A DNA stretch of 64,000 nt from an uncultured Gammaproteobacteria bacterium (GTDB taxonomy: Bacteria > Pseudomonadota > Gammaproteobacteria > UBA9214). Position numbers and translations under genes: made by a program. The stretch covers positions 32,001 to 96,000 of the forward strand of contig CAVVHS010000008.1 of assembly GCA_963748215.1 (NCBI GenBank). The letters are read 5' to 3'. Below the pieces are notes generated by a model, which worked only from the letters and a program-made list of their open reading frames with translations, was not told where the DNA came from and did no database searches. Positions 1-64,000 of the stretch are shown here, in pieces; the stretch's first letter is position 1; every line of letters starts with the position of its first letter.

Positions 1-461
1 CCGCCGCGGCCGATGATGAGCGCGAGCTCGGCCTCGTAATCGAGTTTGCGCGTGAACTGCGGGTAGCTGGGGATCGACGCACCGGGCGCGATCACGGCCG
101 TGGTCGCCTTGGTGAAGATGATCGGTTTTGCCGGCGCATCGGCAGAGGTATGCATCTTCTGCGCGACTTCCTGAGCATGCTCCAGGTAGTTCTTGCCCAG
201 ACAGAGAATGTTGCGTACCGGCACCGGGATCGGCGCCTGCGGCCTGACCTCGTCAAAGGCGCGCGCGGCGATCCCCTGCTGCGACGCCTGTTGCGCCAGG
301 GCGAACACGGCGGCGGCCGCGGCATCGCCGGCTGTTACCAGTTCGGCCAGCGTGCCAGGCGCCGTGCCGGCCTGCAATGCCGCGGTGGCGGCCGGGATGT
401 CGATGACCGTGGCATCGAGCAGGACACCGAGCTGACCGGCTTCAAGGGTGAGAAATTTCAT
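1..461 (-). CDS. Fumarylacetoacetate hydrolase family protein (runs off window edge)
   Basis: Manual translation from ATG 461: MKFLTLEAGQLG...RNILCLGKNYLEHA...PIIFTKAT...LDYEAELALIIG, FAH-family motifs. Confidence 0.9.
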   Translation of the reverse strand, partial: MKFLTLEAGQLGVLLDATVIDIPAATAALQAGTAPGTLAELVTAGDAAAAAVFALAQQASQQGIAARAFDEVRPQAPIPVPVRNILCLGKNYLEHAQEVAQKMHTSADAPAKPIIFTKATTAVIAPGASIPSYPQFTRKLDYEAELALIIGRG

Positions 462-536
462 GACATGCAAGGGCCGGTGATGTGATCGATCATCGGACTG
501 TCCCTAGAGCGGACCTGGCGCATTCAGCACGCTGGT

Positions 537-699
537 AATGGCCACGGAACCACACGGAAAAAGACTGACAAAATTTTCCGGGACAGGCAGGAGCAACCCG
601 TTCAGTCCGGCAGAGTACCGTACATGGCCCGGCGTATGAAGGCCCTTTGTTATTATCATTTTTATTTTTCCGTGTTCTTCCGTGGATTCCGTGGCCATT
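537..699. repeat. Inverted pair of GCCACGGAA-nn-CACGGAA (9-bp period) repeats
   Basis: ATGGCCACGGAACCACACGGAA near 538 and TTCCGTGTTCTTCCGTGGATTCCGTGGCCAT ending near 698; the family recurs across the window. Confidence 0.85.
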
Positions 700-714
700 A
701 TAATTTAGGGCCGT

Positions 715-1557
715 TTATTCAAATGTATTGCAGGCGCTCGCATCGCCCTGCGACATGCCCTGCCTGAACCAGTGCACGCGCTGTTCCGAGCTGCCGTGCG
801 TGAACGACTCCGGCACCACGTAGCCCTGGCTTTCCTTTTGCAGGCGGTCATCGCCGATGGCCGTGGCCGCGTTCAGCGCCTCCTCGATATCACCTTCCTC
901 CAGCACCTGCCGGCTGCGATCGGCATGGTTGCCCCACACACCGGCAAAGCAGTCGGCCTGCAATTCGAGTTTCACCGACAGGGTGTTGGCATCCGCCTTG
1001 CCGAGACCCTGTTGTGCGCTGCGCACCTGGTCGCTGGTACCGAGCAGCTTCTGCACATGGTGACCGACCTCGTGCGCGATCACGTAGGCCTGGGCGAAAT
1101 CGCCGGGCGCGCCGTGGCGGCGCTTGAGATCGCCGAAAAAAGCCAGGTCGATATAGACCTTGCGGTCGGCCGGGCAGTAGAACGGGCCCATGGCCGCACT
1201 GGCCATACCACAGGCCGAACGCACCGACCCGGAAAACAGTACCAGCCCGGGTTCCTCGTAGCTGAGCCCGGCCTTCTGGAAGATCGCATGCCAGGTATCC
1301 TCGGTATCCGCCAGCACCACCGACACGAAATCGGCCTGTTCCTGCTCCTCGGCGGTAGGCTGATAGGGCTCGCCCGTTTCCGCCGGCCCGAAACCCTGCG
1401 TGAGCTGCAGCAGGACACTCGGATCGATACCGAGGAAGTAACCCAGCGCCAGGGCGATGACAATCGTCCCGACACCGCCCTTGAAGGCACCGACCCCTGC
1501 ACGGCTGCCCCGCCGGTCCTCGATATTGCTGCTTCTGCGGCCTGTTCTCCAGCGCAT
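715..1557 (-). CDS. Neutral zinc metallopeptidase (YpfJ-like)
   Basis: SSNIEDRRG N-terminus, one TM helix, GPFYCPAD, HEVGH zinc motif, ELQADC, FTHGSS. Confidence 0.92.
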   Translation of the reverse strand: MRWRTGRRSSNIEDRRGSRAGVGAFKGGVGTIVIALALGYFLGIDPSVLLQLTQGFGPAETGEPYQPTAEEQEQADFVSVVLADTEDTWHAIFQKAGLSYEEPGLVLFSGSVRSACGMASAAMGPFYCPADRKVYIDLAFFGDLKRRHGAPGDFAQAYVIAHEVGHHVQKLLGTSDQVRSAQQGLGKADANTLSVKLELQADCFAGVWGNHADRSRQVLEEGDIEEALNAATAIGDDRLQKESQGYVVPESFTHGSSEQRVHWFRQGMSQGDASACNTFE

Positions 1558-1674
1558 GTCACATCCCTCGTAGTCAGCGTCGTATTATAGTGCAACTCGC
1601 ACAATCCCGGTCCAGACTTCCCTCCCCGGGCATTGACCGTTGTCTGACCACGGTTTTTGCGTCACTATTGACGC

Positions 1675-2382
1675 ATGGAAACCACGCCGGAAGCCATCGA
1701 GCCCGATCAGCCGCGCCGCCGCAGCGGCTGGACGATCTTCCTCATTGTACTGATCACCATCCTGGTCACGGCCGCGCTGTCGTACTGGGTGATCCGCACC
1801 TATATCTTTCCCGCCGAGTTCAAGCCGGTGGAGCTGTCCCAGAAGGAAGAGCGAGTGCTGGAAGATAAACTCGCGCGCCTGGACAACCTGCAAACACGGC
1901 GCACCCGCGGCCAGGCCAAGGCGCAGGAAGAACGCGCCGGGGCAGACGCCGAAGTCCTCCAGCCCGAGGCCTACAGCGAGGAAGGGGCCGACCGCAGCAT
2001 CACCCTCTCCGAGCGCGAAGTGAATTCACTGCTGGCGAAGAATACCGACCTGGCGAAGAAGCTCGCCATCGACCTGTCCGAGGGCCTGGTGAGCGCCAAG
2101 CTGCTGGTGCACGTAGACCCGGATTTTCCGATCCTCGCCGGGCAGATCATCAAGGTGCGCGCCGGCGTGGAGACGGCCTATCGCAACGGCCGGCCCATCG
2201 TGATCCTCAAGGGGGTCAGCATCATGGGCGTACCGATACCGAACGCCTGGCTCGGCGGCCTGAAGAACATCGACCTGGTCGAACAGTACGGCGGCAATTC
2301 CGGCTTCTGGAAGGCGTTCGCCGACGGCGTCGACAACATCGAAGTTCACGACGGCACCCTTCGGCTGGTACTGAAGGAATAA
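1675..2382 (+). CDS. Membrane-anchored hypothetical protein
   Basis: 235 aa ORF with one N-terminal TM helix and host-like codon usage. Confidence 0.8.
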   Translation: METTPEAIEPDQPRRRSGWTIFLIVLITILVTAALSYWVIRTYIFPAEFKPVELSQKEERVLEDKLARLDNLQTRRTRGQAKAQEERAGADAEVLQPEAYSEEGADRSITLSEREVNSLLAKNTDLAKKLAIDLSEGLVSAKLLVHVDPDFPILAGQIIKVRAGVETAYRNGRPIVILKGVSIMGVPIPNAWLGGLKNIDLVEQYGGNSGFWKAFADGVDNIEVHDGTLRLVLKE

Positions 2383-2442
2383 CCCGTATTCAGCGTGCCG
2401 CGCACACCGCGCCGGCAAGCAACCGCCAGGATTCACACCGGT

Positions 2443-3726
2443 ATGCAAATGAAAACATTTGGTCCGGCCATCATTGTTGTACTCGCCGGCCTGGTCATCG
2501 CCTGGCAGTTCGTCAATCCCGCCCCACCCCGCAGCATCACCATCGCCACCGGTCAGCCGAATGGCGCCTACTACCTGTTCGCAACGCGCTACCGCGAGCG
2601 GCTGGCCGGGCTGGGCATAACCCTGGATATTCGCGAAAGCGCCGGCTCGGTCGAGAATATCGCCCTGCTGCAGGCGCCGGACGCAGCGGTCGACCTGGCC
2701 TTCGTGCAGGGCGGCACCGGTGACCGGTCCTCAGCGGCTGCACTCAAGTCACTGGGCAGTCTGTACTTCGAACCGCTATGGTTATTCTACCGCGAGCCAA
2801 AGACCGACCGGCTGACCGACCGGCTGACCGACCTGGCGGGCATGCGCACCGCGATCGGCGAACCCGGCAGTGGCACGCGCCGCATCACGCTGACCCTGCT
2901 GGCGGACAATTTCATCGATGCCGGTGCCGACACCATCCTGCCGCTCGGTGGGCAGGCCGCCGCCGATGCGCTGCTCGATGGCAGTATCGACGCGGCGTTT
3001 TTCGTCGCCTCACCCGAGGCACCGGTGGTACAGCGCCTGCTGCACCGGCCCGACATCCGGCTGCTGTCGTTCGCGCGCGCCGCGGCCTATGTGCAAACCC
3101 ATCACTACCTGTCCGCCGTCACGCTGCCGGAAGGCATTATCGACCTGCAGGCCAACATCCCGGCACGCGACACCACCCTGCTCGCCCCCACCGCGAACCT
3201 GGTTGCGCGCGCGGACTTCCACCCCGCCCTGATCAGCCTGCTGCTGCAGATCGTCAGCGACATGCATCGCCACGGCAGCCTGTTCTCGCAGCCCGGCGAA
3301 TTTCCCAATGCACAACACCTGGAATACCCGCTCGACAAGACTGCCGAACGCTTCTACAAGTACGGTCCACCACTGCTGCAGCGCTACCTGCCGTTCTGGA
3401 CCGCCGACCTGGTCGATCGCATGAAGGTCATGCTGGTGCCGCTGCTGACGCTGCTGTTCCCGCTGATAAAGATAATGCCGCCCGTGTACCGCTGGCGTGT
3501 GCGCAAGAAGATCTACCGCTGGTATCGCTTGCTGCGCAAACTGGAAACCGGCGACAGCGCGGCACTGGACGGAAAGCGGCGTGATGAACTGCTGCGGCAG
3601 CTCCAGTCGATTGACGACGATGTGCGCAAGCTGCACGTGCCGCTGTCCTACTCGGACGAACTCTACAACCTGCGCCTGCACATCGACATGGTGCGGAAGA
3701 AACTGCTGGCGACAGCCAGGCCCTGA
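2443..3726 (+). CDS. TAXI-family solute-binding protein with C-terminal membrane extension
   Basis: ITIATG..GAYY, SAGSVENI, LYFEPLW, IGEPGSGT, LQRYLPFW and C-terminal TM; start uncertain (2395/2443/2449). Confidence 0.85.
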   Translation: MQMKTFGPAIIVVLAGLVIAWQFVNPAPPRSITIATGQPNGAYYLFATRYRERLAGLGITLDIRESAGSVENIALLQAPDAAVDLAFVQGGTGDRSSAAALKSLGSLYFEPLWLFYREPKTDRLTDRLTDLAGMRTAIGEPGSGTRRITLTLLADNFIDAGADTILPLGGQAAADALLDGSIDAAFFVASPEAPVVQRLLHRPDIRLLSFARAAAYVQTHHYLSAVTLPEGIIDLQANIPARDTTLLAPTANLVARADFHPALISLLLQIVSDMHRHGSLFSQPGEFPNAQHLEYPLDKTAERFYKYGPPLLQRYLPFWTADLVDRMKVMLVPLLTLLFPLIKIMPPVYRWRVRKKIYRWYRLLRKLETGDSAALDGKRRDELLRQLQSIDDDVRKLHVPLSYSDELYNLRLHIDMVRKKLLATARP

Positions 3727-3810
3727 TCGTTGACCGGGGTCAGATCCTCATTCCTGCTTATATGGGTTACCAGGACCTGACCCACGTTTTCCTGAAATAA
3801 GGGTAATGAC

Positions 3811-4098
3811 CTACTCAACCAGAAATTGCAGTCGTGCATCGGATTTTGCAGGCGTGATCTCGAGGATTTCCGCGCTTACTACATTATGGGCCACAAACGG
3901 ATCATCATTTACTCTGGCCTGCAGGTCAGTCAGTGACGTATTGTGAGCGACAATCCCGCCACCCAGGCTGGGCTGAAGACTGCCGGCCAGCAAAAATACG
4001 TCGTCATCAAAACCGCATTTTATCCATTCGTTGTGGCCCTTCATAAAGTCACTTGCCTGTCTTTTATTGTCGGAAAATTTCAGCAGTACGATAAACAT
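3811..4098 (-). CDS. YciI-family protein (gene cassette)
   Basis: 95 aa, H..W....F, LAGSL, GGGI, DPFV. Confidence 0.85.
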   Translation of the reverse strand: MFIVLLKFSDNKRQASDFMKGHNEWIKCGFDDDVFLLAGSLQPSLGGGIVAHNTSLTDLQARVNDDPFVAHNVVSAEILEITPAKSDARLQFLVE

Positions 4099-4164
4099 CG
4101 GATGAATTCTACTCTTGACTTGAAATGGCGTGTAAATTCAACCCTAATTCGTTTATGCCAATTG

Positions 4165-4237
4165 CCCTGACGATAGCATTAACCGGCCGAAGGGGTGCGC
4201 AGCGGCCCGAACTACCTTGTTGAATGGATAGTTCGGC
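4165..4237 (-). other. Degenerate integron attC site
   Basis: Minus strand GCCGAAC..CATT(C)AAC...GTTAATG..GTCAGGG; L boxes pair with one extrahelical base, both R boxes carry substitutions. Confidence 0.65.
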
Positions 4238-4253
4238 ACTGGACGCACGTTGA

Positions 4254-4688
4254 TTACTGCCGAATTTCGGGCTCAATGAGTTTTTCGGGTAAAACGAACG
4301 ACTCCTGCCACCCGAGATAACACATTTCGTCAGGAATACCTTCCTGCACGACATTCAACCCGATTCCACACGAGATAGTCTTCAAAGACACTGTCGCGTT
4401 TATGATGCCGGGAAGGCTGGGATCCTCGAATTGATCTGTGTAGCGGTTCAGTTCGTTTGGCACCAGTTCCAGGTATTCACCACCGAAGGCATGGCTCTGT
4501 TGGGTTGTGTAATTTGTGAATGACATTCTGAATGTCCCGCCAACTCGTGCATCGATGCGGTGCACCTTTCCGGTAAAGCCGTTCGAAGGAAGCCACTTGA
4601 CCATCGCGTCAGCATCGAGGGATGCGCGATATACCCGTTCGGGTGGCGCACGGAAAACACGGTGGAGACGAACAGTGTTGGTGGCCAT
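4254..4688 (-). CDS. SRPBCC/AHSA1-like protein (gene cassette, possibly decaying)
   Basis: MATNTVRLHRVFRAPPERVYRA...GGEYLELVP...CYLGWQES; the upstream ORF extension is MITE sequence. Confidence 0.85.
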   Translation of the reverse strand: MATNTVRLHRVFRAPPERVYRASLDADAMVKWLPSNGFTGKVHRIDARVGGTFRMSFTNYTTQQSHAFGGEYLELVPNELNRYTDQFEDPSLPGIINATVSLKTISCGIGLNVVQEGIPDEMCYLGWQESFVLPEKLIEPEIRQ

Positions 4689-4754
4689 GAATATTCTCAC
4701 CTTCGCGTGCTGGATTACAGCGCCTGCTTCCACAAAACATTTTGAAAACGCTAA

Positions 4755-4864
4755 GGAATCTCTGATTAATTCGTCATGCCGGCGAAAGCCGGCATCCAGG
4801 CTATTGAAAACACTGGATCCCGGCATGCCTCGGGATGACGATGAGTGAATTAATCAGACGTTCC
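4755..4864. mobile_element. MITE with IS5-like ends and CTAA target duplication
   Basis: CTAA|GGAATCTCTGATTAAT...ATTAATCAGACGTTCC|CTAA; internal GTCAT..GCCGGC hairpin; second copy at 31053. Confidence 0.8.
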
Positions 4865-4883
4865 CTAACTTATTCCCGCAGGC

Positions 4884-4937
4884 GCCCCACGTTTTCCATA
4901 ACCGGCGCTTTTGCGCATGTGCAACCGTTTGTTATGT
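4884..4937 (-). other. Internally deleted attC remnant
   Basis: ACATAAC-AAACGGTTGCAC shortly after the stop at 4953; right half short and eroded. Confidence 0.5.
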
Positions 4938-4952
4938 CGTGGCACTCAATTT

Positions 4953-5324
4953 CTAAACGAAAGCATAGATAAGAAACCCGCCGAATGCTGCTGCAAAGAC
5001 ACCGCCAACACGAGCAAACGGCTTTAAACCAGATAGCGCCCAGGACATTAACCGGTAAAAGTTGTGGCGTCCCATTACAGCTAGAGCAAAAGCGGCGACA
5101 ATAGAGAACCAACCAAGAATTTCAATTACTAACGGATACTTCGATAGACTGTTTTGAGTTATCAGTAAAACGCCAATAATCAGTCTCACTACAACAGCAA
5201 GAATATGTATTGCCAGCTTATCAATGTTAGTTCGCAGATATCCGAATATAACTTCCGGGTTTATTACGATTACCACTCCAGCCAGTAGAATCAGTGCGCC
5301 GAATATAATTATCAATGCGGTCAT
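4953..5324 (-). CDS. Small multi-TM membrane protein (gene cassette)
   Basis: 123 aa hydrophobic ORF from MTALIII, AT-rich, between attC-like sites. Confidence 0.75.
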   Translation of the reverse strand: MTALIIIFGALILLAGVVIVINPEVIFGYLRTNIDKLAIHILAVVVRLIIGVLLITQNSLSKYPLVIEILGWFSIVAAFALAVMGRHNFYRLMSWALSGLKPFARVGGVFAAAFGGFLIYAFV

Positions 5325-5343
5325 AATCTGTTTTTCTAGGGAA

Positions 5344-5418
5344 ACATCACGTTGGAACTCTGCCGCTGCCGAAGGAGCGCTAGCGACGAAGGCAGTCGGC
5401 AGGAGTGACTTGTATGGC
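5344..5418 (-). other. Degenerate integron attC site
   Basis: Minus strand GCCATAC..ACT(C)CTGCC...GGCAGAGT..GTGATGT; R boxes mutated from AAC/GTT. Confidence 0.7.
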
Positions 5419-5424
5419 GTCACT

Positions 5425-5805
5425 TTATATCACTTTTAAAATGAACACCTCTGAAAAAAGTGGCAGTGAGACCTCACACCCTGAACCTTGGGAGCTCTCT
5501 AATACTGTTTCCATATGATACATGTTACCTTCCACATACTCTTCACACACAGATTCCGAGTTATTTTCATCTCCATAACTAACCTTGTATGTCGCATCAC
5601 CGGATTTTGGAAGGAATATGAATCGACTTTCCCCAGGAAGCAGATCTCCTAACTTGGTTTTCTTATCATCAACATGCACGATTACGGAACTTATTGCATC
5701 TGTCCCTCCATTTGTTATGCGTGCCGTTGAATTAGCAAGCCAAATAAGATTTGGCGCAAATATGCAGACAGCCAAGATGAAAATAATGAGTGCAGTTGTC
5801 TTCAC
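5425..5805 (-). CDS. Hypothetical exported protein (gene cassette)
   Basis: 126 aa, N-terminal hydrophobic segment, GTG start about 10 bp after attC core. Confidence 0.75.
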   Translation of the reverse strand: MKTTALIIFILAVCIFAPNLIWLANSTARITNGGTDAISSVIVHVDDKKTKLGDLLPGESRFIFLPKSGDATYKVSYGDENNSESVCEEYVEGNMYHMETVLESSQGSGCEVSLPLFSEVFILKVI

Positions 5806-5814
5806 GTTCTAAGC

Positions 5815-5898
5815 ATATAACGTTTGAGTTGAGGGGCTGGGCGCCGCAGGCGGCCAGCCCCAGTGAGCGAAGCGAACGACTCGAACGATGGGTTAGGC
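5815..5898 (-). other. Integron attC site (intact)
   Basis: Minus strand GCCTAAC-CCATC-GTT(C)GAG...CTCAAC-TCAAAC-GTTATAT, 84 bp, 7 bp after a stop codon. Confidence 0.88.
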
Positions 5899-5905
5899 GT
5901 TGTCT

Positions 5906-6505
5906 TCATTTGACAAAGAATGCTTCAGCTTTCTTTACGACCTCGGCGTAGTAGTTGAGGGCAGCCTCTGCCGTAGCTGGAAGATCCTCGGGGTTAATGG
6001 AGCTTCCATTGTGGGCGGTGGGCACTTCGTATGTTCGCCCTCGGTTCACGACACGTGACATTCTGGCTCTCGCCGGTTCGAATTCGAACTTGAGAGGTTG
6101 CTTAGAGCGAACGTGAATGCCACGTTCGTTAGACCGGATTTCAAGACGCTCGATAAGGACCGAACCGTCGGGCTGCAGACCGACGCCATCTGCGAGGCCT
6201 ATTCCAACACCACCGGGTTTTCGCTCGGTAATTTCATTGACTGTGTGCTCTTCCGCACCACGGGCGTTGCAGAGGTAAGCAAGAAGAGGATCTTTCCGAC
6301 GGAACTCCTCGACGGGAGCAGCCCAATTGCCAAACTTTGGGCTTCTCCCGTAGTGCGCCTTTGTCTTGTTCAATACCCGCTCGATCCGGTGCAAGAAATC
6401 TTTCCAGTGTTCTTCGAACTCGTCAAGGGAGGCGGCTGACCTCATGCACGCGATCGCCTCGCCCGCGCGCTCAAGCTCTGCATGTGGGGCTTTGGAAGGT
6501 TGCAT
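5906..6505 (-). CDS. Hypothetical protein with HEPN-like RxxxxH motif (first cassette)
   Basis: 199 aa, helical N-half, LLAYLCNARGAEEH; the family assignment is inference. Confidence 0.7.
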   Translation of the reverse strand: MQPSKAPHAELERAGEAIACMRSAASLDEFEEHWKDFLHRIERVLNKTKAHYGRSPKFGNWAAPVEEFRRKDPLLAYLCNARGAEEHTVNEITERKPGGVGIGLADGVGLQPDGSVLIERLEIRSNERGIHVRSKQPLKFEFEPARARMSRVVNRGRTYEVPTAHNGSSINPEDLPATAEAALNYYAEVVKKAEAFFVK

Positions 6506-6828
6506 GCTTCAAAAGACCTAGCAGTGAGTAGAGCACGATATTCGTGCAAAACAATGCGTGAACGCCCGACACTTGTTACCGCACTTCTCGATTTATCAAC
6601 GCCTTATACCGGAATCACCCTGAACAGGCCGATGCAAACGATGAATGGCCTTGCCTGCACTATATTCCGACTATACGACCACGCTGACCTCATGCGATAG
6701 AATAAAAGGCTAGTGGGATTTCTGGCAGAACGAGGGCAGTGATAGCTGGAAACAGACCTTGCGCAAGACATCCATGCTATTCATTGTGTCTATGCGTCCT
6801 GGCGCGAGATGCTTACTGAATAACACCA

Positions 6829-7644
6829 CTACCACAGCAACCCGACCGCCCGCTTCCCCAGCACCTCTGCATCGAACACCACACGTGCCGGACCGCCGGC
6901 AATCCCGTAGCAAACGTGCAGCGGCAACAGGTGTTCCGCGCGCGGGTGGCAATAACGGGCATGCGGCGCCTGCTCCCACTCGACAAGACATTGCTCGCGT
7001 GCCTGTTCTGTCAGACCGGGGCCGGTACAGGTCTCGACCAGCCAGTCCTGGAAGGACTCGTTGTCCGTATCGGACGTGCCCGGCCGGCTGGTGAAAAAGG
7101 CGCGCATGTTGTGAAAGGAAAATCCGGACCCGACGACAAGCACGTTGCGCGCACGCAGCCCGGCCAGCGCCTTGCCCATGCGGATATGCAGACCTGCATC
7201 GAGGCCGCGCACCAGCGACAGCTGCAGGCAGGGAATCGCGGCTTCCGGGTACATGAGCCTGAGCGGCACGAATACACCGTGGTCGAAGCCGCGTGTCGCG
7301 TCCAGTTCCGCAGCGATACCGGCGTCCTGCAGTATGTCCCGGATATCCGCGGCCAGTGCCGGTGCGCCCGGCGCCGGGTACTCGATGCTGTAGGAGGCTT
7401 CAGGGAAACCGGTGTAGTCGTAGATCAGCGCCGGTCGTGCACCACCGGTAAGCGTCGGCACCTGTGCCTCCCAGTGCGCACTGATCACCAGGATGGCGTC
7501 GGGCTGGCCCAGCTCCGCGGCGATGGCGCCGAGAAAGCGCACCAGTCCCGCATGGTGCGGGTCGCCCAGCAACGGCAGCGGTCCACCGCCGTGCGGCAGG
7601 AATAAAACGGGGCTCGTCGGACTGGCAGCGCCAGGTTGCTTCAT
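6829..7644 (-). CDS. DODA/LigB-type class III extradiol dioxygenase
   Basis: LFLPHGGGP, VISAHWE, RGFDHG, GSGFSFHN, HPRAEHLLP; start uncertain. Confidence 0.92.
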   Translation of the reverse strand: MKQPGAASPTSPVLFLPHGGGPLPLLGDPHHAGLVRFLGAIAAELGQPDAILVISAHWEAQVPTLTGGARPALIYDYTGFPEASYSIEYPAPGAPALAADIRDILQDAGIAAELDATRGFDHGVFVPLRLMYPEAAIPCLQLSLVRGLDAGLHIRMGKALAGLRARNVLVVGSGFSFHNMRAFFTSRPGTSDTDNESFQDWLVETCTGPGLTEQAREQCLVEWEQAPHARYCHPRAEHLLPLHVCYGIAGGPARVVFDAEVLGKRAVGLLW

Positions 7645-7646
7645 AA

Positions 7647-7704
7647 AAGGGGCCGGATACGTTTTCCGGTACACAATATCACCGGAAAACGTATCCGGCC
7701 CCTT
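7647..7704. repeat. Perfect 24-bp inverted repeat with 10-nt loop
   Basis: AAGGGGCCGGATACGTTTTCCGGT / ACCGGAAAACGTATCCGGCCCCTT. Confidence 0.9.
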
Positions 7705-7713
7705 ATTGTACGA

Positions 7714-8151
7714 TCAGTCACACTTCGCGCTGATGAACTTGCCCTGCCAGGTATTCCGGATTTCCATATTCATGCCGTTGAAGGACATCGACATGACCAT
7801 CTCGCCGCTTGCGGTCTTGCCCTGCGACTCGAAATGCCCTTCGGCGTTCATGTCCGGCATGCCCTCGCCGGCACTGCAGGCCATTTTCCACGTCACCGAG
7901 TTGCCGTCGTCCTGCATATCCAGCATGCGGCATTCCTGGTTGTCGGTCATCATTTGCGAGGGATCGTAGCTGCCTTCCTCGATACATTCTACGCTCGTCC
8001 GGTTGACGGGCTGCCCGGTCATCGGGTTCTGGCTGGTGACACTCATCTCCCACTTGCCCGGCTCGAGTGTGACGGCGGCGGCAGGCAGCGCACACGCGAA
8101 CAGCAGGCAGCCCAGCAGCGTGCGCGGCGTATGTTTTGTACTGAACATCAT
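7714..8151 (-). CDS. DUF3617-like secreted protein
   Basis: Signal peptide, LEPGKWE, four spaced Cys, C-terminal GKFISAKCD. Confidence 0.8.
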   Translation of the reverse strand: MMFSTKHTPRTLLGCLLFACALPAAAVTLEPGKWEMSVTSQNPMTGQPVNRTSVECIEEGSYDPSQMMTDNQECRMLDMQDDGNSVTWKMACSAGEGMPDMNAEGHFESQGKTASGEMVMSMSFNGMNMEIRNTWQGKFISAKCD

Positions 8152-8232
8152 ATTGTTCTCCTCGGAATGGCTTGCCGAATCATGCAGTCCATTGTTTGCT
8201 TAACATGCCGCGTCCGTCGGCATGGCAGTGGA

Positions 8233-8673
8233 TCAATCGCACGCGGCCGCGATAAAACGGCCCTGCCATCGGCTTTGCTGCTGCATCTCCATACCGCCGA
8301 ATGACAGGGTCATGTTCAGTTCACCCCGGGCAGCCCTGCCCTGCGATACGAAGCGGCCGTCACCCTGCATCATCGGCATGCCGCCGCCGGCGGCAGCGCC
8401 GCAGGTCATGTGCCAGGTCACGGTATTGCCCCGCTCCTGCAGGTTGGTGACGTCGCACATGCCTTCCGCCATACCGGCAAGCTGCACCGGATCATGCTCG
8501 CGTTCGGGGATGCATTCGATGGTCGTACGCGACATCTGCGAGCCATTCATCGGGTTGAAACCATCGAACTGCATTTCCCACTTGCCCGGTTCCAGCTGGA
8601 TGGCCTGCACGCCAGCTGCGGCAAACAGCAGGCTGCCGCCAATCACCGCCTTGTACAAGATGTTCATATTCAT
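8233..8673 (-). CDS. DUF3617-like secreted protein (tandem paralogue)
   Basis: Signal peptide, LEPGKWE, GNTVTW, GRFIAAACD. Confidence 0.8.
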   Translation of the reverse strand: MNMNILYKAVIGGSLLFAAAGVQAIQLEPGKWEMQFDGFNPMNGSQMSRTTIECIPEREHDPVQLAGMAEGMCDVTNLQERGNTVTWHMTCGAAAGGGMPMMQGDGRFVSQGRAARGELNMTLSFGGMEMQQQSRWQGRFIAAACD

Positions 8674-8685
8674 ACCCTCTCCCTC

Positions 8686-9072
8686 TCAGTATTTCCTGCC
8701 CAGTAATTCGATTTGATAGCCGTCCGGGTCCTCGATGAACGCGATGATGGTGGTGCCGGCATTCATCGGCCCGGCCTCGCGGATAACCTTGCCACCGCGC
8801 GCCTGCAAATCCTCCACCGCCTTGTAGACATCGTCGACCTCTATCGCGATATGTCCGAAGCCCTCGCCGAGATCGTATGCTTCGGTGTCCCAGTTATAGG
8901 TCAGCTCGAGGACCGTATTGTCCCGCTCGTCACCGTAGCCGACGAAGGCCAGCGTGAACTTGCCGTCCGGATACTCTTTCTGCCGCAGCAGGCGCATGCC
9001 CAGCACATGGGTATAGAAATCGATGGAACGCTGCAGGTTCCCGACCCGCAGCATGGTGTGTAACAGTCGCAT
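8686..9072 (-). CDS. gloA: Lactoylglutathione lyase
   Basis: [32 protein letters not shown]. Confidence 0.97.
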
Positions 9073-9184
9073 GATTCGACCCTCCGGTTAACAGGTGGTT
9101 CAGCGCACGGCCAGCTTGAACGCGCGGCGCGGCAGCAGGGTGATCAGACGGTAGCACATGATGGCATCGGGTTAGAAATAATCG

Positions 9185-9477
9185 GCCATGGAACCACACG
9201 GAATGCATTTGCGGGAACAAGCGCAGAGACCACGTTGATCAACCCGGGTTCCGCGGCCTTTGCCTTAAAAAACAGCCGCGGGAATATCTGGAATGTATTT
9301 GATTTTTCCGTGTTCTTTGGTGGATTCCGTGGCGAATTCAACGAATAAACAGCCACGGAAGCACACGGAAAAATTTTCCTTTCCATATTTTTTCGTTGAC
9401 CTCAAACAATATCCACGGACGCACCTGGAACGACTTTATTTTCCTTCCGTGTCATTCCGTGTGGTTCCGTGGCCATT
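9185..9477. repeat. Cluster of CACGGAA-type repeats in alternating orientation
   Basis: Copies near 9186, 9306-9333, 9352-9372, 9414 and 9445-9477. Confidence 0.8.
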
Positions 9478-9519
9478 ACCGTGTATGCACAAAAATATGG
9501 CCCGTTTTCGGCTACCGGT

Positions 9520-10737
9520 TTACTTGCGCCTCTTGCGGTTGGCCGCGATGCGCATGCGCAGGGCGTTGAGCTTGATGAAGCCTTCCGCGTCTTTCTGGTT
9601 GTAGGCGCCGGCATCGTCCTCGAAAGTCGCGATGCGCTCGTCGAACAGGCTGTCGCTGTCGGACTTGCGCCCGACCAGGACAACGTTGCCCTTGTAGAGC
9701 TTGAGCCGCACCGTGCCGTTAACGTGTTCCTGCGAGGCATCGATGAGTTCCTGCAGCAGGCGGCGCTCGGGGCTCCACCAGTAACCGTTGTAGATCAGGC
9801 TGGCATAGCGCGGCATCAGGTCGTCCTTCAGATGTGCCGCCTCGCGGTCCAGCGTCAGTGATTCGATGGCACGGTGGGCCTTCAGCAGGATGGTGCCGGC
9901 CGGGGTTTCGTAACAGCCGCGCGACTTCATGCCGACATAGCGGTTCTCGACGATGTCCGTGCGCCCGACACCGTTTGCCCCGCCCACCTTGTTGAGAATC
10001 TCCATGACCCGGCCCGGGCTGCTTGACTTGCCGTCGACGGCCACGGCATCACCGCGCTCGAAGGTGATCTCGACATAGGTCGGCGTATCCGGCGCCTTCT
10101 CGGGCGATACGCTCCACAGCCACATATCCTCTTCCGGCTCCGCCCACGGATCTTCCAGGATGCCGCCCTCGTAGGAGATATGCAGCGAATTGGCGTCCAT
10201 GGAGTACGGACTCTTCTTGCCTTGCTTGTGCTCGACGGGGATGCCGTGCTGTTCGGCATAGGCCAGCAGCGTCTCGCGCGAGGTCAGGTCCCATTCGCGC
10301 CACGGTGCGATGATCCTGATATCGGGATTGAGGGCGTAGGCGCCGAGTTCGAAGCGCACCTGGTCGTTACCCTTGCCGGTCGCGCCATGCGCGATGGCGT
10401 CGGCGCCGGTCTCGTGCGCGATTTCCACCAGGCGCTTGGCGATCAGCGGGCGCGCGATGGAGGTACCGAGCAGGTACTCGCCCTCGTAGAGGGTGTTGGC
10501 GCGGAACATCGGGAACACGAAATCGCGCGCGAATTCCTCGCGCAGTGTCTCGATATAGATCTCCTTGACGCCCATGGCCTTGGCCTTGGCGCGCGCCGGC
10601 TCGATCTCCTCGCCCTGGCCGATGTCGGCGGTGAAGGTCACCACTTCGCAGCCGTAGGTCTCCTCCAGCCACTTGAGGATGACGGAGGTATCCAGCCCGC
10701 CCGAGTAGGCGAGTACAACTTTTTTTATGTCAGACAT
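9520..10737 (-). CDS. argG: Argininosuccinate synthase
   Basis: [35 protein letters not shown]. Confidence 0.98.
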
Positions 10738-10758
10738 TCCACTGTAACCCTTTTAACG

Positions 10759-11056
10759 CCCTCTCCCTAAGGGAGGGGTTGGGGAGAGGGGATAGAATAC
10801 AGGACGCTGGCCTGTTCAAACTCCCTCAACCCCCGCCTGCGCGGGGGCAGGCCTGGCCTTCTCCCGGCGTACCCAAAAAGGCGGGTATTAAGGAGGAGGA
10901 ATTCTTTTAAGCTCACGGTGCGCAGAGCGCACCCTACACCCCCTCTCCCCCGGGAGAGGGTTGGGGAGAGGGGATAGAATACAGGACGCTGGCCTGTTCA
11001 AACTCCCTCATCCCCCGCCTGCCCGGGGGCAGGCCTGGCCTTCTCCCGGCGTACCC
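10759..11056. repeat. Two ~116-bp direct repeats built on CCCTCTCCC..GGGAGAGGG hairpins
   Basis: Units near 10759-10874 and 10941-11056 share GATAGAATACAGGACGCTGGCCTGTTCAAACTCCCTCA; a GTAG-type REP lies between. Confidence 0.88.
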
Positions 11057-11131
11057 GAATAACGGGCAAATGGAGAAGGAATTCTCTGTTCACGTTCTTG
11101 CCTGTTTCCACACAGGAAAGCTATCCGACTG

Positions 11132-13792
11132 TCACGCCGTTGTCTTTTTCGTGCTGCGGCGCAGGCGCGACAGCAGGCGCCGCGCCAGGTCACCGAACAG
11201 TTCGGTCTGGGTCGGGTGCGGATGGATCGCCTCGCCCACCTGCTCCAGGGTCAGTCGGCCTGCCACCATCATCACTGCCTCGCCGATCAGGGTGTCGGCA
11301 TGGTCGGCGAGGAAATGCACGCCGACCACCCGGTGCGTAGTCTTGTCCGCGACGAGCTTGATCATGCCATGCGTCTCGTGGTTGATCATCGCCTTGGCAT
11401 CGATGTTCATCGGCACCTTCACCTCTGCGACATCCATGCCCTTCGCCTTCGCCTGATCGACAGACAGGCCGACGAACGCGGCCTGCGGGCGCGAGAAGAT
11501 CACGCCGCAATCCCGGTCCTGATCGTATTGCATATTCTCGCCGAGGATGGTCGCGGCTGAGACGCGCCCCTGCTGCGCGGCGGTATGCGCCAGCATCAGG
11601 CCACCGATGACGTCGCCGACGGCGAAGATGTGCGGCACACTGGTGCGGCAGCGGCTGTCGGCGGTGACGATGCTGCGTTCGCTGGCAACACCGGCTGCCT
11701 CCAGGTTGAGCCCGCCCAGCACCGGTCGCTTGCCGGTCGCCATGATGACGCAGTCCACGGACAGGTTACGCGAGTTGCCGTCGCTGTCGGTACAGCTCAC
11801 CTTCATCGCACCGGGCGTGCCGCTGATCTTGTTCACGGCGGCACCGGTCAGCACTTCGAGGCGCGGCTCGGCGACCAGGATCCCGGTCAGGGCCTTGGCG
11901 ATCTCCGGCTCGACCTCGGCCAGGATGCGCGGCTGCGCCTCGAGCAGCGTGACCTTGGCGCCGAAGTCTTGGAAGATCTGCGCCATCTCGACACCGATGG
12001 CACCGCCGCCGATGACGGCGAGTTTTTTCGGCGGCGCGTCCAGCGTCCACACCGTGTCCGAGGTGAGCACGCCGCCGTTATCCAGGCCTTCCTGCGCGCC
12101 GGGGATCGGCGGCACGAACGGCGGTGCGCCGGTGGCGATCACGGCGGCGCCGAAGCTGATGCTGCGGGCGGCCGGTGCCGTCGGCGCAGCGGTACGATTG
12201 TGCGGATCGTCGCTGTTGGTCGAGGTATTGATCGCCAGCGTGTGCGCGTCCACGAACTGGCCAAAGCCCTGGATGTAGTCGATGCGCACACCCTTGTCGG
12301 TCTTCAACGCCATCTCGCCGCGCGTCTCCAGCACCTGGCGGCGATGGGCCTCGAGGTCCTTCCACACCAGCTTCGCCTTGTTGGTGCCGGTGACACCGAG
12401 GAGAGCGTCTTCCGCGCGGTCGCGCATGCGGTCGGCCGCGGCACGCCAGGCCTTGGACGGGATACAACCGCGCCACAGGCATTCGCCACCGGGGAACGGC
12501 GCGTCGTTGATCAGTGCGACCTTCAGCTTGTGCCCGGCCAGGTCACGCGCACAGTCCTCGCCACCCGGGCCGCCGCCGACCACGACCACGTCGTAGTCCC
12601 AGTCGCCTTCCGGTATGGCCGGTCCGCCCGGCCCCATCCAGTCACCGGGCTGCTGCACGAATTCCTTCAGCGTCTGCAGGAACAGCGCCACATCGGCGCC
12701 GTTGATTACGCGGTGATCGGCAGTAACGGTAAAGGCGCTGCCCTTGTCGGTGTTCGATGCAATGGCCAGGATCGCGGCCAGTCCCGGCGTGGCAATGGCG
12801 TCGAAGTGGCTGACGTCGAACATGCCCATGTTGGAAATCTGGAACGTCGCGCCGGTGAATTCCTCCAGGTTGAGGTGACGGGTGCGTGCCCGCGCCACCA
12901 GGTCTTTCCAGTCCGTGTTCAGTTCGGCGAGTTCGCGCGACTCGCAGCCGCGCAGGATCGGCACTACCAGCCCGCCGTCGTCGGCGGCCACCGCCATGCC
13001 GATATCGACCTGGCTGCGCTCGATCAGCTTGTCATCCGGCTGGTAACACCAGTTGATCTTGGGATGCCTGGTGATGGCCAGCCCGCAGGCCCGTGCGATC
13101 GCCACTGTCACCGACACACCGGCCGATTTGGCCTCGGCCATCAGCGCCTCGAGGTGGATGTGCGTGGTTACGCGGAAGGTCGGCATGGAAATCGAGGACG
13201 CCATGGCGCGCGCGATCGCCTTTTCCATCGATTTCATCGGCCGGCCATTGCCGGGCACGGCCATCTCGAACGGCGCCGGCGCACGCTGTATATCGGCGGC
13301 CGTCACCACGCCGCCCGGACCCGATCCGCTCAGTCGATCGATGTCGGTACCGGCTTGTGCAGCCAGCCGGCGTGCCAGCGGCGAAGCCTTGTTGCCCTGC
13401 GGGCGCGGCGCCGGCGCGGCGCCCGTGGCGGCAGGCACAGCCGCTGCCGGTGTGGGTGCCGCGGCCGGTTGTGCTGCCGCCGCAGGTGCCGATGCCGGCT
13501 GCGCGCCAGCCGCGGCGGGTTTTGCCGTGCTGGCATCGACGTCGGATTTCGATTCCACCAGGTAGCCGATCGCGTGGGTCACCGGCACCACGGCATCCAC
13601 CGGGGCCAGCGGTCCGGACAGGTAGCCGTCGCGGAACACCTCGACGTCCATGACGGCCTTGTCGGTCTCGACCGTGGCGACGATGTCGCCGCGCTTGACC
13701 GCGTCGCCGATGTTCTTTTCCCAGCTGACAATGACACCTTCCGTCATGGTGTCGGACAACTGGGGCATCTTGATTACATAGGGTTCAGCCAT
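11132..13792 (-). CDS. Pyruvate dehydrogenase E2-E3 fusion (lipoyl, binding, acetyltransferase and dihydrolipoamide dehydrogenase domains)
   Basis: VETDKAVM lipoyl site, ASPLARRLA, DHRVING, GGGPGG, GGECLWRGCIPSK, HPHPTQTE in one 886 aa ORF. Confidence 0.93.
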   Translation of the reverse strand: MAEPYVIKMPQLSDTMTEGVIVSWEKNIGDAVKRGDIVATVETDKAVMDVEVFRDGYLSGPLAPVDAVVPVTHAIGYLVESKSDVDASTAKPAAAGAQPASAPAAAAQPAAAPTPAAAVPAATGAAPAPRPQGNKASPLARRLAAQAGTDIDRLSGSGPGGVVTAADIQRAPAPFEMAVPGNGRPMKSMEKAIARAMASSISMPTFRVTTHIHLEALMAEAKSAGVSVTVAIARACGLAITRHPKINWCYQPDDKLIERSQVDIGMAVAADDGGLVVPILRGCESRELAELNTDWKDLVARARTRHLNLEEFTGATFQISNMGMFDVSHFDAIATPGLAAILAIASNTDKGSAFTVTADHRVINGADVALFLQTLKEFVQQPGDWMGPGGPAIPEGDWDYDVVVVGGGPGGEDCARDLAGHKLKVALINDAPFPGGECLWRGCIPSKAWRAAADRMRDRAEDALLGVTGTNKAKLVWKDLEAHRRQVLETRGEMALKTDKGVRIDYIQGFGQFVDAHTLAINTSTNSDDPHNRTAAPTAPAARSISFGAAVIATGAPPFVPPIPGAQEGLDNGGVLTSDTVWTLDAPPKKLAVIGGGAIGVEMAQIFQDFGAKVTLLEAQPRILAEVEPEIAKALTGILVAEPRLEVLTGAAVNKISGTPGAMKVSCTDSDGNSRNLSVDCVIMATGKRPVLGGLNLEAAGVASERSIVTADSRCRTSVPHIFAVGDVIGGLMLAHTAAQQGRVSAATILGENMQYDQDRDCGVIFSRPQAAFVGLSVDQAKAKGMDVAEVKVPMNIDAKAMINHETHGMIKLVADKTTHRVVGVHFLADHADTLIGEAVMMVAGRLTLEQVGEAIHPHPTQTELFGDLARRLLSRLRRSTKKTTA

Positions 13793-13814
13793 GGTTTTCC
13801 ATTCAGAAAAATTC

Positions 13815-13960
13815 AGCCACAGAGCGCGCAGAAAATTAACAATTCGCGGACGCGGTCCGCTCCTACAGGAACGTTAACAGGCGTAGGAGCGCATCTCATG
13901 CGCGATGAATCCAGGCAAAGCCTGGTTCAGCTTTAATTTCCTCTGTGTACTCTGTGGCAA
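13815..13960. repeat. GTAG REP doublet nested in a GCCACAGAG inverted pair
   Basis: TCGCGGACGCGGTCCGCTCCTAC and GTAGGAGCGCATCTCATGCGCGA between GCCACAGAGCGCGCAGA and CTCTGTGTACTCTGTGGC. Confidence 0.75.
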
Positions 13961-13976
13961 TGTGTTTTGAAATACC

Positions 13977-14957
13977 CTAAATACCGAGCATCTTGCGCAC
14001 GGCCTCGACCACGTCGTTCTCATCGGGCAGCGCGGCCTTTTCCAGGGCGTGGTTGTAGGGAATCGGCACGTTCAGTGCGGACACCCGCACCGGCGCGGCA
14101 TCCAGCTCGAAGAAGCATTCCTCGTTGATGATCGCCATGACCTCGGCGCCGACGCCGACGGCGGGCTCGGCCTCCTCGACGATCACCGCGCGGTGGGTCT
14201 TGCTCACCGAGTTACGGATACCGGCGCGGTCCAGCGGGCTCAGCGCGAACAGGTCGACGACCTCGGCCTCGATGCCGTGGTGCTGCGACAGCAGCTCGGC
14301 GGCCTTCATGCACCAGTGCACGGAAATGTTGTAGCCGAACAGCGTGACGTCGCGGCCCTCGCGGGCGACCTCGGAGCCTTCCAGGGGGTGGAAATATTCC
14401 TCCTCCGGTACCTCGCCCTTCATGTTGTACATGAGTTCGTGTTCGTTGATGAACACCGGGTCGTTGCAGCGCACGGCGGATTTCAGCAGGCCATAGGCCT
14501 GGCGCGGGCTGGACGGCGTCACCACGCGCAGGCCGGCGATGCCCATGAACACCTTTTCCATGCGCGCGGAATGCTGCGAACCGAGCTGGTGGGCGGTGCC
14601 GCCCGGGGAACGCACCACGATCGGCGCCGTCAGCTGGCCGCCCGACATGTAGCGCACCTTGGCGGCCGTGTTGAAAATCTGGTCCATGGCCAGCCAGGAA
14701 AAGTTCACCGACATGATTTCGATGATCGGCCGCACACCGAGGAAGGAGGCGCCGATACCCAGGCCGGTATAACCGTTCTCCGAAATCGGCGTGTCGATAA
14801 TGCGTTTCTCGCCGTATTTTTCGTACAGGCCCAGCGTCGCCTTGTAGGTACCGCCCACCACGCCGATGTCCTCGCCCATCGCGATCACCATCGGGTCATT
14901 GGCCAGTTCTTCATCATGGGCGCGCCGGATCGCCTCCCAGTACATAATCTCGGCCAT
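13977..14957 (-). CDS. pdhB: Pyruvate dehydrogenase E1 beta
   Basis: MGEDIG, DTPISE, HQLGSQHS; TAATG overlap with alpha. Confidence 0.93.
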   Translation of the reverse strand: MAEIMYWEAIRRAHDEELANDPMVIAMGEDIGVVGGTYKATLGLYEKYGEKRIIDTPISENGYTGLGIGASFLGVRPIIEIMSVNFSWLAMDQIFNTAAKVRYMSGGQLTAPIVVRSPGGTAHQLGSQHSARMEKVFMGIAGLRVVTPSSPRQAYGLLKSAVRCNDPVFINEHELMYNMKGEVPEEEYFHPLEGSEVAREGRDVTLFGYNISVHWCMKAAELLSQHHGIEAEVVDLFALSPLDRAGIRNSVSKTHRAVIVEEAEPAVGVGAEVMAIINEECFFELDAAPVRVSALNVPIPYNHALEKAALPDENDVVEAVRKMLGI

Positions 14958-15949
14958 TACGCTGTCCCGCCCCTGACCCACGGGTCATTCTCTGCAAGGA
15001 CGTATTTCCCGACGTCGGCGATGTGCGGCTCGGGCGATTCCGTGGCGAAGCGGATCACCTCGTCCTCGATCTCGTCCAGTATTTCGGTATCCATGTCCTT
15101 GAATTCCTTCAGCGTCAGCTTGCCGGCCTCGATCAGGCGGTCGCGCAGCATGATGACCGGGTCGCGCTTGCTCCACATGCGCTCCTCGGTCTTGGCCCGG
15201 TAGGCGTTGGAGTCGGACATGGAATGACCGCGGTAGCGGTAGGTCATCAGTTCCAGGAAGTACGGGCCCTTGCCGCCGCGCACGTGTTTGACTGCCTTGA
15301 CCGCGGCCTTGTGCACCAGCTCGACGTCCTGGCCATTCACCTGCGCCGAGGGAATGTTGTAGGCAGCGACACGCTTGTACTGGTCAATCACCGCGGTGGA
15401 GCGTTCGATGCGCGTGCCGATGCCATACAGGTTGTTCTCGCACACGTAGAGCACGGGCAGGTTCCACAGCGCGGCCATGTTCAGCGACTCGTGGAAGGTG
15501 CCCTGGTTGTTGGCCGCGTCGCCGAGGAAACAGATGCAGATCTCGTCGCCACCCTGCATCTGGATGGCCTTGGCAATGCCGGCCGCCAGCGGGAACGGTC
15601 CGCCGACCAGCGCGTAGCCGCCCATGAAGCGGTGCTTGACGTCGAAGATGTGCATGGAGCCGCCGCGTCCCTTGCTGACGCCGGTCTCCTTGGAAAACAG
15701 TTCCGCCATCACCGCGCGCGGGTCCGAGCCGGCCTTGATGGCATGCACGTGGTCACGGTAGCTGGTGATGACGTAGTCGTGACCGACCCGGGCGGCTTCC
15801 AGTACGCCGTGGGCGCAGGCCTCTTCACCCGGATACAGGTGCAGGAACCCGCCGATGTTGCGTTCGACGTAGGCCTCGTAGCAGCGCTCCTCGAAGCGGC
15901 GCGCGAACAGCATTTCCCGTAGCAGGCGTATTTTATCGGCGTCTTTCAT
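14957..15949 (-). CDS. pdhA: Pyruvate dehydrogenase E1 alpha
   Basis: GGFLHLY, GRGGSMH, GDAA...ENN TPP motif, YRYRGHSMSD; start MKDADK. Confidence 0.93.
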   Translation of the reverse strand: MKDADKIRLLREMLFARRFEERCYEAYVERNIGGFLHLYPGEEACAHGVLEAARVGHDYVITSYRDHVHAIKAGSDPRAVMAELFSKETGVSKGRGGSMHIFDVKHRFMGGYALVGGPFPLAAGIAKAIQMQGGDEICICFLGDAANNQGTFHESLNMAALWNLPVLYVCENNLYGIGTRIERSTAVIDQYKRVAAYNIPSAQVNGQDVELVHKAAVKAVKHVRGGKGPYFLELMTYRYRGHSMSDSNAYRAKTEERMWSKRDPVIMLRDRLIEAGKLTLKEFKDMDTEILDEIEDEVIRFATESPEPHIADVGKYVLAENDPWVRGGTA

Positions 15950-16131
15950 ACGATGGCAGTTAGCGTCGGATTTCCGGCACCCTCTTTCCCAGGCAGCTTG
16001 TGCAGGTCGATGGCAGGTTTCACTATCCGGTGGTATCGCCATCCCCCTGAATTCAAAGGGGACAGTGGTATCAGAAACCCGGCAAGCGCGATATGATCAG
16101 CGTTTTGCAGCAACAGGTCAAGGCAATCAGC

Positions 16132-17646
16132 ATGGACATCCCCTACCGGCATAGCGAAAAAATCAAGCTGAATCAGCACCCAAAAGACCTGACACCGTCG
16201 GCGGTCGACGCCCTGGCGGCGGTCATCCTGCTGGTGCCGGACAAGCCTGGCAAGGCGGTGTGGGAACGGCTGCCCTATGCGGACATTCTCAAGCCGCGCT
16301 GGCAGCGTCAGCTGCGCCGCGATCCGGACAGCGACTGCCTCATCACCGACCTGCCCAATCGCAGCGGCACCCGCATCTTCCTGCAGGCCATCAAGCCGGA
16401 TGGCACGGCGTATGCCGGCCTGGACCGGGCGCGCAAGCTGGCCGACGCGCTGCGCAAGCTCGATCCGGCCGTGGCCGGCATCCAGCTCGCCGGGTTCGAC
16501 CCGGCCAGCGGCGACCGCCTGCTGGAACAGCTGGCCGCCGCGTTGCTGGCCGGTGCCTGCCCGATGCCGAGCTTCAAGTCGAAACCCGAACCCGCAGCCG
16601 CGCTGAAACAGCTGGACATCCATGGCCTGCAGGAGACGGTCGACCTGGCCCAGGTCCGGGCAGAGACGGTCGGCAATCACCTGGCACGCTGGCTGTCCGC
16701 GCTGCCGGGCAATGAACTGACGCCCGGCAGCTACCGCGCCTTCGTGGCGACACTCGCCAGACAGGAAGGCTGGCGCCTGCAGTTCCTCGACCGCAAGGCG
16801 CTCGCCAGGAAAAAGGCCGGCGCGTTTCTCGCCGTCTGCCAGGGCAGTCCGGAGCCGGATGCCGGCATCGTGCACCTGCAATACCGTCCGCAGGCGCGCG
16901 GCAAAAAACTCGCCCTGGTCGGCAAGGGCATCTGTTTCGACACCGGCGGCGTCAACGTGAAACCGGCGAAGTACATGAACGGCATGCACGAGGACATGCA
17001 GGGCAGCGCGGTGGCGCTCGGCACCCTGCTGGCACTGAGCCGGCTGAAAACGAAGCACCCGGTCGACTGCTGGCTGGCGCTGGCGGAAAACCACATCGGC
17101 AGCCGCGCCTACAAGCCCAACGACGTGGTCACCGCCTGCAACGGCACAACCATCGAGGTCAAGCACACCGATGCCGAGGGCCGCATGATCCTGGCCGACA
17201 CCCTGGCGCTGGCGAGCCGGACCAAACCGGCCGTCATGATCGACTACGCGACGCTGACCGGCGCCTGCATCTACTCGCTGTCCTCGCGCTACAGCGGCGT
17301 GTTCAGCAACCGCGATGCGCTCAATGCGACCCTGATCCAGGCCGGGCGTGACAGCGGCGAACGCGTATGGCCGTTCCCGCTGGACGAGGATTTCGACGAG
17401 GCACTCAAGTCGGACGTCGCCGACACCCTGCAGTGCACCCTGGAGGGCGAGGCCGATCATATCCTCGCGGCACGCTTCCTGAAGCGTTTCGTCGACGACA
17501 GCATCGACTGGATCCATGTCGACCTGGCCGCCAGCAATCACAAGGGCGGGCTTGCGCATGTGCCGACCGACACTACCGGCTTCGGCGTACGGCTGACCCT
17601 GAACCTGCTGCGCCAGCAGGCCATCCTGGACGGCACGTGGAACTGA
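16132..17646 (+). CDS. M17 leucyl aminopeptidase family protein
   Basis: LVGKGICFDTGG, DMQGSA, HTDAEGRM, DYATLTGA; start 16093 or 16132. Confidence 0.93.
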   Translation: MDIPYRHSEKIKLNQHPKDLTPSAVDALAAVILLVPDKPGKAVWERLPYADILKPRWQRQLRRDPDSDCLITDLPNRSGTRIFLQAIKPDGTAYAGLDRARKLADALRKLDPAVAGIQLAGFDPASGDRLLEQLAAALLAGACPMPSFKSKPEPAAALKQLDIHGLQETVDLAQVRAETVGNHLARWLSALPGNELTPGSYRAFVATLARQEGWRLQFLDRKALARKKAGAFLAVCQGSPEPDAGIVHLQYRPQARGKKLALVGKGICFDTGGVNVKPAKYMNGMHEDMQGSAVALGTLLALSRLKTKHPVDCWLALAENHIGSRAYKPNDVVTACNGTTIEVKHTDAEGRMILADTLALASRTKPAVMIDYATLTGACIYSLSSRYSGVFSNRDALNATLIQAGRDSGERVWPFPLDEDFDEALKSDVADTLQCTLEGEADHILAARFLKRFVDDSIDWIHVDLAASNHKGGLAHVPTDTTGFGVRLTLNLLRQQAILDGTWN

Positions 17647-18668
17647 CCCTGACCCGGCCCGATGACTGGCACCTGCATGTGCGCGACGGTGCCGCGCTCG
17701 CGGCCGTGATCGCGCACACGGCACGCCAGTTCGCGCGCGCCATCATCATGCCGAACCTGCAACCGCCGGTCACCAGCGTCGAGCAGGCGCGCGCCTACCG
17801 CGCACGCATCCTGGCGGCCCTGCCTGCGGACAGCGGATTCGATCCCCTGATGACACTGTATCTGACCGACAACACCACGGCATCCGACATCGAGGCGGCC
17901 GCGGCCGACGACAGCGTGTACGCCGTGAAACTCTACCCCGCCGGCGCCACCACCCATTCGGATGCCGGCGTGACCGACATCAGCAATACCTGGGCGGCAC
18001 TGGAGGCGATGCAGAGCCGCGGCCTGCCGCTGCTGGTGCACGCCGAGATCACCGATACGGTGGTTGACGTGTTCGACCGCGAACGGGTGTACATCGACCG
18101 GGTGCTGGAACCGCTGGCGCGCCGCTTCCCGGCGCTGAAGATCGTGCTGGAACACGTCACCACACAGGACGGCGTGGATTTCGTGCAGGCCGGAGGCAGC
18201 AACATCGCGGCGACCGTCACCGCGCATCACCTGCTGCTGAACCGCAATGCCATGTTCCAGGGTGGCCTGCAGCCGCATGCCTACTGCCTGCCGGTCCTGA
18301 AACGCGAAACCCATCGCGACGCACTGGTGAAGGCCGCGACCGGCGGCAGCGGCAAATTCTTTCTCGGCACCGACAGCGCACCGCATGCCCGCGAACGCAA
18401 GGAAAGCAGTTGCGGCTGTGCCGGCATCTACACCGCGCACGCCGCGCTGGAACTGTACGCCCAGGCCTTCGAGGATGCCGGCGAGCTCGACAAGCTGGAG
18501 GGCTTTGCCAGCCACTTCGGCGCGGATTTCTACGGCCTGCCACGCAACTCCGGCAGCATCACGCTGGTCAGGGAAGACTGGCAGGTGCCGGACAGCTATC
18601 CCCTGGGTGATTCCACTGTCATACCGATGCACGCCGGCAAAACACTGCACTGGCGGCTCAGGGACTGA
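17637..18668 (+). CDS. pyrC: Dihydroorotase
   Basis: RPDDWHLHVRDG, MPNL, KLYPAGATT, FLGTDSAPH; GTG start overlapping the upstream gene. Confidence 0.96.
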   Translation: MELTLTRPDDWHLHVRDGAALAAVIAHTARQFARAIIMPNLQPPVTSVEQARAYRARILAALPADSGFDPLMTLYLTDNTTASDIEAAAADDSVYAVKLYPAGATTHSDAGVTDISNTWAALEAMQSRGLPLLVHAEITDTVVDVFDRERVYIDRVLEPLARRFPALKIVLEHVTTQDGVDFVQAGGSNIAATVTAHHLLLNRNAMFQGGLQPHAYCLPVLKRETHRDALVKAATGGSGKFFLGTDSAPHARERKESSCGCAGIYTAHAALELYAQAFEDAGELDKLEGFASHFGADFYGLPRNSGSITLVREDWQVPDSYPLGDSTVIPMHAGKTLHWRLRD

Positions 18669-18719
18669 CGTCTTGTGGCGGCCATCCGTTTCCGGTGGCA
18701 GCTGTTGTATAACTTCACT

Positions 18720-19115
18720 AATGGCCACGGAAACACACGGAACTTCACGGAAGAACACTGAAAAATTACATCCATGTAGGGTGCGTTTTACGCACCAGGG
18801 CTGGTGCACGAAGTGCACCCTACAACCTTTTCCCTGGATTCCGGTCTGCGCTGGAATGACGGAATTAATCAGCGGTTCGTCAATCATCTGAATTCAGCTG
18901 TCTGTCATTATCAACTGCCTCGCAACCGCATTATAATTTTTCCGTGTTCTTCCGTGGATTCCGTGGCAATTTTTCTTTTCACGTTTCACGCCCCACCTCA
19001 GCCGCAGGGAGGCACCCCGGGCGCTGTCACGGTGCGTAAAACGCACCCTACACCTGCGCCCTGGGGTACGGGTAAGGCAACCTTCCGTGTCATTCCGTGT
19101 GTTTCCGTGGCCATT
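18720..19115. repeat. ~390-bp composite repeat, left arm
   Basis: Colinear reverse complement of 20419-20803; mosaic of CACGGAA, GTAG-REP and GTCATTCC units. Confidence 0.9.
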
Positions 19116-19186
19116 ACCTTGCATGCTTCAGCGTGGCCGTCAGTGATTGCATCGCATTGGCCGCCCCGATTCGGTATGCTAGGCGG

Positions 19187-19852
19187 ATGCTGACAGAGTC
19201 CGAAAAATCACCGATCGCGCGACGTTTCCGCGGCTTTCTTCCGGTCGTGGTGGATATCGAGACCGGCGGGTTCAACGCGAAACGCGACGCCATGCTGGAG
19301 ATCGCCGCCGTTACCCTGGACATGGATGAAGAGGGTTTCATCTGCCGCCGGGAAACCATCGCCTGTCACGTCGAACCGTTTCCCGGCGCCAACCTGGACG
19401 CGGAGTCGCTGGCGTTCACGGGTATCGATCCCTACAACCCGTTTCGCATGGCCAAGCCGGAGCGCGATGCACTGGAGATCATCTTCAAGCCGGTGCGACG
19501 GCTGATCCGCTCCAGTGGTTGCAATCGTGCGATCCTGGTCGGCCATAACGCCGCCTTCGACCTGTCGTTCCTGAACGCCGCCGTCACGCGCAGCGGCATC
19601 AAGCGCAATCCGTTTCATCCCTTCAGCACCTTCGACACGGTGCCGCTGGCGGGGATGGCATACGGCCAGACCGTGCTGGCCCGAGCCGTGGAAGCGGCCG
19701 GCTTCGACTGGAGTAATGACAAGGCCCATACCGCCATTTACGATACCGAAAAGACAGCCGATCTCTTCTGTTCCATCATCAATCGCTGGAACGAGCTCAG
19801 CCTGCACCACGCAGGTTCCGACACTCACCGGCAGCAACAGCAAGGTAATTAA
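19187..19852 (+). CDS. rnt: Ribonuclease T
   Basis: [41 protein letters not shown]. Confidence 0.97.
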
Positions 19853-19855
19853 CAC

Positions 19856-20410
19856 ATGTCAGACTTACCCGACCTGAACGAACAGATCCTGATATCCCAT
19901 ACAGGACTGATACACCGCGTGGTCATGCACTGCAATAACCCCGGCTCGGTACCGGATATCGAACAGGTACTGCAGCAGGCAGAAGCGAATGACTGGAAGC
20001 AGCTGGTTACTGCCATCCGCGACATCATGTCCGGCAAGCGCGACGAAAGCGTCCTCCTGGGACTGGATGACGAGGACCGGGTGATTGCCGAGTCAATCCT
20101 GAAGGGATTGCAGGACCCGGCCACGCTGCCGCCGCTGCAGACGGACATCGAGTCCGGCATGGCTGCCCCGGGTATCGCCGGTCTCATCCACGCCTCGCGG
20201 AATGGCAATGCACAGGCCCTGCACATCATCGGCAACATCGCCCAGCAGATGCTGTCAGCCGGCGGTGACATGGGCATTCTGGCCGGTCGCCTGCGCCCGC
20301 TGGTGGAAGGCGAACGCGACACGGACAAGCTCACCGAAAAGATGTCTGACAAGGGTCAGAAACTGATGATGGACATCATCGAGGAACTGCTCAAACTCGA
20401 GGCGAACTGA
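19856..20410 (+). CDS. Hypothetical helical protein
   Basis: 184 aa, 3 bp after rnt, host-like codon usage. Confidence 0.8.
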   Translation: MSDLPDLNEQILISHTGLIHRVVMHCNNPGSVPDIEQVLQQAEANDWKQLVTAIRDIMSGKRDESVLLGLDDEDRVIAESILKGLQDPATLPPLQTDIESGMAAPGIAGLIHASRNGNAQALHIIGNIAQQMLSAGGDMGILAGRLRPLVEGERDTDKLTEKMSDKGQKLMMDIIEELLKLEAN

Positions 20411-20418
20411 TTTAATTT

Positions 20419-20803
20419 ATGGCCACGGAAACACACGGAATGACACGGAAGGTTGCCTCACCCGTACCCCAGGGCGCAGGCGTAGGGTGCGTTTTACGCA
20501 CCATGACAGCGCCCGGGGTGCCCTCCCTGCAGCTGAGGTGGGGTGTGAAACGTGAAAAGAAAAATGGCCACGGAATCCACGGAAGCACACGGAAAAATTT
20601 CAATGCGGGTGCATTGTGGTTAATAACGACAGACAGCTGAATTCAGCCGCTTGACGAATTGCTGATATACCCCGTCATTCCGGCGCAGGCCGGAATCCAG
20701 GGAAAAGGTTGTAGGGTGCACTTCGTGAACCAGCTCTGGTGCGTAAAACGCACCCTACATTGATGTAATTTTTCCGTGTGCTTTCGTGTGATTCCGTGGC
20801 AAT
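20419..20803. repeat. ~390-bp composite repeat, right (inverted) arm
   Basis: Reverse complement of 18720-19115. Confidence 0.9.
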
Positions 20804-20809
20804 TTATAA

Positions 20810-21136
20810 TTACCCCGCCGCACCCGCCATGGCTTCCTTGACCAGCTTCTGCAACTCGCCCTTCTGGTACAGCTCCAGCGTGATGTCGCAGCCGCCGATC
20901 AGTTCCCCGTTGATGTAGATCTGCGGGAAGGTCGGCCAGTTGGCATAGCGCGGCAGGTTCTGGAAGACCTCCTGGTCGGCCAGCACGTTGACATGTGCAA
21001 ACGGCTCGCCACAGGCGGCCAGCGCCTGCGCCGCACGGCTGGAATAGCCGCACTGTGGCAGTTGCGGCGTGCCCTTCATGAAAATGACCACCGGGCTGCC
21101 TTTCACCGCCGTATCGATACGCTCCATTACATCCAT
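20810..21136 (-). CDS. grxD: Monothiol glutaredoxin Grx4
   Basis: FMKGTP, CGYS, WPTFPQ, GGCDI. Confidence 0.95.
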   Translation of the reverse strand: MDVMERIDTAVKGSPVVIFMKGTPQLPQCGYSSRAAQALAACGEPFAHVNVLADQEVFQNLPRYANWPTFPQIYINGELIGGCDITLELYQKGELQKLVKEAMAGAAG

Positions 21137-21220
21137 TATCTTACCCTCGTGAATTTAGAACAGGTACAAATCCTATTGGGGCAGTGTACCCCTGTTACAA
21201 GGCTGAAATAAAGCGACCGC

Positions 21221-23003
21221 TTACAGGGATTTGTCGATATTGCACTGCAACCAGAACTCGAGCAGGGCCAGATGCCACAGCTTGTTGCCCTGGATGCGCG
21301 TGTGCTGCCCTTCCGGGTTTGCCAGCAGTTCGTCCACGTAGTCACGCCGGTACAGGCCACGATTCCGGCAGGCGTCGGAATTGACCACGTCGCGCACGAA
21401 CGCCAGCACCTCGCCGCGCACGAACTTCAGCGCCGGCACCGGAAAATAACCCTTGGGACGGTCGATCACGATATCCGGCAACAGGCCGCGCGCGATGACC
21501 TTGAGCGGGTGCTTGCCACCGGAACGCAGTTTCACCTCGGGTGGCATGCATGCCACCAGCTCGACCAGGTGCTGGTCGAGGAACGGCACGCGCGCCTCCA
21601 GACCCCAGGCCATGGTCATGTTATCCACGCGCTTGACCGGATCGTCGACGATCAGCGTGGTCACGTCATAGGCCAGCACGCGGTTGATGAAGCGGTCGGC
21701 GCGGAAGCCAGCCAGCCCGTGCGCCACCCGCGGCGTGGTGTAGTCGATGCCGTGATAACGTGGATCGACCATGCGTTGCCACTCTTCGTGGTCACGATCG
21801 AAGTAATGCGGCGCGAATCGCTCGATGTCGGTACCATGTGCATCCTGCATGCGCGGATACCAGAAGTAACCGCCGAACACCTCGTCCGCGCCCTGCCCGC
21901 TCTGCACCACCTTGACGTGCTGCGACACGCGCTCGCCGAGCAGGTAGAACGCCACGGCATCCTGGCTGACCATCGGTTCGGCCATGTTGGCGACGGCCTC
22001 GGGCAGACGCGCCAGCACTTCGCTGTTGGGAATGGTGAAACGGTGATGGCGCGTACCATACAGCTCCGCGACCAGGTCGGAATACTGGAACTCGTCGCCC
22101 TTTTCCTCCGGCTGGTCCTCGAAGCCGACCGAGAAGGTGAGCAGATCGCTGCAGCCGGCCTCGGCCAGCAGCGCCACCAGCAGGCTGGAGTCCAGTCCGC
22201 CGGACAGCAGCAGGCCAACCGGCACATCCGCGATCTCGAGGCGTTTCCTGATCGCCTGTTTCAGGGTCTCGTGTGCCGCCTCGATCCATTCCCATTCGGT
22301 GTACTGCTGGCGGCAATTCGCGGACATCGAGGTGCCAGTAACGGCGCAGCGTCCTGCGCGGCTGCGGCGTGACCGTCAGGCTGTAGCCAGGTGCCAGCTT
22401 GCGCAGGCCGCGCAGCAGGGTGCGCGGCGCCGGCACCACGGCATGGAGTGTGAAATGATGATGCAGGGCCACCGGGTCGATGGCGGTATCCAGCCCGCCG
22501 GCCGCCAGCAGTGCCTGGCTGGTCGAGGCGAAGCGGATACCCTGGCGCGTGAAACTGTAATACAGCGGCTTGATGCCGAATCTGTCGCGCGCCAGGAACA
22601 GCTGTTGCCGGCGGCTGTCCCAGATCGCGAAGGCGAACATGCCGTGCAAGCGGGTCGGACAGTCCTCGCCCCACTGGGCATACGCCCTGAGAATGACCTC
22701 GGTATCGCCGTCGGAAACGAAATGATGACCGAGCGCCTGCAGCTCCTTGCGCAGTTCCGGGTAGTTGTAGATGGTGCCATTGAAGACCAGTGCGAGTCCG
22801 GCCGCGTCATCGCGCATGGGCTGCGCGGCACGTTCCGACAGGTCGATGACCGCCAGTCGCCGGTGTCCCAGCGCGACCGGGCCGTTGAACCAGGTGCCGC
22901 TGCCGTCCGGTCCGCGCCGCGCGAGCGCATCCGTCATCCGGCCGAGCATGCCCCGGTCCGGCGTCTGTCCGTCAAAGCGCAACTCACCGCAGATTCCGCA
23001 CAT
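21221..23003 (-). pseudogene. Asparagine-synthase-like amidotransferase (NAGGN amidotransferase type), frameshifted near 22320 as sequenced
   Basis: MCGICGE, RRGPDG, HRRLAVID, RDRFGIKP in one frame; LLSGGLDSS, SGQGADE, RVDNMTMAWGLEARVPF in the next. Confidence 0.88.
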
Positions 23004-23038
23004 CGTCTTTAGTCAGCCCCGTCCCATCATGCAACAGT

Positions 23039-23240
23039 AAAAGGTGTCAGATCCCTTTTTCTGTCATCACGAAAAATTATTCATGTCTCATTTGCCAGAA
23101 AAGGGTTCTGATCCCACTGCTGTCCAGCAAATACTCCCTCTCCCTCCGGGAGAGGGTTGGGGAGAGGGGCTCAAATCAAGCCATCTTCCTGATTTTCTAT
23201 CCCCTCTTCCTGTCCTTCTCCCGGCGGGAGAAGGGACGCA
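23039..23240. repeat. GTCAGA-type and CCCTCTCCC-type palindromic repeats
   Basis: AAAAGGTGTCAGATCCCTTTT / AAAAGGGTTCTGATCCC and CCCTCTCCCTCCGGGAGAGGGTTGGGGAGAGGGG with an inverted partner. Confidence 0.75.
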
Positions 23241-23370
23241 GTGTTTGTAGAGCTAGGCCCGGGTTTCATGTTCTTGCGCGTTCAACCAGCAAGCAAAACA
23301 CTGTCATTCATGGATTTGCCGATAGTTCAGTTTATGCTTATGGGACAGCACTGATCTGATCCCTTTTTAC

Positions 23371-24909
23371 TTACTGCGGACTGCCCCAGCCGCCACCGCC
23401 GGGGGTCTCCAGCACCAGTGTTTCTTCACTGGCAACTTGCAGGGTGATCTTGCCCGGCAAAAGTTCCGCGCCGCGCCGGTTGACACCGCATGCGCCGGGC
23501 GCGCCGCCATTGAGGCCCCAGGGTGCATGCCGGCGACGCTCGGTCAGCAAGGTGACCGTGGCCGGTGCGAGAAAGCAGAATTCGCGCACCAGCCCGTCAC
23601 CGCCGCGGTGCAGGCCCGCCCCGCCGGAACCGTCGCGCAGCTGGTAGCGGTTGATGCGCAGCGGGAAATTCATCTCCAGCACTTCGATCGGTGTATTCAG
23701 CGTATTGGTCATGTGTGTCTGCACGGCGCTCAGGCCATCGTACACAGGGCCCGCACCCGCGCCACCGGCGAGGGTTTCGTAGTAATCCCAGCAAAAGCCT
23801 TTCGAACGCGCGCCCATGGCCAGGTTGTTCATCGTACCCTGACTGGCGGCCGGCACGCTATCGGGCAGGGCCTGCGCAAGCGCGCCCATGACCGCATCGA
23901 CAATCCGGCTGCTGGTCTCCACGTTGCCGGCCGCCACCGCCGCGGGATAGCCTGCGTTCAGCAGGCAGCCGGCCGGGGCCCGGAGACGGATGTTGCAAAA
24001 ACTGCCGGCACAGGCCGGTGTCTGTGCCGGCATCAGGCAGCGGAACACGTACAGCACGGCGGCGGCGGCCACGGACAGCGGGCAATTGATGTTGCCTTCC
24101 ACCTGCGCGGCCGTGCCTGCGAAGTCGACCTCGACAGCGCCGTTGCTGACGCGCAGGGTGACGGCAATGCGGATATCCTGCTGCCCCTGCCCGTCATCGT
24201 CCATGACGTCCTCGAAGCGATAGCTGCCATCCGGGATGCCCGCCAGCGCCCGCTGCGCCAGGCGCGCACCGTAATCGTTGACCGCGTCCAGTCCGGCGCG
24301 GTAGCGATCGACACCGGCCTGCGCGGCCAGCGCCGCCAGTTGCCGCACGCCGGAATGGTTGGCGCTGATCTGCGCCGCCAGGTCGCCGCGCATCTGCAGC
24401 GGGCTGGCGGTGGCCTGCGTGATGCGCTGCATGACCTCCGCCACGGCTTGCCCGGCCCGCAGCAGGTGCACCGGCGCGATGACCAGGCCCTCCTCCTCCA
24501 GGTGCCGCGACACCGGCATCGAGCCCGGCGTGTGAGCCCCGATATCCGCGTGATGGGCACGGTTGGCGACGAAGCCGACCAGTTCCCGGTCGACGTGCAC
24601 CGGCGCGATCAGCGTGACATCCGGCAGGTGGGTGCCTCCCAGGTACGGATCATTGACGATCACCATGTCATCCTGCGCCCAGTCGAGCCGCGCCACCAGG
24701 TCGCGCATGGCGAACGCCATGCTGCCGAGATGGACGGGAATGTGCGCCGCCTGTGCGCACAGCTCACCGTCAGCGTCGAACACCGCGCAGGAATAATCCA
24801 GCCGGTCCTTGATGTTGGTCGAGAACGCGGCTCGCCGCAGCACGGCGCCCATCTCGTCGCAGACGGCAGTGACCTGGCTGACAAACAGGCTGAGCTCGAT
24901 GGCATTCAC
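23371..24909 (-). CDS. Hydantoinase B / 5-oxoprolinase subunit
   Basis: AFSTNIKDRLDYSCA, HIPVHLG, NDPYLGGTHLPD, ETPGGGGWG; GTG start inferred. Confidence 0.93.
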   Translation of the reverse strand: MNAIELSLFVSQVTAVCDEMGAVLRRAAFSTNIKDRLDYSCAVFDADGELCAQAAHIPVHLGSMAFAMRDLVARLDWAQDDMVIVNDPYLGGTHLPDVTLIAPVHVDRELVGFVANRAHHADIGAHTPGSMPVSRHLEEEGLVIAPVHLLRAGQAVAEVMQRITQATASPLQMRGDLAAQISANHSGVRQLAALAAQAGVDRYRAGLDAVNDYGARLAQRALAGIPDGSYRFEDVMDDDGQGQQDIRIAVTLRVSNGAVEVDFAGTAAQVEGNINCPLSVAAAAVLYVFRCLMPAQTPACAGSFCNIRLRAPAGCLLNAGYPAAVAAGNVETSSRIVDAVMGALAQALPDSVPAASQGTMNNLAMGARSKGFCWDYYETLAGGAGAGPVYDGLSAVQTHMTNTLNTPIEVLEMNFPLRINRYQLRDGSGGAGLHRGGDGLVREFCFLAPATVTLLTERRRHAPWGLNGGAPGACGVNRRGAELLPGKITLQVASEETLVLETPGGGGWGSPQ

Positions 24910-25117
24910 GCGCAAATTCACCCGACGGCTTTCGCCCGCAGCAATTTGCGGGCACAGGAACAACTACTCTAACTCAATGCTTTAATGACAGAAAACGGTA
25001 ATCAAGCATATTGCAAATGGGCCAACGCTCCCGTATCCTCCATTTCCCGACTGTTTCAGTCACCTATTTCAAACAATCCACGTGGCGCACGTCACGGGCC
25101 TAGGGAGTCAAAAAGCA

Positions 25118-25705
25118 ATGAATCCGTTAACTTCTATCTGGGGAACCATCATTTCCGGCTTTGTCCTGGCAGTACTGATCGTGCTGGGTGTGGGCGTATC
25201 GGAAGTCAGACTGTGGGCCATTGAGGTCTGGGCACACGTGCTGGTCGGCATCACCTGGATTGGCCTGCTCTACTACTTCAACTTCGTCCAGGTACCGGCC
25301 GTCGGCGAGGCGCTGGGTGACAAGGACGGCCCCGGCCCGGCCGCCATCAACAAGTACGTCGCGCCGCGCGCCCTGCTGTGGTTCCGCTGGGCCGCCGTCG
25401 CCACCTGGCTGACCGGCGCCGCGGCACTGGAAACCATGCCAGGCAGCAGCCTTGTCGGCGCGTTCACGTTGTCAGAAGGGCTGGTTGTCATCGGCATCGG
25501 CGCCTGGCTGGGCACCATCATGCTGTTCAACGTCTGGGTGCTGATCTGGCCGAACCAGAAAAAGATCCTCGGCATGGTACAGGCCAGCCCCGAAGAGATT
25601 GCCGGCGCCAAGAAGGTTGCCCTGATGGCCTCGCGCACCAACACCCTGCTCTCCATCCCCATGCTGATGTGCATGACCGGCCATATGCACGGTCTGCCGT
25701 TCTGA
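25118..25705 (+). CDS. PuuD/urate hydroxylase N-domain membrane protein
   Basis: WAHVLVGITWIGLLYYFNFVQ, GTIMLFNVWVLIWPNQKK, SRTNTLLSIPM. Confidence 0.85.
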   Translation: MNPLTSIWGTIISGFVLAVLIVLGVGVSEVRLWAIEVWAHVLVGITWIGLLYYFNFVQVPAVGEALGDKDGPGPAAINKYVAPRALLWFRWAAVATWLTGAAALETMPGSSLVGAFTLSEGLVVIGIGAWLGTIMLFNVWVLIWPNQKKILGMVQASPEEIAGAKKVALMASRTNTLLSIPMLMCMTGHMHGLPF

Positions 25706-25769
25706 TCCAGGGCAGGGCTTCCTGACGAAGCAGTCGTAACGACAGGCCGGTTTGTCTCCGGCACAGGCA

Positions 25770-25802
25770 GCAAACCCGGTCCCTGACCGGGTTTGCGCTT
25801 TT
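25770..25802 (+). terminator. Probable intrinsic terminator
   Basis: GCAAACCCGGTC-CCT-GACCGGGTTTGC followed by GCTTTT. Confidence 0.6.
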
Positions 25803-25883
25803 CCGGCCCGGGACTATAGAATCGGCCTTCGTCATACTGGCAGTCTGCACAGGCTGCCTTTTCTATTTTGGGTAGTACGAACC

Positions 25884-27068
25884 ATGTCCGAGCATCTTAT
25901 GTCGACCTATAACAGGCTGCCCGTGCAATTCGAGCGTGGTGAAGGCGTCTGGCTGTGGGACAGCGAGCACCGGCAATACCTCGACGCCCTGGCCGGTATT
26001 GCCGTGTGCGGCCTGGGCCACGCCCACCCCGCGGTCACCCGGGCCATCTGCGAGCAGGCGGGCAAGCTGGTGCACACCTCGAACCTGTACGGCATCGACC
26101 TGCAGACGCAGCTGGCCGATCGCCTGTGTGCGTTGTCGGGCATGGACCGCGTGTTCTTCTGCAACTCCGGCGCGGAATCCAACGAGGCCGCCATCAAGAT
26201 CGCACGCCTGTACGGCCACAGCCAGGACATTGCCTGCCCGGCCATTATCGTGATGGAAAAGAGTTTCCACGGCCGTACGCTGGCCACGCTGACCGCGACC
26301 GGCAACCGCCGCATCCAGGCCGGTTTCGAACCGCTGGTACAGGGTTTTCTGCGCGTGCCCTACAATGACATCGAGGCACTGCGCAGTATTGCCGCCGGCA
26401 AAAACGACGCCGTTGCCGTGCTGGTCGAACCGGTGCAGGGCGAGGGCGGCATTAACATACCGGACCCGACCTACCTTGCGGACATCCGCGCCATCTGTGA
26501 TGAACAGGGCTGGCTGATGATGCTGGACGAGATCCAGACCGGCATGGGCCGCACCGGACAGTGGTTTGCCTGGCAGCACACGAATGCACAGCCTGACGTG
26601 TTCACGCTGGCGAAATCGCTCGGCAACGGCGTGCCGATCGGCGCCTGCCTGGCGCGCGGCAAGGCAGCCGAATTGCTGCAGCCGGGCATGCATGGCACCA
26701 CCTTCGGCGGCAACCCGCTGGCCTGCAGCGCGGCCCTGGCTGTGCTCGACAGCATCGAGGACGAACAGCTGGTCGCGCATGCCGCCACGCTCGGCAAGTA
26801 CCTGCTGGACGGTTTCAACGCCGTCCTGTCCGGTGTCACGGGCGTCGTGGCGGTACGCGGCCACGGCCTGATGCTGGGCATCGAACTCGACCGTCCCTGC
26901 GCGGCACTGGTCGGCAAGGCACTTGACCAGGGACTGCTGATCAACGTCACCGCGGAGCGGGTGATACGCCTGCTGCCGCCGCTGATCATCACCCAAAAAC
27001 AGGCCGACTTGATCATCGAAGGGGTCAGCGGCCTGGTCAGCGATTTACTCAACGGACCCGCGACATGA
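25884..27068 (+). CDS. argD: Acetylornithine aminotransferase
   Basis: [42 protein letters not shown]; coupled to argF. Confidence 0.95.
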
Positions 27069-27970
27069 GCACCAGACACTTCCTGACCCTGATGGACCTG
27101 AGCGCGGACGAACTGGAGCGGCTGGTGCAGCGCGCCATCGAGTTGAAGGCCTGGAACCGCGCCGGCAGGCTGCATGAACCCTTCAAGCACCGCGTGCTGG
27201 CCATGGTGTTCGACAAGTCATCGACCCGCACGCGCATGTCGTTCGAGGTCGGCATGGCGCAGCTGGGCGGACACGCGGTATTCCTGTCGCCGCGCGATAC
27301 CCAGCTGGGACGCGGCGAGACCGTCGAGGACAGCGCGCGCGTGCTCTCGCGCATGTCAGATGTCATCATGATCCGCACCTACGAACACGAGAAGCTCGAG
27401 CGCTTCGCCAGCTACTCCAGCGTGCCGGTCATCAACGCCCTGACCGACCTGTATCACCCCTGCCAGCTGCTGGCCGACATGCAGACCTGGGTCGAGCACC
27501 GCGGCGACATCCGCGGGCGGACCGTGGCCTAGATCGGCGATGGCAACAATATGTGCCATTCCTATATCAATGCAGCGCGCCAGTTCGGTTTCACCCTGAA
27601 CATCGCCTGTCCGGACGGCTATGCGCCGGATGCGAACATCCTCGCCGCCGCCGGCGACCGCGTGACCGTCATGGCCTCCGCGCTCGATGCGGCACGCGGC
27701 GCCGACCTGGTCATCACCGATGTCTGGGCCAGCATGGGCCAGGAAGACGAACAGGACAAGCGCGCACGTGCCTTCGCCGACTACCAGGTGAACACGGCCA
27801 TCATGCAGGCCGCGGCAGCCGACGCCCTGTTCATGCACTGCCTGCCGGCGCACCGCGGCGAGGAAGTCGCGGCCGAGGTGATCGACGGCCCGCAGAGCGT
27901 GGTGTGGGACGAGGCGGAAAACCGCCTGCATGCCCAGAAGGCCCTGCTGGAACTGCTGTTGAGCCGCTAG
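27065..27970 (+). pseudogene. argF: Ornithine carbamoyltransferase with in-frame TAG at 27530-27532 as sequenced
   Basis: SSTRTR, HPCQ, VA*IGDGNN (expected W), [15 protein letters not shown], all in one frame. Confidence 0.92.
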
Positions 27971-28002
27971 CGCCGGTCCGGCGCACGCCGGAGTTGAGCA
28001 GG

Positions 28003-28330
28003 TGTAGGGTGCGTTTCACGCACCGGGAATAGTGCATTGTAGGAGCGGACCGCGTCCGCGATCCTGTTGCGTCCACAAAAGATCGCGCTTGAGAAGCGCT
28101 CCTACAGCAATCGACGCGCGGGTTGATGTGGTTGATGCAGGGTGCGTTTTACGCATCGGGAATGGTGCACGAAGTGCACCCTACAAATGAATCCGAGGAC
28201 GTGAGATGTGAAAAGAAGAATGGCCACGGAAGCACACGGAACTACACGGAAGGGCACGGAATAACAGATTATTGCAGTAATGCAGGGTGCGTTTCACACA
28301 CCGAAAATGATGCGCGCAGCGCACCCTGCG
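28003..28330. repeat. REP mosaic (GTAG REPs plus CACGGAA unit)
   Basis: GTAGGGTGCGTTTCACGCACC, GTAGGAGCGGACCGCGTCCGCGA, GGTGCACGAAGTGCACCCTAC, GCCACGGAAGCACACGGAA. Confidence 0.85.
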
Positions 28331-28355
28331 ACTGCGCAAGGGGGGGTATGAGTCC

Positions 28356-29727
28356 ATGGACATCATCCGGCAACTGACCGACTGGACCGGCACACTCTCC
28401 GGGCTGCTTTGGGGCAACCCGATCACCCTGCTCGTCCTGCTCGGTACCGGCCTGTACCTGACCCTGCGCATGGGGCTGATCCAGCTGCGCGGCTTCCGCC
28501 ACGCCACCCACCTGATCGCCGGCAAGTACAGCAGTCACGCCGACGTCGGCGAGGTCTCGCACTACCAGGCCCTGTCCACCGCCCTGTCAGCCACCGTCGG
28601 CACCGGCAACATCGCCGGCGTCGCCACCGCGATCTCGCTGGGCGGTCCCGGCGCACTGTTCTGGATGTGGGTCACCGCGCTGTTCGGCATGGCCACCAAG
28701 TTCACCGAATGCACACTGGCCATCCGCTTCCGCACGGTGTCGCCCACCGGCGAGGTGGCGGGCGGTCCCATGTACACGCTGCTCAACGGCCTGCAGATGA
28801 AGCGCACGGCCGCGCTGTTCGCGGTCTGCGCGCTGGTGGCCTCGTTCGGCATCGGTAACATGGTGCAGGCCAATTCGGTAATGGACGGCCTGGGCTACAT
28901 CTTTCCGCAACTGCACGACTACAAATGGTACAGCGGCACCTTGCTCGCCGTGCTGGTCGGGCTGGTGATACTGGGCGGCGTGAAGCGCATCGCGCGCGTG
29001 GCCGGCACCATCGTGCCGTTCATGGCCATCACCTACATCGTCGCGGCCCTGCTGGTGCTGATCAATTACGCCGCCGCCATCCCCGCCGCCTTCGGCACCA
29101 TATTCGACCATGCCCTGAATCCCTGGTCGGTAGGTGGCGCGGCAGTCGGTGAGGCGATCCGCTGGGGCGTGGCGCGCGGCCTGTTCTCCAACGAGGCCGG
29201 GCTGGGTTCCTCGCCCATGGCGCATGCCGCGGCGCGCACCAACGAACCGGTACGCGAGGGACTGGTCGCGATGATGGAGCCGTTCATCGACACGCTGGTG
29301 ATCTGCACCATGACCGGCCTGGTCATCGTGGTGACCGGCGCCTGGCAGGACAGCAGCGATGCCCTGATGGGTGCGGCCCTCACCGCGCACGCCTTCAGCG
29401 GCGCCCTGGGCGATGCCGGCGCCTGGGTGGTCGGCGGCGGACTGACGCTGTTCGCCTACTCCACCATCATCGCCTGGTCCTACTACGGCGACCGCTCGGC
29501 TTATTACCTGTTCGGCGAGCGTGCCGTCATGCCCTACCGCGTGATCTACACGCTGCTGGTGGTGATCGGCTCCGCGGTACCGTCTGCAACTGGTGTGGAA
29601 CCTGGCTGACATCACCAATATCCTGATGGCGCTGCCCAACCTGCTCGGGCTGTTGCTGCTGGCCGGCCTGGTGAAGAAACTGAAGGACGATTATTTTTCC
29701 CGCCCGCACCGGGTGACCGGCGAGTAA
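28356..29727 (+). pseudogene. Alanine/glycine:cation symporter (AgcS family), one extra base near 29583 as sequenced
   Basis: ATVGTGNIAGVA, GGPGALFWMW, RGLFSNEAGLGS; C-terminus VWNLADITNILMALPNL continues in the shifted frame to TAA 29727. Confidence 0.9.
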
Positions 29728-29831
29728 AACGGGCCGGATACATTTTCCAGGTGACAGGCTTTCCTTTGTTGACCATGGGATGGAAAATGTATCCGGCCCC
29801 CTACTGGTACAAACCCGACGAGGAATCGAGC

Positions 29832-30182
29832 ATGACTGAAACCACCACCGACACCGGCCTTCGCTACACCGACGAAAAAACCGGCACGGGCGACACTGTC
29901 ACCGGCCGCGGCCAGACGGTCATCGTGCACTACACCGGCTGGCTGGAAGACGACACCAAGTTCGATTCCAGCCGCGACCGCGACGACCCGTTCAGTTTCC
30001 CGGTCGATTGCGGTTTCGTGATTCCCGGCTGGGACGAAGGCGTGAAAGGCATGCAGGTCGGCGGTATCCGCCGTCTGGTGATCCCGCCTGAACTCGGCTA
30101 CGGCGCGCGCGGCGCCGGTGGCGTCATCCCGCCGAATGCCACGCTGGTGTTCGAAATCGAGCTGCTGGAAATTTCCACTTAA
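29832..30182 (+). CDS. FKBP-type peptidyl-prolyl isomerase
   Basis: VHYTGWL, FDSS, VIPGWDEGV, IPPELGYG, IPPNATLVFEIELL. Confidence 0.95.
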   Translation: MTETTTDTGLRYTDEKTGTGDTVTGRGQTVIVHYTGWLEDDTKFDSSRDRDDPFSFPVDCGFVIPGWDEGVKGMQVGGIRRLVIPPELGYGARGAGGVIPPNATLVFEIELLEIST

Positions 30183-31045
30183 TGCTGATCGAGGTCCTCG
30201 ACGAGACGCTGCTGCACTGCGTGCGCGCGGCGCTGGCGGAAGATGTCGGCCCGGGCGACATCACGGCCGACCTGATTCCCGCCAATCGCCAGGCGCAGGC
30301 CACGGTCATCGCGCGCGAGGCCGCGGTATTGTGCGGTATGGCCTGGTTCGACGCCGTGTTCGCGGAACTCGATACTGCCATCACGGTTGACTGGCGTGTA
30401 AAGGACGGCAGCCGCATCGAGGCCGACCAGACGCTGTGCACGCTGGCGGGGCCGGCACGCGCGATCCTCACCGGCGAGCGGACCGCGCTGAACTTCCTGC
30501 AGACGCTGTCCGGCACCGCCACCCTCGCCAATCGCTACGCCGCACGCGTGGCCGACCTGCCGGTGCAGGTTCTCGATACGCGCAAGACCATTCCCGGCCT
30601 GCGCGATGCACAGAAATACGCCGTGCGCACCGGCGGCGCGAGCAATCACCGCACCGGCCTGTTCGACGGCATCCTGATCAAGGAAAACCACATCAGCGCG
30701 GCCGGCACCATTCGGCAGGCCGTGCAGGATGCCGCACGGCTGCATCCCGGCATCCTGATCGAGGTGGAGATCGAACGGCTGGAACAGATCGACGAGGCCA
30801 TCCCGGCCGGCGCCGGACGGCTGTTACTGGACAACTTCAACCTCGCGCAACTCGCCGACGCCGTGCGCCAGGTCGACGGACGCGTGCCACTCGAGGCCTC
30901 CGGCGGCGTCACCCTCGACAACCTGCGCGACATCGCCCTCACCGGCGTCGACTTCATCTCCGTCGGTACGCTCACCAAGCACGTGCACGCCATCGACCTG
31001 TCGATGCGCTTCGAGAAACCGGGGTCAGAGAGCAATTGTGGCTAA
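30182..31045 (+). CDS. nadC: Quinolinate phosphoribosyltransferase
   Basis: ALAEDVG, ERTALNFLQ, DTRKTIPG, LIKENH, EASGG. Confidence 0.96.
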   Translation: MLIEVLDETLLHCVRAALAEDVGPGDITADLIPANRQAQATVIAREAAVLCGMAWFDAVFAELDTAITVDWRVKDGSRIEADQTLCTLAGPARAILTGERTALNFLQTLSGTATLANRYAARVADLPVQVLDTRKTIPGLRDAQKYAVRTGGASNHRTGLFDGILIKENHISAAGTIRQAVQDAARLHPGILIEVEIERLEQIDEAIPAGAGRLLLDNFNLAQLADAVRQVDGRVPLEASGGVTLDNLRDIALTGVDFISVGTLTKHVHAIDLSMRFEKPGSESNCG

Positions 31046-31052
31046 TATTTAG

Positions 31053-31182
31053 GGAAGCTCTGATTAATCCGTCATTCCGGGCGAAGCGCAGCGGAGACCC
31101 GGAATCCAGGTGTTACAATTCAGGCCGTTACTGGATTCCGGCCTGCGCCGGAATGACGAGCATTGAATTAATCAGAGCTTCC
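31053..31182. mobile_element. MITE with IS5-like ends (second copy)
   Basis: TTAG|GGAAGCTCTGATTAAT...ATTAATCAGAGCTTCC|TCAG; internal GTCATTCCGG...GGAATGAC. Confidence 0.8.
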
Positions 31183-31364
31183 TCAGTAACTATATTCTCT
31201 GACACCAATCATTCGTTCGGTCTATGCACGAGGCCGTCGTGTATATCAGACAAAAAGAATCACACCCACGCTGGTACGCGGGGTGTGATAGTGGCAAATA
31301 TTCGGAGGAGAATTATTATGCTGCCACTGGTTAGTACGATAGCGATATAAATACCCTGTGGATA

Positions 31365-31850
31365 TTGTCCTTTGGTATGAACAGCATCGACGAAATCGCG
31401 GACACCTCGGCACTGGAATTTTCCTACGCGACGCCGTACGAGACCGATACGGACCTGGTCATCCTGATCCAGGGCGCGGGGGAAATTCCGAACGGTGCCT
31501 ACACGACGACTGCAACCTCGGCCCATCTGGCAGTGACGACGCCGACGGAGTTCCTCGTCATTCGTTGCGTCGTCAACCTTATCACCGCCGACTTCAACTG
31601 CGCCCCCACGACTCCCGTCACGTTCGATCTCACCTGGGTCAGGAACGGCCTGGGGTCGGTGTTAGAAAAAACGAAGCGAACAGAGACTCTCGGGCCAGTC
31701 ACCACGAAATTCAAGGGGGAATACGTCAGCGTAGCGGCGACCGTGAACGGGATATGGAACGGACATTCCCCGGCGGACCTTGCCGGGAATCTGCTGGACA
31801 GCCAGAGTACGACGCACATTCGGGAAATCACGCTGGAGGCGAACCCATAG
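31365..31850 (+). CDS. Hypothetical beta-rich protein, possibly 5'-truncated
   Basis: 161 aa Thr-rich ORF with coding-like codon usage; weak start. Confidence 0.6.
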   Translation: MSFGMNSIDEIADTSALEFSYATPYETDTDLVILIQGAGEIPNGAYTTTATSAHLAVTTPTEFLVIRCVVNLITADFNCAPTTPVTFDLTWVRNGLGSVLEKTKRTETLGPVTTKFKGEYVSVAATVNGIWNGHSPADLAGNLLDSQSTTHIREITLEANP

Positions 31851-31889
31851 CGCTGTAATGCACTTGCTTTCAAAAATGGTTTTGGTGAA

Positions 31890-32441
31890 TTGGAGGCGGG
31901 CACCGCGCTTGAAATGCTCCGTGGCACAGCACAGAATGCCGGTGTGAGTGAACAGTTAACCCTGAAAGAGCTGCAGCAGCAAGCCATCGCATTCCGCATG
32001 GCGTTCGATTCCGTCATGCTGTCGACCACTTCCCCGGAAGGCATACCTGATGCCAGTTATGCACCCTGCATACTCGATGGCGAGGGTCGGTGTCACGTCC
32101 TGATCAGCCAGCTTGCCCGGCATACGAAAAATCTGGAGTTACACCCGATAGCAAGCCTGATGTGGATCGAGGACAAGACATCGAGCCGAAATCCGTTCGC
32201 CCGGCGCCGCCTGGTTCTTCAGTGCAACGCTGAAAATATCGAGCGTAACAGCAAGGTCTGGATCCGCATCCTGAAGCAAATGGAGGAACAGCTCGGCAAT
32301 ACGGTGCAACTGCTGACCAGACTGCCGGACTTTATGCTGTTTCGTTTCGACGCCGTCGAAGGCAACTATGTACGTGGTTTTGCGCAGGCGCACCCGGTGA
32401 CCGGTAACGACCTCGTCATGGCCAGACGCAGAACCCGATAA
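31890..32441 (+). CDS. HugZ/HutZ-like pyridoxamine 5'-phosphate oxidase family protein
   Basis: LSTTSPEGIPDASYAP, ISQLARHTKNL, FARRRL, LPDFMLF, YVRGFAQA. Confidence 0.85.
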   Translation: MEAGTALEMLRGTAQNAGVSEQLTLKELQQQAIAFRMAFDSVMLSTTSPEGIPDASYAPCILDGEGRCHVLISQLARHTKNLELHPIASLMWIEDKTSSRNPFARRRLVLQCNAENIERNSKVWIRILKQMEEQLGNTVQLLTRLPDFMLFRFDAVEGNYVRGFAQAHPVTGNDLVMARRRTR

Positions 32442-32841
32442 GCCTGGCGGACCGATAGGTGCGGGGTCGGACCAACGTATGCTGTTGAAGCCACTTGGGT
32501 TATCCTCCAGATTACCGCCCGTGGAACGCTTAAGCGGAGCATTTCATAGAGATTATGAGCAATCTAACGAAACTCGCCTTCGGAAGTAGCTCTGCAGCCG
32601 CGGGATGCAAGCTCGCTTAGAACATGTTTTGAGTATGAATTGGCGCTTCCAAGGTGTTCTTTCGCCCCGCATTGCGAGTATTTGGATCGACCGGTCAGGT
32701 TGTTGCGCTGGTCTGACCAAATGTGCGCTTCCTCGCTATCGACCTGGCGATGCGCTTCGAACCGGCATGAAAAAGCAGATTGGGAAATCCTGGCGGCCGT
32801 ATCGACGTCGTCTCATGGCCAAGCCCGGAAACCCGTCACAT

Positions 32842-32935
32842 AAAAAAACGGCGGCTGTTAGGACAGCCGCCGAAGTTGGAGAAGTTTCTATGAAAGAAAC
32901 TACCACACACGTCTACAGGGGAGAAAACGTGTACC
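32842..32935 (-). ncRNA. Candidate small regulatory RNA
   Basis: Orphan terminator CGGCGGCTGT-CCTA-ACAGCCGCCG-T7, internal TTCTCCCC and CTTCTCC motifs, upstream TAGGAT and tandem boxes. Confidence 0.5.
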
Positions 32936-32953
32936 GGCAATCCTAGCGCTACA

Positions 32954-32974
32954 ACCTTAAAATGACCTTAAAAT
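32954..32974 (-). promoter_or_regulatory. Tandem direct repeat resembling an OmpR-family (PmrA/QseB-type) box
   Basis: ACCTTAAAAT at 32954 and 32965, 11-bp period. Confidence 0.55.
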
Positions 32975-33172
32975 CCGAAGCGACTTGCTACCGCAGGGGC
33001 AACCACGCCCATGACAGCGACGTCCACCGTGAATCTCGCTGCATGCGCCGGTCCCGCTCATTGAGGCATCGCAGAACGCTGGCAGAATCCGCCTGATCAG
33101 GTTCGGGCCGCCACAACACGTAATACCCGGCATTGGGTACTGCGTTGCGCTGGCAAAGCGATCGCGGCCTGC

Positions 33173-33646
33173 CTACTCCACCTTGATCGTGTGACGCTTC
33201 GACCTGGCGATCTTCGGCAGGGTCAGTTCGAGCATGCCGTCCTTGAAATCCACCTTGGCCTTCGAGCCGTCCACGCTGGACGGCAGCGCAACGGTGCGGC
33301 TGAAAGAACCGCGCGAGATCTCGCAACGGTAATAGTCGCCGTCCTCTTTCTTTTCCTCATGGCGGGTTTCGCCCTTGATGGTGACGCTGTCCTCGCTGAC
33401 CGAGACATCCAGATCTTTCTTGTCCACGCCGGGCACCTCGGCCTTTACCACGATTTCTGCCTCGCGGTCCATCACGTCCACCTTGGGAAGCTTGATTTCC
33501 TGCAGCGCAGGCCAGTCAGAACGCCAGGGCCGCAACCAGCTGCCGCGGAAGTACTGGTCGAGCATCTGCTCCATTTCCTCGAACGGGCTCAAGGCACGCG
33601 TTGTCCTGGCCTTCTTCAGTTCCTGTTTCTTGGATTCCTTCGCCAT
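33173..33646 (-). CDS. Hsp20/alpha-crystallin small heat-shock protein
   Basis: PKVDV, AEVPGV, EISRGSFSRTVALP, DGMLELTLPK; GGAGAG RBS. Confidence 0.95.
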   Translation of the reverse strand: MAKESKKQELKKARTTRALSPFEEMEQMLDQYFRGSWLRPWRSDWPALQEIKLPKVDVMDREAEIVVKAEVPGVDKKDLDVSVSEDSVTIKGETRHEEKKEDGDYYRCEISRGSFSRTVALPSSVDGSKAKVDFKDGMLELTLPKIARSKRHTIKVE

Positions 33647-33750
33647 GTCCTTCTCTCCTCACTTCCGGTGATTTCACATGCGCAGTGAATTATCGGCGCA
33701 CTGCAACGTCAAAAGATAAGTTTATTCTATACCTGCCATAGAAAACGGTC

Positions 33751-33764
33751 TTGATATGCGTCAA
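33751..33764 (-). promoter_or_regulatory. FNR-like box upstream of Hsp20
   Basis: TTGAT-ATGC-GTCAA with TAGAAT at 33729-33724, class II spacing. Confidence 0.65.
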
Positions 33765-33902
33765 ACGGGATCAGCCGGACGCCGCAACGGTTTCGCTGGC
33801 AGCCCACCCGAAAGCGGTCATTTCCCGGCCTGCGCTTCGCGCGGGCCGCCGTGACAGGCCCTGCCGTCAAGGTGGGGGGGGTCTGGATGGAACGGAAGGA
33901 AA

Positions 33903-33978
33903 TGGTGCCGGAGATAGGAATCGAACCTACAACCGTCGCGTTACGAGTGCGCTGCTCTACCGTTGGAGCTACTCCGGC
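33903..33978 (-). tRNA. tRNA-Thr(CGT)
   Basis: GCCGGAGTAGCTC...CT-CGT-AA...GGTTCGATTCC..CTCCGGCACCA, 76 nt. Confidence 0.95.
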
Positions 33979-34022
33979 GTACTGAGGCGGGGGATTGTAC
34001 CGCGTTATGCTGCCCTGCGGGA

Positions 34023-34466
34023 TCAGTTTACCGCAGATTCATTGCGGATACGGACGATGACATCGACCCCGGCCGCCACCGTGCCGGTCGGGAGTTCCGG
34101 CAGCGCGCTGATGTCGAGCTGCTCCTGCTCGATGTCTACCAGCTCGCCGGTATCCACGTTGTAGAAATGGTGGTGATGCCGGGTGTTCGGGTCATAGAAC
34201 ACACGGGTCGGGTCCACGATCACCTCGCGCACCAGCCCGCTGCGCGCGAACAGTCCCAGCGTGTTGTACACCGTCGCCTTGGACACGCGGTCGTCGCCCG
34301 CGTTGACCTGGCGCATCACCTGGTCGGCTGAATAGTGCCCACACTGTGCAAACAGCACCCGCGCAATCATCACCCGTTGCTGGGTAGGCAGAATGCCGTG
34401 CGCCTTCAGCATATCCGTCAGTTCGACTTCAGATGAAGTAAGCAACTGTTTGTCCGTGTTTTTCAT
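34023..34466 (-). CDS. Fur-family regulator (Irr-like, no CXXC)
   Basis: PTQQR, VSKATVYNTL, YDPNTRHHHHFY. Confidence 0.9.
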   Translation of the reverse strand: MKNTDKQLLTSSEVELTDMLKAHGILPTQQRVMIARVLFAQCGHYSADQVMRQVNAGDDRVSKATVYNTLGLFARSGLVREVIVDPTRVFYDPNTRHHHHFYNVDTGELVDIEQEQLDISALPELPTGTVAAGVDVIVRIRNESAVN

Positions 34467-34519
34467 GTTCAAATTATAAGCATGGCGGCACGCCTGCGTC
34501 TATGCCGCGGGCCGCACGC

Positions 34520-35617
34520 TCAACAGGCGTAGGGGGCGAAATCGGTGAAACCGGCATGTGTCAGCACGCGGTCCGCCAGCAGCCGGGCCGATGCCGGCCC
34601 CATTACCACGCCATTGCGAAAATGCCCGGTATTCAGGTATAAGCCACTGATTTCATTGTACTTGCAAATAAACGGCACGCCATCGCGCGTACCCGGCCGC
34701 AGGCCGGCCCAGTGCCGGATCACCGGGTAGTCCGCGAGTACGGGCGCGATCCGCACGGCCTGCGCCGTCAGCAGTTCGCGTGCCTCCGGGGTGGTCGCCT
34801 TGTCGAAACCGGTGTACTCAAGCGTGCTGCCGGCCAGCACCAGCCCGTCGCGGCGCGGGATCAGGTAATAGCCGTCGGAGAGTACGATGTGCCGCAACAG
34901 ACCCGGGCGCGTCTCGAACTGGATCATCTGGCCGCGCACCGGCGTCACCGGCAATACCGGCCCCGTGCCGTGCAGCAGTTCCGCACTCCACGCCCCACCG
35001 GCGATGACGACCCGCTCCGCCGTCACCCGGCCCCGCGCGGTCTCTACCCCCTCCATGCGGCCCTGCCTGACCAGCAGTCGCTGCACGGCACTGTGTTCGT
35101 GCAGCTGCACGCCCAACTGCTCCAGCCGCACGCGCAGGGCTGCGCACAGGCGCGGATTGCGGACCTGCGCCACCGCAGGCAGCAGCAAGGCCGGCCCGCT
35201 GGCCACGGCCAGTGCCGGGTCCGCTGCCTGCACGGCGCAGGTATCCAGTGCCTGCACCTCGACCGCATGACGCTCGGCCCAGGCACTGATAGCCTTCGAC
35301 AGCGCCGTATCCAGCAACAGGAGTCCGGAGCGGATCCATTCGGGATCAATGCCGGTCTCCCGCTGCAGCTCATCCACCAGCCCCGGGTAGTCCTGCTGGC
35401 TGCGGGCGACCAGGTTCGCGACCGCATCGGGATAGTCCCACGGGGTGAGCGGCGAGAGGATACCGCCCCCCGCCCAGGACGATTCACGGCAGAGTTCGCC
35501 GCGCTCCAGCACGGCGACCGTCAGCCCCTCGCGCGCGAGGTAAAGCGCGCTCAGCAGCCCGATCAGGCCGCCGCCCGCGACGACACAATCCACACTGTTG
35601 TCGCTGCCGCTCGTCAC
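34520..35617 (-). CDS. thiO: Glycine oxidase
   Basis: GGGLIG, ESSWAGGGILSPL, PVRGQM, HWAGLRP, GHFRNG; start inferred. Confidence 0.88.
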   Translation of the reverse strand: MTSGSDNSVDCVVAGGGLIGLLSALYLAREGLTVAVLERGELCRESSWAGGGILSPLTPWDYPDAVANLVARSQQDYPGLVDELQRETGIDPEWIRSGLLLLDTALSKAISAWAERHAVEVQALDTCAVQAADPALAVASGPALLLPAVAQVRNPRLCAALRVRLEQLGVQLHEHSAVQRLLVRQGRMEGVETARGRVTAERVVIAGGAWSAELLHGTGPVLPVTPVRGQMIQFETRPGLLRHIVLSDGYYLIPRRDGLVLAGSTLEYTGFDKATTPEARELLTAQAVRIAPVLADYPVIRHWAGLRPGTRDGVPFICKYNEISGLYLNTGHFRNGVVMGPASARLLADRVLTHAGFTDFAPYAC

Positions 35618-35865
35618 TTGTGTTGTACCTGTATGAACACCCTGGTTATGCCTGTCTGTGTCAGCCGGTTTGCGCAAGGCGGGCCGGGGCTGACTGCGCG
35701 ACAGCTGCCGCCTGCGCACGGACCTTTCCGCTGGCGGTTCGGAAAACCACTGGTCGGAAAAACGCCTCCGCCTATCTTATCGGGGATGACAACACGGCGC
35801 GAGGTTTGTACAAACAGCAGAAACCCGCGGCAGCGCGCCGCGGAACACTCGACACGACAGGCACC

Positions 35866-36372
35866 ATGCGGCAATCAGCGGATCACCGGCAACGACTCGC
35901 GCCCCTCGGAAGGGGCTTCACCCTGTTCGAGGTGATGATCGCGCTGCTGGTGCTGTCGATCGGACTGCTCGGCCTGGCCGCGCTGCAGACCAGTACGCTG
36001 CGCACCGGACAGATGGCCGACATGCGCACGCGCGCCGTGCAGGCGGCTGCGGATATGGTCGAGCGCATGCACGCCAACCCGTCCGGCACGGCCGCCGGCC
36101 AGTATGCCATCACCCGCCAGCGCGCCGCGCGGCACAGCACCGCGACCGGCACGGCCCTGGCCGACCTCGTCGACTGGCACGCCCGACTGACGCGGCTGCC
36201 CGACGGCCAGGGCGAGATCAGCCGCTGCAGCCGAAGCTGTGCAGGCATCGGTCAGCCCGCCTGGAGCGTTACGGTGTGGTGGAACGCGGCGCGTGACCCC
36301 GTCGCACGTGGCTTCCATTGCCCACCCCGCTCCGCGGCCGACCTGCGCTGTGTGCGCCTGGTACTGCGCTGA
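35866..36372 (+). CDS. pilV: Type IV pilus minor pilin PilV
   Basis: GFTLFEVMIALLVLSIGLLGLAALQ, ERMHAN. Confidence 0.9.
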   Translation: MRQSADHRQRLAPLGRGFTLFEVMIALLVLSIGLLGLAALQTSTLRTGQMADMRTRAVQAAADMVERMHANPSGTAAGQYAITRQRAARHSTATGTALADLVDWHARLTRLPDGQGEISRCSRSCAGIGQPAWSVTVWWNAARDPVARGFHCPPRSAADLRCVRLVLR

Positions 36373-37349
36373 TGCGGGTCCACACGCCATGCCGTGGCTT
36401 CAGCCTGGTCGAATTACTGGTTGCACTGGCCATCACACTGGTCGTGCTGGCCGGCATCGGCCGGGTGTTCATCGCAACCGGGCACAGTTACCGTCTGCAG
36501 GACAGCCTTGCGCGCCTGCAGGAAAACGCCCGCTACGCGCTCGAGACGCTGGCCACCGACCTGCGTCGCACCGGCTACCGGGGCGGCATTGCCGACCTGC
36601 ACCGCATCGAGGACCACACCCCGGCCGGGCTCGCACGGGGTCGGCGCGTGGCGCGCGATGACGGCAGCTGCAGCGGCCCGGACTGGGCATTGATGCTGGA
36701 ATACCGCGTATTCGGCAAGGACGACACGCGACGCAACTATCCTTGCCTGGCAGCGGATAAAACGCCCCGTGGCGACGTCCTGGTGGTGCGTTACATGGCA
36801 CCCTGGCAGGTGGGCGGAACAACGACACCGGTCTTTCAGCCGCGGCAGTATTACCTGCGCAGTTCGGTGTTCGCCGGCCGGCTGTTTCGAGGCGCCGACC
36901 AGGCAAGCCACGCCGTCACCGGCACGCCGGTGCGCGTCGCCGAGCTGGTCGCGCGCGCCTATTACATCCACACCGCCCCCGGCACCGGCTGTGCGCAACC
37001 AGGCACCGTTCCCGCCCTGTACCGCACGTCGCTCGCCAACGGCCGGCTGGTCGCCGGCGAGATCGCCCGTGGCGTGGAACAGTTGCAGGTGCAGTACGGT
37101 ATCGATACCAATGCCGACGGGTCGGTCGACCGCTATATCGATGCCCCGCCCGCCGGCGATACGCCCGCCTGGCGGGCGGTCGTCGCAGTGCGGTTCTGGA
37201 TCCTGCTGCGCAGCGACTGCACGGAAACGGGCCACACCGACACCGGCAGCTACCGTCTGGGCAATATCAGCCTGATACCGGCCGATGGCTACCGGCGCCA
37301 GCTGTACTCGCACACGGTCTACCTGCGCAACCCGGGTCTGCCGCCATGA
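36372..37349 (+). CDS. pilW: Type IV pilus minor pilin PilW
   Basis: GFSLVELLVAL, RLQENARYA, GVEQLQVQYGID, VYLRN; TGATG coupling. Confidence 0.9.
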   Translation: MRVHTPCRGFSLVELLVALAITLVVLAGIGRVFIATGHSYRLQDSLARLQENARYALETLATDLRRTGYRGGIADLHRIEDHTPAGLARGRRVARDDGSCSGPDWALMLEYRVFGKDDTRRNYPCLAADKTPRGDVLVVRYMAPWQVGGTTTPVFQPRQYYLRSSVFAGRLFRGADQASHAVTGTPVRVAELVARAYYIHTAPGTGCAQPGTVPALYRTSLANGRLVAGEIARGVEQLQVQYGIDTNADGSVDRYIDAPPAGDTPAWRAVVAVRFWILLRSDCTETGHTDTGSYRLGNISLIPADGYRRQLYSHTVYLRNPGLPP

Positions 37350-38059
37350 CACCCGACGGCACCCGTGGCGTGCACTCCGCTGCATGGCAGTCCGGCACGG
37401 CCCTGCCCGTCGCGCTGGTCTTCCTGCTGGTATCCACGCTGCTCGGTACGTTCGGCATGCACCAGTCACGGCTGGAAAATCGCATGGCCGGCAACGCGCA
37501 GTACCAGGTTCTGGCCCTGCACAATGTGGAGTACGTACTGGCTGCGGCCGAGGCGGATATCGAGGCGCAGCAGGGTAATCCATTCCACCCTGACCGCCCC
37601 GGCGATCACTATTATCCGCAGGATACGGTCGACTTCGATCGCGGCACCCCGGGCATGCAACAACCCGCCAACCGGGTATGGACCTTCGGCAGTGCGCAGG
37701 TGTCGCTGCCCGATATCGACGGTGACGGCAGTGACACTGACGGCGACGGCATCGCCGATGACGGGACCGGCCAGTACATCATCCAGGATGCCGGCATGGA
37801 ACTGACCCTGAGCGGGCAGATATCGCGTTCCGCCGCCCCGACTGCCTTGACCGGCAGCAGGATACAGGCCTTCGTGGTGACGGCGCGCAGCCGGACATCG
37901 GGTGGTGCACAGCGCATCGTGCAGAGCGTCTATCTCCGCACACCGTTGCCGGGCACACCGGGCGGCGCGACGGTCACGGTGCCACGTGCAACAGGAGCGG
38001 GTGCTGCCCTGCCGAATCCCGTCTACGGCCGGCGCAGCTGGATTGACCTGCGCGAGTGA
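37346..38059 (+). CDS. pilX: Type IV pilus minor pilin PilX
   Basis: QSGTALPVALVFLL (no Glu5), LENRMAGN, IVQSVY. Confidence 0.8.
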   Translation: MTPDGTRGVHSAAWQSGTALPVALVFLLVSTLLGTFGMHQSRLENRMAGNAQYQVLALHNVEYVLAAAEADIEAQQGNPFHPDRPGDHYYPQDTVDFDRGTPGMQQPANRVWTFGSAQVSLPDIDGDGSDTDGDGIADDGTGQYIIQDAGMELTLSGQISRSAAPTALTGSRIQAFVVTARSRTSGGAQRIVQSVYLRTPLPGTPGGATVTVPRATGAGAALPNPVYGRRSWIDLRE

Positions 38060-38502
38060 CACTGCAGCGGCCCGTTCTCCTGCCACCTCCCTGCCGGCGC
38101 GGCTTCAGCCTGCCTGAACTGCTGGCGGTAATTGCCATCCTCGGCATACTCGTCGCTATCGGCTACCCTGCCTACACCGAGCAACTCAGGCAGTCGCGGC
38201 GCGCGGAGGGTATGGGCGCACTGCTGGAGCTGGCGGCGCGCCTGGAAGGCTTCTACGCCGACCACGGCACTTACCTGGGCGCGACACTGGGCCACGGGGC
38301 CAGTGCTGTCTTTCCGACCGTCACCGTCAACGGCTATTACACGCTGGGTATCGATGCGCAGTCGGCGACCGGATACACCGTCAGCGCCACACCGACGCGA
38401 CGCACCGGGCAGCACCGCGACCGGTGCGGCAGTTTCATGCTGACCTCGCTGGGCGTGCGCTCGGTGGGCAATGCCGCCTATTACAGTCGCTGCTGGCGCT
38501 AG
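38056..38502 (+). CDS. pilE: Type IV pilus minor pilin PilE
   Basis: GFSLPELLAVIAILGIL, YPAY, RRAEG, DRCG, terminal CW. Confidence 0.9.
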   Translation: MTLQRPVLLPPPCRRGFSLPELLAVIAILGILVAIGYPAYTEQLRQSRRAEGMGALLELAARLEGFYADHGTYLGATLGHGASAVFPTVTVNGYYTLGIDAQSATGYTVSATPTRRTGQHRDRCGSFMLTSLGVRSVGNAAYYSRCWR

Positions 38503-38579
38503 TTCCTTGATCAAGCAGATATGAAATGGCCACGTAATGACACGTGAAAAACACCCCGGGGAAAACACCGATCAAGTTC

Positions 38580-38948
38580 ACGAGATTCCTTCGCGCACCG
38601 CATCCGCTCCTACCGGTGCTGGCGCCTTGTGTGCCTGAAGGATATTGGATTTTATTTTTCCGTGTTCTTCCGTGGATTCCGTGGCCGTTATTTTTGTAGG
38701 GTGCACTCCGTGCACCGTTCGCCGGTGCGTAAAACGCACCCTACGCCCGGGCATTATGTTTCCGTGTTCTTCCGTGGATTCCGTGGCCGTTATTTTTTTG
38801 TAGGGTACACGCCGCGCACCGCTGCCGATGCGTAAACGCACCCCACGTCCGGGCATTATTTTCCGTGTAATTCCGTGTGCTTCCGTGGCCATTATTTTTT
38901 GCAGGGTGCACTCCGTGCACCGCTATCGGCGCGTAAAACGCACCCTAC
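38580..38948. repeat. Tandem REP mosaic between convergent pilE and ispH
   Basis: Three alternations of TTCCGTG..TTCCGTGGCC with GTAGGGTGCAC..GGTGCGTAAAACGCACCCTAC doublets. Confidence 0.88.
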
Positions 38949-39892
38949 TACTCCTGGTCGCGTTTCAGCTCCGACGGCAGCGAGAAGGTCACCGGCTCCT
39001 TTCTGCCCGCGGTCTCCTCGACCGTCACGGCGCCCCAGGCACGCAGCTGTTCCACAACACCGGCGACGAGCGCCTCCGGCGCGGAAGCCCCGGCGGTTAC
39101 GCCGACGGACTGCTTGCCGGCCAGCCACGCCGGCTGTATCTGGGATGCCTCGTCGATGAGGTAGGCCGGTATCCCGCTGTTCTCGCCCAGTTCGCGCAGC
39201 CGGTTGGAATTCGAGCTGTTCGGCGAACCGACCACCAGCATCACGTCGCAGCGCGCGGCCAGGTTCTTCACCGCATCCTGGCGGTTCTGGGTGGCGTAGC
39301 AGATGTCGTCCTTGCGTGGCCCCTGGATGGCGGGAAAACGCTGCCTGAGCGCATCGATCACGCGCTCGGTATCGTCGACCGACAGCGTAGTCTGGGTCAC
39401 GAAGGCCAGATCGTCCGGGTTCCGTACCGATAGCAGCCGCACGTCTTCCGGCGTCTCGACCAGGTACATCGCGCCACCGTTGCCGGTGACATACTGCCCC
39501 ATGGTGCCCTCCACCTCCGGGTGGCCCTTGTGGCCAATCAGGATGCATTCGCGCCCGGCCTCGCCGTGGCGGCTGACCTCGAGGTGCACCTTGGTCACCA
39601 GCGGACAGGTCGCATCGAACACGCGCAGCCCGCGCTGGCGGCCTTCCTCGTGCACCGTCCGCGCCACGCCGTGCGCGCTGTAGATCACGGTGCCGCCATC
39701 CGGTACCTCGTCGAGCTCGTCGACAAATACCGTGCCGCGGGCGCGCAAGCCCTCGACCACATGGCGATTGTGCACCACCTCGTGGCGTACATAGATCGGT
39801 GCGCCGAACAGTTCCAGCGCACGCTCGACGATCTCGATGGCGCGATCGACACCGGCACAGAAGCCGCGCGGATTGGCAAGCAGGATTTTCAT
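38948..39892 (-). CDS. ispH: 4-hydroxy-3-methylbut-2-enyl diphosphate reductase
   Basis: [37 protein letters not shown]. Confidence 0.97.
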
Positions 39893-40574
39893 GAGTTGTC
39901 CGGTTTGACTAACGAGTGAATTATAGGCCGTAGCGGACCGCGACTGCCAGGAAACAACCATACAGGGCAAAGGGATGCCGTGTTTTGCTCTCAACATTGT
40001 TGGCCAGTACAAAACCAGCCCGGCCTGTCCTTGTTCACCGCATCCTGTATGGCCACCTGGACTTGGCATGACCGGGTGATCCAATTCCGTCAATGAATAC
40101 AGGCCGGGTTCGGTCAGCAACAGACATATAGCGGACATCAACCACCAGCTCTGATAATGCTGAGCTGTACTTCCGGGTACGGTCATAAGTTGCGGTTCCC
40201 CGTACACAGAAATTTCTGCTGGTGCGGGGTATCTGATCGGCGACTACCAGCCAGAATCGATGGACCGCCGAACAACTAACGAATGGCCGGCTCTTGTGAT
40301 TGTTGACGTTCGGGTTCCAGTTGTAACGGGGGATCGACGAACCTGAGGTATCGATCGCGCGGTAAAACTGCCTTGGGGCGTACCACAGTAAGATGGATTA
40401 CGCAGTTTCCGAACGGTACATACACTCGTGCACTTTTTTCCTGTTTTCCAACGCAACTTCCCTTTTACCTCTGATGCAAACGCAAACCCCCTGTCGAGCA
40501 GGGGGTTCATGAAGCTGAAGAACTATCCCGATCAAGCGAACGCCTATGTTGTCAGCAGGCGTCCGCAAATACTG

Positions 40575-41006
40575 TTACCTATAGCCACCCGGATTGCCGC
40601 CGTAACCACCCGGACCGCCGCCATAGCCGGGACCACCGCCATAGCCGGGACCGCCGCCATAGCCGGGACCGCCGCCATAGCCGGGACCGCCGCCATAGCC
40701 GGGACCGCCGCCATAGCCGGGACCGCCGCCATAGCCGGGACCCCCGCCATAGCCGGGACCGCCACCATAGCCGGGACCGCCACCATAGCCGGGACCACCG
40801 CCATAGCCGGGACCGCCACCATAGCCGGGACCACCACCATAGCCGGAACCACCACGATAATCATCATAACGATCATTATCATTATTACCGCCCATCCACT
40901 TGGATGGATTCATCATATTGCCCATATCCACCGCACTGGCCTGGTGCGCAAGCAGTAAGCTGGCCGCTAAAATAATTACCCTGAATTTGATGTCCTTGTT
41001 TTGCAC
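40575..41006 (-). CDS. Secreted Gly/Tyr/Pro-repeat protein, sulfur-globule-protein-like
   Basis: GGAGGA RBS, GTG start, signal peptide ending ASA, MMNPSKWMGG, then GYGGGP repeats; downstream hairpin near 40484-40507. Confidence 0.75.
   Translation of the reverse strand: MQNKDIKFRVIILAASLLLAHQASAVDMGNMMNPSKWMGGNNDNDRYDDYRGGSGYGGGPGYGGGPGYGGGPGYGGGPGYGGGPGYGGGPGYGGGPGYGGGPGYGGGPGYGGGPGYGGGPGYGGGPGYGGGPGGYGGNPGGYR
40612..40853. repeat. 18-bp coding tandem repeat, 13 copies
   Basis: CCATAGCCGG recurs every 18 bp from 40621 to 40837. Confidence 0.97.
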
Positions 41007-41489
41007 TGTATCTTCCTCCGCATAAATGTAATTGCCACTGGACAAACGATGCTACCGGTCTTGCTCACGACTAATCGCAATCGTCAGCAAGGTCGCGAGC
41101 GCGATGCTCAACCAATGAGTTTTATGTGCGCTTCCATTCGAAACACTCTCCGTTCAAGCAGTCCTCGAGCGAGGATTACATGATAATTATCATCCATTCC
41201 AATCGGGTTGTCTGTTCGTTGGCGTACATATTGCCTGTTTGGTCCAAACATGGCTGCGGGTGTGTGCGCTGGAAAATGCCGCATTATGTAGCCGCCGCCT
41301 AACATTATCTTCCACGCGACTGTTTAGCGATTACTTATACAGATTCAGCCTCGAGGTCGCATTCCGGCCAATACACAATATGCAGCACTACATTTATAAT
41401 GATGACAAAAATCATTAAATCCTGACAACGCCTCGTGGCATGGATTACTGTGTATTCATTAATTAGCGGCGTTTCAAGCAGATTGGCCT

Positions 41490-43010
41490 ATGAATGCTAA
41501 AGATGCCGGTGTAGGCATACAGTTCCCCAGCACCCAAGACGGCCATCGAAGCTCCATGGCTGCCAGTAAGGCAGTATTGGCCGCCTCCGTACTAGAGCTC
41601 GACCCGGGACTAGCCGAAGCCATTCAGACAGAACCCAACTGGCATAATCACTACGGACGCTATCTCGTAGACATGGTTCGGCTCTCAGCACGCAGCGACG
41701 CCGCGGCCGTTTCCATTGCGCACAATGGCCTGACTTCAGTTCACGGATCATTCCAGTTCGTCCGCGATGGCGATCAAATGACAGTGCGAGAAGCAATGCA
41801 TCGATTCCGCGAACCGCGTATTTACACCGGCACCATCCATGGAGAGGGGGAGCGACAGAAGCACTTGCAAATACCCTACCGGGATGGATTGCTAAGCGGC
41901 GATGCCCTGAAAAACCAGGTCGATGTCTGGGCACAGAACGGCATCATGGAACCCTCTGCTGCAGAGGCCCTGCACTGCCTCAGCAACCGGAGTGATTGGC
42001 TAGACCTTCGCGATATGCACTTTGTTTTATTGGGTGCTGCGGCCGAGATTGGGCCCATCGAGATGCTTAGCCGGCTGGGCGCCAATATCGTTGCTGTAGA
42101 TAAAGACCAACCGGCTATTTGGAAGAAACTCCTGCGCATCGCTCGGGAGGAGGCTGGATTCATGCAATTTCCCTTGCGTGAACCGTTGCCTGAAGATGCG
42201 GATGACGAGAGCCTGGCCGCTGTCGCCGGTAGCGACCTGTTGACCGCGGCACCCGAGATCCGAACCTGGCTTGCGGCCCTGGATCGTGCCTTCTGCATCG
42301 GTGGCTACGCTTATATGCACGGCCAGAATCACCTGCGTGTGGAGGTGGCGATGGATGCCATCATGGATGATCTGACGTCGCAGCGCAGGGACATCGCCCT
42401 GGCATACCTCCTGACACCAACTGATGTGTACTTGATACCTGATGAGGCCGCACAGGCGGCACGCGAGGACTTTGCACAGGCAGGCATGAGTCGCCTGTGG
42501 CGCGATCCACTGAGGGTACTGACCAAGGGTCGATTGTATGCACCAAATGCCGAATATGACATTAGCGACTTGCATGGCAACCACTATGGGCTATACGACG
42601 GAGTCATACCTCTCCAGGGGCCTAACTATGCATTGGCAAAGCGTATTCAGACATGGCGTGCTCTAGCGGCCCGCACCGCAGGACACCGAGTGTCTGCCAA
42701 CGTCGCCCCTTCCACCACCACTGCCTCGGTGTTAACACGATGGGATTTTGCAGCCGCCTACGCGGGTGCTGGATACTACGGCGTAGAGACTTTCGAGCCT
42801 GCAGCCACTAATGCAATTATGGCGGCGCTGCTTATACATGACTTGCGCAATGACGATTGCCTGGCCAATCCGGCCGTGGCGTTGCCCCACCCTCTGGCGC
42901 TGTTCATGAACGAGGCAGTGCACGGTGGCGTATGGAGGATTGGACTTCAATTACGTTCGGTAATCGAAATCGCGGCTATTAGAGGACTTATTTCTCACCC
43001 GCGCAGGTAA
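41490..43010 (+). CDS. Uncharacterised 506 aa protein with Rossmann-like and YxxxK motifs
   Basis: FVLLGAAAEIGP...IVAVD; QGPNYALAK. Confidence 0.8.
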   Translation: MNAKDAGVGIQFPSTQDGHRSSMAASKAVLAASVLELDPGLAEAIQTEPNWHNHYGRYLVDMVRLSARSDAAAVSIAHNGLTSVHGSFQFVRDGDQMTVREAMHRFREPRIYTGTIHGEGERQKHLQIPYRDGLLSGDALKNQVDVWAQNGIMEPSAAEALHCLSNRSDWLDLRDMHFVLLGAAAEIGPIEMLSRLGANIVAVDKDQPAIWKKLLRIAREEAGFMQFPLREPLPEDADDESLAAVAGSDLLTAAPEIRTWLAALDRAFCIGGYAYMHGQNHLRVEVAMDAIMDDLTSQRRDIALAYLLTPTDVYLIPDEAAQAAREDFAQAGMSRLWRDPLRVLTKGRLYAPNAEYDISDLHGNHYGLYDGVIPLQGPNYALAKRIQTWRALAARTAGHRVSANVAPSTTTASVLTRWDFAAAYAGAGYYGVETFEPAATNAIMAALLIHDLRNDDCLANPAVALPHPLALFMNEAVHGGVWRIGLQLRSVIEIAAIRGLISHPRR

Positions 43011-43105
43011 CTATGCTGATAGCTGTACGGAGGTCCGAAAAGGTCGGTTCCCGGTCACGCGTCTAATTTACTCGGTTATTCCCCCTGGAATTTCCGAGAA
43101 TGGCC

Positions 43106-43324
43106 GATAGTGTTGAAAAACTCCGTTTCCTGGCAGGTAGAGAAAATATTAGCCTGTTAAAGGTGTCACGACTCTGAACACATAGGGAGACAGTAGTTGT
43201 GGCACAATCCCTTTGCAAACAGCCTGTGGAGAACCGTGACATTCAACTGATTTTGAATATCTGATCGAAATCGATTTGAGAAGTAATCCAGACTTACAAA
43301 CTTTTCGAGTTTTTCAACACAATC
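43106..43324. mobile_element. Non-autonomous IS1182-like MITE
   Basis: GGCC|GATAGTGTTGAAAAACTC...GAGTTTTTCAACACAATC|GGCC, no ORF inside. Confidence 0.8.
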
Positions 43325-43352
43325 GGCCAACTCCTGACCTACAGCGCGATGG

Positions 43353-43376
43353 AAAACGGCCCCGAAGGGCCGTCTT
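43353..43376 (-). terminator. Intrinsic terminator after the VPLPA-CTERM gene
   Basis: ACGGCCC-TTCG-GGGCCGT-TTT on the minus strand. Confidence 0.7.
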
Positions 43377-43385
43377 ATAGAACTG

Positions 43386-43979
43386 TCAAGATACTTGCTT
43401 ACGTCTTGCTATCCCAACCAGTCCCATTAGGCCGGAGCCGAAGAGCCACACTGTAGCAGGCAGCGGCACTACGGAGGTGGTGACCGTCAGCGTCCAGGGT
43501 TGTGCAGGGAAAACCGTGCCGGCCGAAAGCTGGAAGTCCCAGATAGCCCCAAATGTAGTTTGGCTTAACGGCCCGGTTTCCGGCCCAAAGCTGTCAAAAA
43601 ATGACGCCGAGATGCTAGCACCCGAAGTGACGTTATTGAAGTTGTCATCAAACAGATTGGCCACATCATTGTATAAGTCAGTGGTCATGTTCTGACCAAT
43701 GTTGAAATCATCAAACGGCGCCGCAAATGACAGAACGATGCTGTCGACGATCAGATTGGCCACCTGTGTGAATCTGACTCGATCAGTTTCAGCAGGCGGC
43801 GTTGCGTTGATCGAGCCTAGGATCTGGTTGACACCTGCCATAAGGTTCACATTGGTGCTGCCAATAGCGTCCAGGTCACCGTTTACAGATTCGTCGTAGA
43901 TTGTTACCGCGAATGCAGAGCCCACCGACAAGACAAGTGCGGCACCTGTGATAGCACATGCCAAGGTTTTATAGTTCAT
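43386..43979 (-). CDS. VPLPA-CTERM (PEP-CTERM-type) exosortase substrate
   Basis: Signal peptide; C-terminus VVPLPATVWLFGSGLMGLVGIARRK. Confidence 0.92.
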   Translation of the reverse strand: MNYKTLACAITGAALVLSVGSAFAVTIYDESVNGDLDAIGSTNVNLMAGVNQILGSINATPPAETDRVRFTQVANLIVDSIVLSFAAPFDDFNIGQNMTTDLYNDVANLFDDNFNNVTSGASISASFFDSFGPETGPLSQTTFGAIWDFQLSAGTVFPAQPWTLTVTTSVVPLPATVWLFGSGLMGLVGIARRKQVS

Positions 43980-44293
43980 TAATGATCTCTACGTGAAATT
44001 AGTTGCGGCACTGGTTTCCCAAATGCCGTGACTCTTATTCATGATGAATATCTGCAGGACTTACAGTTGTGATAATTTCGACTAATCCTGGGTTTTCTGT
44101 ATGACCGATGTCACAAATACAAACAAACCCATCCGTCAGAAGCATTAACGATAATCAAAATGACCGTACCCCCGTAATCCGACCCTGCTCGGGTTCCGGG
44201 GTACGGTCACGCCCGCCGGCTAGACTTGGTTACTTCAACACCAATCAAAAGAAGCGGCCCGAAGGCCGCTCATGTTGGTTGTGAAAACAGCAC

Positions 44294-45226
44294 TTAAGGT
44301 ATAATGGGCGGGAAATCGTAAACTGTATTGGCACCGGCAATAACAGTCACTGTGGCCTCGCTAAGGAAGTTGACAGTCGCACTGTCATCATCAACTACCG
44401 GATCATCTGCCATGGCATCACAGGTAAAGGCAATGTGGTAGTCTCCCTCGGATAGAAATGCGACCTTATAGTTGTATACACCGTCATCAGGAACCAGTGC
44501 CGAGGTAATTGGATCCGGGCCACCACCCGTCCCGTCTTCGTCGTCAGGCGCTCCAGCTGTGCCATCATGGAACACGTAGACAGCACCGCCGCAATTACCA
44601 CTGGCAAAGTAACCTGGATCTATGCTTCCTGATAATGTCCCAACTTCTGTGTTATCCACGATCCGAAGTGTTGGACGCAGTATATAGTCACTGCTGCCGA
44701 CCGGGTCATGCACTGACTTACGCAGATCAAAATCAATTGTGAACTCGGCCATGCCGCCAGCGGGCACAACAAAACCTCGGTTCAGCTTAAGCCCGCTTTC
44801 ATCACCACTCGGAATACGTAGCTCGTACTCCTGGCCAGCGACTACGATGTAGGAGTCACGCACGTTCTGTTTCGCGTTGACCATGAGTCTTAACCAGTTG
44901 TACTGGCCTGAGGGTAAAGTTTCATTATCGAGAATCAAGTCGGAAGTCCCGCCTGTCAACGTCATCAGGTCAATCTGACAGGATGCCGGGTCCAGGGCAC
45001 AACGGTCAGTAAAATCGAATGTGATGCGCGCCCCGCTGGCTGGCTGCAACTCCACACCATAGAACTCGACGACGACTTCGTCAGCACTGTCAACAGGGGC
45101 ATCTGTAAGTCCTAGGCTTAGCGAGCCTGTTGATGCGCCACCACCACCGCCGCCACATGCCGCAAGCAAGAACGTCAATCCGGCGGCAGACATAAGGTTG
45201 ATAAAGCTGGATCCTGCATTTCTCAT
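44294..45226 (-). CDS. DUF4382-like lipoprotein
   Basis: LAAC lipobox, LSLGLTDAPVD, IPSGDESGLKL, TIDFDLRKS, YILRP. Confidence 0.88.
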   Translation of the reverse strand: MRNAGSSFINLMSAAGLTFLLAACGGGGGGASTGSLSLGLTDAPVDSADEVVVEFYGVELQPASGARITFDFTDRCALDPASCQIDLMTLTGGTSDLILDNETLPSGQYNWLRLMVNAKQNVRDSYIVVAGQEYELRIPSGDESGLKLNRGFVVPAGGMAEFTIDFDLRKSVHDPVGSSDYILRPTLRIVDNTEVGTLSGSIDPGYFASGNCGGAVYVFHDGTAGAPDDEDGTGGGPDPITSALVPDDGVYNYKVAFLSEGDYHIAFTCDAMADDPVVDDDSATVNFLSEATVTVIAGANTVYDFPPIIP

Positions 45227-45416
45227 AAACTTTTACTCTTTCCTGGTGGTTAACTCATCAACTATCCTAGAATCAGACCAGCTTACATAGTGTGAGCTTG
45301 GCAGGATAAATGTGTGGTTATCACTTCAGACCACAGGCAGACATCCGTTGATTTCACATCGATTGTTACTTAAATACTATATGACTCGAAGCAGAGACTG
45401 CTGAAAACCGATTCGA

Positions 45417-45734
45417 TCAACAGTGTCCTTTTTTCCTGTGGCCGGGCGGGCAATGGTAGTAATAAGGCTGGCTTCTCCGAGGTGGAGCATACTCGTGATG
45501 AACTCTCTGCGGTGGATATCGATGAGTGTGCCCGTCGGTAGTAACTGCCGCTCCAACGGCTCCACCGAGCGCACCACCTAGAATGGCACCATCACGACCA
45601 CCGATCTCGTTACCAATGGCTGCGCCGGCGGCACCACCGATGCCGCCGCCGATTGCCGCGTCCAATGTTGAATTATCTGCGTTCACTTCAACAGCTATAA
45701 GCATGACTGCTAGAGCACAATATTTTATCTTCAT
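45417..45734 (-). CDS. Glycine-zipper domain protein
   Basis: Signal peptide, GGGIGGAAGAAIG...GGALGGAVGAA, CPPGHRKKGHC. Confidence 0.85.
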   Translation of the reverse strand: MKIKYCALAVMLIAVEVNADNSTLDAAIGGGIGGAAGAAIGNEIGGRDGAILGGALGGAVGAAVTTDGHTHRYPPQRVHHEYAPPRRSQPYYYHCPPGHRKKGHC

Positions 45735-46299
45735 GGGATTAAACGTCCTGGCTTGGGTTAATTATAATTTGCATCATCTTCAATTGTTCCTGGTAATAGG
45801 GTGACCTTGATCACAGTCCAGTTCAGGTATTCGATACTGCCACATAGCTAACTTGTTACCTGTCTGTAAAAGTCTTGATTACAATTGGTCGGCCATTACC
45901 AGCATGAAGTGAGGAAACGGGTATCTTTTCATGATGCACAAGCTCATATCGACCACGTTTCGTCAAATATTACAGCATAAGGCAATTCCTATACCAATGA
46001 CTGAGATGCCATTAGAAAACACTTAGTTACACGGATCTGGTTTGATCTGGGCGAAATACTCACCCCGTAAAAAATGCCGTATGCGTCGTTGAACAAAGAC
46101 ACAAATATACATTCGATAGCTAACATGCTGATGCGGAGGAAATTAATCTGTACCTACTGGACGACATGTCGAGGTAAAGACCTATTGTCAGTAGCTATCA
46201 GCAGTGGTGGAGATAAGCGCGCCTACTGTTGAGGTAGTTCCTATTCAGATAATCGTCATGTATTGCATAACTATACAGCGCCATCAGAACTGAATGAGC

Positions 46300-46525
46300 A
46301 GGTCCGTTTACGACATGTACCGCGACATTCAGCCCGAAACGACGGACTTCTGATTTGGGTCGACTCCCGCCGATTAGCGAAAGTTTATATAAGCGTCTCA
46401 TGTAGGACGGGAACCGGCCAGCTCTCGCCCTTCCCGGGCGAGATGCGAACGGTGAAAATGCAGCAATATTTGCCGTTCCCGTCATACAGCCTTTAGTTCA
46501 GAGAATGAGCTGTGATTGTCATTCA
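46300..46525 (+). repeat. Array of degenerate ~30-bp hairpin units
   Basis: Units near 46300, 46345 (TTGGGTCGACTCCCGCC), 46404 (CGGCCA), 46447 (GAACGG-N20-CCGTTC). Confidence 0.6.
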
Positions 46526-46561
46526 TCCTTGCGCAATGCCGACATGAGACGACATGGCTCC

Positions 46562-47962
46562 TTAATTAATCAATGCCTTAGCTATCACGTCAACCGCCTT
46601 TATAAGCTCGATCCGAAAGCGGTCTGCTCCGCCCGAACCACAGAACCGTCCCAGATCAGAACAAGCAGATTCTGGCTGCACAATTTGCTGCAACCATTCA
46701 ATCCCTATTTCTTCCTTTGAGTGCCATGCATTGCTATTTGTATAAGTAAGAAAGGCATCATATAACGTTGGTTCTCTGAAGGTACCTTTAACTCGCGCAC
46801 GTACTGCAAGTTCGAAGCAATAGCCGCCCTCTTGATTGCATTGCCTAAATTGAATCCTCTGGAGAATCAACTCGAGTGCGCCATCTTGTAGTGAATATTC
46901 TTCATCACTTGCATGATTACTTAACTCGACTGCTAAAGTATTCCCAGCTTCCCTCGCTCTTTCTGCAACGCGTCTACCCAATAGATTGGGGACGTCGATA
47001 CTGTGCAATTCATTAACCAGTTGCTCTATGCAAGGACCCCAAGCCTGCTCCGCAGCGGCCACCTCAGAGGTCTCGAGTGCAGCAGCAAACGGCCAGTAAG
47101 CGAAAGCCAGCAATATCAGCCCGCCGCATCCAGGGCCATAGCAATTGCCACCATAGCGTGAGTCACCCCCCCCGAAGTAACGCTCATGCGCTTTCGCCTT
47201 CCAGTCCGGATAATCAAGGTTCTTGCCGTTTCCGGTCACAATCCTTACGGATTGCAGAAGGGATAATTCATGCTTAGATAAGGAACTTCCGTATCGGGAT
47301 ACCAGAATCTTCTCGAGTCTTCCAAATTCAGGGAAGTTCTGTATAGCAATATCAGTTGCAGCCTCAGTTTCGTCATTCAGTAATACTTCACTACTGCATG
47401 CCTTGTACTGGATATCAGCATGTCGTGTGGTACAAGAGATATGTATAGAACCTGCATAAATGATCGGTTTTTCGGGAGGAACATTAATCCAATAGCTGGG
47501 GCGGCGATTGGATCCATCTGAATCTCGCCATGTTCCTTCTGTGCCATACGGGGTATCAATGAGTATACGATAGCTCCCTGGTTCTAAAAGCAGATAGCGC
47601 CATCCCGCTTTTTGTGCCTCCTCTGACGGCGCATTATTCTTCACCACAGGTATAAACTTGGGCGGCAGAGTGGTAATTCTCACCGGTATCAGTCTAATAA
47701 ACGTACGATCCCAACCAGTCTCCCAGGCCATTATTGGTTTACCGTCATCGGTACCCGAGATACGAAACAAAACGATCGACTTAGCATTGAGCCGAACTGC
47801 AGCTGCTTCACTGGGTGTCAGTTCTCGCACCGGAATCATTGTGCAACTTGGCAATACCACCTGCACAAACAGAATGAATATCATATATATCTTGAGCGGG
47901 CGGTAGCTACCTTGTCGTACCCTGATCGTCCAGCACAATGGGGTTTTGTATTTGGAGTTCAC
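46562..47962 (-). CDS. Hypothetical lipoprotein-like protein
   Basis: 466 aa low-GC ORF; LPSC lipobox suggests a start near 47884; internal TM segment. Confidence 0.7.
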   Translation of the reverse strand: MNSKYKTPLCWTIRVRQGSYRPLKIYMIFILFVQVVLPSCTMIPVRELTPSEAAAVRLNAKSIVLFRISGTDDGKPIMAWETGWDRTFIRLIPVRITTLPPKFIPVVKNNAPSEEAQKAGWRYLLLEPGSYRILIDTPYGTEGTWRDSDGSNRRPSYWINVPPEKPIIYAGSIHISCTTRHADIQYKACSSEVLLNDETEAATDIAIQNFPEFGRLEKILVSRYGSSLSKHELSLLQSVRIVTGNGKNLDYPDWKAKAHERYFGGGDSRYGGNCYGPGCGGLILLAFAYWPFAAALETSEVAAAEQAWGPCIEQLVNELHSIDVPNLLGRRVAERAREAGNTLAVELSNHASDEEYSLQDGALELILQRIQFRQCNQEGGYCFELAVRARVKGTFREPTLYDAFLTYTNSNAWHSKEEIGIEWLQQIVQPESACSDLGRFCGSGGADRFRIELIKAVDVIAKALIN

Positions 47963-48264
47963 TCCGGAATCTCGTATTAGCTCAGACGTGCGCTATTGTC
48001 CCGAAAATCGTGATTCAAAATAAATCATGGCCATCATCACCATCAGCATCGACCCGGGTCAATACCAATCCAAGGCCTGAAACAGAAAGATCAGTGTAGT
48101 ATCATCAGCTTCGCGAAGAAACTCGTTATTTGGGAATTTCTGACGGTAAAAACAGGTACTTTCGTCTTGAGTAGGAAGCTGCCTACCAGAGCCCGAGCCG
48201 GCAACGGCGTCTTTCAGTGCATTTTCACCGTATAGTCCCTATTTCTGGACGGCAACTTCGGGTC

Positions 48265-49941
48265 CAGACTGTGTGAAAACTCGCTTCATTACTCATTTTG
48301 AAGCGATGCCACAGATCATAGCGCATTTTTCCATATGACCCACTGAGAGGGCGTTCCAGGTGCGAGCATTGCCGGCCTTGCGTGTAAACACTTTCACTGC
48401 CGAGAGATGCTGTGGTACTGCGAGAGCGGTAAAAACGGCCCTGATCAGGCCATCTGCATCTTCAGCATCAGTCCTTCAACACCGAATATACTCATGGCGC
48501 GTTTCAGATTGTAAGCCAGCACATGCAGGCTCATTTCCGTGCTGACATGTTTCAGCGTTTTCATCTGAAAGTGGGTGTGTCCCACCCAGGCTTTCAGCGT
48601 TCCAAAAGGATGCTCTACTGTTTGCCGACGCACCCGCATACGCTCTGGATGTTTATCAAGTCGGGCCTGGAGTCTCTCGATGACCACCTCGTGCTCCCAA
48701 CGAGTCACACGCCGCTCCTTGCCTGGCGTGCACCTGGCTTTGATCGCGCACTGCCCACACACCGAAGTCCAATAACGATAGATCTTCAGTCCATCCTGGA
48801 TTGAGCTCATATGGTTAACTAATCGCTCGCCCGCTGGACACTCGTACTCGTCGTCTTCAGGCTTATAGACAAAGTCACGTTTGTCGAAATAGCCTTTGGT
48901 CTGTTTGTTGGATGTCTGAGGCTTTGGTAAATAGGTCGTAAGCCCGGCTTCGTCGCAGGCTCGTATCTCCTCGTTGCTGAAGTAGCCACGGTCAGCTACC
49001 ACTTCGAGTTCATCGGCACCTATCGCTTCTCGCGCCTGCTCGGCCATGGGTGAGAGCTGGCTCCGGTCATGACCGACGTTCGTTACTTCGTGGGTGACAA
49101 TGATATGGTGCTTCGTATCGACCGCCGTCTGGACGTTGTAGCCGACTATCCCGGAACCACGGCCACTCGTCGCCATCGAGCGAGCATCCGGATCAGTCAG
49201 GGAAATCTGCTGATCAGGTACAGCCAGCATCTCAACTTCGAGCGCCTTTAGCCGTGCTATCTCTCCCTTCAAGATCTCAATCTTCTCCTTCAGTCGCTGC
49301 GACTTGTTTTCCGCCAACTCCGATTCTTGGCGATCAACGCTCTCCATCTCAGAGAAATACCGCGCAATGCTTTCATCAATCTGCTCGAGACGACGCTTTA
49401 ACTTCGCCTTCGTGAAATTCCGGTCACGATTGTTCACAGCCTTGAACTTGCTGCCATCGATAGCGACAAACGCATCAGTAAACAGCTCCAGTTTGCGACA
49501 GATCAGCACAAACTCCCGGCAGACCTTCTGGATGGCTTTGCTGTTATCTTTCCGAAAATCGGCAATGGTTTTGAAAGCAGGGGCTAATCGACCGGTTAAC
49601 CACATCAGCTCAACATTGCGCTGCGCCTCCCGCTCCAGACGACGGCTGGACTGAACGCGGTTCAGGTAACCGTAGATATAGATCTTGAGCAGAGTGGCAG
49701 GATGGTAGGGAGATCGCCCGGTGTCTTCAGGTACAGTTCTGAAACCGAGTGCGCCCAAATCCAGTTCATCAACAAACACATCAATGACACGAACCGGGCT
49801 GCTTTCGGCAATGTAATCATCAAGCCGCTCCGGGAATAATGTGGCTTGTGTCCTGCATTCTCCTTCAATAAAACCTGTCATTTCACGGCTTTCCTGAATG
49901 AAAGCCGTATTATATCGATTCCAGAGTTTTCACACAGTCTG
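48265..49941 (-). mobile_element. IS1182-family insertion sequence, 1677 bp
   Basis: Perfect 18-bp TIRs CAGACTGTGTGAAAACTC; GGTC duplicated at 48261-48264 and 49942-49945. Confidence 0.95.
48445..49881 (-). CDS. IS1182-family DDE transposase
   Basis: SSRRLERE, TIADFRKDN, IDGSKFKA, TDPDAR, ADRGY, VEHPFGTLK. Confidence 0.96.
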   Translation of the reverse strand: MTGFIEGECRTQATLFPERLDDYIAESSPVRVIDVFVDELDLGALGFRTVPEDTGRSPYHPATLLKIYIYGYLNRVQSSRRLEREAQRNVELMWLTGRLAPAFKTIADFRKDNSKAIQKVCREFVLICRKLELFTDAFVAIDGSKFKAVNNRDRNFTKAKLKRRLEQIDESIARYFSEMESVDRQESELAENKSQRLKEKIEILKGEIARLKALEVEMLAVPDQQISLTDPDARSMATSGRGSGIVGYNVQTAVDTKHHIIVTHEVTNVGHDRSQLSPMAEQAREAIGADELEVVADRGYFSNEEIRACDEAGLTTYLPKPQTSNKQTKGYFDKRDFVYKPEDDEYECPAGERLVNHMSSIQDGLKIYRYWTSVCGQCAIKARCTPGKERRVTRWEHEVVIERLQARLDKHPERMRVRRQTVEHPFGTLKAWVGHTHFQMKTLKHVSTEMSLHVLAYNLKRAMSIFGVEGLMLKMQMA

Positions 49942-50130
49942 GGTCGGCTCCCGTCGATTGGCGAGTTCTTATATAAGGATTTCATGTAGTACCGGGTTCG
50001 GACAACAGTTGCCGTTCCTTTAACGCAGTAAACTCGCTGATGCGGGTTATCTAATCGGCGACTATCGGCCAACTCCTGACCTACACGGACGACCAGCGAA
50101 GGGCAACTGTGCCGCAGAAGTTGTCGTTCC
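49942..50130 (+). repeat. Array of degenerate hairpin units (continues 48150-48264 across the IS)
   Basis: Reconstructed GACGG-CAACTTCGGGTCGGCTC-CCGTC; further units near 49986, 50054, 50098. Confidence 0.6.
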
Positions 50131-50370
50131 CGCCCAGTTAATGGTAATTCAGTAACCAGCCACAGACTATCCTTCCCTGGTGCAGTAATCCTGCTCCGAC
50201 TCCCTGTTAATGCAAGGAGGGATTCTTTGCGCCACTGCATACCGCCTGGATTCTCTCTTGTAGTTCCGTGTGTTTTTCACTGCTGTTTTCATTTCTCGCC
50301 TCGTTATGGCATTTTACCGCTTTAACCCGGTGTACGGATTTGGCAGACCACTTCAGTTCAAGGTGACATC

Positions 50371-50778
50371 ATGAGATATATACATACCGGTTCAGTGGCA
50401 CGTACCACCCTCATAACACTGGCCGCCATTGCGGCCTTTTTAGTGGTTGCAATCACGTTGTTGCCCAAAGGGTTTAGCAGCGACACCTCCGTTATCGGAC
50501 AGGGTTCCCATGTCGTCGTGCTTGCTCACAACAAGGAATCGATGTATAGCCTGAACCTCATGGACTCGCTGAATAAAGTTCGTTCTGAATATTCCGATCG
50601 AATTGAATTTCGAGTAGTTGATATGAACACACCGCAAGGACAAGCGTTTCTCCAGCAACAACAAGTCCGATCCGTCTCCTTACTATTTTTCGCGCCAGAC
50701 GGCACGCGGCAACGCGTCGTCAGCAACATCGATGACGAAACCGAATTGCGTGCGAGCCTGAATTCAATTTTCAATTAG
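50371..50778 (+). CDS. Membrane-anchored thioredoxin-like protein without CXXC
   Basis: N-terminal TM, IEFRVVD, LLFFAPDG; no Cys. Confidence 0.7.
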   Translation: MRYIHTGSVARTTLITLAAIAAFLVVAITLLPKGFSSDTSVIGQGSHVVVLAHNKESMYSLNLMDSLNKVRSEYSDRIEFRVVDMNTPQGQAFLQQQQVRSVSLLFFAPDGTRQRVVSNIDDETELRASLNSIFN

Positions 50779-50855
50779 TCGTAAATACGACTTTCCGTCA
50801 ATAGCAGCAAGCAAAACCGGGGTCAGAACACAGTTTTCGCGTATAGCAACTTACG

Positions 50856-51095
50856 GGGAACCGGGTTGGGTCGATGGTTGCAGTCTAGAATCCGACCCGG
50901 GAACGGCAACTTCCAGTACTTTCCTGCCATCCCCAGGAATATCGGGAAAGACCGACCAGGGTCGTTCTTACTCGTTAAGCTCCTGATTATATAGGCAGTG
51001 GCTAAAGGTCGTAGTTGGGTCGACTCCTGCCGGTAAGCGAAGTCTTATATAAGGGTTTTATGCAGTACCGTGATTGGTGCAAAAACGGGCCGGAT
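50856..51095 (+). repeat. Array of degenerate hairpin units
   Basis: GGGTCG cores near 50868, 50959, 51017; CAGTAC-core unit near 50901. Confidence 0.6.
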
Positions 51096-51142
51096 ATATT
51101 TTGCATACGGGCATCCTGCAGCATGGCGCCGCACCCCTCCGC

Positions 51143-52147
51143 CTACGAACACGACAACATCCGGTGCAGTACGGCCATTTGCACCAGCATCCGGTTACGA
51201 GCCTCTGCGATAACCACACTGCGCTGCCCGTCGATCACGTCATCCGTAACGGTGACGCCGCGGCGCGCCGGCAGGCAGTGCATAAAACGGCAGTCGCCGG
51301 CGGCATTCCCGAACCAGGTTTCGTCCACACACCATTTACGCAGATCGAGCTTGAACTCTTCTTCTGTGCGTTTGTTACCGTAGTGGCGCGCGGATGCCCA
51401 GGAACTTGCATAGATAATCCGGCTGCCCTGCATCGCATGGGATCGATCATCTGTCTCCGTCACCGATCCACCACCGATTGCAGCCGCACTGCGTGCCTTG
51501 TCCATGATGGCGTCCGGCAACCCGAATCCCTCCGGTCTCAATACCGTGACATCCATTCCTCGCAAGGCAGCCATATGCAGCGTTGCCGCGGGTACCGACA
51601 ATGGCAATGCTTGCGGGTGCCAGGTCCAGGCCAGCACGAACTTGCCGTTATTGGCAGGCACGCCCAGATCGTCCATGGTTTTCCAGTCGGCAAGACTCTG
51701 GCACGGGTGATTGATTGCCGACTCCATGTTGATGTACGGCACTTCGACCAGAGAGGTCAATTCACGGAATTCGCGATCAGCAAGGTCATCATCGAGATTT
51801 TCTCTTCGCGCAAACGCGCGAATGCCTATGGCATCACTGTAAGATGCAATCACAGGAACCGCCTCCCGGATATGCTCGGCCGCAGCGCCGTCCATAACGA
51901 TACCCGACCGCGATTCTATGCCATGAATCGACATGTTCGGTGAAACGACAAAGGTGCCACCCCCCATTCGGGCCATCGCCGCCTGAAACGAAATCAGCGT
52001 CCGCAACGAGGGGCTCAGGAAAAGCAGCGACAGCACCTTGCCCTCCAGCGACCGCGGTTCCGGATTTTCATGAAGCCTGCCAGCCAGCGTCAGCAGTTCG
52101 TTTATTTCAGCAACACTGAAATCCGCCAGGTCATTAAAGCATTCCAT
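51143..52147 (-). CDS. N-acetyl(or succinyl)ornithine carbamoyltransferase, ArgF' type
   Basis: FLSPSLRT, EHIREA, MESAINHPCQ, WTWHPQALP, HCLPARRG, EARNR. Confidence 0.88.
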   Translation of the reverse strand: MECFNDLADFSVAEINELLTLAGRLHENPEPRSLEGKVLSLLFLSPSLRTLISFQAAMARMGGGTFVVSPNMSIHGIESRSGIVMDGAAAEHIREAVPVIASYSDAIGIRAFARRENLDDDLADREFRELTSLVEVPYINMESAINHPCQSLADWKTMDDLGVPANNGKFVLAWTWHPQALPLSVPAATLHMAALRGMDVTVLRPEGFGLPDAIMDKARSAAAIGGGSVTETDDRSHAMQGSRIIYASSWASARHYGNKRTEEEFKLDLRKWCVDETWFGNAAGDCRFMHCLPARRGVTVTDDVIDGQRSVVIAEARNRMLVQMAVLHRMLSCS

Positions 52148-52304
52148 GTTGAATTGATTTCCTCTTCAGCCTGTTGGCAGGCTGCTGTCTACAGGAGAGT
52201 CCGGGCACATTCTGGTATCGAGGTAATCCGGCCCGGAATGGTAAAAATGTATCAGCCTCTTTTTCCGACTGGTCGCAGTTTTTTTGCGGCCTGGCGCGAG
52301 ATAG

Positions 52305-52760
52305 TTATTCCGCTTCCCCGCCCTCCGCAGGAACCACATCGATGATCTCCACGTCGAAAGTGATCACGTGCCCCGCCAGCGGGTGATTGAAATCCACTTC
52401 GACGGAATCCGCATCCAGGGACAGCACCGCGCCGCCGACCTCGTCGCCTTCCGGGGTTTCGAAGCCGACGATCACGCCCGGCTCGATGTGCATGTCCGCG
52501 GGGAACACCGAACGCGGCAGGCGGTGGATGTGGGCCGGGTCGCGCCGGCCGAAGGTCTGCTCCGGTGTCAGCTCGATGCGCTGCGTGTCGCCCGGATACA
52601 GGCCGTACAGGGCCAGCTCCAGGCCGTGCGCCAGCACGCCCTCGCCCATGGTGAAAGTGAACGGCTCGCCGTCGCCGGTGGACTCCGCAACCGTGCCGTC
52701 TTCCAGCGTCAGTGACAGGTGCAGGGTGACCGTGCTGCCCGGACTGACGTTATATCTCAT
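52305..52760 (-). CDS. fkpB: FKBP-type PPIase SlpA/FkpB
   Basis: VTLHLSLTLEDGTVAEST, VDFNHPLAG; directly after lspA. Confidence 0.9.
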   Translation of the reverse strand: MRYNVSPGSTVTLHLSLTLEDGTVAESTGDGEPFTFTMGEGVLAHGLELALYGLYPGDTQRIELTPEQTFGRRDPAHIHRLPRSVFPADMHIEPGVIVGFETPEGDEVGGAVLSLDADSVEVDFNHPLAGHVITFDVEIIDVVPAEGGEAE

Positions 52761-53230
52761 GCCCCGGTAGACGCGTGGCGGTGACTGAACAGCGCATCCA
52801 GCACCAGCAGCGCGGCGCCGATGCTGATGGCCGAATCGGCGATGTTGAACGTCGGCCAGTGCCAGGTCTTGTAATAGACGTCGATGAAGTCGATGACATG
52901 GCCATACAGGAGACGATCGATCAGGTTGCCGATGGCGCCACCCAGGATCAGTGTCAGCGCCAGCGCCGTGCGCCACTCGCGTGCATGCAGACGCCGCAGC
53001 CAGACCAGCAACACGCCGCACACCACTACCGCCAGACCGCTGAAGAACCAGCGTTGCCAGCCCGATGCGTCGCCGAGAAAGCTGAATGCCGCGCCCGTGT
53101 TGTAGGCCTTGGTCAGGGCCAGCGACGGCAGCAGCTCGATGGGGTCATACAATGCCATGCTGCTGTCGGCCAGCAGCTTGGTGCCCTGGTCCAGCAGCAA
53201 TACCACGACGGTAATCCATAACCATTTCAC
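52757..53230 (-). CDS. lspA: Lipoprotein signal peptidase II
   Basis: LDQGTK, NTGAAFSFL, GAIGNLIDR, VIDF, FNIADSAI. Confidence 0.96.
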   Translation of the reverse strand: MKWLWITVVVLLLDQGTKLLADSSMALYDPIELLPSLALTKAYNTGAAFSFLGDASGWQRWFFSGLAVVVCGVLLVWLRRLHAREWRTALALTLILGGAIGNLIDRLLYGHVIDFIDVYYKTWHWPTFNIADSAISIGAALLVLDALFSHRHASTGA

Positions 53231-53249
53231 TGTCGTATGCTCCCGCCGC

Positions 53250-56098
53250 TCAGGCAAAACGGCGCTGTTCGCCGTCGCCGTCGATGTTCTCGACACAGCG
53301 CCCGCACAGCTCCGGGTGTTTTGCGTGCGTGCCGACGTCCTCGCGATGGTGCCAGCAACGTACGCACTTGGCGTGTTGCGACGGCGTGACGCGGATGCGG
53401 AAGTTCAGCCCGGCTACCTGCGCCGTGACGGCGGACTCCGGCGCCTCCTCCAGTGCGTGCACGCGTGCATAGGAGGTGATCAGCACGAAACGCAGTTCGT
53501 CGCCGATCGCGCCCAGCAGTGCGCGCGTCGGCTCGTTGGCATACAGGTCAACCTCGGCATCCAGCGACGAACCGATGTCGCCCGCCACGCGCAGTTTTTC
53601 CTGTTCCTTGCTGATGGTGTCGCGCGCGGCGATGATGCGTTCCCAGAAATCCATGCCCATGCGCCGCAGGATCTCGCCCTCGGGATAGAACGCCGGCGGC
53701 AATTCGTACCAGGTGGACAGGAACACGGACTCCGCACGCTTGCCCGGCAGGTGCTGCCAGATTTCCTCGGCGGTGAAACTCAGGATCGGCGCCAGCCAGC
53801 GCACCAGCGCCTCGGCCACGTGATACAGGGCGGTCTGCGCCGAGCGGCGCGGTATGCTGTCGCCCGGCGTGGTGTACTGGCGGTCCTTGATGATATCGAG
53901 ATAGAAGCTGCCCATGTCGATCGCACAGAAGTTGTGCACCAGCTGGTAGATGCGGTGGAACTCGTAGTTCTCGTAGGCCTGCCGCACCTGCTCCTGCAGC
54001 TTGCGCGTGCGCTCGATGGCCCAGCGGTCGAGGCACAGCATCTGCTCGGGATCGAGCAGGTGCTGCTGCCGGGTCGAAGCCGTTCAGGTTGGCCAGCAGG
54101 AAGCGCGAGGTGTTGCGCAGGCGCCGGTAGGCATCGGCGGTGCGCTTGAGTATCTCGTCCGAGACTGTCATCTCGCCGCGATAGTCGGTGGCCGCGACCC
54201 ACAGGCGCAGGATATCGGCACCGAGCGAGTTCATGACCTTCTGCGGCGCCACCACGTTGCCGCGTGACTTGGACATTTTCTGGCCCTTCGCATCCACGGT
54301 GAAGCCGTGCGTCAGCACGGTGCGATAGGGGGCGCTGCCGCGCATGGCGATCGAGGTCAGCAGGGAGGACTGGAACCAGCCGCGGTGCTGGTCGGAACCT
54401 TCCAGGTAGAGATCGGCCGGCACCGCCAGCTCCGCGCGCCGTTCCAGCACGGCGAAATGGGTGACGCCGGAATCGAACCAGACGTCCAGCGTATCGCTGA
54501 CCTTGTCGTAGTCTGCGGCGTCATCCCCGAGCAGGTCGGCCGGCTCCAGTTCGAACCAGGCATCGATGCCGGCCTGCTCGACGCGCTGCGCCACCCGCTC
54601 GATGAGACGCGCCGTATCCGGGTGCAGTTCACCGCTCTGCTTGTGCACGAACAGGGTGATCGGCACGCCCCAGGTGCGTTGCCGCGAGATGCACCAGTCC
54701 GGCCGGCCCGCGACCATGCCCTCGATGCGCGCCTTGCCCCAGTCCGGCAACCAGCGCACCTGGTCGATGGCCGCAAGCGCCGTCTCGCGCAGGCCGCCCT
54801 GCTCCATGCTGATGAACCACTGCGGGGTGGCACGGAAGATGATCGGCGTCTTGTGACGCCAGCAATGCGGGTAGCTGTGGCGCAGTATTTCCTCGTGCAG
54901 CAGCGCGCCCTTGCTCTTCAGCACCTCGATGACATGCGCATTGGCGGCGAACACGTGCTCGCCGGCGAACAGCTCGGTATCCGGCAGGAAACAGCCGTTG
55001 CCGCCGACCGGGTTGTCCACCTCGAGCCGGTAGCGGCTGCCGACCACGTAGTCGTCCTGGCCGTGTCCGGGCGCCGTGTGCACCGCGCCGGTACCGGCCT
55101 CGGTGGTCACATGATCGCCGAGGATGACCGGCACCTCGCGTGCGTAGAACGGATGCGCCAGGCTCAGGCCTTCCAGGTCGCTGCCCTTGCCGTACGCCAC
55201 CACCTGGTAGTGCTCGGCGCCGTAACGCAGCATGGCATCCTTGAGCAGGGCCTCGGCGATGACCAGTCGTTCCTTGCCCTTGCCGGTGTCGCACTGCACC
55301 ACGGCATAGTCGAGCTCCGGGTTCAGCGCCACGGCCAGGTTGGCCGGCAGCGTCCAGGGCGTGGTGGTCCAGATCACGACCGAGACCGGTCCTTCACCGG
55401 CGTGACCGTCGACATGATGACAGGCGGCCATCAGCCCGGCCTCGTTCAGCACGCGGAAGCGCACGTCGATGGCGGGTGAATCCTTGTCCTCGTATTCCAC
55501 CTCGGCCTCGGCCAGCGCCGACTGGCAGTCGGTGCACCAGTGCACCGGCTTGAAACCCTTGTGCAGGTGGCCGTTGTCGATGATCCGGCCCAGCGCGCGA
55601 ATGATGTCCGCCTCGAACCGGTAGTCCATGGTGAGGTAGGGATTGTTCCAGTCACCGAACACGCCGAGACGGATGAAATCCTTGCGCTGTCCGTCCACCT
55701 GCTTGCCGGCGTAGTCGCGGCAGGCCTTGCGGAAGGTGGACGCATCGACCTTCGCGCCGGCCTTGCCGACCTTCTTCTCGACGTTCAGTTCGATCGGCAG
55801 ACCGTGACAGTCCCAGCCCGGCACGTAGGGGGCATCGAAGCCGCTCCAGCGTCCGGCTCTTGACGATGATGTCCTTGAGCACCTTGTTGACCGCATGACC
55901 GATATGAATCTCGCCGTTGGCATAGGGCGGCCCGTCGTGCAGGATGAATTTCGGCCGGCCGTTTGCCGCGGCGCGCAGCTTGCCGTAGAGATCCATGGCT
56001 TCCCAGCGTTTGAGAAGCTCCGGCTCGCGGCTCGGCAGGTTGCCCTTCATGGGAAAGGCCGTGCTGGGAAGGTTGAGCGTATTCTTGTAATCAGGCAT
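53250..56098 (-). pseudogene. ileS: Isoleucine-tRNA ligase, two +1 frameshifts (~55846, ~54063) as sequenced; probably intact in vivo
   Basis: [52 protein letters not shown] across three frames. Confidence 0.95.
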
Positions 56099-56243
56099 CA
56101 CACACACCGCAGGGACGCACCAGGCGCCGAGTTATAAACCATTAATAATCCGTTGCATACCGTTTTCCGGCCAGTCGGCCGTGATTCTACCAAAACTCCC
56201 CGCCGCGGGGCCGCGCACGCATGGCATGCCCCGAAAGCCGTGC

Positions 56244-57176
56244 TCAGTCGCGGAAAAACGCCCGCGCCTGGCCGGCATCGACGAGGATCTGCTCGCGCAG
56301 GGCATCGAAGGAGTCGAAGCGCCGCTCCTCGCGCAGTTTTTTCAGGAAACTGACCTCCACGTATTTGCCGTAAATGTCTGCCTCGAAGTCGAACAGGTGC
56401 ACCTCCAGCAGCGAACGGGTGCCGTCGACCGTGGGCCGGCTGCCGACATTGGCCACCCCCTGCACCGGCGTGTCCGCTAGACCCTCGACCTCCACGGCAA
56501 ACACGCCGGCCACCGGCGAACTGGCGCGGTGCAGGAAGATATTGGCCGTCGGAAAGCCGATGGTGCGGCCGCGCTTGTCGCCGTGCGCGACGCGCCCGCT
56601 CATGGCATAGGGCCGCCCGAGCAGCAGCGATGCCGTCAACAGGTCACCGTGCGCCAGCGCCTCGCGCACGCGCGTGCTGCTGACCCGGTCATCGCCAACC
56701 CGAAAGGTACGCATGCTGGCCACTTCGAAGCCGTACTGCGCGCCGGCGTCGCGCAGGGTGGCGAAGGTTCCGGCGCGGTGTTTACCGAAACGGAAGTCAT
56801 CACCGACCACCAGGTAGCGCACACCCATGCCGTCGACCAGGATTTCGCGGATGAACACCTCGGGTGCGAGCCCCGCCAGCCGGCGGTCGAAACGCAGGCA
56901 CACCACGCGCTCGATACCGTAGCGCTGCAGCGCCTGCACTTTTTCCCGCAGCCGGGTCAGGCGCGGCGGTGCCTCCTGCGGCGTGAAGAATTCACGCGGC
57001 AGCGGCTCGAAGGTGATCAGTGCGGCCGGCAGCTGCAGGCGCCCGGCCTGCTCCCGCAACTGCCCGAGCACCGCCTGGTGACCGCGGTGCATGCCATCGA
57101 AGTTGCCGATGGTGGCGACACAGCCGCGATGTGCGGGTCGCAGGTTGTACAGGCCGCGGATGAATTCCAGAGCCAT
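56244..57176 (-). CDS. ribF: Riboflavin kinase/FAD synthetase
   Basis: TIGNFDGMHRGH, VGDDFRFG, VSSTRVR, GFPTAN. Confidence 0.97.
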   Translation of the reverse strand: MALEFIRGLYNLRPAHRGCVATIGNFDGMHRGHQAVLGQLREQAGRLQLPAALITFEPLPREFFTPQEAPPRLTRLREKVQALQRYGIERVVCLRFDRRLAGLAPEVFIREILVDGMGVRYLVVGDDFRFGKHRAGTFATLRDAGAQYGFEVASMRTFRVGDDRVSSTRVREALAHGDLLTASLLLGRPYAMSGRVAHGDKRGRTIGFPTANIFLHRASSPVAGVFAVEVEGLADTPVQGVANVGSRPTVDGTRSLLEVHLFDFEADIYGKYVEVSFLKKLREERRFDSFDALREQILVDAGQARAFFRD

Positions 57177-57181
57177 CGCCG

Positions 57182-58756
57182 CTAGCCGCCATGCTGCCCG
57201 TAGTGCCAGAGGCCCGCCAGCCGCACACCGGCAACACGCAGCGCCAGCAGGTAAGCTGCCGCGCCGGCCAGCACCCAGAACAACAGGCGCCAGACGCGCT
57301 CACCGGCATGCCACTGCAACCAGGCATCGATCGACGGCACGCCCCACAGCAGCAGCGCGGTCAACGCACTGCCGGCCAGCGCCAGTTGCAGCAGCAGGCG
57401 CGGCCAGCCGGCCTGCGGCGTGAATACCTGCTGCTTGCCGAGTGTCCGGTACAGCAGGCCGGCGTTGAGCCAGGCCGCCAGTGAAGTTGCCAGCGCCAGT
57501 CCGGCATGGGGGCCGGGGATACCCAGCATGACCATGGGCACGACCAGCGTGATGTTGAGCAGCATGTTGGTAAACATCGCGATTACGGCGATCCGCACCG
57601 GCGTGCGTACGTCCTTGCGTGAATAATAGGCCGGTGCGAGCACCTTGATCAGCATGAACCCCGGCAGGCCGAAGGCGAAGGCCATGAGGCTAAGGCCGGA
57701 CATGGCGACATCCGTGGCGCCGAAATCCCCGTAGTAGAACAGGGTCGCGAGCATCGGCCGCGCCAGCAGCATCAGGCCGATGGTGGCAGGCACACCGATC
57801 AGCAGCACCACGCGCAGGGCCCAGTCCAGTGTGCGCGAGAACTCCTTGCTCGAACCGTTGGCGTGGCTGCGCGACAGACTGGGCAGGATCACGGTCGAGA
57901 GCGCGATGGCGAACACGCCGAGCGGGAATTCGACCAGCCGGTCGGAGTAGTACAGCCAGCTGACGCTGCCGGCCACGAGGAACGAGGCAATCAGGGTGTC
58001 CAGCAACAGGTTGATCTGCGCCACCGAGGAACCGAAGATGCCTGGCAGCATCAGTTTCATGATGCGACGCACCCCCTCGTCACGCATGCCCCAGCGCGGC
58101 CGGGGCAGGATGCCGATGCGCTTGAGCGAGGGCAGCAGAAACAGGACCTGCAGTACGCCGGCGACGAACACGCCGACGGCCAGCGCGAACACGGGCTGCT
58201 CGAGGCGCGGTGAAACCAGCAACGCCGCCACGATGAGCACCACGTTCAGCCAGACCGGCACGAACGATGCCGCCGCGAATTTGCCGTAGGTATTCAGGAT
58301 GCCCGCGATGAAGGCCACCAGCGAGACAAACAGCAGGTAGGGAAAGGTGATACTCAGCAGTTGCGCAGCAAGCTCGAACTGCGCGGGATCGCGGTGCAGA
58401 AAGCCGGGCGCGAATATCATCACCAGCACCGGGCTGCCGAGCACGCCCAGCACGGTCAGCACTGACAGGATGCCCAGCAGGGTACCGGCCACGCGGTTGA
58501 CCAGAGCCTGCACCGTCGCCGCCGGCTGCTGCTCGCGGTATTCGGAAATGATCGGCACGAAGGCCTGCGAAAAGGCACCCTCCGCGAACAGCCGGCGCAG
58601 GAAGTTGGGGATCTTGAAGGCGACGAAGAACGCGTCCATGGCCGCGTCGGCGCCGAACAGGCGCGCGAGTACCATATCGCGCACCAGCCCGAGCACCCGC
58701 GAGACCAGCGTCATCGCGCCAACAATTGCAGTGCTTTTCAGTAACTTGCTGCTCAT
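57182..58756 (-). CDS. murJ: Lipid II flippase
   Basis: [40 protein letters not shown]. Confidence 0.97.
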
Positions 58757-58926
58757 CTGTCAACCTGGCCAGGCCGGTGCGGAGGCGCCCGCGCAATGCC
58801 GAAACAGCCGTGCAGTATACTTGAAAAACAACGACTTACCACCCCTTGAATCGCCCGCCACGGACACCGCGGGCGCGCCCGGTTGCCGGCCCCACCCGAA
58901 AGACGCCGCTGCAGCAGCTGCCCGAA

Positions 58927-58955
58927 TTGACAAATACGAGCCGAATCCGCATAGT
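58927..58955 (+). promoter_or_regulatory. Sigma70 promoter of rpsT
   Basis: TTGACA-17bp-CATAGT upstream of AGGAG RBS. Confidence 0.7.
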
Positions 58956-58994
58956 ACGCGGCTTTCCAGTGACCCGATTTGCAGGAGCAGTCCC

Positions 58995-59255
58995 TTGGCA
59001 AACTCACCACAAGCCATCAAGCGCGCCCGCCAGACCGAAAAGAACCGCCAGCTCAATGCCAGCCAGCGTTCGCGCATGCGTACCTCGATCAAGAAAGTGC
59101 TCGCCGCTATCAAGGCCGGCGATCGCGATGCCGCCTCGCAGGCCTACACTGCCGCCGTGCCGGTCATCGACACCGCCGCAGGCAAGGGCCTGATCCATAC
59201 CAACAAGGCCGCCCGCCACAAGAGCCGTCTGAACCAGCAGATTCGCGCGCTCTGA
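58995..59255 (+). CDS. rpsT: 30S ribosomal protein S20
   Basis: TTG start, [12 protein letters not shown]...[16 protein letters not shown]. Confidence 0.97.
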
Positions 59256-59275
59256 CCACGGCTATCACGCCTCGC

Positions 59276-59305
59276 AAAAAAGCCGGTCAGTGACCGGCTT
59301 TTTTT
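59276..59305. terminator. Bidirectional intrinsic terminator (rpsT/proB)
   Basis: A-tract, GCCGGTCA-G-TGACCGGC, T-tract. Confidence 0.9.
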
Positions 59306-59364
59306 ATGTGCTTGACCCGCCTGTCGCAGCAGTTGGCTGCCAGCTGCATTGATCCGGATACCGG

Positions 59365-60492
59365 TTAACCGGTCAGCACCAGGTTGTCGCGGTGTATCAG
59401 TTCCGGCTCGTCCACGTAGCCCAGCAGTTCCTCGATACGGCTGCTCGGCTTGCCTATGATCCGCCGCGCGTCGACCGCGCTGTAGTTCACCAGGCCGCGC
59501 GCGATTTCCCGTTCATCATCGCCGATGCAGGCTACCAGGTCGCCGCGCTCGAACTCGCCATCAATGCGCACCACACCGACCGGCAACAGGCTGCGGCCTG
59601 CGCCGCACAGCACCTGCGTCGCGCCGGCATCGAGTTGCAGGCGGCCGCGTACCTGCAACTGCCCCGCCAGCCAGCGCTTGCGCGCCGCCAGTGGCGCGCT
59701 GGACGGATACAGGCGGGTACCGAGCGACTCGCCAGCCGCGATGCGTTGCAGGATGTTCGACTCGCGGCCCGGCGCGATCAGGGTCATGGCACCGGATCGT
59801 GCGGCACGGCGCGCGGCCCGGAGCTTGGTCTGCATGCCCCCGCGGCCCAGCGTCCCGCCACTGGCCGATGCCATGGTATCCAGCCCGGCATCCTCCGCAT
59901 CGGCCTCGGCGATCAGCCGTGCGTCCGGGTTCTTGCGCGGGTCTCCATCGTACATGCCGCCCTGGTCGGTCAGCAGGATCAGCAGGTCCGCCTCGATCAG
60001 GTTCGCGACCAGCGCCGCCAGCGTATCGTTGTCACCGAAGCGGATCTCCTCCGTGGTCACCGTGTCGTTTTCGTTGACCACCGGGATGACACCGAGACCC
60101 AGCAGGGTGCGCAGGGTACTGCGCGCGTTCAGGTGCCGCTGCCGGTCCGCGAGATCCTCGTGCGTAAGCAGCACCTGGGCGGTATGCAGGCCGAATTTCT
60201 GGAAGCGCGATTCGTAGGCCTGGACCAGTCCCATCTGGCCGACGGCCGCCGCCGCCTGCAGCTCGTGCAGTGCGTGCGGGCGGCGCTTCCAGCCCAGGCG
60301 CGTCATGCCTTCCGCGACCGCGCCGGAAGACACCAGCAGGACTTCCCGGCCAGCCTGTCGCAGGCCGGCAATCTGCTCGACCCAGCCGCTGATCGCATCG
60401 ACCGCCAGCCCCTGGCCGTCGTTGGTCAGCAGGGAACTGCCGATCTTGACGACCCAGCGCCGGCACGAAGCGGGATTGCGTTTCTCGGACAT
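59365..60492 (-). CDS. proB: Glutamate 5-kinase
   Basis: VVKIGSS, VSSGAV, NENDTV, FGDND, PUA domain. Confidence 0.97.
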
Positions 60493-60583
60493 AGACTCGC
60501 CGCACCTGTGTACAGTGGATCAAACGCGATAGTGTTATGTTTTCAGCATTCGCACAAGTTCGTGCAGCGACCGGCCAGGCGCA

Positions 60584-61657
<1,074 letters not shown>

Positions 61658-61812
61658 TCACCATGGCTATATGATACTCCGCATCGCCGTGCACGGGAGG
61701 CGGTACCGTGCCGGAGCGGGCGCAGGAAAAGCGGGGCGGCTGAATTCGCCTTCAAGCCAGTCAAACACTGTCCGTTCCCTCCCCCGCACGCCGAACTGCC
61801 TTCATGACAAGC

Positions 61813-61838
61813 AAAAAGCCCCGCACGGGGCGGGGCTT
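61813..61838 (-). terminator. Intrinsic terminator after rpmA
   Basis: GCCCCGC-CCCGT-GCGGGGC-TTTTT on the minus strand. Confidence 0.75.
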
Positions 61839-61860
61839 GAATGCTGCATGTCAGTACCGC

Positions 61861-62118
61861 TCAACCGGCATCGATCTCGATGAACTTGCGCTTCTTGGCG
61901 CCGCGCTGCACGAACCGTACGGTGCCGTCGCTGGTCGCGAACAGCGTATGGTCACGGCCGATCCCGACATTCTTGCCCGGATGGAAACGTGTACCGCGCT
62001 GTCGCACGAGGATATTGCCTGCCAGAACACTCTGGCCACCGAAGCGCTTGACGCCCAGACGTTTCGATTCCGAATCGCGGCCGTTTCGGGTACTGCCGCC
62101 TGCCTTTTTATGTGCCAT
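61861..62118 (-). CDS. rpmA: 50S ribosomal protein L27
   Basis: [16 protein letters not shown]. Confidence 0.98.
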
Positions 62119-62140
62119 TGCTAATGCCTCTCGCGGGAAA

Positions 62141-62452
62141 TCAGCCGGAAATACCGGTAATTTCGACCTCAGTGTAGTTCTGACGGTGTCCCATGCGTTT
62201 CATGTGATGCTTGCGGCGACGGAACTTGATGATCTCGACTTTCTTGCCGCGACCCTGCGACTTGATAGTGGCGGTGACCTTGCCGCCTGCGACAAAGGGG
62301 GTGCCGATTTTCACATCCGCGCCCTCGCCTACCATCAGTACCTGGTCGAACTCGATAGCGTCGCCGGCGCTGCCGTCCAGCGTTTCCAGCCGCAGCGTAT
62401 CACCCTGCGCCACCCGATACTGTTTACCGCCCGTCTTGATTACCGCATACAT
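62141..62452 (-). CDS. rplU: 50S ribosomal protein L21
   Basis: [14 protein letters not shown]...GHRQNYT. Confidence 0.98.
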
Positions 62453-62626
62453 TTCAGTAACTCCGGAACAAGAATACTGCATTAAAAAGGCCGCTCATTC
62501 TAATGACTGCGCCCCGGCAGGTCAATCAACTAGCATCTGGAACTGCCCGGCCAACAACGTTAGACTAGCCGTTCGACTTCAGCGCAGGCCGGGCGGGCGG
62601 CATGCCCGCATCAACCCCAGGAACAC

Positions 62627-63628
62627 ATGCTAAAATTAGTTAAAAAACAATCAAATGCATGCGATATCGCCGGCCTCAGGAGTGTCGTGACCGACGATCT
62701 GGAGCGGGTCAACGACCTTATCCGCGGCAGTCTCCACAGCGATGTGGCACTGATCAATCAGCTGTCGCACTATATTATCAACAGCGGCGGCAAGCGGCTG
62801 CGTCCCCTGCTGGTGCTGCTTTCCGCCAATGCCTGTGAATATACCGGCGACCAGCACATCAACCTGGCCGCCGTCATCGAATTCATCCATACGGCCACAT
62901 TATTGCATGATGACGTCGTGGATGCCTCCCAGTTGCGGCGCGGCAACATGACCGCAAATGCCCTCTGGGGCAACGAGGCCAGCGTCCTGGTGGGCGATTT
63001 CCTCTACTCCCGCGCCTTTGAAATGATGGTCGACGCGAATGACATGCGCATCATGGAAATCATGTCACATACGACCAACACCATTGCCGAAGGTGAGGTC
63101 CTGCAGTTGCTGAACTGCCGCGACGCGGACACCACCGAGCAGCGGTATATGGACGTTATCAGCCGCAAGACGGCTCGGCTGTTCGAGGCCGCCGCCCGCA
63201 TCGGCGCGGTACTGGGCCACCAGCCCGAGGACATGGAACAGGCACTGGCCGACTATGGCCTGCATCTGGGCATCGCTTTCCAGCTGATAGACGATGTACT
63301 CGATTACAGCGCCTCACCCGAGGATACCGGCAAAAACCTGGGCGACGACCTGGCCGAAGGCAAGCCGACCCTGCCGCTGATCCATGCCATTCACATGGGT
63401 ACCCCCAGCCAGACCAGGCTGATCCGCCGCGCCATCGAAAACGGCGGTCATGACAACATGCAGGCGGTGTGCGCAATTATTGAATCAACCGGTGCCATCC
63501 CCTACACTGCGCAGGCGGCGCAACGGGAAGCCGACCTTGCCATCGGGGCATTGACTGCCCTGCCGGAGTCAGCCTACAAGGACGCCCTGTACAGCCTCGC
63601 AGAATTCTCGGTCAACCGCAGGTACTAA
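62627..63628 (+). CDS. ispB: Octaprenyl-diphosphate synthase
   Basis: [36 protein letters not shown]; divergent from rplU. Confidence 0.95.
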
Positions 63629-63632
63629 AAAG

Positions 63633-63709
<77 letters not shown>

Positions 63710-63742
63710 TTCACCGTAGATAATCGTTTTGAGGCGACCCTC

Positions 63743-64000
63743 ATGACAAGAATAATCGCCATCTTGCTGGCCCTGTCGATTCCCGCCAGCGCTCTGTGCA
63801 GCGATATGCTGCCCGCCGAGGATGACGTGCCGCACACGACCCCGTCCGTCAGCAACGACACCGACAGCATCCCCCTGTTCGATGATGCCGAATTCCAGGA
63901 AGTCTACGACCCGCTCGAACCAGTCAATCGCGGCATATTCTGGTTCAACGACAAGATGTATTTCTATGCCCTGAAACCGGTCGCCAGGGGCTTGCGCTAC
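63743..64000 (+). CDS. mlaA: MlaA/VacJ family protein (runs off window edge)
   Basis: Signal peptide then [29 protein letters not shown]. Confidence 0.85.

Follow-up and report, generated by a model that had tools for sequence, protein, structure and literature searches.

Modular, co-oriented intergenic repeats that may mark and promote gene-block turnover in an uncultured gammaproteobacterial genus

Clusters of attC sites that lack an integrase are known as CALINs, and the intergenic BOX elements of Streptococcus pneumoniae have the form boxA-boxB(n)-boxC, in which one module is tandemly repeated a variable number of times. We know of no BOX elements that bound variable gene blocks or are co-oriented in clusters. 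Neisserial intergenic mosaic elements (NIMEs) are described as arrays of 50-150-bp repeats that lie between short inverted repeats and vary in repeat number; these arrays take up IS elements opportunistically, adjoin variable genes for surface proteins, and have been proposed to promote exchange with incoming DNA (PMC1797815). REPs are palindromes of 20-40 nt that alternate in orientation within enterobacterial BIMEs (PMC2817692), and GTAG-tagged REPs have also been described (PMC3733652).

Here we describe a repeat family found in a window of 64,000 nucleotides (the whole stretch of DNA analyzed) from an uncultured, sulfur-oxidising gammaproteobacterial genus. The repeats occupy an island with a GC content of 0.47-0.57, against 0.61-0.70 in its flanks (Table 1). 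The family comprises a core of ~80 nt, U1, and several unit types of 60-67 nt, joined head to tail at GGGTCG or CGGCCA edges. Its units are copied, lost, and reshuffled one by one, and they occupy 3´ gene flanks within islets that are low in GC and vary between strains, with one orientation per islet. Read on the opposite strand, some unit types are intrinsic terminators. Differences in gene content between relatives start and stop at or beside units. We give about even chances to the view that these are genus-specific modular intergenic repeats of a NIME- or BIME-like kind, which mark gene-block turnover and probably promote it.

The likeness to NIMEs (RS elements between dRS3 repeats) and to "minimal mobile elements" lies in arrays of 50-150-bp units of many families, joined at short conserved motifs. 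Both show strain-variable unit numbers, opportunistic insertions of IS or small elements, adjoining genes that are variable and often encode surface proteins, and syntenic spots that hold different genes in each strain; for both, involvement in recombination with incoming DNA is a proposal, with the enzyme unproven. Unlike NIMEs, to which it has no sequence relation, the island family has edge motifs that do not form a 20-bp inverted repeat, and it has one core that is ~80% conserved across species. Its unit edges show no link to a phage or IS110-type enzyme, and the three IS110-family copies of the genome lie away from all U1 and 67-nt-unit matches. Strict co-orientation is a feature of this family and of neither NIMEs nor BIMEs. 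With BIMEs, and with REP elements and their RAYT (TnpA-REP), it shares mosaic intergenic arrays in 3´ flanks, a near-invariant GTAG in U1, and a short resemblance to GTAG-type REPs, but its units are 60-85 nt long, co-oriented, and present at about 20 per genome, and RAYT flanks do not match them, nor do RAYT genes co-occur with them. The BOX elements resemble it in their modular, intergenic A-B(n)-C build with a variable tandem module, but not in sequence.

Table 1. Features of the variable island (positions in the window)
Feature	Position	Strand	Basis and details
Variable low-GC island	39964..51097	.	Bounded by ispH (LytB) and OTCase gene (Pfam)
Degenerate unit-like sequence (TTGGCCAG)	from about 40000		Read by eye
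Left-edge unit(s)	40166..40253	+	76% identity over 88 nt to 49985-50071; 86% over 36 nt
Genes between unit arrays	40575..47962	.	ORFs, Pfam
Gly-rich repeat protein	40575-41045	-	ORF list, Pfam
506-aa protein	41490-43010	+	ORF list
MITE, 229 nt	43106..43324	.	23-nt IRs 43101-43123 and 43307-43329, 96% complementary
CGGCCAAC-type unit fragment, 25 nt	43319..43343	+	96% identical to 50061-50085
Terminator of PEP-CTERM gene	43350-43380		After unit fragment 43319..43343
PEP-CTERM protein	43386-43979	-	Pfam
DUF4382 protein	44294-45226	-	Pfam
Gly-zipper protein	45417-45734	-	Pfam
U1 core copy A1	46346..46428	+	nhmmer E 9.8e-22; motif matches; GGGTCG at 46357; centre ...TTATATAAG...GTAG
CGGCCAG unit ending in hairpin GAACGG-N20-CCGTTC (46447-46478)	46415..46481	+	Sequence
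466-aa protein	46562-47962	-	ORF list
Units upstream of A2	48150..48264	.	Sequence
IS element	48265..49941	-	DDE_Tnp_1 + DUF772 transposase 48445-49881 (Pfam)
U1 core copy A2	49939..50013	+	nhmmer E 7.8e-17; motif matches
Two more units, starts GGACAAC... and CGGCCAAC...	50014..50133	+	Genome matches C8:301545-301618 (91%), C8:295653-295723 (83%), C9:212558-212604 (89%); second unit ends in hairpin homologous to 46447-46478
135-aa protein, farther right in island	50371-50778	+	ORF list
Degenerate unit and clear U1-like unit ahead of A3	50868..51016	+	GGGTCG at 50868 and 50948; sequence; alignment with copies having same upstream block
U1 core copy A3 and tail	51009..51095 (core 51009-51077)	+	nhmmer E 2.3e-14

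The repeats are real. The three U1 copies of the window (starting at 46346, 49939, and 51009) are all on the + strand, and further 60-67-nt units with GGGTCG or CGGCCA edges flank them. In the alignment, U1 holds a conserved imperfect palindrome, GAAATC-TTATATAAG-GATTTC, with an AT-rich centre and arms of ~6-13 nt, and GTAG is nearly invariant. Two U1 motifs match the window 3 times each, always on the + strand and within the island; chance expectation is 0.56 for the first (3 matches reached in 2 of 100 shuffles) and 0.02 in the window for the second (0 of 100). Tandem Repeats Finder, run on the window, did not detect the island units, which are too diverged for it.

An earlier note on this DNA had described runs of ~30-bp hairpin units punctuating the island. 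The description is borne out in part. Its arrays at 40236, 46300-46525, 48150-48263 with 49942-50130, and 50856-51095 are confirmed, as is 43030-43345, which is mostly a MITE and also holds the unit fragment at 43319-43343; no part of the genome matches the array near 41353. The natural unit length of the family is 60-85 nt, not ~30 bp. The hairpin GAACGG-N20-CCGTTC is present exactly as the note gave it; the second one, GACGG..CCGTC at 48248, is long-range rather than local: by our reading by eye, only its left arm (GGACGGCAACT, 48248-48258) lies there and the partner arm is at 50011-50022, beyond U1 and the IS. Placement of every unit on the + strand is true of the three U1 cores only; 48199-48231 is an inverted copy of the hairpin at 46449-46481 (76% complementary).

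Unit edges were the insertion points of IS or MITE elements in all three cases examined. The arrays at 48150-48263 and 49942-50130 are a single array split by an IS element with 19-nt perfect IRs (48264-48282 and 49924-49942) in the GGGTCG edge of copy A2. The MITE and the IS have related IRs; the MITE lies at a unit edge between TGG and CCAAC. The apparent 4-bp duplications, GGTC for the IS and GGCC for the MITE, are read from the sequence.

The genome carries 21 U1 copies, as 5 co-oriented clusters and 5 singles, all in low-GC patches (mean GC 0.518 for the 2-kb segments around them, 0.605 for the genome). Of the other species of the genus, 14 of 36 have U1, against none of 16 genomes sampled from other genera of the class. 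In a collection of species-representative genomes, the exact U1 pattern gave 25 matches, all in uncultured MAGs or SAGs, with titles naming Gammaproteobacteria (21), Pseudomonadota (3), or "uncultured bacterium" (1). Between species, U1 is ~80% conserved amid unrelated flanks and ispH identity is 75-85%, values that suggest constraint or recent spread. Exact runs common to two U1 copies are short (median longest 11 nt; >=20 nt in 6% of 276 pairs), so that arbitrary copies would be poor partners for RecA-type exchange.

Units also multiply without genes, and they are modular. One species has two gene-less 132-nt copies, 97.7% identical, with sharp ends (GGGTCG...TTCGGCCA), unrelated flanks, and short imperfect terminal inverted repeats (GGGTCGACT / AGTTCGGCC), and another has a clean, gene-less 67-nt x5.1 tandem array. 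An orthologous SPOR-domain gene is followed by a different unit string in each of three species, and the left and right halves of U1 combine four ways in the alignment. The discrete 132-nt copies, the tandem array, and the confinement to low-GC patches would all suit selfish or neutral repeats, that is, a MITE- or REP-like element with minisatellite-type expansion in dispensable AT-rich spacers, which has no role in turnover and owes its co-orientation to local duplication and to inheritance or transfer of islets en bloc. Such repeats would also fit the observations that close relatives differ by whole islands rather than single cassettes, that a tRNA-att mechanism moved one unit-bearing island, which is of the classical tRNA-Thr type and has a perfect 46-bp direct repeat, and that the GTAG tag and a short stretch of U1 resemble the GTAG-type REPs arrayed next to a RAYT-like gene of contig 2. 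We nevertheless find this explanation unlikely. The 132-nt copies show no visible target-site duplication, RAYT flanks have no significant match to the units, and RAYT-like genes do not track U1 (contig-9 type in 6/15 genomes with U1 and 3/22 without, p=0.12; contig-2 type in 7/15 and 11/22, p=1.0). The conservation of U1, seen beside that of ispH, likewise points to constraint or recent spread. Local duplication fails to explain the arrays because the genes between units are unrelated, as the earlier note had observed.

MITE or REPIN insertions would also not be expected to be uniformly co-oriented. The co-orientation that the note had remarked on proved strict within clusters: neighboring units agree in 22/22 pairs at E<=1e-6 (p=5e-7; 11/11 in this genome), with one opposite pair at a looser threshold. 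Unit orientation tracks neither gene strand nor GC skew, and clusters occur on either strand relative to skew.

Comparison with the closest relative places gene gain and loss breakpoints on or adjoining units, in support of the note's interpretation. That relative lacks the whole 11-kb island and has 485 bp of unrelated spacer in its place; homology stops at 39963 and restarts at 51098, 2 nt past copy A3. At a locus on contig 7, 9.2 kb in this genome and 2.76 kb in the relative, the left breakpoint falls within a unit that both genomes have and the right one meets the edge of a U1 common to both, and at C8:16-23 kb units lie ~50-140 nt from both breakpoints. The relative also has a homolog of the 466-aa gene (61% aa identity), at a different hotspot and on a contig without units. 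Two other species share a SPOR block, linked to a module, at 90.7% identity over 518 nt, against 74.8% for ispH. If all islet spacers hold units, breakpoints near units are expected by default. In metagenome contigs from two independent studies (runs X3 and X4), which join units in another order, 46452 is joined to 50109 with the same 5 letters between, the contigs being placed at 90% likeness with a short side of 38 nt; these joints may reflect not a simple deletion but a mosaic locus in a related strain. The alternative metagenome junctions fall in the CGGCCAG unit (46415..46481), and run X4 has a loose end at 46415.

Several of these features would be natural for a dedicated, non-integron cassette system, in which a trans-acting site-specific recombinase would act on the units, the U1 palindrome, or the GAACGG...CCGTTC hairpins, and would insert or excise gene blocks singly and so build co-oriented arrays. 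Strict co-orientation, independent of gene strand and replication direction, is expected if insertions copy the orientation of the resident site. The interspecies conservation of U1 amid unrelated flanks, its imperfect palindrome with an AT-rich centre, the reassortment of its halves, and the position of both contig-7 breakpoints in shared units are in keeping with this. In both studies the joint 46452->50109 is on the loop side of homologous hairpins that are too dissimilar for homologous recombination, and the low shared exact identity speaks against RecA. No such enzyme was found, however. There is no tyrosine or serine recombinase in or beside any cluster. The 79 ORFs neighboring units in this genome include 2 mobile-element matches (one DDE transposase, one rve) and 0 recombinases; 80 neighboring ORFs in other species include 7 such matches, 5 of them from one junk-rich locus. 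The recombinases of the genome are XerC, XerD, and an intI with an in-frame TGA, with no serine recombinase. A candidate enzyme was found neither in cis nor by co-occurrence across the genus, where intI (9/15 genomes with U1, 9/22 without, p=0.32), the two RAYT-like genes, and serine recombinases were considered.

The islets do resemble integron arrays and CALINs, in that co-oriented sites separate unrelated, mostly promoter-less-looking genes in low-GC DNA with no adjoining integrase, in a genome with intI elsewhere. However, the blocks between units can be as long as 3.4 kb, with several genes that may lie on either strand, and the true integron of this genome uses classic attC sites that are unlike the units. 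The units were rejected as attC, having no R''/R' boxes in register, copy-specific stem, or covariation, and also as CRISPR, structured RNA, or dif-like sites; the note had already set aside attC and CRISPR. The inverted repeats that flank the copies show no copy-specificity (56 copies; mean score 11.18 for cognate and 11.18 for non-cognate pairings, p=0.57), and tandem units of 60-67 nt and gene-less 132-nt copies would be odd recombination sites. A dedicated cassette system is therefore quite improbable in our judgment. The note's suggestion of recombination sites or scars remains plausible, but the capture mechanism it proposed is not supported: no enzyme was found, the units have no copy-specific stem or covariation, they multiply without genes, one island that bears them is the tRNA-Thr island, and a homolog of one carried gene sits at a unit-less hotspot in the relative.

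The units could instead be regulatory or architectural DNA, with U1 an operator or nucleoid-protein site and the other units terminators or insulators of surface-protein genes, repeated because the genes share regulation. The conserved palindrome at the centre of U1 would fit, as would the 67-nt unit, whose consensus on the opposite strand has a GC-rich stem followed by a T-run, the make-up of an intrinsic terminator. Many neighbors are secreted or surface proteins (PEP-CTERM, Gly-zipper, DUF4382, SPOR, Lcl_C, Hcp-PEP-CTERM), and U1 is downstream of an oppositely running gene in 11/15 clear cases, judged by eye from ORF maps. Yet the U1 consensus, read by eye, lacks the spacing of a sigma-70 or sigma-54 promoter, the next start codon is anywhere from 114 to >600 nt away, and neighbor orientation varies. 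Neighbors of metabolic housekeeping type (zwf, gnd, aldolases) occur too, the units have no consensus RNA fold, and co-orientation independent of gene strand is left unaccounted for. We regard a regulatory role as very improbable.

In the reading we prefer, that of modular repeats tied to gene-block turnover, the co-oriented units would be preferred junctions for the deletion, insertion, and replacement of gene blocks. Weighing against this reading are the short exact identity between U1 copies, the tRNA att repeats of one unit-bearing island, the unit-less hotspot that holds the 466-aa homolog, and the strict co-orientation, which is foreign to NIMEs and BIMEs. The route would be recombination between units, either by short-homology or illegitimate events or with the aid of a putative trans-acting protein that would bind the U1 palindrome. 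The arrays would then result from gene-block turnover and also promote it, and would not be sites of a dedicated capture enzyme.

The stretch flagged by the earlier note is a low-GC island (GC 0.47-0.57 within vs 0.61-0.70 outside) set between ispH and an ornithine/aspartate carbamoyltransferase (OTCase) gene. ORF calls and Pfam matches assign its cargo to Gly-rich repeat, PEP-CTERM, DUF4382, Gly-zipper and 135-aa proteins and to an IS with a DDE transposase; two further proteins, of 506 and 466 aa, have no Pfam match. The island also holds three copies of U1, a conserved core unit of about 80 nt, and no other copy was found in the 64-kb window. Around these cores lie units of 60-67 nt with the edges GGGTCG, CGGCCA(A/G) or GGACAA. 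The earlier note had read the spacers as arrays of co-oriented hairpin units, and against shuffled controls the spacer repeats indeed stand well above chance (0.56 and 0.02 occurrences expected for two U1 motifs). The 11-mers alone were too common to be informative motifs.

Coordinates of the features discussed (window positions unless a contig or extracted stretch of the source genome is named)
Feature	Location	Strand	Remarks
Second variable spot	31045-32830		nadC to terminator-ended gene
Inverted repeat, MITE-like	31060-31200		~130 nt, near-perfect
ispH/LytB ORF	38948-40207	-	island left flank; Pfam
Coding tandem repeat	40612-40850		18-nt unit, 13.3 copies, 95% matches
Secreted Gly/Tyr/Pro-rich protein	40575-41045	-	contains the tandem repeat
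MITE	43106-43324		229-nt element
Hairpin repeat	44161-44216		11-bp stem, GACCGTACCCC...GGGGTACGGTC
U1 copy	46346-46428	+	nhmmer
IS	48265-49941		19-nt perfect IRs
U1 copy	49939-50013	+	nhmmer
U1 copy (A3)	51009-51077	+	nhmmer
OTCase gene	51143-52147	-	island right flank; Pfam
Small repeat family	contig 1; L056 7567-7700
Integron	contig 2:80000-98350		outside window
RAYT-like gene with REPs	contig 2:111500-112450; L073 600-1550
Candidate chromosomal dif site	contig 6:438289-438316		2 mismatches to pattern used
tRNA-Thr island	contig 8:293654-302300; L051 3654-12300		8.55 kb
Small repeat family	contig 9; L052 2611-2671

Other details of that reading changed. The site proposed near 41353 has no match in the genome, and the run at 43030-43345 is mostly a true MITE, separate from the units, with IRs related to those of the IS. 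The statement that all units lie on the + strand holds for the three U1 cores only, since a hairpin copy at 48199-48231 is inverted. The stretch 48150-50130 is a single array interrupted by the IS; the IS, the MITE and a second MITE in a tRNA island each lie exactly at a unit edge. The island has other repeats as well, namely the tandem repeat coding for part of a secreted protein, and the hairpin repeat upstream of the PEP-CTERM gene, which has copies on contigs 2, 6 and 9. Of 31 genus genomes, only 7 have a match to this carbamoyltransferase type at E<=1e-60; the island-bordering gene is thus itself patchy.

Iterated nhmmer searches found 21 U1 copies in the 3.5-Mb source genome (G000): three clusters on the window's contig, including the island, one on contig 9, one on contig 7, and five singles. 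Mean GC of the 2-kb segments around them is 0.518, vs 0.605 for the genome. By blast, U1 was found in 14 of the genus's 36 other species and in none of the 16 genomes sampled from different genera of its class. An exact pattern has 25 hits in a collection of species-representative genomes, every one in an uncultured MAG or SAG (21 titled Gammaproteobacteria, three Pseudomonadota and one 'uncultured bacterium'). Likeness between species is confined to the units, with dissimilar flanks, and no empty sites were found for single U1 copies, the flanks of other-species copies being without a G000 counterpart. Intergenic repeats are plentiful in these genomes: two further small families (Table) are a ~130-nt element, with more than 20 copies in the closest relative (G046), and a 61-nt element, of which at least five copies exist at 88-97% identity.

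The units are modular and dynamic. Three differing unit strings lie downstream of one orthologous SPOR-domain gene in G000 and two other species (G008 and G006), and the left and right halves of U1 are seen in four combinations. One species (G006) carries a 67-nt unit in tandem (5.1 copies) that reads on the opposite strand as a GC-rich stem followed by a T-run. Another (G023) has two 132-nt copies 1.4 kb apart that are 97.7% identical, end sharply (GGGTCG...TTCGGCCA) and have unrelated flanks. Judged as MITEs, which have terminal inverted repeats, target duplications and random orientation, these copies have imperfect terminal inverted repeats of ~9 nt and no target duplication, and the orientation of the family is not random.

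U1 copies are strictly co-oriented. Neighbouring copies within 6 kb (E<=1e-6) point the same way in 22 of 22 pairs, 11 of 11 in G000 alone; a looser threshold adds one opposite pair, in G008, where the copy concerned is cut by an IS200-like element. Replication-linked orientation, as in IS200/IS605-type insertion, was rejected: clusters occur on both the G-rich strand (contig 7 and two contig-8 loci) and the C-rich strand (the window island and contig 9). Nor does orientation strictly follow gene strand; + genes precede + U1 on contig 7 and - U1 at contig 8:16-23 kb. Thus U1 orientation is set neither by replication nor strictly by gene strand. That the units are selfish or neutral repeats and nothing more has perhaps one chance in five in our judgment; co-orientation is the feature that ordinary repeat biology explains least.

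Comparison with G046 ties the units to changes in gene content. In that genome, whose ispH and OTCase proteins are 97% and 93% identical to those of G000, 485 bp separate the two flanking genes and the island is absent; homology ends at 39963 and restarts at 51098, 2 nt past the tail of U1 copy A3. On contig 7, 9.2 kb in G000 stands against 2.76 kb of different DNA in G046, where the left breakpoint lies within a unit that the two species have in common and the right breakpoint at the edge of a U1 that they also share. At contig 8:16-23 kb, G046 has other DNA in place of a 6.9-kb segment bearing three U1 copies, and units lie within ~50-140 nt of both breakpoints. The earlier note had suggested checking whether breakpoints fall in the unit cores; against G046 they lie on units or beside them. 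Between G008 and G006, identity is 90.7% over 518 nt in the SPOR-gene block and its downstream unit, against 74.8% for ispH, a single-gene baseline. For pairs of U1 cores, the longest exact run in common is 11 nt at the median and at least 20 nt in only 6% of 276 pairs; such short exact identity is evidence against simple homologous exchange.

Natural populations offer a further view. In public sediment and marine metagenomes containing the island, contigs from two runs of two studies carry a joint from 46452 to 50109, homologous positions in two co-oriented hairpin units, with five identical letters between. Since these contigs were aligned at 90% likeness and the short side is 38 nt, we take them as evidence that alternative unit junctions exist in natural populations, short of proof of a clean deletion. 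A further contig diverges from the window precisely at 46415, a unit edge. A metagenome contig scan for the alternative junction with a 38-nt window stretch gave no matches. Six other joints (46485 to 51005, 51031 to 46385, 50105 to 43410, 40925 to 44161, 43129 to 43302 and 48282 to 49924) were treated as cross-mapping of repeats, because their short sides are 20-35 nt or they carry the letters of paralogous copies. Loose ends at 39963 and 51098 correspond to the island-less G046-type form and add nothing new. The runs with small word shares (X7-X20) may contain the IS alone and enter no conclusion here.

The earlier note held that the units are neither attC sites nor CRISPR, and both exclusions stand. 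attC sites are imperfect inverted repeats bearing an R'' (RYYYAAC) and an R' (GTTRRRY) box; their stems differ from site to site yet remain complementary. For U1, folding 15 copies together yielded no consensus on either strand (alifold -1.7 and 0.0), and in 56 copies cognate flanks were no more complementary than non-cognate ones (p=0.57), the inverted repeats being generic. The genome's own classic attC sites, which also speak against a CALIN, look quite different from the units. They belong to a true chromosomal integron whose low-GC cassettes include ORFs that look, by eye, toxin-antitoxin-like or acetyltransferase-like; an IS110-family element sits within the array. The integron's intI scores above the NCBIfam cut-off and has one in-frame TGA at an expected Trp; dependence of the units on it was rejected, as the gene bears this TGA and lies on another contig. 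CRISPR arrays alternate near-identical 25-40-nt direct repeats with unique spacers. Here the 'repeat' and 'spacer' parts are both conserved between loci and species, the window has no TRF array, and the neighbours of the units include no cas genes.

Structured RNA was rejected: the only Rfam matches were two unrelated ones below threshold, and the copies lack a consensus fold; nor did ssDNA folds of single copies reveal a common hairpin. A function as regulatory or architectural DNA we regard as improbable, at about one chance in ten. Mimicry of tRNA or tmRNA 3' ends by the U1 head was not significant (best match 13 nt, E 0.19), and no tRNA lies at the borders of the window island that would make its ends att scars. 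Xer/dif-type (pdif-like) modules, whose 28-bp sites resemble the host dif, were rejected as well: by eye, neither arm of the host dif-like site is like the U1 palindrome. The cumulative GC-skew maximum of contig 6 is at ~515 kb, not at the candidate dif site. A Tn3-family terminal repeat, to which the U1 head bears a likeness in starting GGG in a stretch ending TAAG, was also rejected, since G000 lacks a Tn3 transposase and the copies are co-oriented.

The earlier note also proposed a capture enzyme acting in trans. A dedicated new cassette system, with the units as recombination sites of something other than an integron integrase, strikes us as unlikely, slightly more so than selfish repeats. 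In it, a hypothetical protein acting in trans would use the U1 palindrome or the GAACGG...CCGTTC hairpins as its recognition sites and would insert or excise gene blocks, always in one orientation, so giving the co-oriented arrays of at least 15 species of the genus. No recombinase was found in or beside the arrays among 79 neighbouring ORFs in G000, which include two IS transposases; in other species, 7 of 80 neighbouring ORFs are mobile-element matches, and a single locus accounts for five of these. Serine recombinases are absent from G000, whose complement is limited to XerC, XerD and the broken intI. Among 37 genomes, U1 tracks neither intI above the family cut-off (9/15 with U1 vs 9/22 without, p=0.32) nor two RAYT-like genes (6/15 vs 3/22, p=0.12; 7/15 vs 11/22, p=1.0; Fisher), these tests being rough because related genomes are not independent. 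REP/BIME elements, short palindromes that also flank their cognate RAYT gene, were rejected too, since RAYT flanks and units share only 13-14-nt blast matches (E 0.025-0.06); by eye, there is a partial likeness (TGTAGGA.CGG.ATC). The RAYT-like genes are each flanked by inverted repeats of their own: one has co-oriented GTAG-type REPs at ~48-nt spacing (Table), and four others each have theirs.

Two loci weigh further against a dedicated system. One unit-bearing island (contig 8:293.7-302.3 kb), missing from G046, is a plain tRNA-Thr(tgt) island with a perfect 46-bp direct repeat; its units lie in the interior of the island and are not themselves att sites. It sits at the tRNA 3' end with no integrase left and carries an IS, an Hcp-PEP-CTERM fusion, a TetR and a class-II aldolase fused to a Dabb domain. 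In addition, a homolog of the 466-aa gene (61% identical) occurs in G046 at another hotspot, the second variable spot of the window, on a contig without units; G000 has two small genes there.

The units are best read as mosaic intergenic repeats akin to NIMEs and BIMEs, forming a family that is new and specific to this lineage. PMC1797815 describes NIME arrays as 50-150-bp units between short motifs, with variable unit number, opportunistic IS insertions and adjoining variable surface-protein genes, and proposes, as unproven, a recombinase that promotes exchange with incoming DNA. The arrays here are similar in their heterogeneous units (60-85 nt), short edge motifs (GGGTCG/CGGCCA) and unit numbers that differ between relatives. 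They differ in host, strongly conserved core and strict co-orientation; moreover, the dRS3 joining motif is a 20-bp inverted repeat targeted by a known phage recombinase, whereas the edges here are 6-8 nt and not inverted repeats. No IS110-family gene was found near any G000 array. That these mosaic repeats mark, and probably promote, gene-block turnover, no enzyme having been found, is the reading to which we give an even chance.

It has long been suspected that mosaic intergenic repeat arrays, notably those of Neisseria, favour the exchange of adjacent genes by an unproven mechanism, and an uncultured marine-sediment genus now provides an independent example. The question is made testable by a conserved palindrome-bearing core, by a strict orientation uncoupled from gene strand and replication, by breakpoints on units at the species and population levels, and by alternative junctions in natural populations. 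Because contigs break at units, the finding matters too for how such genomes are assembled and binned. Should a protein partner exist, the units would represent a new route of gene capture; if there is none, they would show the extent to which plain repeats organise the turnover of accessory genes.
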